Assembly: GCA_947624695.1 (NCBI GenBank)
Contig: CANQLN010000002.1
Coordinates: 1-34,053 of the forward strand
Length of the DNA stretch: 34,053 nt
Direction of reading: 5' to 3'
Origin: an uncultured Bacilli bacterium
Lineage (GTDB): Bacteria; Bacillota_I; Bacilli_A; RF39; UBA660
In this document: piece by piece, positions 1 through 34,053 of the stretch
How positions within the stretch are numbered: position 1 is the first letter of the stretch
How the letters are laid out: each line of letters opens with the position of its first letter
Made by a program: the position numbers and the translations under genes
The notes under the pieces: generated by a model
Databases searched by the model: none
What the model saw: only the letters and a program-made list of their open reading frames with translations
What the model was told of the DNA's origin: nothing

Positions 1-405
1 ACTGATGAGGGTATGGAAATAACTGAAAATGAATGTGCTGATTTATTTTATAGAAATAATGTTAATTTAGCTTATGTTGAATCTAATAATGGTGGTAGAG
101 GATTTGCTAGAAATGTTCAAAGAATATTGAAAGAAAAATATAGAACAAATAGGACGGTCATTAAGCCATTTACTCAAACAGCTAATAAACAGGCTAGAAT
201 ATTATCTAGTTCACATTGGGTTATGGAACATATCTTCTTCCCATTTAATTGGGGTAAGAGATGGGTAGAGTTCTATAAACATATAACTAGGTATCAAAAG
301 AAAGGTAAAAATGCTCACGATGATGGAGCTGATGTATTGGCTGGTATTTATGACAAGACTATAGGTGAGAAACAATCTTCGTTTGGTAGCACTAAACCAG
401 CATAA
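1..405 (+). CDS. terL: terminase large subunit, C-terminal fragment (5' end outside window)
   Basis: Frame is open from base 1; C-terminal ...KGKNAHDDGADVLAGIYD resembles the end of TerL nuclease domains; sits directly upstream of the portal gene. Confidence 0.7.
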   Translation, partial: TDEGMEITENECADLFYRNNVNLAYVESNNGGRGFARNVQRILKEKYRTNRTVIKPFTQTANKQARILSSSHWVMEHIFFPFNWGKRWVEFYKHITRYQKKGKNAHDDGADVLAGIYDKTIGEKQSSFGSTKPA

Positions 406-419
406 AGGAGGGATAAGAA

Positions 420-2009
420 ATGCTACAATATAATAAAGAATATATTATTAAGCCTGAGAATATATATCAAATATTACAGGACGCTAAACCTGAATGGGAT
501 AAAAGAAAAAAGCTTTATCAAATGAAAATAAGGAAAGATAAGCCATCAAGTTTAGTTGCGGAAAATGATAGTAAAACTAAAATAGCTTTTGAATCAGTTA
601 TATCTAATATGGTAAATGGATATATGGGAGGTAAAGCTCCGGTATATTTAGTAGATGAGATACCAACTGAGGAAAAACAAAAAATATTACAAAAGTTATT
701 TAATAAAGTATTTAATAAAAAAGATAATGATAGAAAAGAATATCAATTATTTATTGATTACATAAGGGATTACAATGATGATTCCTTTTTCTTTTACAAA
801 ATTATTCAAGATTATAATGATGTGTCAGCTGGTTATGGATTGTTTTATGAAAACCAAAATAATGAGATAGTATATGCTAATACTGATCCTTTACAATCAA
901 TAGCTATATATGATTTTTCTACACCCGTTCAAAAGATAGGTTTTTTAAGACATTGGGTAGAAACTAACGCCGATGGAGAAAAGTTTGATGTAGTAGTATT
1001 AGCAACTGATGAATATAAATACTATTTTAGAAATAGTAAGCTAGAAGATACTAATTTTAAAGAAGATGAAGAATCAAGAGAAGAAGTTAATTGGGGCTGT
1101 GTTCCATGTATAGCTATAGAGAATCCTGATGGATTATCTTGTTTTGAATTATCTAAATCTTTAATTAGTTCTTATGAAAGAGTTATGAAGAACTCTAAAA
1201 ACACTTTCCAATATAATGATGACGCTAAGTTAATGGTTACAGGATATGAGCCAAAAGAAGATTTAGTAGTAGAAAAAAGAGATAAAGACGATCAAATAGT
1301 ATATGATGAAACCGGAGAAATAGTATGGATTGTCAATAAGAAAAGACAGGAAGAGGACGCTAGAGTATTAGAAGCTCCTGTATTTTATGCCGGTGAGAGT
1401 GGAAAAATAGAATGGGTTGAAAAAAATATCAATGATGGAGCTTTAGAAAATTATAAGAAAACTCTTATTGATTTAATATTTATGGTAAGTAATTGTCCTA
1501 ATGTTAATGATTTAGGATTTACTAATGCCGATAATAGCTCAGCCCTAGAAAAGAAATTCTTTCCACTAGAACAATCAGTAACATATTTAGATAAAGCTAT
1601 AAGAAAAGAACTATTAGCTATGTGGGAAGCATTTACTAATAGAATAAATCTTAAAAAAGGTACTAATTATGATTTTAGAAATCTAAAAATTAAGCTTCAA
1701 AGAAATATGCCTACTGATAAAAAAGCTGAAACTGATAGAGCTTTATCATTAAGAGGATTGTTATGTGATGAATCAGTTATAAATCTATTGCCTGATGAGT
1801 TAGACGCTTCTAGTGAAATTGAGAAGATGAAAACTCAAAGTGAAGAAAACCTAGAAGCAAATATGGAAAAGATACAATCTTTTGGAAAAGATGGTGCTGA
1901 CGCTCAGGCTATAGAGAATAATAAAGAAGATCAGGACGCAAATAATCAAGAAAATGCGTCTAATGATAAACAAGACGCAAGCGTGAGTAAAGATAAAGAA
2001 GTAAAGTAG
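420..2009 (+). CDS. portal protein (SPP1 gp6-like size class)
   Basis: 529 aa; strong RBS (aaggaggg); immediately follows terL and precedes the Mu-F-like gene; acidic low-complexity C-terminus. Confidence 0.75.
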   Translation: MLQYNKEYIIKPENIYQILQDAKPEWDKRKKLYQMKIRKDKPSSLVAENDSKTKIAFESVISNMVNGYMGGKAPVYLVDEIPTEEKQKILQKLFNKVFNKKDNDRKEYQLFIDYIRDYNDDSFFFYKIIQDYNDVSAGYGLFYENQNNEIVYANTDPLQSIAIYDFSTPVQKIGFLRHWVETNADGEKFDVVVLATDEYKYYFRNSKLEDTNFKEDEESREEVNWGCVPCIAIENPDGLSCFELSKSLISSYERVMKNSKNTFQYNDDAKLMVTGYEPKEDLVVEKRDKDDQIVYDETGEIVWIVNKKRQEEDARVLEAPVFYAGESGKIEWVEKNINDGALENYKKTLIDLIFMVSNCPNVNDLGFTNADNSSALEKKFFPLEQSVTYLDKAIRKELLAMWEAFTNRINLKKGTNYDFRNLKIKLQRNMPTDKKAETDRALSLRGLLCDESVINLLPDELDASSEIEKMKTQSEENLEANMEKIQSFGKDGADAQAIENNKEDQDANNQENASNDKQDASVSKDKEVK

Positions 2010-2018
2010 GTGTTGTGA

Positions 2019-3452
2019 ATGGATAATAACACAATACTTACTAATCGTTGGAAATATACTGATGATAAACTTAAAGAATATTTAAAAGTATATAAACGAG
2101 TAAATGCTAGAACTCAGGACAGCGTACAAGATATATTTAATAGCATTGATTTTAGTTATGTAGATTTAACTAAACCTATTACTACAGCTCAAAGAAAGAA
2201 ACTATTAAGGGTTATTGATGAATGGAAAGAAAATGGCTTATTAAATGGTTATTTTAAATATAGAGTTGATGAATTGGTAAAAAAAAGATATATAACTAAT
2301 GAGGATATGTTAGATATATTATTGTGGGGAGCTTATGTTAAAGAGAGAAGCCAATTAGATGAATATGAGCAAGTTTTATTTACTGAAATAGGACAGGACT
2401 TATATAATCAGGGTGTAAAAGAAATAAAGCCAAAGAAAAAGAAAACATGGTCGTTGACATGGACTTATATTTGGTCGTTATTATGCCTACCTAATGCTAA
2501 AGGTAGTAAATGGATTGAATATATAGAGGCTTTAGCTTTAACTAATGCTCAGGAAATACAAAGACAGGCTAAAATAAACTTACAACAAAATAAAAAGCTG
2601 AATATTGATGATCCTATATTTCAAAACATACTAAAAAGACAGCAAAATAAATATTTAAGTATCAATGATAATAAATATAGTGGAGCGTTGGATAGTGAAG
2701 TAGTTGATATAGGAAATACCGCATTATTTAAAGCTGGTGAAGATTATGATGTTGATAGAGTTAGATTTATAGCTGAGATGGATAGTAGAACTACTAAAAT
2801 GTGTGAATCATTAAATAATCAAATATTTAGTGTATCAGGTAGGAATAAGTTTAAAAGATATAGTGCTGAATATGAGGCTATGGTTGACTATGACATATAC
2901 GGATTAGTTAAAGGAATAAACCTACCTCCTATTGATGATAATTTCCACTATTGTAGATCTACGATAACCTATCAATGGGAGGATAGACAAATGCCTGATA
3001 GGTTAGAACATAAACAACTAAGAAAAACTTTAAATTCAAGAATACCTAAGAACTTTGAAGAATATGAAAAAATGAAGTATAATAATAGTGGCTGGTATGA
3101 ATCTACATTAAGAGAAAAGGTCACTATAAACACTATTAAAACTAATAAGGATTATAGTAATAAATATAAGCAAAAACTAATTAAGACTTATTATGATTTT
3201 AGAAAAAGAGATGTAGAAATGACATCTCACGCTTTAAATAGATTTTTAGGTCAAAAAGAAAGAAAAGTTAGTTTTAGTGAAAAAGATGTTATTGATGTTA
3301 TGAATAGAAAAGCTAATTATTATGAAGATGGTACAATGAAAGATATTAAATATTATAATAAGCTAGCTGTTATTCAAGATAGAAGTAATAAGGAAGTAAT
3401 ATCAATAGTAAGAAGAAACCTAGAAAAGGAGGATTGGAAGAAATATGAATGA
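2019..3452 (+). CDS. minor head / head morphogenesis protein (Mu gpF / SPP1 gp7-like)
   Basis: 477 aa after the portal gene; RFIAEMDSRTTKMCESLNNQIF matches the conserved D.RT...C..L.G core of Phage_Mu_F domains as I recall it. Confidence 0.7.
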   Translation: MDNNTILTNRWKYTDDKLKEYLKVYKRVNARTQDSVQDIFNSIDFSYVDLTKPITTAQRKKLLRVIDEWKENGLLNGYFKYRVDELVKKRYITNEDMLDILLWGAYVKERSQLDEYEQVLFTEIGQDLYNQGVKEIKPKKKKTWSLTWTYIWSLLCLPNAKGSKWIEYIEALALTNAQEIQRQAKINLQQNKKLNIDDPIFQNILKRQQNKYLSINDNKYSGALDSEVVDIGNTALFKAGEDYDVDRVRFIAEMDSRTTKMCESLNNQIFSVSGRNKFKRYSAEYEAMVDYDIYGLVKGINLPPIDDNFHYCRSTITYQWEDRQMPDRLEHKQLRKTLNSRIPKNFEEYEKMKYNNSGWYESTLREKVTINTIKTNKDYSNKYKQKLIKTYYDFRKRDVEMTSHALNRFLGQKERKVSFSEKDVIDVMNRKANYYEDGTMKDIKYYNKLAVIQDRSNKEVISIVRRNLEKEDWKKYE

Positions 3453-3705
3453 AGAGTTAAATGATATGATAGAATCATTTATCAATGGAGAATATGAAGC
3501 CGATAAGTTTTGCTATGACTTTAGTGATAAATATTCACAAGTTGAAATAAATGATTTAGAAAAAAGATATATCTATGTTTATGATGATATAAATGAAGCT
3601 TGTTCTTTATATGATGATTCCAATACTCACGATAAAAGATTATTGAATGAATCTCAATTTAGAGAAAAAGTTAAAAATTATTATAAGAAGTTAAGCACTA
3701 ATTAA
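3445..3705 (+). CDS. hypothetical small acidic protein
   Basis: 86 aa; ATGA-type overlap with the upstream gene; followed by a terminator. Confidence 0.5.
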   Translation: MNEELNDMIESFINGEYEADKFCYDFSDKYSQVEINDLEKRYIYVYDDINEACSLYDDSNTHDKRLLNESQFREKVKNYYKKLSTN

Positions 3706-3718
3706 GTGCTTTTTTCTT
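3693..3718 (+). terminator. rho-independent terminator
   Basis: Perfect 7-bp stem aagcact/agtgctt with loop aatta, then a T-run; the stop codon of the upstream ORF lies in the loop. Confidence 0.6.
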
Positions 3719-3814
3719 TGGAAAGACTACTAATAAGGTGAAAGCTTTATTGATGGTTCGCTACCGGAGTAGTTGTGCGTGTAATGGGTTTTAGGCACGG
3801 GTATTTTGATTATT

Positions 3815-3844
3815 AAAGGGAATGATAGCTACATTCCTTTTTTT
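3815..3844 (+). terminator. rho-independent terminator
   Basis: aaagggaatg-atagcta-cattccttt stem-loop (one G-U pair) followed by a T-run of seven. Confidence 0.6.
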
Positions 3845-3947
3845 AATGCCTTTTTCTATTGTAGGCTGAATAAATAGGGTTTGTGAAATTTATGTAATGA
3901 GCTGGGGACTTTTAAAGTAAATGGCTTGGGACAAAGGAGGAATAAGA

Positions 3948-4505
3948 ATGGACGCAAACAATAATAATGCTGGAGCTGTTGAAAATAACAATCAACAAAA
4001 CCAAAACACGGGTGCTGATGTTCAAGTACCTAAAACTTTTGACGAAATGTTGAAAGAATCTAATTATCAAAGTGAATTTGATAAGAAAGTCCAAAAGTCT
4101 TTAGATACAGCTAGGGCTAAATGGGAAGCTGAACAAGAAGCTAAACAAAGTGAGGCTGATAAATTATCTAAGATGAAAGAGGACGAAAGAAAGAATTATG
4201 AGTTAGATAAAGCTCGTAAGGAAAAGGAAGAAGCGGAAGCTAAATTAAATGCTTACGAATTGAAAGAAGAAGCTATTAAGATGGCTAATGCTCCTGAAAC
4301 TAAGGTAGATGTTTCTTTATTGAATCTTATTGACTTTAGAAACATTAAAGCCGAACAAGTAGAGCCTACTATTAAAAATATTAAAAAGGTTTTTGATGAG
4401 ACTGTAGAAAAAGAAGTTAATAAGAGATTAAAAGAAACAACTCCTAAATCCGTTATTAATCAAAATAACGGAGGATCTAAAAAAAGTATCCCAAATGTAT
4501 TTTAA
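3948..4505 (+). CDS. scaffolding protein
   Basis: Start moved to ATG 3948, behind aaaggagga; about 185 aa, E/K-rich coiled-coil, directly upstream of the capsid gene. Confidence 0.6.
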   Translation: MDANNNNAGAVENNNQQNQNTGADVQVPKTFDEMLKESNYQSEFDKKVQKSLDTARAKWEAEQEAKQSEADKLSKMKEDERKNYELDKARKEKEEAEAKLNAYELKEEAIKMANAPETKVDVSLLNLIDFRNIKAEQVEPTIKNIKKVFDETVEKEVNKRLKETTPKSVINQNNGGSKKSIPNVF

Positions 4506-4531
4506 AAAATTTAGAAAAGGAGTGATTTTTA

Positions 4532-5380
4532 ATGGATACAAATAGATTAGACGCTTTAAGTATTGAATTATTATCTACTGAAAGCAAAGATAAGTTAGCC
4601 GAAGAATACGGAAAGGTAATTGAAAACATTTCCACTCAAACTGTTGCCGGATTATATTCTAATAAGGATTTAAGCGGTGATCCAGCTAGTGGTAGTGTTG
4701 AAGCAAAGAGATTTGCTAATGTAAAAGGTCAAAAATATGGTACAGCAAGAGGTAAAGGAGAAGCTCCTCATGTAGAAGCAAAACCTGTTGTAGTTCCTGT
4801 TGATGACGATTTAGAATATTTAGAGGAAGTAGAAGAAAAAGATTTAAGAATGTATGGTGTTAGCGGTTTAATCGAAAGAAGAACAGCTAATCATCAAATG
4901 GTTATTGGTATTGATAGTGATGTTAAATTCTTTGACGCTATGGCTAAAGAGGGAACTGAATTTAGTACCGAAGAAACAGCTATCAATAAAATTGTAAGTA
5001 GTGCTATTGCAACTTTACAGGGTACAAAGAATGACTTTGTAAATGGTGTTCCACTACCTTTAATCAAAGTAGCATTTAGTACAACTTACTATAATAATTT
5101 TAGAGATTATCTTGATGAAGCTACAAACTCTAATATTGATACTTCTATTGGTGAAGCTGGTAAGTTCCACGGAGTTGATGTATTTAGTACAGTAAATATG
5201 CCTAAAGATGTTGATTTCATCGTATTTATTGATGGTGCTGTAGCTCAACCTAAACACCCAAGTATCTATAATCCAACTCAAATAGGTTTATCTAAAGCTA
5301 TCGGTTTTGGTATGTTTATTGATATGGGTACTAAGGTTGTTACTCCTGACTTAATTTTAGTTAAAAAAAAAGCGGAGTAA
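4532..5380 (+). CDS. major capsid protein
   Basis: 282 aa; strong RBS; sits between the scaffold and head-tail connector genes. Confidence 0.7.
   Translation: MDTNRLDALSIELLSTESKDKLAEEYGKVIENISTQTVAGLYSNKDLSGDPASGSVEAKRFANVKGQKYGTARGKGEAPHVEAKPVVVPVDDDLEYLEEVEEKDLRMYGVSGLIERRTANHQMVIGIDSDVKFFDAMAKEGTEFSTEETAINKIVSSAIATLQGTKNDFVNGVPLPLIKVAFSTTYYNNFRDYLDEATNSNIDTSIGEAGKFHGVDVFSTVNMPKDVDFIVFIDGAVAQPKHPSIYNPTQIGLSKAIGFGMFIDMGTKVVTPDLILVKKKAE
5363..5371 (+). promoter_or_regulatory. candidate -1 programmed frameshift site (A9 run) at the 3' end of the capsid gene
   Basis: gtt aaa aaa aaa gcg in the zero frame. The -1 frame has a stop at 5362-5364, then stays open from 5365 to 5754. Confidence 0.4.
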
Positions 5381-5406
5381 TCCCTGAAAAATCGGTAACA
5401 ATTAGC

Positions 5407-5754
5407 TTGCCAACCGGTGATGTTTACGGAATGAATGTAACTGACTTACAAGATAATATCCAAGTAAAAGGAGATAAAGTATCAGGTACTTCTAAATATG
5501 TAAAGAACTTTGATAAGTTTGAAAAAGGAGCGGAGGGAAACTTCTTAGCTATTGAAGTTGATGAAGCTAAAAATGGTGATGAAGTTACTTTTGAATTATC
5601 CGATCCTGAAAGTAAAGGGACAGGTACTTTAAATTCAAATGATTATTTACTTGTTTGTAAGATACATTCTAATACGCAAACTATCACATTAAAAAATGGT
5701 AACACAACAAAAGTGTTAGATTTAACAGGCTTGACTTTAAGTCCAGCCGATTAA
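5407..5754 (+). CDS. Ig-like/decoration-type domain, probably expressed as a -1 frameshift C-terminal extension of the capsid protein (frame open from 5365)
   Basis: Only a TTG start is available and no SD precedes it, unlike neighbouring genes; beta-rich sequence (VTDLQDNIQVKGDKVSGTSKYV...GNFLAIEV...) of the kind found in frameshift-appended phage structural domains. Confidence 0.45.
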   Translation: MPTGDVYGMNVTDLQDNIQVKGDKVSGTSKYVKNFDKFEKGAEGNFLAIEVDEAKNGDEVTFELSDPESKGTGTLNSNDYLLVCKIHSNTQTITLKNGNTTKVLDLTGLTLSPAD

Positions 5755-5773
5755 AAGAATTAGGAGGATATTT

Positions 5774-6019
5774 ATGAAAAGTTTTAGAAATAAAGATACA
5801 GGAGTTATTTTAACTCCTCAAAATAAGTGGGTAGAAGAACAATTAGAAGCTAATAGTGAATATGTTGAAGTAGGAGCTAAAGCTTCTAATAAATCTACTG
5901 AAAAAGCTATTAAAGACTATAATAAAAAGGAATTAGTAGCTTATCTAAAAACTTTAGGAATTGACGCTAATGAAGATATGAAAAAAGATGATTTATTAGC
6001 ACTTATTCCTGAGGAATAA
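5774..6019 (+). CDS. hypothetical head-module protein with a HeH/Rho-N-like C-terminal motif
   Basis: 81 aa; RBS taggagga; C-terminal KKELVAYLKTLGIDANEDMKKDDLLALI resembles SAP/HeH helix-extension-helix motifs. Confidence 0.45.
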   Translation: MKSFRNKDTGVILTPQNKWVEEQLEANSEYVEVGAKASNKSTEKAIKDYNKKELVAYLKTLGIDANEDMKKDDLLALIPEE

Positions 6020-6045
6020 AAATAAGAGAATTGGAGGGCGGTAGA

Positions 6046-6357
6046 ATGGAAAATGAAATGAAAACTAAAATGTTTGATAGATTAAAAAAAGACATTGATG
6101 TTAATTTCAAAGTTGGGGACGATAGTGTATTGTCTGATTTTATTGATGATTATATTTCTATTGCCTCCCATAATTCTAATCGTAAAGAAAACGATAATAA
6201 ATTATATCCGTATGTTTATGAAGCTGTAAAAGAAGCTTATTTAAGACGAGGCGATGAGGGTAGTTCTAGTTCTACTGAGGGAAGCCTATCTACTTCTTAT
6301 GTTGACATAGTTGAAAAACTAAAAAAAGATGTAAGAACTATTAGGGTGATTCGATGA
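6046..6357 (+). CDS. head-tail connector protein (gp6-like), tentative
   Basis: Start moved to ATG 6046, behind ggaggg; about 100 aa; position after the capsid module. Confidence 0.4.
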   Translation: MENEMKTKMFDRLKKDIDVNFKVGDDSVLSDFIDDYISIASHNSNRKENDNKLYPYVYEAVKEAYLRRGDEGSSSSTEGSLSTSYVDIVEKLKKDVRTIRVIR

Positions 6358-6704
6358 GAATTAAGAATCTAAAACCCTTATATGTATATAAGCCTGATAA
6401 AGTGCTAAAAAGTGGAGAATACGAAACAAGTTGGTACTTTAAGGGTATTGAATGGTTGAATCCACAGCAAGATTTAGATGAATTAGATCGAAATAGTGCT
6501 GGTGATGTTGACTATGAAATAATAAAACTTCGTACTGATAAAGTTTTGAATATCAATAAAGGTGATGGTATTTCTTTTGAGGAACTTACTATAGATGAAG
6601 AATCTAAAAAAGTGACTAATGGAAAGCCAAGTTATTTAGTAGAAAACAAACCGACAATAGGTAAAACTACTTTATATACTTTAATAACCAACAATGGGGA
6701 GTAA
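6354..6704 (+). CDS. head closure / head-tail adaptor protein, tentative
   Basis: 116 aa; ATGA overlap with the upstream gene; synteny. Confidence 0.4.
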   Translation: MRIKNLKPLYVYKPDKVLKSGEYETSWYFKGIEWLNPQQDLDELDRNSAGDVDYEIIKLRTDKVLNINKGDGISFEELTIDEESKKVTNGKPSYLVENKPTIGKTTLYTLITNNGE

Positions 6705-6706
6705 TA

Positions 6707-7240
6707 ATGTTTAAAGTTGAATGGGAAAAACAAAGTTTAGACAGCTTTTATAAAAAGATGGAAAAACTAATTAAAGGACTACCTGAAAATACTAAATTAG
6801 GTGTAGAGGACGCTTTAGGTAATACCCAAGAAAAAGCTTTAGACAATAAGCGTGGAAAAAGAGATAAAAAAATGATTCCTATAGAAGTTGTTGACTTTAG
6901 TAAGAATCAAGTTGTCGGTAGAGTTTACACGGATAAAGACTTATTTAGCTATGCTCCATTTTTGGAATTTGGTACAGGTACTAAAGCTGAATTATCTCAT
7001 ATAGGTAAAACAAAAACATTTATAGCTAGTGGTTATAGATATTGGTTTTTGCCTGTAGATAAAGTAGATAGAGCTTTTAGTCCTGAAAGAATAATAAACA
7101 TAGGTGGAGAATTATTCTATATTATGTTTGCTACTCAGCCATATCCATTTATGCGTCCGGCGTCTTTTTCTTCTAGGGAAGAGAACGCTAATTTAGTTGA
7201 TGAGAGAATAGGTAAATTTCTAACGGAGGTATTAAAGTGA
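6707..7240 (+). CDS. HK97 gp10-family tail-completion/neck protein
   Basis: 177 aa; YAPFLEFGTGTK matches the y.e.GT signature of the HK97 gp10-like family; synteny. Confidence 0.55.
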   Translation: MFKVEWEKQSLDSFYKKMEKLIKGLPENTKLGVEDALGNTQEKALDNKRGKRDKKMIPIEVVDFSKNQVVGRVYTDKDLFSYAPFLEFGTGTKAELSHIGKTKTFIASGYRYWFLPVDKVDRAFSPERIINIGGELFYIMFATQPYPFMRPASFSSREENANLVDERIGKFLTEVLK

Positions 7241-7629
7241 AATTGCATGAATTAAGTGTTAAAGAGTTTTATGATTTAGTTATTTCTATACTAGAAACAA
7301 TTATAAAAGAAGTTGTAGGAGAAAACCCTGACGCTAATGGCGTGTTTCCGTGTTTAGTAGTACAAGCTCCTATGAGATATGACGAAAAAACAGGAGAAAT
7401 AGAGCCAATATTATCTAGGTTTTCAATTACTATTGAAGCTTGGACTAAAAAGAAATCCAATAGTATTGCTTTAATTGATAAAGTTGATAGTAAATTAAGA
7501 GGATATAATTTTACAAGATTAGGAACACCTATAGACCTTTATGACGAGATAACAAAAAGTCATCGTTACGGAGGAAGCTACGAGGTGTTTTATAATGCTA
7601 TAACAAATAGCTTAGAGAAAGTCAAATAA
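7237..7629 (+). CDS. tail terminator-like protein, tentative
   Basis: 130 aa; GTG start overlapping the upstream stop; lies immediately before the tail tube gene. Confidence 0.3.
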   Translation: MKLHELSVKEFYDLVISILETIIKEVVGENPDANGVFPCLVVQAPMRYDEKTGEIEPILSRFSITIEAWTKKKSNSIALIDKVDSKLRGYNFTRLGTPIDLYDEITKSHRYGGSYEVFYNAITNSLEKVK

Positions 7630-7650
7630 TCAAAAAAGGAGGGATTTATT

Positions 7651-8115
7651 ATGGCAACACCTAAAACAGGTACTCTAACTAAAATTTATATAAGTGATAA
7701 GGAATATCCTACCGAAGAAGAGTTAACTTTGGTTATGTACACGGAGGAAATTCCATCTCCCGAAGATCCAGCGGAAGCTGTAACATATCAAACTACTGAT
7801 ATGGACGGAGAGGAACAAAGTAAAGGTAGTAAGAAAGCTACTACTCCAGCAATTCCTGTTCTTTATAAATCCGATCAACATGACGATTTAAAGAAAAAAG
7901 CTGATAGTAATGATAGTTATTGGTTTTTTATCCGCTATCCTGAATCAACTTGTGATGAAACTAACGCCGGAAAGCCATTAGTTAAATCATTCTCAGCTCA
8001 AATGGATTTAACAGGTGATACTATCACAGCTGGAGATATTATTAAAGATACTTTAACACTTTATAGAAATTCTAGTGTTAAAGAAACTCACGGACTACCT
8101 ACTAATCCAGAATAG
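7651..8115 (+). CDS. major tail (tube) protein
   Basis: 154 aa; strong RBS aaggaggg; lies immediately upstream of the chaperone and tape measure genes; no sheath gene present. Confidence 0.5.
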   Translation: MATPKTGTLTKIYISDKEYPTEEELTLVMYTEEIPSPEDPAEAVTYQTTDMDGEEQSKGSKKATTPAIPVLYKSDQHDDLKKKADSNDSYWFFIRYPESTCDETNAGKPLVKSFSAQMDLTGDTITAGDIIKDTLTLYRNSSVKETHGLPTNPE

Positions 8116-8127
8116 GAGGGAAAAATA

Positions 8128-8295
8128 ATGGTTAAATTTAGAGAAGTTAAAACCGGTCGTGTTTGGTATATCCATAATCCGGAACATATCAAACACTTCC
8201 GTCATAATCCTAGATTTAAAGAAATTGTTGAAAAAACGAAGAAAGAAAGTAAGCCTAAAGCTACTGAAAATGTAGAACAAGAGGCTACTGAATAA
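8128..8295 (+). CDS. small hypothetical protein (55 aa, below the ORF-track cutoff)
   Basis: ATG 8128 behind ataggaggg; MVKFREVKTGRVWYIHNPEHI...; the N-terminus loosely resembles that of ORF 5774. Confidence 0.4.
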   Translation: MVKFREVKTGRVWYIHNPEHIKHFRHNPRFKEIVEKTKKESKPKATENVEQEATE

Positions 8296-8320
8296 GAAAA
8301 GGAAAGAGGTTTTATTTAAA

Positions 8321-8773
8321 ATGATTTTAATAGTTAATGGTAAAGAATATTCTTTTACAGCTACAATGAAAAAGATTGTAGCAATAAATAAGAAAAATAA
8401 AGTAAAGAATTTAAGGGACGCTTTTTTTAGAGCGTTAAATAATGTAGATTTTGAGTTTTTAGCTGATATTCTATTAAATTTAGCTGATGATGGTGAAACT
8501 AAAAAAGAACTTAACGGAGATCCTAATAAAGTTTATGATTTAGTTGAATCTTGGGTTAAAGAAAACGATAAAGATTATCAAGCTGTCTATAGCTTAATTG
8601 CTGAGGAGATAAACGATAAATCTTTTTTCGGGAAGAAGATGTCGAAAGAGGAACTAGAAAAGGAAACGAACAATCCATTAGCCGGATTCGACATCAACGA
8701 AGTCTTGAACAGGACAGCGGACAAAGTAATAGGAGAAGCGGTAGCCGAAGAGTTCAAAGGTTACAAAGGCTAG
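8321..8773 (+). CDS. tail assembly chaperone (gpG-like)
   Basis: 150 aa between the tail tube and tape measure genes; contains the slippery heptamer that leads into the -1 frame. Confidence 0.6.
   Translation: MILIVNGKEYSFTATMKKIVAINKKNKVKNLRDAFFRALNNVDFEFLADILLNLADDGETKKELNGDPNKVYDLVESWVKENDKDYQAVYSLIAEEINDKSFFGKKMSKEELEKETNNPLAGFDINEVLNRTADKVIGEAVAEEFKGYKG
8623..8629 (+). promoter_or_regulatory. -1 programmed frameshift heptamer T_TTT_TTC (G/GT)
   Basis: Zero-frame codons are tct ttt ttc ggg. The -1 frame has a stop at 8617-8619, then stays open from 8620 to 9144. Confidence 0.6.
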
Positions 8774-9144
8774 ACTATATTGATTTAATCTATGAATTAG
8801 AGCCTTTAGCTTATCGTTTTGGAATGAAGCCTCTCGAGTTTTGGGATTCTACCTATAGAGAGGCTAAACTCTATGTAGAATCTCGTTCTCTCCAATACGA
8901 GTTTGAATTGAAACAATATATTAAATTAGCTGAAAACTTGGGTAATAAACTTATTGGATCAGGTATGACAGCTAAGAATCCAAAGAATGTTAATTTAATT
9001 AAGGAAGTATATCCTAAATTATTTGAAGAGGAATTGGAAAAAGAAAGTATATACAATAGAAAAGCTAGTGAGGGAGAAGAATTAGTAAACTTAATGCTAG
9101 AGTTAAGTGAAGAGTTGAAACAAGAAACGAAGAAAAAGGAATAA
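8629..9144 (+). CDS. gpT-like -1 frame extension of the tail assembly chaperone (GT fusion with 8321..8629)
   Basis: The -1 ORF runs continuously from the slip site to 9144; the internal ATG at 8824 has no convincing RBS. Confidence 0.55.
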   Translation, partial: REEDVERGTRKGNEQSISRIRHQRSLEQDSGQSNRRSGSRRVQRLQRLDYIDLIYELEPLAYRFGMKPLEFWDSTYREAKLYVESRSLQYEFELKQYIKLAENLGNKLIGSGMTAKNPKNVNLIKEVYPKLFEEELEKESIYNRKASEGEELVNLMLELSEELKQETKKKE

Positions 9145-9293
9145 TAAGGAATCACTTAAAGAAATGGTGGTGAGGACTTATTACAATAGAAGAATTAGAA
9201 ATAGTCATTAAAGCTAATATTACTGACGCTCTATCCGGTATTAAAAAGATAACTGAGGAAGTAAAAAGTGCTGTAAGTAAAAGTGTTGAGCCA

Positions 9294-11651
9294 ATGAAGA
9301 ATATGACTAATCAGGCTAAATCTATAGCTAGTAGTACAGCTTCTAGTGTTTCACAAATGAAATCACAATTAAGTAGTTATGGTAAAGCTGTAATGGATAC
9401 TAGCAAGCAACAGGCTTATTTAAAGACTAAAATTGAAGATTTAGAAGATACCTTAAAACAGGCTGATCTAGGTTATGAAGTTGGGGACACAATGAAAATA
9501 GAGGCTGATATAGAAAGACTAAGAAATAGACTTTTGAAATTACAGGCTCAGGGACAACAAGCCGGACAAGTGACTAGCGGAGCTTTTGCAAGAATAAAGA
9601 ACAGCGTTAAAAATGCTATTTCCAATATAAGTGGACTTGGTAAGAAAATGAAAGATGTCGTATCAAACTCCAAAAATATGGGAAAAGGATTATCTAATGC
9701 TTTTAGTAATGGAGTAAAATCCATTAAGAAATTTGCTTTAGCTTTATTAAGTGTAAGAACAGCGTTTAGTGTTATTAGTAGGGCTATGCAATCATATTTA
9801 AGTTTTGATACGCAATTATCTAATTCTATTCAAAATTGTTGGAATGTATTAGGAAGTCTATTAGCACCAATTTTGGAATATCTAGTAGGATTATTCACTA
9901 AATTAGTTAGCTATGTAAATGCCTTTATTAAGGCTTTAACCGGTGTTGATTTAGTAGCTAGGGCTAACGCTAAAGCTATTGATAAACAGGCTAAATCTAC
10001 TAAAGGCTTACAAGAAGCTCAATCTAGCTTAGATGAATTTCATACTATAAATAAAGATTCTTCAAGTGGTGATGATACTCCGTCTATTTCCGTTGGTGAA
10101 GTAGATATGAGTAAATTAGATGTTTTATTTAGTTGGATAGATAAAGCTAAAGAACTTTTAGCAACTCTATTTGATCCTATAAAACAGGCTTGGGACAATA
10201 AAGGAAAAGCGTTTATAGATAGTCTAAAAAATGCGTTCAATGGTATTAAAAATTTAGGAATAGCTGTATTTAGTTCTATTATGGAAGTATGGACTAACGG
10301 AACAGGACAACAAATAGTAGAAAATTTATTAGTTATGTGGACTAATGTATTTAATATAGTTGGGGCTTTCTCACAAGCTCTAGCTAACGCATGGAATAAC
10401 GCTGGTAATGGTACAGCTATTATTCAATCTATAGCCAACATATTTATATCAATCCAAGATTTATGTATAAGTATAGCTAACTCATTATTAAATTGGGTAA
10501 TGAGTGACGGATTCCAACAAGCTTTAAATGTAGTATTTACTATATTAAGAGATTTGTTTGGTTATTTGGAAGAAGTTATAGCTTGGGTTGTAAGTATGTA
10601 TGATACCTACTTAGCTCCTGTAGTTGATAAGATATTAAATTGTATATCTAATATTATTATTGCTATTGGCTCAGTATGGGAATTTCTAAGTCCTTTAATA
10701 GATACGATCATAAATGTAATTATGAATGTATTAGAGCCAGCTATTGATGGCTTGTGCGGAATTATTGGTGGAATAATTGACGCTCTAAGTGGAGTAATGG
10801 AATTTATTACAGGCGTTTTAACAGGTGATTGGGAAAAAGCTTGGACGGGTATTAAAGATTTCTTTAGTGGAATCATTAGTGCTATAGGATCATTATTCTC
10901 AGGCGTAATAAACACAATAATAGCATTATTTAAAGGTGCTTGGGATATAATCAAGTCTGTATGGTCGGTAGTAAGTGGTTGGTTTAATGACGCCATCATA
11001 AAACCTTTAGGAAGCTTCTTTAGTAATATGTGGAATGGATTAAAAAATGGAGCAAAAAACGCTTGGGAGGGTATAAAAAATATCTTCTCATCAGTAGCTA
11101 CATTCTTTAAAAATATATTTAGTAATGCTTGGAATGGTGTTAAAAATATCTTCTCATCAGGCGGGCAAATATTTAGTGGAATCAAAGATGGTATAGCTAA
11201 CGCATTTAAGAAAGTAGTTAATACTTTAATTGCTGGAATAAATAAAGTAGTTGCTATTCCATTTAACGCTATCAACTCAGCCTTAAAGACAGTTAGAGAT
11301 ATTTCATTCTTAGGAATAGAGCCATTTAAAGGTTTAATTAAATTGATAAGTGTTCCACAAATACCTAGCTTAGAAACCGGAGGTGTTTTAGCTGAGGAAA
11401 CTATAGTAAGGGTAGCCGAATATAATAACGCTAAGAGCAATCCGGAAATTGTATCTCCAAAGGATATGATGAAAGAAACATTTATGGAAGCTATTGAAGA
11501 ATCAGGTATGAATACTCAAATGAATCAAAAATTAGAAGTAGAAGTCACAGGAGAAACTAGAATAGATGGTGACGATTTAGTCGTTGTCTATGATAAGGCT
11601 AAAAATAACAAAGGTTATAATGGTGGTAAAAATCCACAATTTGTTTATTAA
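9294..11651 (+). CDS. tail tape measure protein (true N-terminus probably upstream, near 9180)
   Basis: 785 aa; helical with hydrophobic and G/A/N-rich internal repeats (NAWEGIKNIFSS / NAWNGVKNIFSS); synteny. Frame is open from 9174 with the SD-like ggtggtgagg at 9166-9175. Confidence 0.85.
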   Translation: MKNMTNQAKSIASSTASSVSQMKSQLSSYGKAVMDTSKQQAYLKTKIEDLEDTLKQADLGYEVGDTMKIEADIERLRNRLLKLQAQGQQAGQVTSGAFARIKNSVKNAISNISGLGKKMKDVVSNSKNMGKGLSNAFSNGVKSIKKFALALLSVRTAFSVISRAMQSYLSFDTQLSNSIQNCWNVLGSLLAPILEYLVGLFTKLVSYVNAFIKALTGVDLVARANAKAIDKQAKSTKGLQEAQSSLDEFHTINKDSSSGDDTPSISVGEVDMSKLDVLFSWIDKAKELLATLFDPIKQAWDNKGKAFIDSLKNAFNGIKNLGIAVFSSIMEVWTNGTGQQIVENLLVMWTNVFNIVGAFSQALANAWNNAGNGTAIIQSIANIFISIQDLCISIANSLLNWVMSDGFQQALNVVFTILRDLFGYLEEVIAWVVSMYDTYLAPVVDKILNCISNIIIAIGSVWEFLSPLIDTIINVIMNVLEPAIDGLCGIIGGIIDALSGVMEFITGVLTGDWEKAWTGIKDFFSGIISAIGSLFSGVINTIIALFKGAWDIIKSVWSVVSGWFNDAIIKPLGSFFSNMWNGLKNGAKNAWEGIKNIFSSVATFFKNIFSNAWNGVKNIFSSGGQIFSGIKDGIANAFKKVVNTLIAGINKVVAIPFNAINSALKTVRDISFLGIEPFKGLIKLISVPQIPSLETGGVLAEETIVRVAEYNNAKSNPEIVSPKDMMKETFMEAIEESGMNTQMNQKLEVEVTGETRIDGDDLVVVYDKAKNNKGYNGGKNPQFVY

Positions 11652-11664
11652 GGAGGGATAACAA

Positions 11665-12066
11665 ATGAAGAATAATTCAAGTCCATTATTTCTATTTAAT
11701 GGTGAATCGTTGCCGAGTAATCCCTCAGTAGGATATTTAGAGGAGAATGAGCAATTAGTAAATGGTACGAGAAATACCAATGGAAAAACTATTGCTCAAC
11801 CTGTAAATAGAAGAATAAATAAATTTAGTAATTTAGTTTTTCCTATACTTCCTTTAGAGGATTATAATTGGCTAAAAAAGAAAGTAGCTAATTTTGAAGT
11901 TCTACTTACTTATTATGATACGGAAGAAATGCAAGTTTTAGTCCGTAGATTTTATTTTGGTAATTTGAGCGGTACTCCAACAAAATGGGATAATAGTTTT
12001 AAGCCTGTTCAAAAGCCTACTGAATTTAAAGATGTTAAAGTAAACATTATTGATATGGGGTATTAG
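11665..12066 (+). CDS. distal tail protein-like component, tentative
   Basis: 133 aa directly after the tape measure gene; RBS aaggaggg. Confidence 0.3.
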   Translation: MKNNSSPLFLFNGESLPSNPSVGYLEENEQLVNGTRNTNGKTIAQPVNRRINKFSNLVFPILPLEDYNWLKKKVANFEVLLTYYDTEEMQVLVRRFYFGNLSGTPTKWDNSFKPVQKPTEFKDVKVNIIDMGY

Positions 12067-12070
12067 TAAT

Positions 12071-13861
12071 ATGGCAAGTAAAGAAATGATAGAACAATTA
12101 AAAAAGCCAAAAAGAAACTTTGGTTTTTTGAGAGTTAATTTCAATATAATAGATCCTGACACTAATCCAACTTTAACCAGCAATAGTGAAGAAATATATA
12201 GTGATTTGGAAGCAATAAAACAAGCCGATATTATACAAACTAAAAATTATGCAACACTTGAAAAAAACTTTTGGATTCTTAACGGAAGCCAACCAATATA
12301 TGGTAGTGAGAAATTAGATCAAACTTATGTAAGTTCTTTTATGAGTGATGAAAATTGTAAGTTTGGAGAAGAAGCTTGTATTATTCTTACATCTAATATT
12401 TATTTAACTACTTTAGGTTTAAGTATGGTATTTGATAGTATTGATGAAAATTACGCTAAAAAGCTTAATGTTAAGGCTTATAGAGATGAATCTCTTATAA
12501 TGAATAAAGAATATACTTTAGATAGTTATAAAGATAGATTGATATTTGCCGATAATGAGGAATTAGTTAGATGGAATAGGATAGAAATATTCTTTGTAGA
12601 ATCTAGCTTGCCTTTTAGAAGAATACGAGTTAATCAATTATTATTTGGTATTAAGGAAACTTATACCGATGATAATATCATAAGTGCTGAGAGTAAAGAA
12701 AAAACTACTATGATAAACTCGGAGCTACCTACACATACTTTTAAATTTACTATTGAAAATATGAATAAGTTATTTAATCCTGATAATCCACAGGGCTGGT
12801 ATAGATACATATTACAGCAACAACCTATATCTTATGAATGGGGCTATCAATTAGACGATGGGACTATTGAATGGATATTAGGTGGTAATATGTTATTGAC
12901 GGGCTCAGTTGATGTCGGTGAAAATCAAGTAACATTTAGCACTACTACATTGATAAATTATTTAACTAAGGTTTATAAAAAAGGTGTATATAATGCTAAT
13001 GGTAGAAGTTTATATGATCTAGCTGTAGATGTATTAGAAGATAGTGAAATTGATAGTAGCCAATATAATTTATGGGAGGGGTTAAAGTTAATTAAAACTG
13101 ACGCTCCTCTTCCTAAATTAGAGGCTAGACAATTACTACAAATAATAGCAACTACAGGAAATTGTATTTTATTTACTAATAGAGAGAATATAATAAATAT
13201 TCAACCATTTAGCTATGTGTTAAATCCTGATGGAATGGATTATGACTTTATTACTAGCCAACCTGTTGTAAATGTTCAAAGTGAATTATATAACTCTATC
13301 GTTTATATCAATCATTATTTGATAGAAGAAAATGTTAGTGAGTTATTTAAAAATGAATCATTAGAACTAATAGGGGCTGGTACATTAGAAGTAGAATATG
13401 ATCTAGCTACTAATATAAGTGCTTCTATAACAGGAGGAACTATATTAAATGCTAATTATTATGGTAGATATGCTGTGTTAGAAATAAGTAGTGATGGAGA
13501 TTCTCCTATATCTTTGATATTATCCGGAAATAAAATAACAAACAGCCAAACTATTGATTCTAAACAATATAACGCCGATGGTGAAAATATTGAATATAAA
13601 AATGATATAGTTACACAAATGGTTGAAAATTCTAAGACTAAGAAATTAAAAGAATTTATTGGTGATTGGTATAATAATCGTAATATATACTCATTTAGCA
13701 ATAGAGGAGATATATTAAAAGATACTAGAACAATAATGCCGATAGAAACTGATTTTAGTAGTAGCTTAATAGGTTATTTAGTTGAAAATAATATTAAATA
13801 TGATGGTGCTTGGAGTGGAGATAGCGTAGTTGTAAAAGTAGGTGATAATAATGTGGATTGA
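12071..13861 (+). CDS. tail-associated / baseplate hub protein (Tal-like), tentative
   Basis: About 597 aa from ATG 12071; second gene after the tape measure gene. Confidence 0.45.
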   Translation: MASKEMIEQLKKPKRNFGFLRVNFNIIDPDTNPTLTSNSEEIYSDLEAIKQADIIQTKNYATLEKNFWILNGSQPIYGSEKLDQTYVSSFMSDENCKFGEEACIILTSNIYLTTLGLSMVFDSIDENYAKKLNVKAYRDESLIMNKEYTLDSYKDRLIFADNEELVRWNRIEIFFVESSLPFRRIRVNQLLFGIKETYTDDNIISAESKEKTTMINSELPTHTFKFTIENMNKLFNPDNPQGWYRYILQQQPISYEWGYQLDDGTIEWILGGNMLLTGSVDVGENQVTFSTTTLINYLTKVYKKGVYNANGRSLYDLAVDVLEDSEIDSSQYNLWEGLKLIKTDAPLPKLEARQLLQIIATTGNCILFTNRENIINIQPFSYVLNPDGMDYDFITSQPVVNVQSELYNSIVYINHYLIEENVSELFKNESLELIGAGTLEVEYDLATNISASITGGTILNANYYGRYAVLEISSDGDSPISLILSGNKITNSQTIDSKQYNADGENIEYKNDIVTQMVENSKTKKLKEFIGDWYNNRNIYSFSNRGDILKDTRTIMPIETDFSSSLIGYLVENNIKYDGAWSGDSVVVKVGDNNVD

Positions 13862-14387
13862 TCCTATCTATGATAGAACACAAGCCGATGTTGATTTAAT
13901 TAAGCTAGATCCAACTAATGAAAATAATAAAGGTGCTTACAATTACACCGACTTAAATAGAATAGAAAATAATTGTGAATATGTAATGAATCTACTAAAT
14001 AATAGTGGATTATTTTATATTCCTGTAGAAATTAGTGTAAAAACTGATTGGAATGTAAAAGACATACCTCATATTAAAGATATAAATAGAATTAGAAATA
14101 ATATTATAACTTTAATGAATGGTATGAAATTAGGTGAGGAATATGAAGAAATAGAATTTAGTAATACAATGGATTATATTAAAGCTAATATCTTGGAAAA
14201 AGATTTGGCGTTGATAAAGTACATTATTGATTCTTGCATGAGAGAATTAAGAAAATGTAATACTTTCTATTGTGGAGCTAATGGTATTGGTTTATATGCT
14301 AAGCCTGATAATCAAGAGCCTGTTGGCTTTGTAAAAATAAAACGATATGCTGGATTGATATATTGTGGAGAGGAGTTTAGTTTATGA
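13851..14387 (+). CDS. tail-fibre/baseplate-associated protein
   Basis: ATG 13851; the DRTQADVD...KGAYNYTDLNRIENN motif recurs in Firmicute prophage tail-fibre modules as I recall it. Confidence 0.35.
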   Translation: MWIDPIYDRTQADVDLIKLDPTNENNKGAYNYTDLNRIENNCEYVMNLLNNSGLFYIPVEISVKTDWNVKDIPHIKDINRIRNNIITLMNGMKLGEEYEEIEFSNTMDYIKANILEKDLALIKYIIDSCMRELRKCNTFYCGANGIGLYAKPDNQEPVGFVKIKRYAGLIYCGEEFSL

Positions 14388-14839
14388 AACAATATAAACC
14401 AACAAAATGGTTGGATAGAATAGTTCAATTTCCTAATAGATATAAAGATCAGGACGGAAATGAGTTAACTTTAACGCAAGATCCGGGGGAAGTTGCCCAA
14501 GACGGAACTTTGGTAGAAGCGGAAGTTATGAATAATATTGAAGATGGAATTGAATTTTTATATAAAGTTCGTAATTTTAGTTATCAAAAATTATTGTTAG
14601 CTACTAAGTGGACTAAAAATGATGACACAGGATTTTACGAATATGATATAATAGATAAGGACATCACAGCTGATACTATTGTTGATGGAATTTTAGATAT
14701 TGAAAACCAATATAAACTAAATTCTTCCTATACTAATTCTTATGAGGGTGGATTTAAAGTAATAACTACTGAATTGCCTAATGAGGATATAACTATGACA
14801 TTTAGATATTCAATTATGAATAAAGTAGAGGAGGAATAG
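14384..14839 (+). CDS. tail-fibre-associated protein
   Basis: 151 aa; ATGA overlap with the upstream gene; the N-terminal motif GTLVEAEVMNNIEDGI is typical of phage fibre N-termini. Confidence 0.35.
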   Translation: MKQYKPTKWLDRIVQFPNRYKDQDGNELTLTQDPGEVAQDGTLVEAEVMNNIEDGIEFLYKVRNFSYQKLLLATKWTKNDDTGFYEYDIIDKDITADTIVDGILDIENQYKLNSSYTNSYEGGFKVITTELPNEDITMTFRYSIMNKVEEE

Positions 14840-14841
14840 AA

Positions 14842-15957
14842 ATGATTGGAAGTGTTAATGTAGGAAACAGGGCAACTGATAATCTTACTAAAGTTTATGG
14901 TGTAAGAAGATCACTTACTACTTCATCATCAGCTTGGGAACGAATCAGGGACGCTGTTGGACTTGAAGCAAACGCTCAAGTTAATACTAATCCTGTGAAA
15001 AATGATTTTGATAGCATTTATCCGTGGAGTGACATTATTTCTTATAACTATGATATAGTCGGTCAACAAATAACCGCCTATTATGGTGATCCTACCTTTA
15101 AATTTGATGGAAGTAATGGTGATGTTTTAACCAAGATTCCTGAATTTTATTGGAGGAGATATAGAGATAGTGATTATGAATATATCTTAATTTCTAAAAA
15201 TAAATTAGCTGGGTTTGTTAAAAGTGAAGAGTTTTCGGTTGGTAGATATACTATGTCCGGCTCAGCCTCTAGGGTTTATAGTAGAAGTGGACAAGCACCT
15301 CTTACTAATGTCAATATAACAAACTTTAGAAGCTATGCTAGAGCTTTAGGAAAAGGCTTCGGTCAAATGGATTGGCATTATTTCATATTACAAATGTTGT
15401 ATTTAGTAGAATATGCTGATTACAATAGTCAATTAAAACTTGGCTCAGGTTATACTAATAGCTCTCATACAGCTCCCGTTAATAGCGGTCAATGTGATGT
15501 TTTAGGAATGAAGTCGGGAAGTAGAGATGGTACTGACAATACATCAATGATTTATCGTGGTATCGAGGATATATTCGGTAATATATGGCAATTTGTTGAT
15601 GGTATCAACATAAGAGAGCGTAAAGCTTATATATGTTACAATCCTGACAAGTACGCTGTAGATAAATTCAATGATGGTTATACGCCACTAGGATATACCA
15701 ATGACGATGTTACAGGTTATGTATCTAAGTTAGGGTATGATTCTAATAATCCTTTAATAGCTTTGCCTACTGAGGCAACAGGTAGTAGTGATACTAATAT
15801 GTGTGATAATTATTGGCAAAGTGAGGGAGATAGAATTGCTCTTGTCGGCGGGCATTGGTATCACGCTTCTCAAGCTGGCTTGTGGTGTTGGAGTATGACT
15901 GAGCCTTCGTCTAGTGCGTGGGCTGGCCACGGTGCTCGACTTCTTAAAACCAGCTAA
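14842..15957 (+). CDS. DGR target: receptor-binding tail-fibre protein with a C-terminal C-type-lectin/FGE-like variable region
   Basis: 371 aa; last structural gene. The C-terminus LVGGHWYHASQAGLWCWSMTEPSSSAWAGHGARLL carries the VR; invariant G/W/C scaffold residues alternate with positions templated by AAY codons. Confidence 0.8.
   Translation: MIGSVNVGNRATDNLTKVYGVRRSLTTSSSAWERIRDAVGLEANAQVNTNPVKNDFDSIYPWSDIISYNYDIVGQQITAYYGDPTFKFDGSNGDVLTKIPEFYWRRYRDSDYEYILISKNKLAGFVKSEEFSVGRYTMSGSASRVYSRSGQAPLTNVNITNFRSYARALGKGFGQMDWHYFILQMLYLVEYADYNSQLKLGSGYTNSSHTAPVNSGQCDVLGMKSGSRDGTDNTSMIYRGIEDIFGNIWQFVDGINIRERKAYICYNPDKYAVDKFNDGYTPLGYTNDDVTGYVSKLGYDSNNPLIALPTEATGSSDTNMCDNYWQSEGDRIALVGGHWYHASQAGLWCWSMTEPSSSAWAGHGARLLKTS
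15839..15947 (+). repeat. DGR variable repeat (VR)
   Basis: 109 nt collinear with TR1. All 12 mismatches lie opposite TR1 adenines; no mismatch occurs at any non-A position. Confidence 0.85.
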
Positions 15958-15968
15958 AACGGGGGTTT

Positions 15969-16007
15969 GGGGGCGGTCAGCCTCCCATCAATCGACGAAT
16001 GTCGATT
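15969..16007 (+). promoter_or_regulatory. two hairpins just 3' of the VR (candidate DGR target-recognition elements)
   Basis: gggggc-ggtca-gcctcc (15969-15985) and aatcgac-GAAT-gtcgatt (15990-16007, 7-bp stem with tetraloop). The GC-rich stretch follows the VR but neither TR. Confidence 0.5.
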
Positions 16008-16078
16008 ATAAAATAAAAATACCTTTTAAAAGGGATTTGATGTGTTTAGCACCGAGTTAGTCGGGGTTTGTCTTGTGC

Positions 16079-16187
16079 CTCTTGTCGGCGGGAATTGGAA
16101 TCACGATTCTCAAGCTGGCTTGTGGTGTTGGAATATGAATGAAACTTCGTCTAATGCGTGGACTAGCAACGGTGCTCGACTACTTAA
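16079..16187 (+). repeat. DGR template repeat 1 (TR1), cognate to the VR
   Basis: Read in the VR register it gives LVGGNWNHDSQAGLWCWNMNETSSNAWTSNGARLL. 12 of its 26 adenines are substituted in the VR, 0 of 83 non-adenines. Confidence 0.85.
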
Positions 16188-16297
16188 TTTGAAACTAGGT
16201 ATGATAGTTTAATCTTTCCCGCCGACTTGTTTTGGGGAGAAGATTAAAACTAGGGACTTGGTGTGTGTGAGTTCGTGCGTTATTGGTTGTTTGTATG

Positions 16298-16404
16298 CTC
16301 TTGTCGGCGGAGATTGGAATAATACCACACAAGCTGGCTTGTGGTGTTGGAATTGTAATAATGTTTCTTCTAATGCTAACGCTAACATCGGTGCTCGACC
16401 ACTT
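16298..16404 (+). repeat. second, diverged template-like repeat (TR2), with no cognate VR in the window
   Basis: Same length and register as TR1 (219 nt downstream). Shares cttgtcggcgg, caagctggcttgtggtgttggaat and ggtgctcga exactly. Contains 8 AAY codons. Differs from TR1 and the VR at many non-A positions. Confidence 0.7.
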
Positions 16405-16549
16405 ATATTTAAAGTAAAAAACTTACACATCATCTTCCTCAGCCCTTGCTGAAAATTAGTCGTTCTGGGCTGGCTTAGTAGGTTTATCTCCTGAAAAATG
16501 GAATTTCTCGAACAGCTGGTAGGCAAATATAAGAATTGGTGACTCAGGA

Positions 16550-17620
16550 ATGAAAAGAAAAGGATTTATCTATGAAAAGATTGTAGATTTGAACAATATT
16601 GAATTAGCAATCTCAAAAGCTAGTATAGGAAAAGGTAAGAGAAAAAATGTTGAAAAGATATTAGATTCTCCTACTTATTACGCTATGCAAGTACAAAAGA
16701 TGTTAAAGGAAAAAAAGTATGTTCCTAGCCCTTATATCGAGATGAAAATTCACGATGGGGCAAATAAAAAAGAAAGAACAATATATAAACCTAGATTCTA
16801 TCCGGATCAGGTTATTCATTGGGCTTTAATGCTACAAATAGAGCCTCTATTAAAAAAAGGAATGTATGAGTTGTGCTGTGCTTCCGTTAAAAATAGAGGT
16901 ATTCATAGAGGTATGAAATATCTTAAAAGAATACTTGTAGATGATAGGAAATATACTAAATATTGTTTGAAATTAGATGTAAAGAAATTTTATCCTAGTA
17001 TTGATAAGGATATTTTAAAAGCTAAGTTTAGAAGAATAATAAAAGACCAAGATACACTTGATTTAATAGATATTATTATTGATAGTGGTAAAGAGGGATT
17101 GCCTATTGGTAATTATACTTCTCAATGGTTTGCAAACTTCTATTTACAAGACTTAGATCATTATATTAAAGAAGTATTAAAGGTAAAATATTATATCCGT
17201 TACATGGACGATATGGTATTGTTTTCTAATAATAAGAAAGAACTTAGAAAAATAAAATATGCTATTGATGAATTTGTAGCTAATGAAAAATTAGTTATAA
17301 AAGAAAATTGGCAATTATTCAAAGTTAATTCAAGACCAATAGACTTCTTAGGATATAGGTTTTATCGTGGATATACTACTTTAAGGAGAAGTAATTTTTT
17401 GAGGATAAAGAGAAGAGCAAAGAAAATATCTAAGAAAGACGAAATGACTTTCAAAGACGCCTCAGCTATGTTATCTTATAGCGGGTGGTTAAAACATTGT
17501 AATTCTCATAATTATCAGCAAAAATATATTAAGCCATATATTGATTACAAAAAATGTAAGGAGGTTGTAAGAAATGAAAGCAAGAAGTACAATAATTCCT
17601 CCAAAATTCAAAATAGGTGA
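16550..17620 (+). CDS. DGR-type reverse transcriptase
   Basis: 356 aa; YIRYMDDMVLFS (YxDD box); LPIGNYTSQWFANFYL (the [I/L]GxxxSQ motif characteristic of DGR RTs); no maturase or endonuclease extension. Confidence 0.85.
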   Translation: MKRKGFIYEKIVDLNNIELAISKASIGKGKRKNVEKILDSPTYYAMQVQKMLKEKKYVPSPYIEMKIHDGANKKERTIYKPRFYPDQVIHWALMLQIEPLLKKGMYELCCASVKNRGIHRGMKYLKRILVDDRKYTKYCLKLDVKKFYPSIDKDILKAKFRRIIKDQDTLDLIDIIIDSGKEGLPIGNYTSQWFANFYLQDLDHYIKEVLKVKYYIRYMDDMVLFSNNKKELRKIKYAIDEFVANEKLVIKENWQLFKVNSRPIDFLGYRFYRGYTTLRRSNFLRIKRRAKKISKKDEMTFKDASAMLSYSGWLKHCNSHNYQQKYIKPYIDYKKCKEVVRNESKKYNNSSKIQNR

Positions 17621-18071
17621 TAGAAAAGGCAACTTAATTGAGGTTGCTTTTTTTGATGATGTAAAAGAGATTCAAGATCAAGAAGAGGAAGCTACTTCTT
17701 ATGAATACTCAGTTTACAAAATCAAAACCATCTATAGAGAAAAATTAGAGGAATCCATTGAAAACAACTATGAAGCGTGGCTAGAGTTAGCTAAAGATAC
17801 TGATTATCAAGAATTAGCTAAAAAAGTAAGAGAAAAACGAGATGAGCTTTTGGCTGATAGTGATAAACAATTATTGCTGGATAGAATAGGCTTAGATCTA
17901 CCTGAGGACATAAACGCTACTAATCTTTTATTAGTAGTAAAAACTTTATTTGAAAATTTAACAAAAATTTTAAGAGGAGATTGGGCTAAATATAGGCAAG
18001 AGCTAAGAGATATTACTAAGCAAAAGGGATTCCCTTATGATGTGGAATTTCCTAAAAAGCCGGAAGAATAA
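17574..18071 (+). CDS. tail-fibre assembly chaperone-like protein
   Basis: 165 aa; RBS aaggagg; overlaps the RT 3' end by 47 nt. RDELLADSDKQLLLDR...WAKYRQELRDITKQKGFPYDVEFPKKPE resembles the phage tail assembly chaperone motif (..R..LL..sDw...D.....W..YRq.LRDi....gfP.dv.wP..P). Confidence 0.55.
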   Translation: MKARSTIIPPKFKIGDRKGNLIEVAFFDDVKEIQDQEEEATSYEYSVYKIKTIYREKLEESIENNYEAWLELAKDTDYQELAKKVREKRDELLADSDKQLLLDRIGLDLPEDINATNLLLVVKTLFENLTKILRGDWAKYRQELRDITKQKGFPYDVEFPKKPEE

Positions 18072-18088
18072 TTGAGGGAGGTAAGTTA

Positions 18089-18490
18089 ATGAATATTATA
18101 AATATAATTAAAGCTGGCTTAACAGCTATCATAACTTGGATAGGTTGGTTAGTTGGTGGCTATGATACTATGATGATAACGCTTTTAATCATAATGGGAA
18201 TGGATTATATATCAGGCGTTATGTGTGGGATATATAAAAAAGAGTTATCTAGTGAAGTTGGCTTTAAAGGAATCTTTAAAAAAGTAATGATAATTATTTT
18301 AGTGGGAATAACTAATTTATTAGGACAAGCTACAGGTATTGAGGGATTGAGATATGTAACAATCTCTTTTTATTTAGCTAACGAGGGTATATCCGTTGTA
18401 GAAAATGCTTCTATATTAGGATTGCCTATACCACAAAAAATTAAAGATGTATTAGACCAATTAAAAAGTTCATCTAACGAAGAAAAATAA
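18089..18490 (+). CDS. holin (TcdE/phi-LC3-like, Phage_holin_4_1-type)
   Basis: 133 aa; three hydrophobic segments; MDYISGV...KGIFKK...ENASILGLPIP pattern; charged C-terminus; upstream of the endolysin gene. Confidence 0.75.
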   Translation: MNIINIIKAGLTAIITWIGWLVGGYDTMMITLLIIMGMDYISGVMCGIYKKELSSEVGFKGIFKKVMIIILVGITNLLGQATGIEGLRYVTISFYLANEGISVVENASILGLPIPQKIKDVLDQLKSSSNEEK

Positions 18491-18566
18491 TGGTGATTAA
18501 AGGGAACTAGCAATAGTTCTCTTTTTTCATATAAAAAAATTTTCCATAGAATAGGAGGAATAAAAG

Positions 18567-18722
18567 ATGGAAGAAAAAAATGAAGTTCTTGAAGAACAAG
18601 TTGAAGAAGTTAATGTTGAAAATCAAGAAGAAATTTTTGGCATAACCGAAGAAGAAATGAAAGAAAGTGAGTGTGATAGTAATGAAACCTGTGAATGCAA
18701 GCAAGTTGACAGTAACGAGTAA
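18567..18722 (+). CDS. small highly acidic ORF (51 aa), uncertain
   Basis: ATG behind ataggagga; MEEKNEVLEEQVEEV...; its 3' end overlaps the endolysin start region in another frame. Confidence 0.25.
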   Translation: MEEKNEVLEEQVEEVNVENQEEIFGITEEEMKESECDSNETCECKQVDSNE

Positions 18723-19458
18723 ATTTGGTCCTCGTACATATACATATAGAGGTCAAAAAATAAGTGACTACCACAAAGGAATTGACTTAATTGGTGGTAG
18801 TGAAATTATTGCTGTAGCTGATGGTATAGTCACTTCTATTTGTAATAGTGGCGTACAATATGGACAAGCTTGTTATGTAAGATTAAAACATAATAACGGT
18901 TGGCAAACTTTATATTATCATTTAAAATCAGGATCAGTTTGTGTTAAAGTAGGTGAATCGGTAAAAAAAGGTCAAAAGCTGGGTATTATGGGTGCAACAG
19001 GACAAGCAACAGGAGTGCATTTACACTTTCAAATTGATAAAGGAAGTAGTAGTTCAGCTATTGATCCATACGACTATATCTTTAATGGTAAAAGTTTTGA
19101 TGGTGAAAATACATCTAATCAATCATCTAATAAATCAATAGAAGAATTAGCTAAAGAGGTAATAGCTGGTAAATGGGGAAATAATCCTGAAAGAAAACAA
19201 AGATTAGAGAGTGCTGGATATGATTATTCTAAAGTTCAAGCTAGAGTAAATGAAATGTTAGCCGGTAATAATCCTAAACCTAATCCAACACCTAGCGTTG
19301 ATATTTTAACTTTGGTTAAGAAAACTATTAGAGGTGACTTTGGAAATGGTGAGGCTCGTAAAAAAGCTTTAGGATCTAATTATGATGAAGTGCAAAGACA
19401 AGTTAATCTAAATCTTAAAGCTGGACTAACTCGTTGGGATAATATTAAATTATTTTAA
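18667..19458 (+). CDS. endolysin: M23 (LytM-type) peptidase with two CW_7 cell-wall-binding repeats
   Basis: YHKGIDL (HxxxD) and GVHLHFQ (HxH) motifs; two repeats of the form G.WGN..eRk..L...GYdY..VQ..VN; alternative ATG start at 18682. Confidence 0.8.
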   Translation: MSVIVMKPVNASKLTVTSKFGPRTYTYRGQKISDYHKGIDLIGGSEIIAVADGIVTSICNSGVQYGQACYVRLKHNNGWQTLYYHLKSGSVCVKVGESVKKGQKLGIMGATGQATGVHLHFQIDKGSSSSAIDPYDYIFNGKSFDGENTSNQSSNKSIEELAKEVIAGKWGNNPERKQRLESAGYDYSKVQARVNEMLAGNNPKPNPTPSVDILTLVKKTIRGDFGNGEARKKALGSNYDEVQRQVNLNLKAGLTRWDNIKLF

Positions 19459-19466
19459 TGAATAAA

Positions 19467-19502
19467 AGGTAAGGACAATTATGTCCCTACCTCTTTTTTT
19501 TT
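19467..19502 (+). terminator. rho-independent terminator of the late/lysis operon
   Basis: aggtaaggaca-atta-tgtccctacct stem (one mismatch) followed by a run of nine T; overlaps the stop codon of the convergent ORF. Confidence 0.65.
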
Positions 19503-20005
19503 GCTCTAATTTTCTCTAGTTTATATATATAGTCTTGTCCGTATCTATTTATAAATTCTTCTCTTGTATGTTCTTTTAAATATTCTTTTTGAAATTTAAC
19601 TTTATAAAGAAGATTCATTAAAGTATCTTTATGAAATAGCTTATGACAAAAAATACACATTGGAGCTACCATACCATCTTCTATAGATATACTTCTATAT
19701 GATCCGCTAAATATTTCATTTTTTTCAACTCTAGTATATATATTTAATCTTCTATCAAAATCACCCGTTTTTAAGCCACATTCACAGCATTTAGTAAGAT
19801 TAGGATAAATTATACTAAATCTTTCTTTTTCTTTCTTAGCTTGCTTGTTTGTGCGTGATTTTAAGGTTTTATATTGTTTGTATTCTTTATCTTTACAATT
19901 ATGACAATCACTATATTCAATTATCTTCTTTTTAATGGTACAATAAATATATATTTTTTCTTTTTTAGATCTTCTCCTTAGATATTTACAATTCAATTTA
20001 ATCAC
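19487..20005 (-). CDS. Cys-rich HNH/NinG/Ref-like nuclease-family protein, tentative
   Basis: 172 aa. CCECG...NEIFSGSYRSISIEDGMVAPMCIFCHKLFH resembles the C..C...HHIf.G..R..S...GL..pLC..CH signature of phage HNH-type proteins. Opposite strand, between the lysis genes and attP. Confidence 0.4.
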   Translation of the reverse strand: MIKLNCKYLRRRSKKEKIYIYCTIKKKIIEYSDCHNCKDKEYKQYKTLKSRTNKQAKKEKERFSIIYPNLTKCCECGLKTGDFDRRLNIYTRVEKNEIFSGSYRSISIEDGMVAPMCIFCHKLFHKDTLMNLLYKVKFQKEYLKEHTREEFINRYGQDYIYKLEKIRAKKKR

Positions 20006-20257
20006 TCCTTTAGTTAGGTACTAAATAGTGACTAAAAAAGTGAAATTATATAACATTTTAATACTTTATATAACATAGAAATACTTATAAATACTATAAA
20101 TTACAGAGTATAGCATTTAAACAAGTTTTATGTTATAAAAATTAAAATATTACTTTTCCCTTATTTTATAGGGGTTTTTACTTTTTTAGGTACTATTTTA
20201 GGTACTAATAATTCTTTATTTATTTCAACTTGTCAATATTTTTGACAGGTTAATGGC
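20006..20257. other. candidate attP region with repeated arm-type motifs
   Basis: Non-coding, adjacent to the int 3' end. TTAGGTACTA occurs 3 times (20014, 20186, 20198) and TTATATAACAT twice (20046, 20066). Inverted repeat tgtcaa-tattt-ttgaca lies just 5' of the int stop. Confidence 0.45.
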
Positions 20258-21388
20258 TTATAGATTATCTAATAAATCAACTATCTTATCTTGAACACTA
20301 GGGAATAAGTGCATATACACTTCTTGCATAACTCTTAGACTATGTCCCATTCTTTGTGACATCATTAAGAAAAATTTAGTTGAATCAGTTTCTCCTGATC
20401 TAATGTATTCGTTAATACATATACTTACATGAGAATGTCTAAACTCGTGTATAGTTATCATTTCTTTTTCCATATCAGCTAACTTAAAGTATTCTTTTCT
20501 ATGCTTTTGAACTTGATAATCACTTATGACATCACCATTTCCAAAAACATACCAATCTTCACTAAAGTCACTATATTGTTTTACATACTCTTTATATTTT
20601 AATAATTCTTCTCTTAATTTTCTTGACATAGTAATTTCTCTATTTAAGCAATTCTTAGTTGCTGTTATTTTAAATTTTCCTTTTTTAGTGTTAAAGGATA
20701 TAGTCTTATTTATACTAATCATATTGCTATTAAAGTTTATATCTCTCCAAGTTATAGCTAATATTTCTCCTTTTCTCATACCTGTAAAATATAAAGTAAG
20801 AAAGAAACAATGCCATAATTCATCATCTATAACACTTATAAATTTACAATATTGATCGTAAACAATATATCTTAATTTTTTATTTGTTTCAATAACTTCA
20901 TCATTTCTTTTTTTAAAACGCCCTGATAGTTCTACCGGATTATAATTTAATTCATACTTTCTATTAGCAAAAGTGAATATCTCTTTAAAGACAACATAGT
21001 ATTGATTACAAGTGGATATTTTTATTTTTTTATCTATAAGTTTGTTTTTCCAATTTTCTATATCCATAACACTTATTTCATCAATATATTTGCCTTTAAA
21101 ATATGGCTTAATATTATTTTCGTATTGAGATAAATAAGTAAGATATGTAGATTCTCTTAGTCTATGTTCGGCGTCTTTAAAATAATCATCGGCTACTATT
21201 TCAAACCTCTTTTTTATTGGAGCGTCACGATTCATTAAAAATACTCTTTCTTCGGCTCTAGCTTCTTTCTCTAATAAATATCTTTTAGAAGTATAGGGTA
21301 CTAATTTTCCCTCCGTGTTATGATAATATACTTTGAAGCGGTACTGACGCCCATCTTTAGTTTTTTCTTTATCCTTAAATACTGACAT
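20258..21388 (-). CDS. int: tyrosine integrase
   Basis: 376 aa; TGMRKGE, HEFRHSH and MGHS...Y.H catalytic-type motifs (R, HxxR, Y); RBS aaggaag. Confidence 0.9.
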   Translation of the reverse strand: MSVFKDKEKTKDGRQYRFKVYYHNTEGKLVPYTSKRYLLEKEARAEERVFLMNRDAPIKKRFEIVADDYFKDAEHRLRESTYLTYLSQYENNIKPYFKGKYIDEISVMDIENWKNKLIDKKIKISTCNQYYVVFKEIFTFANRKYELNYNPVELSGRFKKRNDEVIETNKKLRYIVYDQYCKFISVIDDELWHCFFLTLYFTGMRKGEILAITWRDINFNSNMISINKTISFNTKKGKFKITATKNCLNREITMSRKLREELLKYKEYVKQYSDFSEDWYVFGNGDVISDYQVQKHRKEYFKLADMEKEMITIHEFRHSHVSICINEYIRSGETDSTKFFLMMSQRMGHSLRVMQEVYMHLFPSVQDKIVDLLDNL

Positions 21389-21404
21389 TTTAGCACTTCC
21401 TTTA

Positions 21405-21433
21405 TTGTTTTATTTTTTGTTCCGTGCTATAAT
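21405..21433 (+). promoter_or_regulatory. sigma-A-type promoter (TTGTTT-17-TGcTATAAT) pointing away from int
   Basis: -35 at 21405-21410; extended -10 at 21425-21433. Confidence 0.4.
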
Positions 21434-21439
21434 GTAAAA

Positions 21440-21546
21440 GGAAACTCATTTACAATTATAGCTTCGGTTATTTTTGTTTAAGATTCGTTAGTCTTATGGG
21501 TTTTCCATTTAACGCTTAGAGTTGCACCTCTAGGCGTCTTTTTTTT
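21440..21546 (+). ncRNA. candidate small RNA of about 105 nt, bounded by a promoter and a terminator
   Basis: Extended -10 promoter upstream; strong + strand terminator at its end; no ORF longer than 7 codons. Contains ttcgttagtcttatgg, complementary to 23116-23131. Confidence 0.3.
21512..21546 (+). terminator. rho-independent terminator, oriented for the + strand
   Basis: acgcttagag-ttgcac-ctctaggcgt (10-bp stem, one G-U pair) followed by c plus eight T. No T-run follows it on the - strand. Confidence 0.6.
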
Positions 21547-21883
21547 ATTTCATTTTACTTATTAAATAATCTTTTATTTTATTTGGCTCAGCCATACAAT
21601 AAAATTCATAGCTACCGGCTGGAGTGTTAATATAAACATCTCCATAGTTAAATATTTTTCCCATAGCTGATTGATTTACTTTTACTGATGTTATTTGTCT
21701 AATTGGTGATTCTAAAGTTTCGGTATGGATCAATCCAACTTTTCCTGAAACCATGTCATCAGTTATTTCTAACTTAGTTGTTAATATTCTAAATATCTTT
21801 TTCCATATAGTAAATAAACCAATAATAAAGATAAATAGTAAACAATCAGGGATAATAGTTTTCCAACTTGTTCTAGCTTTCAT
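21545..21883 (-). CDS. membrane-anchored bacterial PH-domain (bPH_2/YdbS-like) protein
   Basis: 112 aa; N-terminal TM segment, then LEITDDMVSGKVGLIHTETLESPIRQITSVKVNQSAMGKIFNYGDVYI, a pattern typical of bPH_2 domains; lysogeny-module location. Confidence 0.5.
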   Translation of the reverse strand: MKARTSWKTIIPDCLLFIFIIGLFTIWKKIFRILTTKLEITDDMVSGKVGLIHTETLESPIRQITSVKVNQSAMGKIFNYGDVYINTPAGSYEFYCMAEPNKIKDYLISKMK

Positions 21884-22190
21884 TTTTACACCTCCATAAT
21901 CTATTTAAAAATACCTGAACTAGCGTATTTTTTGTCTTAAATGATATTTTATATCCTTTAAATGTAATTTTTTTACATTTAAGACCTGAAAACATACATT
22001 TTAGGGTTAAAGTGATAAATAACTTACATTTATTGGTATAATAAAATATTTAATTTTATAATAGAGCCCCGAGAGGGGGAATTATAGGTTGTTAGACTTA
22101 AAAATTTTTTATAGTGAATTGGAAGATTTAGAAATTGACATTACACTATATAGCTTTTTGATAGAATATTTCTTTTAGAGATATTCTTTC

Positions 22191-22574
22191 TTATTGTTTA
22201 TCTTTCATTATAAATGATTTATTAGCTTTTGCAAACTCAATCAATTTATTAAAATCTTCTTCCGTCATTTCTTCGTTTTCATTTAAAAAACCTTTTCTAG
22301 TTAAAACGTCTTTTAATATAGCTTTTTCTTCCTCTTGACTATATTTTTTCTTTTCACTTTTCATTGGTACATTGAATCCCATTAGCCATACTTCGTCAAC
22401 ATCAAAGAACTCAGCTAGAGTAGTTAGACTATCTTGTTTAGCTTTATATGTTCCTGACAGCCAATGACTAATTTGAGATTTAGCAATACCTGTTTTAGCT
22501 GATAATTCTACAGCTTTTATGTTTTTCATAGCCATAGCTTTTTTAAGTCTATTTGCGAAAGTATCTTCCAACAT
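22191..22574 (-). CDS. CI-like repressor, XRE-family HTH (no S24 peptidase domain)
   Basis: 127 aa; NRLKKAMAMKNIKAVELSAKTGIAKSQISHWLSG is a classical HTH_3; divergent from the cro-like gene. Confidence 0.8.
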   Translation of the reverse strand: MLEDTFANRLKKAMAMKNIKAVELSAKTGIAKSQISHWLSGTYKAKQDSLTTLAEFFDVDEVWLMGFNVPMKSEKKKYSQEEEKAILKDVLTRKGFLNENEEMTEEDFNKLIEFAKANKSFIMKDKQ

Positions 22575-22746
22575 CTTCGTATCAACTCCTCATATTGATT
22601 ATACTAAATAAGTTGGGAAAAAACAACAAAAATTGTCAAGAAATTAAAAAAAGTTTGGAAAACTTTAATTTTTATGTTGACTTATAAAGAGAACAATGAT
22701 AAGATTAAACTAGGTTGGGAAATTCCAAACCAAAGGAGGTGAAATT
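22575..22746. promoter_or_regulatory. lysis-lysogeny switch: divergent promoters and GTTKGGAAA-type operators
   Basis: Rightward TTGACT-17-TGaTAAGAT (22677-22705). Leftward TTGTTT-17-TATAAT on the - strand (22598-22626). Operator-like sites at 22612-22620 and 22653-22661, plus the palindrome GTTGGGAAATTCCAAAC at 22714-22730. Confidence 0.55.
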
Positions 22747-23004
22747 GTGAAAAGAAATTATGACTACTCAAAATTGAGAGGAAGAATAATTGAAAAGCTA
22801 GGAAATCTTAAAAACTACGCTGAATTATTAGGAATCTCTGATACAGCTTTGTCTAATAAATTAAGTAATAAAGTTCCATTCAATCAAGATGAAATTCTAA
22901 GATCCATGGAAAAAGAAGTATTAGATATAGAAGCTGTAGAAGTATCACATTATTTTTTTACACAAAAAGTTGGGGAAATCCAAACAAAAGAAAAGGAGGA
23001 CTAA
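22747..23004 (+). CDS. Cro-like regulator (DUF739-type HTH)
   Basis: 85 aa; GTG start behind aaggaggtg; YDYSKLRGRIIEKLGNLKNYAELLGISDTALSNKLSNKVPFNQDEI matches the DUF739 pattern as I recall it. Confidence 0.65.
   Translation: MKRNYDYSKLRGRIIEKLGNLKNYAELLGISDTALSNKLSNKVPFNQDEILRSMEKEVLDIEAVEVSHYFFTQKVGEIQTKEKED
22969..22985. promoter_or_regulatory. fourth operator-like palindrome, inside the 3' end of the cro-like gene
   Basis: GTTGGGGAAATCCAAAC, near-identical to the palindrome at 22714-22730. Confidence 0.35.
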
Positions 23005-23007
23005 AAT

Positions 23008-23115
23008 ATGAGCTCAGGAGTGCAAATAACTTTAATTATATGTGTAACTATTGTGGCTGTGATTTGGTTAGCTGTCAAATATGATAGTGAAAACAAAAAT
23101 AATAAAAAGAAATAA
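23008..23115 (+). CDS. 35-aa single-TM peptide with a lysine-rich tail (type-I-toxin-like architecture)
   Basis: ATG behind aaaaggagga; MSSGVQITLIICVTIVAVIWLAVKYDSENKNNKKK; below the ORF-track cutoff. Confidence 0.45.
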   Translation: MSSGVQITLIICVTIVAVIWLAVKYDSENKNNKKK

Positions 23116-23145
23116 CCATAAGACTAACGAACAAAGAGGTGAAAT

Positions 23146-23373
23146 ATGGAAAAACCTTATATCAATCAAAAAGAACTAACTGAATTGTTGGGACAGGGAA
23201 GAAAATATGGTGAAAGAGTAATGAAACATTTATTAGAAATAGCAAAAGAAAGAAATTACTATTTGCCTGAAAGTAAGAGAGATATTTTAATCCCTACACA
23301 TTTAGTTAAAAAAGAATTGAAGATTAAGGAAATAATCTTAAATGAAAATAATAGGAACGAGGAAAAAGAATGA
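23146..23373 (+). CDS. small DNA-binding protein (excisionase/HTH-like), tentative
   Basis: 75 aa; RBS agaggtg; INQKELTELLGQGRKYGERVMK is HTH-like. Confidence 0.3.
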   Translation: MEKPYINQKELTELLGQGRKYGERVMKHLLEIAKERNYYLPESKRDILIPTHLVKKELKIKEIILNENNRNEEKE

Positions 23374-23597
23374 AAAGAACTAAGAAAATTAAAATCAAAT
23401 GGGGGAACATTGGTTTACTAGCTTTATTACTACTATGTGCAAGTGTAGTAATTCACGATTTATTTATGCTAACTATTTATAGTTGGATCTCAGGAAATAT
23501 GTATGGGTGGACTTGGTTTGGATTCTTAACATTCATACTAGCGTTTGCTGTAGGTGGTGAAATAATTGAATATTTTTATGAAGAGTATTTCAAATAA
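23370..23597 (+). CDS. small two-TM membrane protein
   Basis: 75 aa; ATGA overlap with the upstream gene; two hydrophobic segments. Confidence 0.5.
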   Translation: MKRTKKIKIKWGNIGLLALLLLCASVVIHDLFMLTIYSWISGNMYGWTWFGFLTFILAFAVGGEIIEYFYEEYFK

Positions 23598-23763
23598 AAA
23601 AGATTTATGCGTTGAGCAAGAACACATAAATCAAATGTAAAACTTAAATATTTTACTACTTAATTATAACGATTAAGTAGCCAAAAGTCAAAAAAGGAAC
23701 GGAGATTAAAGATGATAAAAAAACTTTGTTCCAATGTAAACATTAGCATAAGGGAGGCTCATT

Positions 23764-24486
23764 ATGAAAGATAATTTTTTATTAAAAAAATCTCAACAAC
23801 AGGTATTTGAAGAGTTATCTAATAATGACGCTGGATTGCTTATAAAAGGTATTTTCAATTATGTAAATACAGGTAATAGCGGATTAGATGGATATTTAAA
23901 AGCTATATTTATTCCTATAAAAATTGAAATTGATAAAAACGAGGAAAGATATGAAGAGGTATGTAAAAGGAATCGTGAGAATGGAAGATTAGGTGGACGA
24001 CCAAAAAAAGAAGAAACCCAAGAAAACCAACCGCTTAATGAAGAAACCGAAGAAAAGCAATCGGTTTTTGAGGAAACCGAAGAAAACCCAAAAAAGCCGA
24101 TAAATCATAATCATACTCATATATCATCACTCACTAATCAAGATTCAAATATCAATATAGATATTATTAAAAGGATAATAGATCATCTAAATTTAAAAAC
24201 TAATAGCAAGTTCAAATATTCTAGTAAAACAACTCAAACAAAAATAAAAGCACGATTGAACGAGGGTTATACACTCGACGACTTCATAGCTGTAATTGAT
24301 AAGAAAACGGACGAGTGGCTAGATAATGAAGAGTTTAGTAAATATTTATGTCCTGAAACGCTATTTGGTACTAAATTTGAGAAATACTTAAATCAAAAAG
24401 TTGTTAATAAAAAGCAACCTGTAAAAAAAGATAAAACGATGGAAATATTGGAGGGCGTTTATAATGGAACAATCAAAATTGATTAG
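23764..24486 (+). CDS. replisome organizer / DnaD-like phage replication protein
   Basis: 240 aa. The C-terminal IIDHLNLKTNSKFKYSSKTTQTKIKARLNEGYTLDDFIAVIDKK...W......YLCPETLFG.KFEKYLNQ is the conserved phage C-terminal (DnaD-like) domain pattern. Carries internal iterons. Confidence 0.6.
   Translation: MKDNFLLKKSQQQVFEELSNNDAGLLIKGIFNYVNTGNSGLDGYLKAIFIPIKIEIDKNEERYEEVCKRNRENGRLGGRPKKEETQENQPLNEETEEKQSVFEETEENPKKPINHNHTHISSLTNQDSNINIDIIKRIIDHLNLKTNSKFKYSSKTTQTKIKARLNEGYTLDDFIAVIDKKTDEWLDNEEFSKYLCPETLFGTKFEKYLNQKVVNKKQPVKKDKTMEILEGVYNGTIKID
24010..24090 (+). repeat. three 21-bp iterons at exact 30-bp phasing (candidate phage ori)
   Basis: gaagaaacccaagaaaaccaa (24010), gaagaaaccgaagaaaagcaa (24040), gaggaaaccgaagaaaaccca (24070), all inside the replication gene. 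Confidence 0.45.
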
Positions 24487-24907
24487 TAGTGTTATAGCAA
24501 AATTAAGAATAGCTTATCCATATTACTTTAAAGAGTTAGATGAAGAAACAATTATAGGATTAGTAAAAATGTATCAGGATCAAATAGTTGGATATGCTCC
24601 ACAAGTTGTTGTTAAGTCAATAGATCAAATAATAAAAACATCTAAGTTTATGCCGACTATTGCTGAAATATTAGAAAAATGTGAATCTAATAAATTATCT
24701 TACACAATACCTATCATTGAGAAGATGAAAGAAGCTGGGTATTTTAAAGATACAAAAGAAATAGAGAAAACTTACACATTCATAGAAAGAGGAATCATTC
24801 CTAATTGGTTATTAGAAGATATGAAAAAGTATGGATATGTTGAATATGAAGCTTTAACTAATTCTAGTAATGAGGCTAAGTTGTTAGGAGGTGTTGAAAA
24901 TGTTTGA
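24464..24907 (+). CDS. helicase loader, SPP1 G39P-like
   Basis: 147 aa; LRIAYPYYFKEL...VKMYQDQIVGY...VVKSIDQIIKTSKFMPTIAEILEKC resembles the G39P N-terminal domain pattern; follows the origin-binding gene. Confidence 0.5.
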   Translation: MEQSKLISSVIAKLRIAYPYYFKELDEETIIGLVKMYQDQIVGYAPQVVVKSIDQIIKTSKFMPTIAEILEKCESNKLSYTIPIIEKMKEAGYFKDTKEIEKTYTFIERGIIPNWLLEDMKKYGYVEYEALTNSSNEAKLLGGVENV

Positions 24908-25172
24908 TTACATTAAATTAAGAAAAAAATATAACACCTTAGAAAATAAATATGAAACTTTAAAGAGTGCTGTAGAAGATGATCTCTTTAAAAAAATGAT
25001 GGATAAATTATGTAGTCCCGTAGAGATAGAAAGACTACGATTAGAAAATAAAAATTTAAGAACTAAATTAAAAGAAAGTAAGGAGGAATTGAAGAAATGG
25101 CAACAGCCACAAAAAAGAAAGAAGATACAAAAAAATCTTACAACTTCGGTGAAAAGAAACAAGAGTATATAA
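24900..25172 (+). CDS. hypothetical coiled-coil protein
   Basis: ATG 24900 lies 8 nt after aggagg; K/E-rich; its 3' end overlaps the next gene by 76 nt. Confidence 0.4.
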   Translation: MFDYIKLRKKYNTLENKYETLKSAVEDDLFKKMMDKLCSPVEIERLRLENKNLRTKLKESKEELKKWQQPQKRKKIQKNLTTSVKRNKSI

Positions 25173-25924
25173 ACGGGCAAACAATACCTGTAGAATTTAT
25201 TACACCAAAGTATAAAGAAGCTCGTAAAAAAGTTATTGAGTTATTAGAAAGTGAAAAATATAAAGATGTATTGGAGGAAAGTGATTTTTGGATATTAGTT
25301 AATACATACGCTAATAAAACTAAAGCTATGTATAGTGGACTTATTATTAGCCACGATGGTTGTCTAAAAATCAATGATGTATTAGATGATAATTTAAAAT
25401 TCAAGCCTGAATGTATGACTATCGATAAAGAGGGATTTAATAATTCATTAGTATTTATCTATAATTGTCCGGATCAGGGAATATATGAGGTTGGAGAAGT
25501 AAGTAAAGATAATTGTAAGAATGACTATCCTTATGCTATGGCACTAAAAAGGTGCATGGATAGAGTAATCTTAAAGAATAGTAAGATTGCTTACTCAGGT
25601 GTTTATAGTGATAGTGAAGCTGACGAATTTAGTAAAAGAGTAGATGAAACTGAAACTACCGAAGAAACACCAAAGACAACTAAAAAAACAACTACTAAGG
25701 CTACATCTAAAAAAGATGAGATTATGATTCAAGAAAATCAAATAGAAATTATTAAAAAATTATATACAGCCGAAGAGTTAAAACCTTTAATGCAACATAT
25801 AGGGAAAGTTAAAGTAACCGAACTTACTTTACTTGAAGCAAGTAGCTTAATAAAAAGAAAAGAAAACAAAAAAGTAGAAGATCCTGTGGAAGTACCACAA
25901 GACGATGATAATTATTTAGATTAG
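25097..25924 (+). CDS. putative single-strand annealing protein (Rad52-like superfamily, Sak/Sak3/ERF-type)
   Basis: 275 aa; RBS aaggagga; YPYAMALKRCMDRVILK resembles the A.KRa..R motif of phage SSAPs; T/K-rich linker; adjacent to exonuclease and SSB genes. Confidence 0.4.
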   Translation: MATATKKKEDTKKSYNFGEKKQEYINGQTIPVEFITPKYKEARKKVIELLESEKYKDVLEESDFWILVNTYANKTKAMYSGLIISHDGCLKINDVLDDNLKFKPECMTIDKEGFNNSLVFIYNCPDQGIYEVGEVSKDNCKNDYPYAMALKRCMDRVILKNSKIAYSGVYSDSEADEFSKRVDETETTEETPKTTKKTTTKATSKKDEIMIQENQIEIIKKLYTAEELKPLMQHIGKVKVTELTLLEASSLIKRKENKKVEDPVEVPQDDDNYLD

Positions 25925-25936
25925 GAGGAAATAAAA

Positions 25937-26251
25937 ATGAATGAATTAGTAAAAATTGAAAATAACGATATAGTTATTGATAGTGATTTTATAGAAAAAT
26001 ATAGAAATTTTAAAAAATTACAATTAGAAATGGATCTAATGGAAAAGGATCTAAAAGCAAAACTAAAAGAAGCTATGGAAAAGTTAGGAAAAGAAAATTT
26101 TATAGTAGATGGATTCTCAGCAAAAATTAGAGCTGGTTATACAAAATCTACTTTTGATTCAAAGAGATTTGAAAAAGAATGTCCTAAAATTTATAACGAG
26201 TATAAAAAAGAAACAAGTGTATCTAGTTCAATTATTATAGAAGTTGAATAA
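25937..26251 (+). CDS. hypothetical protein of the recombination module
   Basis: 104 aa; RBS taggagga. Confidence 0.5.
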   Translation: MNELVKIENNDIVIDSDFIEKYRNFKKLQLEMDLMEKDLKAKLKEAMEKLGKENFIVDGFSAKIRAGYTKSTFDSKRFEKECPKIYNEYKKETSVSSSIIIEVE

Positions 26252-26855
26252 TATTGTATTTTTAGATGAGCCACATATTTATCTAGTTAACGGAATCATA
26301 ACACCTAGCGTTAGTGAGATATTACACTTTATATTTCCGGATAAATATAAGGGAGTAAATAGACGAATCTTAAATAAAAAAGCTGAGTATGGAACTACGA
26401 TACACGAGGCTATAGAGATGTATGAAGCTAATATTAAAACAATGAGTGTTGAAGAAGCCTTTGATGTCACTATTCAAGCTAAGGAACTAACTTATATTCA
26501 AGAAGCTAGTTTAAGACAATATGTGAAGCTCAAAAGGGAAAAGAAAATAATCGTATTGGAACAAGAAAATATGATTGAATATCAAAGAATGTATGCTGGT
26601 AGATACGATATGATAGCCAATATTGACGGAGATATAAGTTTATGTGATATAAAAACAACCGCTGAATTAGATGAAGAATATTTAAGTTGGCAATTATCTT
26701 ATTATGAACTAGCTACAGGTAAAATTTTTGATAAATTATACGCCATTTGGCTTCCTAAAAAAGGTTTAGGCGTATTGAAAGAGATTAAAAGGAAGCCTAA
26801 AGAGTTATTGTTAAAAAAATTAAGAGAATTTATGGAGGTATATAGTTATGAATAA
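26244..26855 (+). CDS. PD-(D/E)XK (Cas4/YqaJ-like) exonuclease
   Basis: 203 aa; GTTIHEAIE ... RYDMIANIDGDISLCDIKTT (D...D-x-K core) ... QLSYY. Confidence 0.6.
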   Translation: MNNIVFLDEPHIYLVNGIITPSVSEILHFIFPDKYKGVNRRILNKKAEYGTTIHEAIEMYEANIKTMSVEEAFDVTIQAKELTYIQEASLRQYVKLKREKKIIVLEQENMIEYQRMYAGRYDMIANIDGDISLCDIKTTAELDEEYLSWQLSYYELATGKIFDKLYAIWLPKKGLGVLKEIKRKPKELLLKKLREFMEVYSYE

Positions 26856-27207
26856 CAAAGTAACAATAAGCTTAAATGAATATAAAGATTTATTATTACA
26901 TTCAAAAGAAAATATAACGCCAATAGAAAAAATACTATTGGATAGAATATTGGATTATATCAAAGAAAAATTAGTATGGGAAAAAGATTGGAATGATAAA
27001 TACACGCTAAAATTTAAAAATTTTGATGAATCTAATTTACTAGATTTAATTAAGTATGTTGATCCTATTACTTATCAAGATATTTATAAATATATAAGTG
27101 ATGAAAGTTATAGAAAACAATGTGACGATTTAAAAATGGAAAGATTAAGAGCCATTAAAGAACTAAAACAAGAATCTAATTTTAAGGAGGAAGAAAATGA
27201 AAAGTAA
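26848..27207 (+). CDS. hypothetical protein
   Basis: 119 aa; overlapping start; coding-like composition. Confidence 0.5.
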   Translation: MNNKVTISLNEYKDLLLHSKENITPIEKILLDRILDYIKEKLVWEKDWNDKYTLKFKNFDESNLLDLIKYVDPITYQDIYKYISDESYRKQCDDLKMERLRAIKELKQESNFKEEENEK

Positions 27208-27523
27208 TTTAAGTAAAGAAAATTTAGAAAAATTATTAAAAGATTCAAAAGGAACTTTAATATCTACTGACAATGGTTGTGCAATAGAGGGAAATTTATT
27301 ACACATCTTAGGTAGCTTTAGTGTTTTGACACATCAATTAAGTACATCTATACCTAAGGAACAATTATTATTTGCTTTTAAAACAGGATTAGAAGAAGAA
27401 GATAATAAAAAATTTAAAGGAAGTAACGAAATTAAAAATAAATTAAAAGAAATGTTAAAAGAACTTAGTGAAGCTCTTTCAAAAGATATTGAAGAAATGT
27501 TAGGAGATGATGACGATGAATAA
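27197..27523 (+). CDS. hypothetical protein
   Basis: 108 aa; RBS aaggagga. Confidence 0.5.
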   Translation: MKSNLSKENLEKLLKDSKGTLISTDNGCAIEGNLLHILGSFSVLTHQLSTSIPKEQLLFAFKTGLEEEDNKKFKGSNEIKNKLKEMLKELSEALSKDIEEMLGDDDDE

Positions 27524-27959
27524 TGTTTGCGTTATTGGAAGAATAACTAAAGATATTGAATTAAGAGCAACAGCTAGCGGATTATCAGCTGTTAGTATGT
27601 TTATTGCTATAAATAATGGCAAAGATCAAGACGGAAATGATAGACCGGCTGACTTTCCTAAAGTATATGTATATGATAAACAAGCTGAAAATGTAAATAA
27701 GTATTGTCATAAAGGAAGTTTAGTAGCTGTCACAGGAAGAATCAAAACTAGAACATGGGACAAAGATGATGGCTCAAAAGGTTATGAAACATACATTTTA
27801 GCTAGTAGAGTACAATTTTTAGACACTAAACAAAGTGAGGGTGCTGGAATACCTGAGCCTGATTATGTTCCTCAAAAAGAAGAAGCGGAAGAAGAAAGTG
27901 ATCCATTCAAAGACTTTGGAGAACAAATAGAAATTAGTGATGACGACTTGCCATTTTAA
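27507..27959 (+). CDS. ssb: single-stranded DNA-binding protein
   Basis: OB-fold N-terminus (NNVCVIGRITKDIELRAT...VAVTGRIKTRTWDKDDG) and an acidic C-terminal tip, DDDLPF. Confidence 0.9.
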   Translation: MMTMNNVCVIGRITKDIELRATASGLSAVSMFIAINNGKDQDGNDRPADFPKVYVYDKQAENVNKYCHKGSLVAVTGRIKTRTWDKDDGSKGYETYILASRVQFLDTKQSEGAGIPEPDYVPQKEEAEEESDPFKDFGEQIEISDDDLPF

Positions 27960-27973
27960 TTAGGTGATATTCA

Positions 27974-28495
27974 ATGAAATTGGTAGGTAATTATTCTCGT
28001 AGTGGTAAAAATGAAAATTTTGAAACCGAAATTACTTTTACTATTAGAGAACATTATAAACATCTTATTCAAGATTTAAGTAAAGATGAATTATATTCTA
28101 TATCAATTTCTAAAGCTAGAGATAAAAGAACTGAACAACAAAATAAATATATGTGGGCTCTAATAGGTGAGATAGATAAAGCTAGAAATGGTGATAGATC
28201 TAATGAAGATTATGACATTTATTTAGAAGCTTTAGTGAGAGCTGGAGCTAAGTTTACTCATCTATTAGTTGAGCCACAAGCTGAATCGATGTTAAGAGAA
28301 AGCTTTAGAGCTATTCAACTAACAAGAAAAATACAAGTTAAAGATAAGATATTTAATGATTATAAATGCTATTATGGTAGTTCTAAAATGGATAAAAAAG
28401 AAATGCACGATTTAATAGAAACTCTTTTAGATATGGCTAGTGAATGTGGAATAGATATAGTTTATTGGAAAGATGTTTTAGATTTTGAGGTATAG
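27974..28495 (+). CDS. ninB: NinB/Orf-family recombination mediator
   Basis: ARDKRTEQQNKYMWALIGEI and GSSKMDKKEMHDLIETLLDMASECGIDI parallel lambda NinB (RNRSLDQNRKLWACLGDV ... STSRMRVGEFAELLELIQAFGTERGV). Confidence 0.55.
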   Translation: MKLVGNYSRSGKNENFETEITFTIREHYKHLIQDLSKDELYSISISKARDKRTEQQNKYMWALIGEIDKARNGDRSNEDYDIYLEALVRAGAKFTHLLVEPQAESMLRESFRAIQLTRKIQVKDKIFNDYKCYYGSSKMDKKEMHDLIETLLDMASECGIDIVYWKDVLDFEV

Positions 28496-28497
28496 CT

Positions 28498-28716
28498 ATG
28501 GGAAAGATAAGTCAAAAAGATATTGTATTGAATCACTTAAAAAAATATAAAAGTATCTCTACTATAGAATGTTATGAAAAATATAGAATAACTGATTTAC
28601 AGCACGCTATTTATTTACTACGAAAAGAAGATTATAAGATAACTGATGAATGGTGTAAAAGTAAAAACTCATTAGGTTGGGCTAATAAATATAAAAAATA
28701 TACTTTAGAAGATTAG
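28498..28716 (+). CDS. winged-helix/HTH small protein
   Basis: 72 aa; SISTIECYEKYRITDLQHAIYLLRKEDYKI resembles the HTH_39-type pattern. Confidence 0.35.
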   Translation: MGKISQKDIVLNHLKKYKSISTIECYEKYRITDLQHAIYLLRKEDYKITDEWCKSKNSLGWANKYKKYTLED

Positions 28717-28731
28717 AAAGTTGGAGGTAAT

Positions 28732-29055
28732 ATGAACGAATGGAAAGAAACTTTAGAAAATAATATTAAGATCATCAATCATTATGGAGTAAAAAAACAA
28801 ATGCCTGTGTGGATAGAGGAAATGAGTGAGTTGACTAAAAATATTTGTAAATGGGCTAGAAAATATGATGAACTAGAGGGAGATATTAGTTTACAATTAT
28901 TAGCTGATTTAAAAGAGGAAATAACCGATGTCACTATTTGTTTAGATCAATTAAAATACACCATAGGTTATATAGAAGATGATTTGATGAAAGAATATAA
29001 TTATAAAGTTAATAGACAATTAAAAAGAATAAGTGAATCTAAAAAGGATAATTAG
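28732..29055 (+). CDS. MazG-like nucleotide pyrophosphohydrolase, tentative
   Basis: 107 aa; EEMSELTKNI ... EEITDVTICLDQL (EExxE...ExxD helices). Confidence 0.45.
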   Translation: MNEWKETLENNIKIINHYGVKKQMPVWIEEMSELTKNICKWARKYDELEGDISLQLLADLKEEITDVTICLDQLKYTIGYIEDDLMKEYNYKVNRQLKRISESKKDN

Positions 29056-29223
29056 ATGTTAGATGAAGCTATAGAACTTCTAACTCGACAAATGATTAAA
29101 GATGTTTTTGATGATAAAAAAAATAATAATGTTCAAAAAATTATTATGACTAAAGCCGATTTATATAAGTTTTGTATAAATTTAATAAAGCTTTTAAAAC
29201 GAATAGAAGAAATGGAGGATTAA
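29056..29223 (+). CDS. small hypothetical protein (55 aa)
   Basis: Fills the gap exactly between neighbouring genes; below the ORF-track cutoff. Confidence 0.4.
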   Translation: MLDEAIELLTRQMIKDVFDDKKNNNVQKIIMTKADLYKFCINLIKLLKRIEEMED

Positions 29224-29224
29224 A

Positions 29225-29482
29225 ATGAATTATCCGTATAAAAAAGGCTATTGGGAAACTAAAGATCATAAAGTTATTAAAATAGTTGATATGGAAACTT
29301 CTCATATAAAAAATACTATAAATTATTTAAAAAAACATAGAGATTTTTATGATGAATATTACAATTTAGGTTTTTGTGACGATGATGACTTTGAAAGTTT
29401 TGACTACGAAGATAACTCGGAGCTAGTAGATCGAAAAATAGAAGAACTAGAAGCGGAGCTTAATAGGAGGAATGAAGCATGA
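29225..29482 (+). CDS. hypothetical protein
   Basis: 85 aa; RBS tggagga. Confidence 0.5.
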   Translation: MNYPYKKGYWETKDHKVIKIVDMETSHIKNTINYLKKHRDFYDEYYNLGFCDDDDFESFDYEDNSELVDRKIEELEAELNRRNEA

Positions 29483-29709
29483 GTAAAAAACATTTAGGAA
29501 TGAAAAGACCAATATTACAATTTAATAAAGCTGTTCAAGAAATGGACGAATATATAACAGCATTTAATTATATGTTGCCTCGTGGAGATGGAGCTAAAGA
29601 GTGTGCAATTCAAGAATGGAAACAAGTTATAAACGATGTGATTATTCAACTTAATAACATTAAAAACACTCAAATAGATTTGATTATGAGAGGTGGAGAT
29701 AATGATTAG
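29479..29709 (+). CDS. hypothetical protein
   Basis: 76 aa; ATGA overlap with the upstream gene. Confidence 0.5.
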   Translation: MSKKHLGMKRPILQFNKAVQEMDEYITAFNYMLPRGDGAKECAIQEWKQVINDVIIQLNNIKNTQIDLIMRGGDND

Positions 29710-29905
29710 TTGCTATGATTTAGAAGATAATTTAATAACTATTTTTGATAGTTATAAAGATTGTGCTAAATGGTTTAATACTAGCGTAAAGGTAATCTAT
29801 TGTTATATTAGTAGATCTCAAAAAGGAATCGTAGATAAAAAAAGAAATATTAAAGATAAAAAATGGTATAGACTTTTTAAGATTGGTGGTAATTACGATG
29901 ATTAG
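29702..29905 (+). CDS. small NUMOD/IENR-like DNA-binding protein, tentative
   Basis: ATG 29702 behind gaggtggag; FDSYKDCAKWFNTSVKVIYCYISR resembles the HTH modules of homing-endonuclease DNA-binding domains. Confidence 0.3.
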   Translation: MISCYDLEDNLITIFDSYKDCAKWFNTSVKVIYCYISRSQKGIVDKKRNIKDKKWYRLFKIGGNYDD

Positions 29906-30125
29906 TAGTATAAATGAACTACAAAGAGGAGATCTAGTAATTTATAGATGTGGAAGAACTAATTATGTAAATAAGCCATATAAATATCAAATGTGGTATG
30001 ACAATAATTTTAACCATCGTGAATTTGGTAGAAATGATGATATTATTGAAATAAAAAGATATGTTAAAGGTCGATTCTTTTATAAATTAAAAACTATATA
30101 TAAAAGAGGTGATAATAATGTGTAA
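29898..30125 (+). CDS. hypothetical protein
   Basis: ATG 29898 lies 8 nt after ggtgg. Confidence 0.45.
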   Translation: MISSINELQRGDLVIYRCGRTNYVNKPYKYQMWYDNNFNHREFGRNDDIIEIKRYVKGRFFYKLKTIYKRGDNNV

Positions 30126-30336
30126 GTTTTTTAAGAAAAATAAAATAGAGATAAATGTAGAAAAAAAATATACTTGTAAAGTATGTGGAAATGATTTTGA
30201 TTTATTAGCTGATAATAAATATGTTGTTCAAGAAGTTAAAGGAATTAGTGGAATCACTAATGGTTGTAAAAAATTTGAATGTTTTGATTGTCCTAAATGC
30301 GGTTGTCAAAATGTAGTTAATATAAGAGAGGGTTAG
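30118..30336 (+). CDS. zinc-ribbon protein
   Basis: CKVCG ... CFDCPKCGC (two CxxC pairs). Confidence 0.5.
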   Translation: MCKFFKKNKIEINVEKKYTCKVCGNDFDLLADNKYVVQEVKGISGITNGCKKFECFDCPKCGCQNVVNIREG

Positions 30337-30337
30337 T

Positions 30338-30811
30338 ATGAAAGAAATAAATGAAATAAGAAAATTGTTAGGGAATGATTATCATTTAAGCGTAAAATAT
30401 AGTGTTTTTGAATCTAAAATCCAAGAATGGAAATTATATAGAAATTATAACGATACTAGAGTATATTTTAGTCCGGATAATAAACTTATAATGTCAAACG
30501 AAACTAATACTATAGATGACTTATATAATTTTGCAAAAAAACATCATAAAATAGATGAACATTTATATATGAGTAAATTTAATATAATTATTGCTTGGTT
30601 ATGTTTATTATTAGTAATTTTGAATATAGTGTTTTTTAAAAATGATATTATTAGAGGATTCATACTTGGAATTGATTTTATGATCATTGTTAGTAGTTTA
30701 GTATCACATAATATTTGGAATAAAAATTGGAAAGTTAATATGTTGGAATTACAAGAAAATCTTGAAAAAATTTGTAAGGAGTATAAAAATGAAACCACTA
30801 GAAGAGATTAG
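30338..30811 (+). CDS. membrane protein (two TM segments)
   Basis: 157 aa; hydrophobic stretch IIIAWLCLLLVILNIVFF...GFILGIDFMIIVSSLV. Confidence 0.5.
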   Translation: MKEINEIRKLLGNDYHLSVKYSVFESKIQEWKLYRNYNDTRVYFSPDNKLIMSNETNTIDDLYNFAKKHHKIDEHLYMSKFNIIIAWLCLLLVILNIVFFKNDIIRGFILGIDFMIIVSSLVSHNIWNKNWKVNMLELQENLEKICKEYKNETTRRD

Positions 30812-31247
30812 AGCCACAAGAAATTTGTTTATTGAAGCCGAAGCTCCTAACGATGGAATGGGTGGATATTACTATGATTCAATTAGTGGAAAGAGATTAA
30901 ATTTTATATTTAGTTATCAATTAGGCTGGGAACATTTATCAGTAAGTATGCCTAGTAGAACTCCTACATGGGATCAAATGTGTAGAATGAAAGATATTTT
31001 TTGGGGAAAAGATGAAGCGTGTGTAGAATATCACCCTAAAGAAGAAGATTATGTTAATATGCACCAGCATTGTTTACATATATGGAAGCCAACCGAAGAA
31101 CATCTACCAACACCTCCTCATATATTAGTTGGATTTAAAGATGAGGAAGAAAAACAAGCATTTTTACAAATGGCTAATATATTTGGCGTTAAAGTTAATA
31201 AATGGAATTATAACAAGAGAGATAAAGGAGGAAAATCTAATGAATAA
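30789..31247 (+). CDS. conserved hypothetical phage protein
   Basis: ATG 30789 behind aaggag; 152 aa. Confidence 0.5.
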   Translation: MKPLEEIRATRNLFIEAEAPNDGMGGYYYDSISGKRLNFIFSYQLGWEHLSVSMPSRTPTWDQMCRMKDIFWGKDEACVEYHPKEEDYVNMHQHCLHIWKPTEEHLPTPPHILVGFKDEEEKQAFLQMANIFGVKVNKWNYNKRDKGGKSNE

Positions 31248-31518
31248 TAGAATAGAAGAAAGATTTAATCCACCTTTTGCTGTATTTGAAAATACAATGG
31301 GAAATTATGTTGTTCGTCCTTTGGATTGGGAGGGAATATGGAATCCTGACGGGAAGCTTATTGGAGGTAACGCAATAGTAAGTTGTCCTATGAAAGAGGA
31401 CGCTGATATGATAGCTGATACATTCAATAGATTCTTTGAACTTTTAAATGAGAATAAATCTTTAAAACAAGAAATAGATGATTTAGAAATGCAAATAGGT
31501 GATAATGATGAAAATTAG
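31240..31518 (+). CDS. hypothetical protein
   Basis: ATG 31240 behind aaaggagga; the longer ORF-track start at 31129 lies inside the previous gene. Confidence 0.5.
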   Translation: MNNRIEERFNPPFAVFENTMGNYVVRPLDWEGIWNPDGKLIGGNAIVSCPMKEDADMIADTFNRFFELLNENKSLKQEIDDLEMQIGDNDEN

Positions 31519-31777
31519 ACTTAAAGATATAGCTAAAATTCAACGATTAGAGATGGAAATATTTGAAGAAGAAGATCAAGACTTTCCTGATAATAGAGTA
31601 ATAAGAAATAAAGAACGAGCTATTTTTAATACTTTTAATAAAATCACTATGGATTGGGATAAAAGAGCCGAAATAAGAGATTGCATTTATAAAAATATGT
31701 GGAATACCGAAGATTTATCTTATAAACCTATATGTGATGGATTAAGAGCTTTAGGATATGAGGTTATTTATGAATAA
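31508..31777 (+). CDS. hypothetical protein
   Basis: ATG 31505 or 31508 behind aggtga. Confidence 0.45.
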   Translation: MKIRLKDIAKIQRLEMEIFEEEDQDFPDNRVIRNKERAIFNTFNKITMDWDKRAEIRDCIYKNMWNTEDLSYKPICDGLRALGYEVIYE

Positions 31778-32078
31778 ATTATTTGATGATAAACCTTATA
31801 TAGATAAATCGGTTGTTACTTCATACGATAAGAAGAAATGGAGAAAGGCTTTTCAAGAATATTGTGATAGTGATGAAATTAGAAAAGAAAGTGATGACGA
31901 CGGACTAAACGCTTGTGGATATTATTATGCTTGTGATTATTGTGAGGGTAGTGATAAATCTTGTGCGTGTTCTAATGCAACTATTGAATATTTAAAAGAA
32001 AAACATATAAACATTGATTATAAAAATACTACTAAGGAATACTTAGATAAAATTTTAAGATATGGAGATGAACTTTAA
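31758..32078 (+). CDS. Cys-rich hypothetical protein
   Basis: 106 aa; CGYYYACDYCEGSDKSCAC cluster; alternative start at 31770. Confidence 0.45.
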   Translation: MRLFMNKLFDDKPYIDKSVVTSYDKKKWRKAFQEYCDSDEIRKESDDDGLNACGYYYACDYCEGSDKSCACSNATIEYLKEKHINIDYKNTTKEYLDKILRYGDEL

Positions 32079-32215
32079 TGAAAGCTGTAGAAGATGTAAC
32101 AAACATACTTATAAAAGTAAAAGATGGGATTTTAAAATTTTATGTGGAAAACGGATATATTTATTGTGAGAATACGATAAGTTATGAAAGAGTAGTTGTA
32201 GGAGTGTTAAAATGA
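32078..32215 (+). CDS. small hypothetical protein (45 aa)
   Basis: TAATG overlap upstream and ATGA overlap downstream, so it fills the gap exactly. Confidence 0.35.
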   Translation: MKAVEDVTNILIKVKDGILKFYVENGYIYCENTISYERVVVGVLK

Positions 32216-32403
32216 TAACAATTAAAACCATTGAAAAAAATAATGCTGAAATAAAAGTAAAAAAAGGAACACCTCATACAACAATGTTATTAGGAATTGA
32301 AATGTTAATAGAAGCTTTAATGGAACAATGTCCTAATTTAACGATAGATACACTTTTAGAAGAATTAAAACGAATTTATGAAAGAGATAACGGAGGTAAA
32401 TAA
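32212..32403 (+). CDS. hypothetical protein
   Basis: 63 aa; translationally coupled to its neighbours. Confidence 0.45.
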   Translation: MITIKTIEKNNAEIKVKKGTPHTTMLLGIEMLIEALMEQCPNLTIDTLLEELKRIYERDNGGK

Positions 32404-32633
32404 TGGATTCTAATGAACGAAGAATGTTAATGGTAGAAGCAAAAGATAGGTTAAATAGAATAAACGATGAAATAAGAAAATTGTTAAATACTTTAAATAT
32501 GTTAGGTTTTGATACTAAAGTAAAATTAAAAAAAATTGATTATTCGACTATCCAAGAAAAAAATAATTATGTTGAATTAGATGTTTTTTTGGAGAAAAAC
32601 ATAAGAAGCTTTTTAGAAAACGAAGATATTTAA
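32403..32633 (+). CDS. hypothetical protein
   Basis: 76 aa; RBS cggaggt. Confidence 0.45.
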   Translation: MDSNERRMLMVEAKDRLNRINDEIRKLLNTLNMLGFDTKVKLKKIDYSTIQEKNNYVELDVFLEKNIRSFLENEDI

Positions 32634-32654
32634 AAAGGATATACTTAAAAGTTA

Positions 32655-32813
32655 ATGAAAAATGATAGGGAAAAAGAAATAAGATATTTAATGTATCTAA
32701 AAAGTGAAATTATTAAACAAGAAAAGAAAGCTCTAAAAGAATTAAAAAAGGAGCTGGAAGAATTGAATAGTCAAAAAACTTTAAAACGAAATAGAAATGG
32801 AGGGAAGAAATGA
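32655..32813 (+). CDS. small basic coiled-coil ORF (52 aa)
   Basis: ATGA overlap with the next gene; below the ORF-track cutoff. Confidence 0.3.
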   Translation: MKNDREKEIRYLMYLKSEIIKQEKKALKELKKELEELNSQKTLKRNRNGGKK

Positions 32814-33157
32814 AAATAACAAAACCAAAAGACAATCAATTATTGATAGAAGATGATGTCTTAAAAAAATTTGAATTAAAAGTTAAATCTAATACAGGTT
32901 TAAATAGTAGTGGATATAATGAAGTTTATCAGGGACTTATATTAGCGTATAGACTTCCTGATATGGACGCTAGTAAACAAATATTTTATGGATCTCCTAT
33001 TTCAATTATGACTTTATTTTGTAGTTGTTTAGAAAGTATAGTAGCTAATAACTTAATAAGTGAAGATAATATTGATGAAATGGTAGAAGCTGTAAAAGAA
33101 AACGCTAAAAGAAGAAAAGGAGGTAAAAAAAGTGATCGAGGAAGAAACGAAAAATGA
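32810..33157 (+). CDS. hypothetical protein
   Basis: 115 aa; RBS tggaggg. Confidence 0.5.
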   Translation: MKITKPKDNQLLIEDDVLKKFELKVKSNTGLNSSGYNEVYQGLILAYRLPDMDASKQIFYGSPISIMTLFCSCLESIVANNLISEDNIDEMVEAVKENAKRRKGGKKSDRGRNEK

Positions 33158-33668
33158 AATAGTTAAGCAAGTTTTAAATGAATTAAAATCTAAAAAGCTA
33201 TTAAATAATCCTAAATCATCATATAGTAATACTGAGAAGATTCTATATAGTTTAAATGTCCTACCTGAGGCTGTTAAGCTTATTAAAGAAGAAATAACTA
33301 AACTAGAAGAAGAAGCTAAAGATATACCTCCAGCACCGGCTAAATCTAATACTTTAGTATTGCATGAGGGAGAAAATGTTTATAATTATGGAGATGAAAC
33401 TTTAGCTACTAGAATAAGTGAATTAAAGCAAATAGTAGTTAAGACTAATTCACAGGTTAGATTAGTAAAAGAAGCATTAAAGAAATTTGAAGATGATGAA
33501 TACTATCCTATAATTGAATCCATATATTTTGAGAGAAAGACTTATAGTGAAATAGAAGATGAGTTCGGCTGGGCTGTAGGAACTATAAGTAAACATCGTA
33601 AAAGACTAATAAATAAGTTAAAAGTTTATATATTTCCTAATACTTTTATGAATGAACTAGGAGATTAG
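33132..33668 (+). CDS. late-gene transcriptional regulator with a sigma-70 region-4-like HTH (phage sigma / ArpU-RinA-like)
   Basis: 178 aa; GTG start 7 nt after aaggaggt. C-terminal YFERKTYSEIEDEFGWAVGTISKHRKRLINKL is a region-4-type HTH. Last gene before the packaging region. Confidence 0.5.
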   Translation: MIEEETKNEIVKQVLNELKSKKLLNNPKSSYSNTEKILYSLNVLPEAVKLIKEEITKLEEEAKDIPPAPAKSNTLVLHEGENVYNYGDETLATRISELKQIVVKTNSQVRLVKEALKKFEDDEYYPIIESIYFERKTYSEIEDEFGWAVGTISKHRKRLINKLKVYIFPNTFMNELGD

Positions 33669-33675
33669 TTAAAGC

Positions 33676-33700
33676 GTGAAAAACCCGTGAAAAACCCGTG
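33676..33700 (+). repeat. 11-bp tandem repeat GTGAAAAACCC, about 2.3 copies
   Basis: gtgaaaaaccc gtgaaaaaccc gtg, immediately upstream of the -35 of the putative late promoter. Confidence 0.6.
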
Positions 33701-33702
33701 TC

Positions 33703-33730
33703 TTTACTTGTGAAATATAAATGGTATAAT
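33703..33730 (+). promoter_or_regulatory. putative late promoter TTTACT-16-TGgTATAAT
   Basis: Extended -10 at 33722-33730, downstream of the regulator gene; followed by more than 320 nt with no ORF of 60 aa or longer. Confidence 0.45.
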
Positions 33731-34053
33731 AGAGTAAAATGAAATAATTATGATAGACAATGAATTGACTACATAATTATTTTTATTTTGCCTATATGAT
33801 AAGGTAGCTCTTATTATATAGAAGCGGTGACTAAAAGCAACCGTGCTTAGGGTTTTAATGTTTTTTCCGGGTAAAAGAGCTAGAGGTTGGAAATTGTCCT
33901 GTAAAATTTCCCGTTATAGGTTGATATGCGTTAATGTCAATCCAAAACATAGGGTAGTTTGCTACTATCCGTCTTATATGAGCTGACTAGGAAGATTATA
34001 TATTTATGAGGTATATAAGGATAGTTCAATTCTATCTCGGCTCGTCCTTTTTA

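Follow-up and report, generated by a model that had tools for sequence, protein, structure and literature searches.

A probable Avd-less diversity-generating retroelement with tandem templates for one variable repeat in a phage of gut Bacilli

In a stretch of 34,053 nt from an uncultured Bacilli bacterium, analysed here in full (hereafter the window), we find a locus that is almost certainly a diversity-generating retroelement (DGR) devoid of Avd, which rewrites the tip of a tail-fibre-like protein. Its host element is a temperate, siphovirus-like phage, and the bacteria concerned are gut Bacilli ('Tenericutes'-type MAGs). Alongside TR1, the template of the present variable repeat (VR), the locus holds a further repeat, TR2, and we consider it very likely that two things hold together: the DGR reading, and TR2 being a true template cassette of that element. 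The parts of the locus are the following:

14842..15957, + strand: target gene, 371 aa, with a predicted C-terminal CLec/FGE-type variable domain (PHROG 5302, AF2, Foldseek, BFVD)
15839..15947, + strand: VR, from the repeat alignment; the cDNA-replaced tract is probably 15839-15940
15969..15986, + strand: GC-rich hairpin GGGGGC-GGTCA-GCCTCC, 3' of the VR (DNA fold z = -3.8 for 15955-16012)
15991..16006, + strand: second VR-downstream hairpin, ATCGAC-GAAT-GTCGAT (stem covariation in relatives)
16032..16045, + strand: pre1, GGGATTTGATGTGT, TR1's 5' strand of the long-range 'stop' helix
16079..16187, + strand: TR1, template of the present VR, with 26 A and 6 AAY codons
16253..16266, + strand: pre2, GGGACTTGGTGTGT, TR2's 5' strand of the stop helix
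16298..16406, + strand: TR2, second, alternative template, with 27 A and 8 AAY codons
16425..16438, + strand: post, ACACATCATCTTCC, the sole 3' strand of the stop helix
16440..16533, + strand: RT-18 RNA (Rfam RF03021), a single copy directly 5' of the RT
16550..17620, + strand: DGR reverse transcriptase (RT), 356 aa

A megablast search of 14000-18100 against GenBank phages gave no match, nor did a TR1-specific 28-mer in IMG/VR and the JGI metagenomes, and no population variants of the phage were found there.

The VR/TR1 pair and the target tail protein

An earlier note on this DNA had described the VR and TR1 as aligning over 109 nt without indels, with 12 mismatches that all lie at TR1 adenines. 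Our recount of VR 15839-15947 against TR1 16079-16187 returned the same figures, with 12 of the 26 adenines substituted as against none of the 83 other bases (Fisher p = 3.1e-9). Read in the opposite direction, none of the 12 mismatches falls at a VR adenine, which sets the direction of information as TR1 to VR. The VR covers the last 38 codons of the target gene, where the codon changes are N338H, N340Y, D342A, N351S, N353T, E354E, T355P, N358S, T361A, S362G, N363H and L367L; the scaffold residues that the note took to be fixed, LVGG, QAGLWCW and GARLL, are identical between TR1 and VR. The tract is edged by a 5' arm, CTCTTGTCGGCGG, and a 3' arm, GGTGCTCGAC. The twelfth mismatch (CTA to CTT, nt 15942) falls 3' of the common GGTGCTCGAC arm, and TTCTTA stands at that site in all 24 distinct VR downstream sequences of the family, whatever the template reads (TACTTA, CACTTA or TTATTA); hence, this mismatch is most likely a fixed difference of the VR flank rather than a mutagenesis event. 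Between the arms only, the count is 11 of 23 adenines versus none of 79 non-adenines (p = 7.6e-9). Further sites matching TR1 or TR2 with up to 30 non-A mismatches were sought on both strands of the window, and none was found.

The TTCTTA flank (15941-15946), constant in all VRs of the family, is followed by further features peculiar to the VR side. A nearly invariant element, GGGGGTTTGGGGGCGRYCAGCCTCCC, is present behind every VR and missing behind every TR, and the stem of the second hairpin covaries in relatives (CGAC/GTCG, CGCC/GGCG, CCGAC/GTCGG), some of the loops being GAAA or GTAA. After the TRs, the TTCTTA flank, the GC-rich hairpin and the covarying second hairpin are all absent.

The target is the last gene of the tail module, ahead of the lysis genes, in agreement with its earlier description as the last tail gene; its PHROG match is 5302 'tail protein' (E 3e-57), and its structural matches in BFVD are tail (collar) fibre proteins, with TM values up to 0.92. 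No model of Pfam (FGE-sulfatase included) or NCBIfam matched the target and an HMM profile of its family found no match among PDB sequences; hence, the fold assignment is based on predicted structure. An AF2 model from a 101-sequence alignment reached a pLDDT of 94.7, and its top PDB matches in Foldseek are TaqVP (5vf4, E 1e-10), Mtd (1yu0-1yu4, 3e-4 to 3e-3), PvdO and TvpA (2y3c, 0.03). The predicted structure thus supports the CLec/FGE-type variable domain that the note had proposed. A model from a smaller alignment of 38 sequences (pLDDT 62, VR disordered, nothing but noise in Foldseek) was discarded. Homologues of the target are fused to Mtd_N, BppU_N, tail-collar or prepilin N-termini. 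By analogy, the function may be tropism switching, which the note had likened to that of Bordetella phage BPP-1.

The reverse transcriptase and its RNA module

The closest solved relative of the RT is 8ub7 (E 1e-34, residues 7-322), which we take to be the BPP-1 bRT, also from its length of 328 aa, the entry itself being named only 'Reverse transcriptase'. The same RT gives 1.6e-10 against group II intron RTs and 1.6e-10 and 5.6e-10 against two chains deposited as retron-type RTs, leaving the DGR-RT match ahead of the other solved RTs by 24 orders of magnitude. YMDD (17201-17212) and IGNYTSQ (17105-17125), the motifs on which the earlier note had leaned, are both located inside the ORF 16550-17620, and in the comparison with 8ub7 the (I/L/V)GxxxSQ motif appears as LPIGNYTSQWFANFY aligned to IPIGSLTSQLFANVY. 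Judged by best solved relative and motifs, the assignment of this enzyme to the DGR RT group is supported. One could instead ascribe the repeats to ordinary duplication or gene conversion and the RT to a retron, a group II intron or an Abi/DRT defence system, and generic RT-domain matches in NCBIfam and PADLOC do extend to group II, retron and DRT models. However, these lie far below the family cut-offs: the NCBIfam matches score 67-81 bits against cut-offs of 200-300 (80.7 vs 300 bits for group II), and PADLOC gives generic matches only, of at most 105 bits. The 24 orders of magnitude in favour of a DGR RT also speak against this view, as does RT-18 being the sole Rfam family to reach its gathering score in the window. 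Moreover, the restriction of 12 out of 12 mismatches to adenines does not come from recombination or drift (p = 3e-9). We regard this alternative as exceedingly improbable.

The description of the DGR as complete holds for its RT, TR and VR and fails for Avd: no ORF lies between VR and RT, and the 39 window ORFs scanned gave no Avd-like Pfam match.

What the locus does possess is a structured RNA. In an RNAalifold consensus of 42 relatives, the TR is enclosed by GGGA:UUCC plus UGAUGUGU:ACACAUCA, with five pairs changed on both sides. On the 3' side of this stop helix follow a 4-bp stem (14-17 double changes at 3 pairs), a CUUG loop and then an A-run. Pairing in the stop helix amounts to 99.7% of cells versus 91% in shuffles (none of 500 reaches 99.7%), and sliding the partner as a control leaves 32-59% of cells paired. 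The pre motif lies 20-42 nt 5' of the cassette in 102 of 111 distinct cassette-upstream regions and upstream of none of the 25 VRs. Every pre can form 10-14 of 14 possible pairs with the post of its own locus; in the window, post could pair at 12 of 14 positions with pre1 or with pre2. Each array has one post strand and one RT-18, the pre strand being repeated per template, and only the last cassette adjoins post and RT-18. With 55.9 bits, RT-18 passes its gathering score of 41.3; it opens with a 4-bp stem bearing a CUUG loop followed by AAAAU and ends 17 nt 5' of the RT start. Ten of 12 relatives likewise have one copy per locus directly 5' of the RT, and no RT-18-like element was detected after TR1, even at E up to 10. 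As a hypothesis, the conserved CUUAU behind each template and the A-rich stretch before post might form a template:primer duplex that serves as the priming site of cDNA synthesis, in a region too rich in AU for covariation to tell.

Template cassettes in the window and in relatives

The note used the name TR1 but took up neither TR2 nor the RNA elements, which are what makes the locus unusual. TR2 is in frame and free of stops, and shares its arms and core with TR1. It is located 254 to 145 nt 5' of the RT start, which is the site of the sole TR in about 50 single-template relatives. The present VR derives wholly from TR1: TR2 differs from it at 13 non-A positions, its diagnostic non-A bases being those of codons 341-343 (AAT ACC ACA), 352 (TGT) and 360 (AAC). 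A separate VR for TR2, sought across the whole window with A positions ignored, was not found. The 62-nt insertion that separates TR1 from TR2 is present in no relative.

The relatives, all from metagenome assemblies, place this pair in a wider setting. In 25 loci that include the VR, arrays comprise 1-10 cassettes, with at least two in 24 of the 25. Several VRs fit a single cassette with 0 non-A mismatches, at ranks 1/2, 2/7, 6/7, 1/4, 2/4, 5/5 and 2/2. Others (L014, L021, L081, L082) are mosaics of two segments that meet in the conserved core, and four of the 25 are poorly explained by their own array, with 7-18 non-A mismatches. The closest relative is L081, with 92% identity in the RT; its VR joins a part from the RT-proximal cassette, located where TR2 is, to a part from the orthologue of TR1. 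RT-proximal cassettes template the whole VR in L083 and L086 (0 non-A mismatches) and in L091, L093 and L096 (1 each), and its 5' part in L014, L081 and L082. These sequence matches show that different relatives use different cassettes. Some of the mosaicism could reflect chimeric assembly of VR variants that co-exist, but both cassettes would have been used even then. Finally, over 8000 nt the only differences between L010 and L011 are at 3 VR positions that face adenines of cassette 6 of 7, which is indirect evidence for ongoing mutagenic retrohoming in a near relative.

The cassettes themselves behave as protected templates, since their orthologues show no A-specific variation (0.037 per column for A as against 0.057, 0.028 and 0.047 for C, G and T). 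We therefore rejected the notion that array cassettes are general targets of A-mutagenesis, or 'non-coding VRs'; an A-only copy of a sister cassette was seen in 1 of 173 cassettes, where L081 cassette -334 copies cassette -644. Cassette order and content vary between related arrays. An origin of mosaics from one read-through cDNA of the whole array, with its middle looped out, is disfavoured because the 5' segment comes from the RT-nearer cassette in five of five two-segment mosaics (L003, L014, L021, L081, L082), contrary to the loop-out prediction; the mosaics are few, and for L003 the assignment depends on a segment of 16 nt.

We envisage the element working as follows. A single transcript would run pre1-TR1-pre2-TR2-post-RT-18 and probably on into the RT mRNA. 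The RT would bind the RNA module 3' of the templates, made up of the post strand, the tetraloop hairpin, the A-run and the rest of RT-18, and post would pair with the pre strand 5' of a template to give an equivalent of the BPP-1 'cPRT Stop' that frames the stretch to be copied. The template would then be copied into cDNA with misincorporation opposite adenines, and this cDNA would replace the VR between the arms common to VR and templates, the recipient being marked by the TTCTTA flank and the GC-rich hairpins behind it, which no template bears. The outcome would be new residues at about 10 positions of the CLec-fold tip and presumably new receptor specificities. Two templates (2-10 in relatives) would be competitors for a single VR and a single RNA module on their 3' side; with its own pre strand for each template, diversification would consist of scaffold choice plus adenine mutagenesis. 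That this choice is made through alternative pre:post pairing is possible, and we offer it tentatively. TR2 itself is probably a competent alternative template, which may be used in the window phage too; under the two-template model, mosaic VRs of TR1 and TR2 would switch inside CAAGCTGGCTTGTGGTGTTGGA.

Other readings of the array deserve weighing. The locus might be an ordinary DGR in which TR1 alone works, TR2 being a disused duplicate or else an ancestral template now bypassed; that the VR fits TR1 only, with TR2 departing from it at the 13 non-A positions, accords with this, and no population data were found for the window phage. However, in an AT-rich phage a dead copy is expected to lose its arms, core, frame, AAY codons and pre, whereas TR2 retains arms, core, an open frame, 8 AAY codons and a pre of its own, besides adjoining post and RT-18; moreover, the RT-proximal cassettes of the relatives named above do template VRs, in whole or in 5' part. 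We find TR1 as the only working template rather doubtful. It is also conceivable that the VR was diversified formerly and the retroelement of the window phage is now inactive: activity cannot be read from one assembled sequence, and the 62-nt insertion, being in no relative, might disturb the RNA. Against such a fossil stand the intact RT ORF with its catalytic motifs, an RT-18 above gathering score, two possible stop helices that are both intact, current activity in the near relative represented by L010/L011, and a TR1/VR pair free of non-A differences, which speaks for a recent event; this reading appears quite improbable.

Just as improbable, in our view, is a reshuffling of arrays, whereby the arms recombine, the RT-proximal cassette alone is copied, and the present VR was made when a TR1-type cassette adjoined the RT. 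It could account for the single post and single RT-18 per array and for the differing order and content of cassettes among related arrays. Yet the arrays of L010 and L011 are identical and their VRs differ at A sites templated by cassette 6 of 7, and the window VR shows 0 non-A differences from TR1, a non-proximal cassette. Further, the pre motif is kept before almost every cassette with the rest of the spacers diverged, which argues for function in place. To go beyond the two-template model, the array might be a cassette library, in which tandem templates compete by alternative RNA pairing and are occasionally themselves written to by mutagenised cDNA, of which L081 cassette -334 would be an instance, though this extension seems unlikely to us. 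The adenine-poor cassettes, such as the donors to the L003 and L083 VRs, would in such a library be archived low-variance forms of tips that had succeeded before, making up a heritable receptor memory, a speculation to which we give equally little weight.

Significance and comparison with known systems

A DGR on the tail fibre of a gut phage is in itself one more member of a very large class. Tandem templates and mosaics for one VR, in contrast, would widen the accessible sequence space past the adenine-encoded positions, and a pre strand per cassette set against a single post and RT-18 amounts to a natural experiment on template selection, priming and termination. Avd is essential in the only well-studied DGR system; with Avd absent from the present lineage, its RNA could show how reverse transcription is organised without that protein. 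The orphan Rfam motif RT-18 gains a context as the spacer RNA of this Avd-less lineage, and compact, Avd-free, multi-template DGRs would be attractive for the targeted-mutagenesis tools being built from DGRs.

Compared with BPP-1 (mtd-VR, avd, TR, brt), the window locus has in common a predicted CLec tail-fibre tip, a C-terminal VR, A-specific copying of a nearby TR, an RT whose closest solved relative is presumably that of BPP-1, and one or more hairpins downstream of the VR, the second VR hairpin here being comparable to the hairpin/cruciform of BPP-1 (PMC3240598). In the 'cPRT Stop' of BPP-1, a TR-upstream segment is duplexed with the downstream spacer, and a tetraloop stem-loop and adenosines come next (10.1101/2023.10.23.563531); the enclosing helix, tetraloop hairpin and A-run of the window have the same layout. 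The differences are that: (i) with Avd missing, the upstream helix strand lies in non-coding RNA instead of the end of avd; (ii) the spacer RNA is RT-18 and not RT-10 (PMC5737381); (iii) there are two templates instead of one; (iv) there is no clear IMH/IMH* block, the VR being set apart mainly by the constant TTCTTA and the invariant GC-rich element. Avd is not universal, as DGRs without accessory genes (Architecture A; Lineage 3) make up 29% of 372 DGRs (Wu et al. 2018, PMC5758913). Like these, our locus has target-VR, TR and RT on one strand and no accessory gene; multiple templates per VR, however, are not reported in that survey. On the protein side, the whole 371-aa model finds its best structural match in TaqVP of a Thermus aquaticus prophage (5VF4; E 1e-10). 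The two have in common the G..D..GN.W.(F/W) motif and a VR of about 40 residues at the C-terminus (PMC6328139), but sequence identity is only 17%, TM is 0.47 and the N-terminal parts differ.

DGRs in which one RT serves more than one TR are known from the crAss-like phage Lera, with TR1-VR1, TR2-VR2 and TR3-VR3 (PMC12386605), and from other multi-TR loci (PMC6642488); there, however, each TR has its own VR. The family of the window instead has tandem cassettes with identical arms, one VR, one RNA module and mosaic VRs. In the literature searched, from which subscription journals were mostly absent, loci with more than one TR, tandem or otherwise, paired each TR with a VR of its own, and no earlier description of several templates for one VR was found; a prior description is therefore possible. 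A functional analogy can be drawn with silent-cassette antigenic variation. In Neisseria pilS/pilE and Borrelia vls, silent cassettes donate segments to one expressed locus by DNA gene conversion, generating mosaics. A tandem-template DGR would be the retro-transfer counterpart of these systems: here too an unexpressed, partly homologous array gives rise to mosaics at one locus, but the transfer would proceed through RNA and an error-prone RT, adding point diversification to the exchange of segments.

An adenine-directed element behind the last tail gene

The region that an earlier note had read from the sequence as a diversity-generating retroelement (DGR) directed at the last tail gene carries three 109-nt repeats, mutually in register:

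9294-11651, tape measure protein
11665-14839, four genes without a library name
14842-15957, target gene, after the four unnamed genes and before the DGR
15839-15947, variable repeat (VR), last 38 codons of the target gene
16079-16187, template repeat 1 (TR1), 109-nt repeat copy
16298-16406, template repeat 2 (TR2), third 109-nt repeat copy
16550-17620, reverse transcriptase (RT)
17574-18071, tail-fibre assembly chaperone, after the DGR and followed by a holin and an M23 endolysin
20258-21388, minus strand, integrase

Our recount of VR against TR1 returned the same 12 mismatches as that note, the TR1 base being A at 12/12: 12/26 adenines and 0/83 non-adenines are substituted (Fisher p = 3e-9). 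Since none of these mismatches (0/12) falls on a VR adenine, the transfer runs from TR1 to VR. The changes, mostly in AAY codons, amount to 10 amino-acid substitutions and two silent ones, and the LVGG, QAGLWCW and GARLL residues are identical between the two repeats, again as first described. The final mismatch (CTA to CTT at nt 15942) sits past the common 3' arm GGTGCTCGAC, where every VR of the family reads TTCTTA regardless of its own template's bases; hence, on these alignments, it is most likely a fixed difference of the VR flank and not a mutagenesis event. Between the arms, 11/23 adenines and 0/79 non-adenines are changed (p = 8e-9). Two small plus-strand ORFs of 56 aa (16042-16212) and 64 aa (16258-16452) overlie TR1 and TR2; they exist because the templates keep the VR reading frame, and are unlikely to be genes.

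The RT (Pfam RVT_1), which bears a YMDD motif, has 8ub7 as its nearest solved structure (E 1e-34, residues 7-322; segment LPIGNYTSQWFANFY aligned to IPIGSLTSQLFANVY of 8ub7); next come a group II intron RT (E 1.6e-10) and, with E 1.6e-10 and 5.6e-10, two chains whose depositors labelled them retron-type RTs. We take 8ub7 to be the BPP-1 bRT, with which its 328-aa length agrees, the database label being merely 'Reverse transcriptase'. Together with the generic matches, far under cut-offs, to the NCBIfam and PADLOC models of group II, retron and defence RTs, this upholds the proposed DGR-type RT over a retron, group II or Abi one. No ORF lies between VR and RT, and none of the 39 scanned window ORFs gave an Avd-like match; the description of the DGR as complete thus stands for RT, TR and VR and fails for Avd. 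Avd-less DGRs make up 29% of 372 DGRs (PMC5758913). Every DGR-defining feature testable here is present bar Avd, itself not universal, and the element belongs to the DGRs, as an ordinary member of the class.

The target protein has no Pfam or NCBIfam match and is assigned to PHROG 5302, 'tail protein'; with the DGR, fibre chaperone, holin and M23 endolysin downstream, this agrees with its reading as a tail gene. A first AlphaFold model built from 38 sequences was of poor quality; that built with 101 homologues reached a pLDDT of 94.7. Its top PDB matches are solved DGR variable proteins, namely TaqVP 5VF4 (E 1e-10, probability 1.0), five variants of Mtd (E 3e-4 to 3e-3) and TvpA (E 0.03), and one FGE-like enzyme, PvdO; PMC6328139 confirms that 5VF4 is TaqVP and has a CLec fold. 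On this predicted structure, the target groups with TaqVP, Mtd and TvpA, consistent with the CLec/FGE-type fold anticipated for it. In a comparison with predicted viral structures, 'tail collar fibre' and crAss-like tail-fibre proteins matched over the full length of the target (TM up to 0.92). Among homologues, the N-termini are of the Mtd_N, BppU_N, tail-collar or prepilin type. The last, a prepilin-type N-terminal methylation domain (PF07963), occurs on P0158, P0185, P0187, P0207, P0209 and others, which are close to the phage tail-tip protein (about 60-65% identity, 95% query coverage); these fusions suggest that the tail-tip module diversified here may also occur on cellular type IV pilin-like proteins.

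Phage-type genes fall in three blocks, 19487-22574 (minus strand, with the integrase), 23764-28495 (plus) and 13-405 (plus), with a bPH_2 protein, an HTH repressor, replication genes, SSB and NinB across them. The integrase, CI-like repressor, SSB and NinB show the phage to be temperate, and the window looks like an entire genome of one; a weak terminase C-terminal match at its extreme start, taken with this gene set, suggests that the contig may be circularly permuted. Its nearest relatives reside as prophages in MAGs from the gut, under the labels Tenericutes, Bacilli or Mollicutes. Thus, RT match, target fold, tail-gene context and adenine-only pattern all support the overall DGR reading.

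A template-flanking RNA helix and RT-18

Four RNA elements accompany the templates:

16032-16045, pre1, GGGAYTTGRTGTGT, 5' helix strand upstream of TR1
16253-16266, pre2, GGGAYTTGRTGTGT, 5' helix strand upstream of TR2
16425-16438, post, ACACATCATCTTCC, single 3' helix strand downstream of the last template
16440-16533, Rfam motif RT-18 (RF03021), between TR2 and RT

RT-18 scores 55.9 bits, above its gathering score of 41.3, and exactly one copy is identically placed in 10/12 relatives (47-92% RT identity). RT-10 was shown to be the TR-RT spacer of BPP-1, and other RT motifs were guessed to serve other DGRs (PMC5737381); evidently, the orphan motif RT-18 serves the DGR of this lineage. The long-range helix (GGGA:UUCC plus UGAUGUGU:ACACAUCA) was predicted unprompted by RNAalifold from 42 diverse relatives. 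Its compensatory variants include ACATGTCA/TGACATGT, ACATATCA/TGATATGT, ACATACCA/TGGTATGT and ACATTA/TAATGT, eight helix pairs being altered on both sides, and 99.7% of cells pair on the named structure as against 91% in shuffles (0/500 equal the observed value) and 32-59% with slid partners. The helix is directly followed on its 3' side by the first stem of RT-18, which covaries strongly (4 bp, CUUG loop), and then by AAAAU.

This order of duplex, tetraloop stem-loop and adenosines is that of the BPP-1 'cPRT Stop', in which a duplex of strands flanking the TR up- and downstream is followed by a short tetraloop stem-loop and unpaired adenosines, and which both ends cDNA synthesis and is needed for priming (10.1101/2023.10.23.563531). 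Handa et al. analysed 278 DGRs, all with Avd, and reported putative equivalents in 207 of these only (10.1101/2023.10.23.563531), whereas the arrangement here belongs to an Avd-less lineage.

The TR1-TR2 spacer holds a 62-nt insertion (16193-16254), absent from all 160 related loci and with AACTAGG direct repeats at both sides. It folds as a hairpin (TTTAATCTTTCCC...GGGGAGAAGATTAAA) with CCCGCCGAC in the loop; reverse-complemented, this reads as the 5' arm GTCGGCGGG that VR, TR1 and TR2 have in common. Either a small mobile insertion or an RNA element pairing with the template 5' end could account for it.

Tandem templates for a single VR

Among about 50 single-template relatives, the VR lies ~500 to 390 nt and the TR ~245 to 130 nt upstream of the RT start. 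TR2 (254 to 145 nt upstream) fills this canonical slot, TR1 being the extra unit, and retains both arms, the conserved core, an open frame, 27 A, eight AAY codons and its own pre strand. A census of the clade sharing 75% RT identity or more (25 loci with the VR included) found 1-10 template units, or cassettes, per locus and at least two in 24/25; the two-unit array of the window is minimal. Each unit comprises, in order, the 5' arm CTCTTGTCGGCGG, ~75-80 variable nt around a conserved core, the 3' arm GG(T/A)GCTCGAC, YWCTTAT and a spacer whose sole conserved part is the pre motif. This motif occurs in 102/111 distinct cassette-upstream regions versus 0/25 VRs, and each array has one post strand and one RT-18.

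We assigned each VR to its own array by dynamic programming, with template-A mismatches cheap, other mismatches costly and cassette switches penalised. Zero non-A mismatches remain for 13/25 VRs; all mismatches stay unexplained when the permissive base is set to C, G or T. Single-cassette templates have ranks 1/2 (window), 2/7, 6/7 (twice), 1/4, 2/4, 5/5 and 2/2 within their arrays, and five VRs are two-segment mosaics, with the junction inside the conserved core in four (L014, L021, L081, L082) and a 5' segment of just 16 nt in the fifth (L003). The VR of L081, the nearest relative at 92% RT identity, draws its 5' part from the RT-proximal cassette, at the slot of TR2, and its 3' part from the TR1 orthologue, with seven A-site changes and no others; use of TR2 in the window phage is something we infer from orthologues only. 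The independent contigs L010 and L011 are identical over 8000 nt bar three positions, all in the VR and opposite adenines of cassette 6/7, a pattern that gives the strongest evidence at hand for present activity of the family and for the use of non-proximal cassettes in place. Compared across loci, orthologous cassettes are not enriched in variation at A, and of 173 cassettes just one copies a sister with A-only changes (L081 5566-5667, 334 nt upstream of the RT start, from 5256-5357, 644 nt upstream; 10 mismatches, all at template A). Hence, cassettes are protected templates that are seldom overwritten, the non-coding L081 copy implying that mutagenic cDNA can occasionally overwrite one.

Adenine-poor cassettes lacking AAY codons and resembling already-diversified sequence are frequent in related arrays (e.g., 1283, 798 and 651 nt upstream of the RT start in L001 and 1107 nt in L003); archived VRs and decayed templates are both conceivable origins. 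Some of them still act as templates: the L003 VR equals an adenine-poor cassette with one or two A changes, and that of L083 derives from a 14-A cassette. In another relative, L058 (68% RT identity), which has a single template, a third repeat copy, depleted in adenine, lies between VR and TR (373 nt upstream of the RT start); with its VR-type TTCTTAAAAA flank at the 3' end, it looks like a stranded former VR.

Template choice and comparison with described DGRs

Three elements are exclusive to the downstream side of VRs: the constant TTCTTA; the almost invariant GGGGGTTTGGGGGCGRYCAGCCTCCC, with its hairpin (15969-15986); and a second hairpin (15991-16006) with a covarying stem and, in some relatives, a GAAA or GTAA loop. 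By their distribution, these probably set the recipient apart from the donors, and they resemble the GC-rich hairpin with a GRNA loop required for BPP-1 target recognition (PMC3240598).

While A-specific copying from TR1 to VR, the RT class, the predicted target fold and the RNA helix are firm, we advance tentatively, and with more doubt than conviction, the following account of how an upstream cassette might be primed. The pre strand of the chosen cassette would pair with the single post/RT-18 module, the conserved CUUAU after that cassette would serve as the template side of the initiation duplex, and the cassettes downstream of it would loop out; the proposal draws on the conservation of precisely these two short elements in every unit. 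Target-primed initiation from the common 3' arm is an alternative. Recombination that shuffles cassettes into the RT-proximal slot is less likely, as L010 and L011 count against it, and the 5' part coming from the RT-nearer cassette in 5/5 mosaics speaks against a read-through cDNA with loop-out.

We found no published multi-TR case, in an incomplete coverage of the literature, with several templates for one VR, and Wu et al. (PMC5758913) do not mention this arrangement. In the multi-TR DGRs that we found described (PMC6642488, PMC12386605), each TR is paired with its own VR, whereas here several TRs serve one. The interest of this otherwise ordinary DGR lies in its two-template architecture, its Avd-less cPRT-Stop-like RNA and the assignment of RT-18; what separates it from described DGRs is the presence of several tandem templates per VR, each with its own stop strand.

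Follow-up and report, generated by a model that had tools for sequence, protein, structure and literature searches.

A DGR whose single VR probably draws on an array of alternative templates in tandem

A tail gene of a gut prophage in a 34,053-nt stretch of DNA (the window) ends in a variable repeat (VR), which is followed by two divergent template repeats, TR1 and TR2, and by a reverse transcriptase (RT) gene. The best account of this locus, and a likely one, is a diversity-generating retroelement (DGR) whose single VR can be rewritten from several alternative template cassettes that stand in tandem. DGRs are understood as systems in which one invariant template varies its targets only at adenine-encoded positions. 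The sequence space of such a canonical system is limited to the neighborhood of one template, because the template is single and invariant and only its adenines change. Here there is no single invariant TR that acts as the master copy; 2–10 alternative cassettes stand beside each VR. The original prediction treated a two-template DGR as an oddity of this DNA. Two templates are indeed present in the window, but the architecture is an array found across the clade, of which the window is a small and probably collapsed example.

The genes and repeats of the locus are as follows (window coordinates and strand).

14842–15957 (+), target gene, ORF of a 371-aa phage tail protein with the VR in its 3′ end
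15839–15947 (+), VR; differs from TR1 at 12 sites, each of them an A of TR1
16079–16187 (+), TR1, template of the present VR; core 16081–16180, 3′ flank TACTTAATTTG
16193–16254 (+), window-specific insertion of ~62 nt between TR1 and the TR2 leader, delimited by comparison with the L091 spacer
16298–16406 (+), TR2, RT-proximal second template cassette; core 16300–16399, in register and without a stop codon
16550–17620 (+), DGR reverse transcriptase, 356 aa (Pfam RVT_1, 2.2e-16; phrog_1423, 3.5e-109)
17574–18071 (+), tail-fiber assembly or chaperone-like gene 3′ of the RT gene, not an Avd (Pfam Phage_tail_APC; PHROG tail fiber assembly families)

The target gene follows the genes for the tape measure and the distal tail and precedes those for the RT and tail-fiber assembly. 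Its product matches the "tail protein" family phrog_5302 (2.8e-57), and a Pfam search of the 371-residue protein gave no match. In DGRs the VR belongs to the C-terminal ligand-binding region of the target, of C-type-lectin-like fold; the one structural hint for this product is a weak sequence match to PDB 5vf4 (E 4.7e-4, residues 123–261). The RT carries IGNYTSQ at residue 186 and YMDD at residue 218; [LIV]GxxxSQ in motif 4 is the mark of DGR RTs. No Avd-like Pfam match was found in the 29 ORFs scanned, all neighbors of the locus included. An accessory protein (Avd or HRDC) is present in most, not all, DGRs, so a missing Avd leaves membership in this class possible. The sole integrase of the window (20258–21388) is part of the lysogeny module, and no recombinase adjoins the DGR locus. 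A megablast search of the locus against GenBank phages returned no match.

The repeat is a 109-nt unit with three in-register copies, starting at 15839 (VR), 16079 (TR1) and 16298 (TR2). The VR spans the last 40 codons of the tail protein, and all 12 of its differences from TR1 fall on an A of TR1, the adenine pattern that relates a TR to its VR in DGRs. Information transfer into the VR stops at GGTGCTCGAC (15931–15940). The flank beyond it, TTCTTAAAAC, is VR-specific, and the form TTCTTA[AG]A is kept in all VRs of relatives regardless of the flank of the donor cassette. Relative to TR1, TR2 has 26 mismatches in 109 nt (9 at an A of TR2 and 17 at other bases; about 25 of 105 had been claimed), and relative to the VR it has 31, of which 15 are at non-A positions. 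As the original prediction held, and on the evidence of these mismatches, the present VR cannot stem from TR2 as template; its example of G16312 in TR2, A16093 in TR1 and C15853 in the VR is accurate. The variable part contains 22 A and 6 AAY codons in TR1 and 24 A and 8 AAY codons in TR2, whose AAY number is the highest among the three copies. The exact blocks CTTGTCGGCGG, CAAGCTGGCTTGTGGTGTTGGAAT (TR1 and TR2) and GGTGCTCGA have no further site on either strand of the window, and 143 nt (predicted, about 145) separate the end of TR2 from the RT start at 16550.

The earlier observation was correct in all the details checked, including the equal length and register of TR1 and TR2, the translations and the Asn counts. 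Its repeat unit needs revision. Of the duplicated leader of about 50 nt, a 14-nt motif is truly duplicated and the remainder is only weakly similar. The unit of about 220 bp corresponds to a real period of 219 nt, but this period is peculiar to the window, and in relatives it is ~150–165 nt.

Tandem arrays of 2–10 cassettes between one VR and the RT gene are found in phages and prophages whose RT is at least ~76% identical to that of the window. These relatives come from MAGs of uncultured gut Bacilli/"Mollicutes" and from human gut metagenomes, and all data are assembled sequence (metagenomic assemblies or MAGs). With the VR included, the 109-nt unit is present in 5–9 copies in most complete loci with an RT identity of at least 85% and in 1–11 copies at 76–85% identity; at 60–76%, a canonical VR with one TR is found in 56 of 75 loci. 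When IMG/VR, GTDB genomes and metagenomes were scanned with the RT, no relative closer than 92% RT identity came up. All repeat copies are direct and lie on one strand. The cassettes diverge by 30–50% in their variable codons, and many independent assemblies (IMG/VR, ENA and MAG collections) share one order of orthologous cassettes, whose spacers are unique. Some arrays (L015, L016 and L028) have collapsed through inter-repeat recombination. Array-bearing phages appear to be common in uncultured gut Bacilli-like or Mollicutes-like hosts.

The donor of the VR was analysed in 47 distinct arrays, where a VR counted as explained if it had at most two non-adenine mismatches to one cassette or to a two-cassette chimera. 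The arrays explain their own VR in 35 cases, with the second-best single cassette at 10–27 non-A mismatches, and the differences in these 35 VRs lie at a template A 231 times and elsewhere 16 times. Donors are the first cassette (5 arrays), a middle one (16), the last one (7) or a chimera of two (7). The other 12 VRs are not explained by their own array; for the majority, a cassette type seen in another genome accounts for the VR. In a control in which C, G or T was taken as the mutable base, none of 53 VRs was explained, compared with 27 of 53 for A. When donors were chosen by overall identity, 37.8% of template A were changed and 1.2–2.4% of the other bases. At the level of sequence, these comparisons establish that VRs derive from different cassettes with adenine-specific changes.

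The prophages L102 and L103 do not differ in any of their seven cassettes and have 98.4% identity across 5.2 kb, yet the donors of their VRs are the cassettes u6 and u7, respectively. All seven chimeras take their 5′ half from whichever of the two cassettes lies nearer to the RT gene. The RT-proximal cassette, the counterpart of TR2 by position, serves as donor in L093, L096, L101, L103, L106, L191 and L196 and supplies the 5′ half of the VR in L024, L091 and L092. The original view of TR1 as an odd distal copy and of the TR2 position as the canonical one does not survive this comparison: every array position is used in relatives. Some VRs are exact cassette copies in which no adenine is changed, over the full VR in L172, L183 and L222 (~16–20 adenines in the aligned unit) and over the 58 nt present in L057 (10 adenines), so an error-free route, e.g. 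homologous gene conversion, may also operate.

The original suggestion that several templates rewrite one VR is strongly borne out at the family level; for TR2 itself, it rests on analogy. A search for TR2-matching VRs in relatives found none, the best candidate differing at 13 non-A positions along its full length and at 8 in its 3′ half, and A-masked patterns of the TR2 3′ half gave no match in IMG/VR or the metagenome collection. TR2 is also without a close orthologue among 372 cassettes, the nearest of which differs at 19 of 98 positions; the closest relative of TR1 (cassette u1 of L091) has 8 mismatches. Since no TR2-derived VR was found, we infer the use of TR2 from that of its counterparts in related arrays.

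The locus also contains a set of RNA elements, which in the window are the following.

16032–16045 (+), TR1 leader GGGATTTGATGTGT, 5′ strand of helix P1 (conserved motif; covaries with the anti-leader)
16253–16266 (+), TR2 leader GGGACTTGGTGTGT, alternative 5′ strand of P1 (12 of 14 pairs with the anti-leader, G-U included)
16402–16410 (+), TR2 3′ flank CTTATATTT, 5′ strand of helix P0 (9 Watson–Crick pairs with 16525–16533)
16425–16438 (+), anti-leader ACACATCATCTTCC, the single 3′ strand of P1 (covariation)
16440–16533 (+), shared spacer RNA module (RNAalifold consensus with many compensatory pairs), comprising the next four elements
16440–16451 (+), hairpin P2
within 16440–16533 (+), conserved single-stranded AAAAUUAGUCGUUCUGG
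16469–16474 paired with 16515–16520 (+), helix P3
16525–16533 (+), AAATATAAG, 3′ strand of P0, which pairs with a cassette 3′ flank

All four helices covary in the aligned sequences. Across 66 sequences, P1, P2 and P3 show compensatory changes, and 6 of 12 P1 pairs are changed on both sides. In P0, the flank TAT goes with the motif ATA (24 sequences) and TTT with AAA (27), and the two combinations are never crossed. True P0 partners form 7.56 pairs on average, compared with 6.24 ± 0.14 for permuted ones, and 0 of 1000 permutations reach the observed value. The minimum-energy fold of the window pairs the TR1 leader with the anti-leader. The best P0 pairing in the window is that of the TR2 flank (9 bp), and the TR1 flank forms only 4 contiguous pairs. 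P0 and P1 cross, i.e. they form a pseudoknot. In DGRs, the TR is flanked by cis RNA elements (upstream:spacer duplex, template:primer duplex and RT-binding stem). Covariation identifies such elements here, and analogy suggests their function; on the same grounds, P0 is proposed to be an analogue of the template:primer duplex. A different model, in which the anti-leader pairs with the leader downstream of a cassette and presents its 3′ end to the primer, was dropped: the flank would then lie at the incorrect helix end, and P0 explains the observations better.

All 182 distinct cassette cores are in register and have no stop in the VR frame, while the two other frames contain stops in 74 and 178 of them. 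Adenines are found 1232, 1272 and 245 times at codon positions 1, 2 and 3, respectively. The A content of the cassettes is lower than that of canonical TRs (median 16 vs 24), and 41 of the 182 have no AAY codon. The 14-nt leader is present upstream of 330 of 332 cassettes, its columns being at least 90% conserved compared with 30–60% elsewhere in the spacer, and at least four Watson–Crick pairs connect the 3′ flank with its motif in all of 329 cassettes but one. These patterns indicate that the frame and the cis elements of the cassettes are under selection. The original claim that TR2 is held as a template agrees with them in that frame, freedom from stops and cis elements are kept in all cassettes of the family.

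Each cassette is a self-contained unit of a 14-nt leader, a ~27-nt spacer, an in-frame template of 97, 100 or 103 nt bounded by CTTGTCGGCGG and GGTGCTCGAC, and a 3′ flank that is short and has [CT]TTA as its core. In the mechanism that we propose, the single spacer RNA module between the last cassette and the RT gene would serve all cassettes. Its anti-leader would pair with one leader (P1) and AAATATAAG with the 3′ flank of one cassette (P0). Since both partner elements are found on every cassette, the complex of RT and spacer could assemble on any of them, with all cassettes further downstream looped out of the variable linker. The complex would copy the chosen cassette with adenine-specific errors, and the cDNA would replace the VR. 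The phage could thereby jump between very different receptor-binding sequences by the choice of cassette and then explore each of them by adenine mutagenesis. If P1 and P0 formed on different cassettes, a template switch of the RT at the invariant central block would give a chimeric VR. Both the selection of the template by P1 and P0 and the priming site are presumed in this scheme. A wider joint reading, which we put somewhat below an even chance, sees in the array an RNA-addressed library of receptor-binding modules with chimeras of fixed polarity, in which A-poor cassettes may be archived, successful mutagenized VRs. Archiving has weak support, given the rarity of cassette-to-cassette derivation (one case within one array; 5 of 198 across the pooled library). 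If true, archived A-poor cassettes would amount to a heritable memory of past specificities in addition to generators of new ones.

The arrays could also be read as silent cassettes of the pilE/pilS or vlsE type, with archived 3′ ends of the gene moved by homologous recombination and the RT mutating from one true TR. The unmutated cassette copies in L172, L183, L222 and L057, the A-poor cassettes and the inter-repeat recombination evident in the collapsed arrays would all suit gene conversion. It is nevertheless quite unlikely, for VRs from first, middle and last cassettes are all adenine-specific (231 vs 16), which is a signature of an RT and not of recombination, and exact copies, as a faithful RT-independent process would give, are a minority that leaves room for a side route. 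Moreover, homology begins exactly at CTCTTGTCGGCGG and ends at GGTGCTCGAC, the blocks of 11–13 nt are judged short for RecA-type exchange, and a leader and flank on each cassette that covary with the spacer RNA would be needless for DNA recombination. No sign of RecA-type or G4-dependent gene conversion was seen. That the arrays are assembly artefacts, in which population variants of one TR/VR were strung together, is hardly credible. The data consist only of metagenomic assemblies or MAGs, and repeats are hard to assemble, but orthologous cassettes recur in order with unique spacers across studies and assemblers, the cis elements covary, and the cassettes, at 30–50% divergence in variable codons, are not near-identical repeats.

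Other alternatives concern the role of the extra cassettes. The original prediction considered TR2 as a recent duplication relic, which is ruled out by the arrays of 2–10 cassettes in relatives, whose form, frame and cis elements are conserved. TR2 might instead be an inactive leftover of a larger array whose collapse was so recent that the form has been kept. This would be in line with the lack of both a TR2-derived VR and a TR2 orthologue, with the unusually small array of the window and its odd 62-nt insertion, with the array collapse known among relatives, and with the resemblance of the TR2 3′ end to last-cassette flanks and of part of its body to another cassette type. We regard it as unlikely, given that TR2 keeps all that a template needs (12 of 14 leader pairs, a 9-bp P0 flank, register, no stop and the most AAY codons), that the RT-proximal cassette is used in many relatives, and that 26 differences from TR1 next to intact scaffold codons are unlike drift. 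The original prediction further proposed a remote VR for TR2. Extended to all extra cassettes, each with its own remote VR in the phage or host genome, this idea would make the locus a conventional DGR composed of several TR/VR pairs, and remote DGR targets do have a precedent (PMC5758913). However, no further copy of the 109-nt unit is present on either strand of the 34-kb window or in the ±4–8 kb flanks of ~240 related loci, the single adjacent VR uses different cassettes in different genomes, and all cassettes carry the 5′ and 3′ homing homologies of this adjacent VR, so remote targets are very unlikely.

A DGR with alternative templates for one VR shares many properties with that of Bordetella phage BPP-1 (mtd VR, avd, TR, Sp, brt). 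In both, the RT contains I/LGxxxSQ and YMDD, a tail receptor-binding gene has the VR at its 3′ end, TR-to-VR differences are adenine-specific with A at codon positions 1 and 2, and information transfer has a sharp 3′ limit at a G/C-rich block. The spacer RNA follows the order known from the Bordetella phage DGR RNA (bioRxiv 10.1101/2023.10.23.563531), namely an upstream-segment:spacer duplex, then a short hairpin, A's that are unpaired, a stretch of single strand and, last, a long stem, and the leader:anti-leader duplex resembles the "cPRT Stop" duplex of that phage. Unlike BPP-1 with its one invariant TR, the loci described here have 2–10 highly divergent alternative templates per VR, each with its own upstream duplex strand and 3′ flank copy, and chimeric VRs occur. 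Neither an Avd gene nor a long segment from the TR to the stop duplex was found, and the long-range helices, which are nested in BPP-1, cross in a pseudoknot. The crossing of P0 and P1 and the missing Avd make the analogy inexact.

MetaCSST surveys tally DGRs that have at least two TRs near one RT (PMC6642488; PMC11661182), but there each TR goes with a VR of its own or overlaps are removed as redundancy, and neither a tandem array nor alternative use on one VR nor a cis element for each template is described in these reports. In the literature outside subscription-only papers, we found only such tallies of "two or more TRs" and no prior description of alternative-template DGR arrays. As in Neisseria pilE/pilS and Borrelia vlsE, one expression site is rewritten from adjacent untranslated in-frame cassettes bounded by conserved blocks, with mosaic products and cassette turnover; unlike these systems, the locus has an adenine-specific RT signature and RNA elements, and a mutagenized copy would be delivered by retrohoming. 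Mu Gin, P1 Cin and the shufflons likewise place alternative C-terminal receptor-binding sequences next to a tail-fiber gene and extend the host range. Here, however, the repeats are direct, on one strand, and copied rather than inverted, and the locus has no invertase or inverted crossover sites.

An array of templates would lift the limit of the canonical DGR by permitting jumps between scaffolds that differ at 30–50% of variable positions, recombination of their halves and hypermutation of each. It would be a natural union of cassette switching, as in pilin and Vls antigenic variation, with targeted hypermutation, which have so far been seen separately. A leader and flank on each cassette together with one covarying spacer module offer a handle on two questions: by what means a DGR RT picks its template and sets the limits of the copy, and how an Avd-less DGR works. 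For engineering, the architecture suggests that giving one target several templates could multiplex DGR-based continuous evolution systems.

The ~62-nt insertion of the window has AACTAGG direct repeats on both flanks. A promoter-like site (16176–16205) extends into it, and consensus promoter scans gave nothing decisive. Another structured element follows the VR.

15968–16007 (+), two hairpins 3′ of the VR (DNA fold): 15968–15987, G/C-rich, and 15990–16007, ATCGAC-GAAT-GTCGAT

These hairpins are absent from every cassette. They may act in target recognition, as a terminator, or in both ways. They are conserved in relatives, where a stem variant in L103 keeps the pairing (TCGAC/GTCGA vs CCGAC/GTCGG).

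The window belongs to a temperate, siphovirus-like phage and covers its late region and lysogeny module, with terminase, connector, tape measure, tail genes, holin, M23/CW_7 endolysin, integrase and CI-like repressor. Between its tail protein gene and reverse transcriptase (RT) gene lie two non-coding copies of the 109-nt unit of the variable repeat (VR), the templates TR1 and TR2. A search of both strands of the window found no further copy resembling this unit. The features discussed here are:

14842–15957, tail protein gene (371 aa; phrog_5302), with the VR at its end
15839–15947, VR
15968–16007, two hairpins 3' of the VR
16079–16187, TR1
16193–16254, insertion (about 62 nt) after TR1 and before the TR2 leader
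16298–16406, TR2
16402–16410, template 3' flank, 5' strand of helix P0 (CTTATATTT)
16425–16438, anti-leader
16525–16533, pre-RT motif, 3' strand of helix P0 (AAATATAAG)
16550–17620, RT gene (RVT_1, IGNYTSQ, YMDD)
17574–18071, tail-fibre assembly-like open reading frame (ORF)

The last ORF overlaps the 3' end of the RT ORF by 47 nt (17574–17620), so that the diversity-generating retroelement (DGR) is embedded between the tail protein gene and a putative chaperone gene. Residues 123–261 of the tail protein show weak sequence similarity (E 4.7e-4) to PDB 5vf4, an entry named 'Uncharacterized protein' and nothing more, which may be the Thermus aquaticus DGR variable protein.

All 12 mismatches between TR1 and the VR fall on adenines of TR1. 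TR1 and TR2 differ at 26 positions spread across all four bases, and the VR differs from TR2 at 31, 15 of which are non-A. The original prediction, which took TR2 for a second template in a possible two-template DGR, was accurate in its exact blocks, example position, translations and Asn counts.

A search of IMG/VR for the adenine-free scaffold block, followed by RT-protein searches of IMG/VR, GTDB genomes and metagenomes, recovered about 240 related loci (L-numbers below). The copies of the unit between target gene and RT were counted with a profile of the unit, the VR included. Complete loci whose RT is at least 85% identical to that of the window mostly carry 5–9 units, those at 76–85% carry 1–11, and 56 of the 75 at 60–76% carry two, i.e. 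the canonical VR and one TR. The array clade comes from human gut metagenomes and from MAGs labelled uncultured Bacilli, Tenericutes, Mollicutes or Mycoplasma, and the canonical single-TR relatives mostly from Clostridia MAGs. The TR1–TR2 pair is thus the small end of a large array phenomenon. L091, whose RT is 92% identical, is the window's closest relative and carries four template units, or cassettes (u1, u2 and so on, numbered within the locus). Judged by its 3' flank and sequence, TR1 is orthologous to the A-rich L091_u1/'u2'-type cassette; TR2 occupies the RT-proximal slot, yet its sequence is unique. Two more distant loci, L068 (5275–5880) and L219 (RT 68% identical), have the conventional multi-VR architecture of one TR and two VR-like copies, so the family has tried both kinds of expansion.

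Cassettes are used as VR templates. When the best-explaining cassette was sought for each VR of 47 distinct arrays, 35 VRs were explained by a single cassette or a two-cassette chimera with at most two non-adenine mismatches; the second-best single cassette in these arrays leaves 10–27. Summed over the 35, 231 differences lie at template adenines and 16 elsewhere. Five of these VRs trace to the first cassette of the array, 16 to a middle one and 7 to the last; the other 7 are chimeras. Two controls were run, since the procedure is biased towards A-only patterns. With C, G or T as the mutable base, a donor was found for 0 of 53 VRs, compared with 27 of 53 for A. With donors picked solely by overall identity, changes affect 37.8% of template adenines (A to G 140, A to T 85, A to C 54) and 1.2–2.4% of the other bases.

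The most telling cases are two near-identical pairs of loci. L102 and L103 (98.4% identity over 5.2 kb) share seven identical cassettes, and still the VR derives from u6 in the former and u7 in the latter. L020 and L021 differ at three positions in 9.7 kb and have a common donor, from which their VRs have departed by 10 and 8 adenine substitutions, respectively. As orthologous cassettes are near-identical across genomes and the VRs differ, the direction of transfer is from cassette to VR. A pooled library of 372 cassettes contains a donor type with 0–1 non-A mismatches for nearly every VR or VR half. Since that type is sometimes absent from the VR's own array, cassettes turn over.

Three VRs are exact copies of a cassette of their own array (L172 u6, L183 u3 and L222 u4) with none of the roughly 16–20 adenines in the aligned unit changed, and the VR of L057 is likewise an unmutated copy over its available part. 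A mutagenic RT would not be expected to make such copies. Either errors vary in rate from event to event and unmutated 'good' cassettes are selected, or there is an error-free route such as gene conversion. The VR of L093 (6854–6962) derives from the last cassette (7751–7862) minus 33 nt (11 codons) at the 5' end. Its junction, CTCTTGTCGG|CTTGTGG, lies at a TGTCGGC microhomology with a second occurrence inside the last cassette, and has the appearance of 5' cDNA integration at ectopic microhomology.

The cassettes themselves are selected as templates. The cores of all 182 distinct cassettes are 97, 100 or 103 nt long and in register; in the VR frame every core is free of stop codons, whereas 74 and 178 have one in the other two frames. 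Their adenines are concentrated at the first two codon positions (1232, 1272 and 245 at the first, second and third). As cassettes are never translated in place, this frame constraint can only arise from coding after copying into the VR. Cassettes have a median of 16 adenines in the variable part (canonical single TRs 24, VRs 12), and AAY codons are bimodal, with 0 in 41 cassettes and mostly 3–7 in the remainder. TR1 (22 A, 6 AAY) and TR2 (24 A, 8 AAY) belong to the template-like extreme. Among 198 distinct cassettes, five are copies of another cassette that carry adenine mutagenesis (control bases: C 0, G 0, T 2), and some cassettes must therefore be RT-written or captured from VRs; in L091, u3 (7575–7683) differs from u1 (7265–7373) by 10 changes, all at A. 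It appears that cassettes can be overwritten by, or captured from, mutagenised copies.

Each cassette is accompanied by its own cis elements. The leader motif GGGAYTTGRTGTGT stands about 27 nt 5' of the next cassette in 330 of 332 cassettes (60 arrays), with columns at least 90% conserved against 30–60% in the rest of the spacer; in canonical relatives it also precedes the single TR, often just downstream of a TATAAT-like box. Its complement, the anti-leader ACACATCATYTTCC, opens the spacer after the last cassette. The resulting helix, P1, has compensatory changes at 6 of 12 pairs in 66 sequences (e.g. GACATGT/ACATGTC, GATATGT/ACATATC and GGGTTTTAAAGTGC/GCACTTTAAAATCC), and after it come a covarying hairpin (P2), conserved unpaired A's with single-stranded RNA, and a covarying helix (P3). 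In the predicted minimum-energy fold of the window the anti-leader pairs with the leader of TR1, the current donor, which is one anecdote and not evidence. A second long-range helix, P0, pairs the template's 3' flank, which is not transferred, with a conserved motif that lies 17 nt 5' of the RT start codon. TAT in the flank goes with ATA in the motif (24 sequences) and TTT with AAA (27), never crossed; true partners form 7.56 pairs on average and permuted ones 6.24 ± 0.14 (0 of 1000 permutations reach the observed value), and all but one of 329 cassette flanks form at least four Watson–Crick pairs with the motif.

In the cryo-EM structure of the Bordetella phage DGR, an upstream-segment:spacer duplex, called the 'cPRT Stop', adjoins a template:primer duplex. 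Next after the 'cPRT Stop' come a short stem-loop, a pair of unpaired adenosines, the single-stranded 'thumb ring' and finally a long stem that binds the RT (bioRxiv 10.1101/2023.10.23.563531). The order of P1, P2, A-rich single strand and P3 matches this layout, and P0 would by analogy be the natural counterpart of the template:primer duplex. Unlike in Bordetella phage, P0 and P1 cross in a pseudoknot, and the linker from template to anti-leader measures about 25 nt, compared with a 46-nt segment over Avd. No Avd-type accessory gene was found among the 29 window ORFs scanned against Pfam, and the DGR (14842–17620) may belong to an Avd-less lineage.

The length of this linker is already variable in canonical relatives, and the extra cassettes would be placed within it, in its A/T-rich sequence. 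In the proposed mechanism, the P1 and P0 strands that accompany every cassette would let the RT and the common spacer module assemble on any of them; cassettes downstream of the chosen one would be looped out, and the RT would copy from just 3' of GGTGCTCGAC up to the leader. Information transfer does end at GGTGCTCGAC: all VRs retain their own flank TTCTTA[AG]A regardless of the donor's. In all seven chimeric VRs the 5' half derives from whichever of the two cassettes lies nearer the RT (one-sided sign test, p ~0.008). Successive partial homing events would predict no polarity. Hypothetically, the polarity would be expected if P1 formed on a downstream cassette and P0 on an upstream one: to reach the stop duplex, the RT would need a template switch at the invariant central block GGCTTGTGGTRTTGG. 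With the helices the other way round, read-through products of several cassettes would arise, unable to encode protein. The two hairpins 3' of the VR may identify it as the recipient. Relatives conserve them, with one pairing-preserving stem variant (L103); they occur after the VR only and are absent from every cassette; they could be a DGR target-recognition structure, the tail gene terminator, or both.

Published DGRs that carry more than one TR have these paired with their own VRs or dropped as overlaps (PMC6642488; PMC11661182). In the openly accessible literature we found no description of tandem alternative-template arrays serving a single VR, of cis elements repeated with each template or of VR chimeras. 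We classify the locus as a DGR and its alternative-template array as a departure from known DGRs.

We found no VR derived from the window's TR2 and no close orthologue of TR2. From its intact elements, and by analogy with relatives that use the RT-proximal slot, we infer that TR2 is probably active: the RT-proximal cassette is the VR donor in L093, L096, L101, L103, L106, L191 and L196, and the donor of the 5' half in L024, L091 and L092. Where an array has collapsed, the target gene continues into a late cassette with its flank, the last one in L015 (5660–5900) and the penultimate in L016 and L028; in L015 the gene ends in GARPLI* and there is no separate TR. Deletion between direct repeats evidently occurs, and because arrays collapse in this way, large ones must be kept by selection. 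The two-cassette array of the window, with its insertion of about 62 nt, may be a partly collapsed form. This insertion is window-specific, has AACTAGG direct repeats at its ends and a hairpin (TCTTTCCC...GGGGAGAAGA) inside, and a promoter-like site (TCGACT-18-TATGAT, 16176–16205) extends into it.
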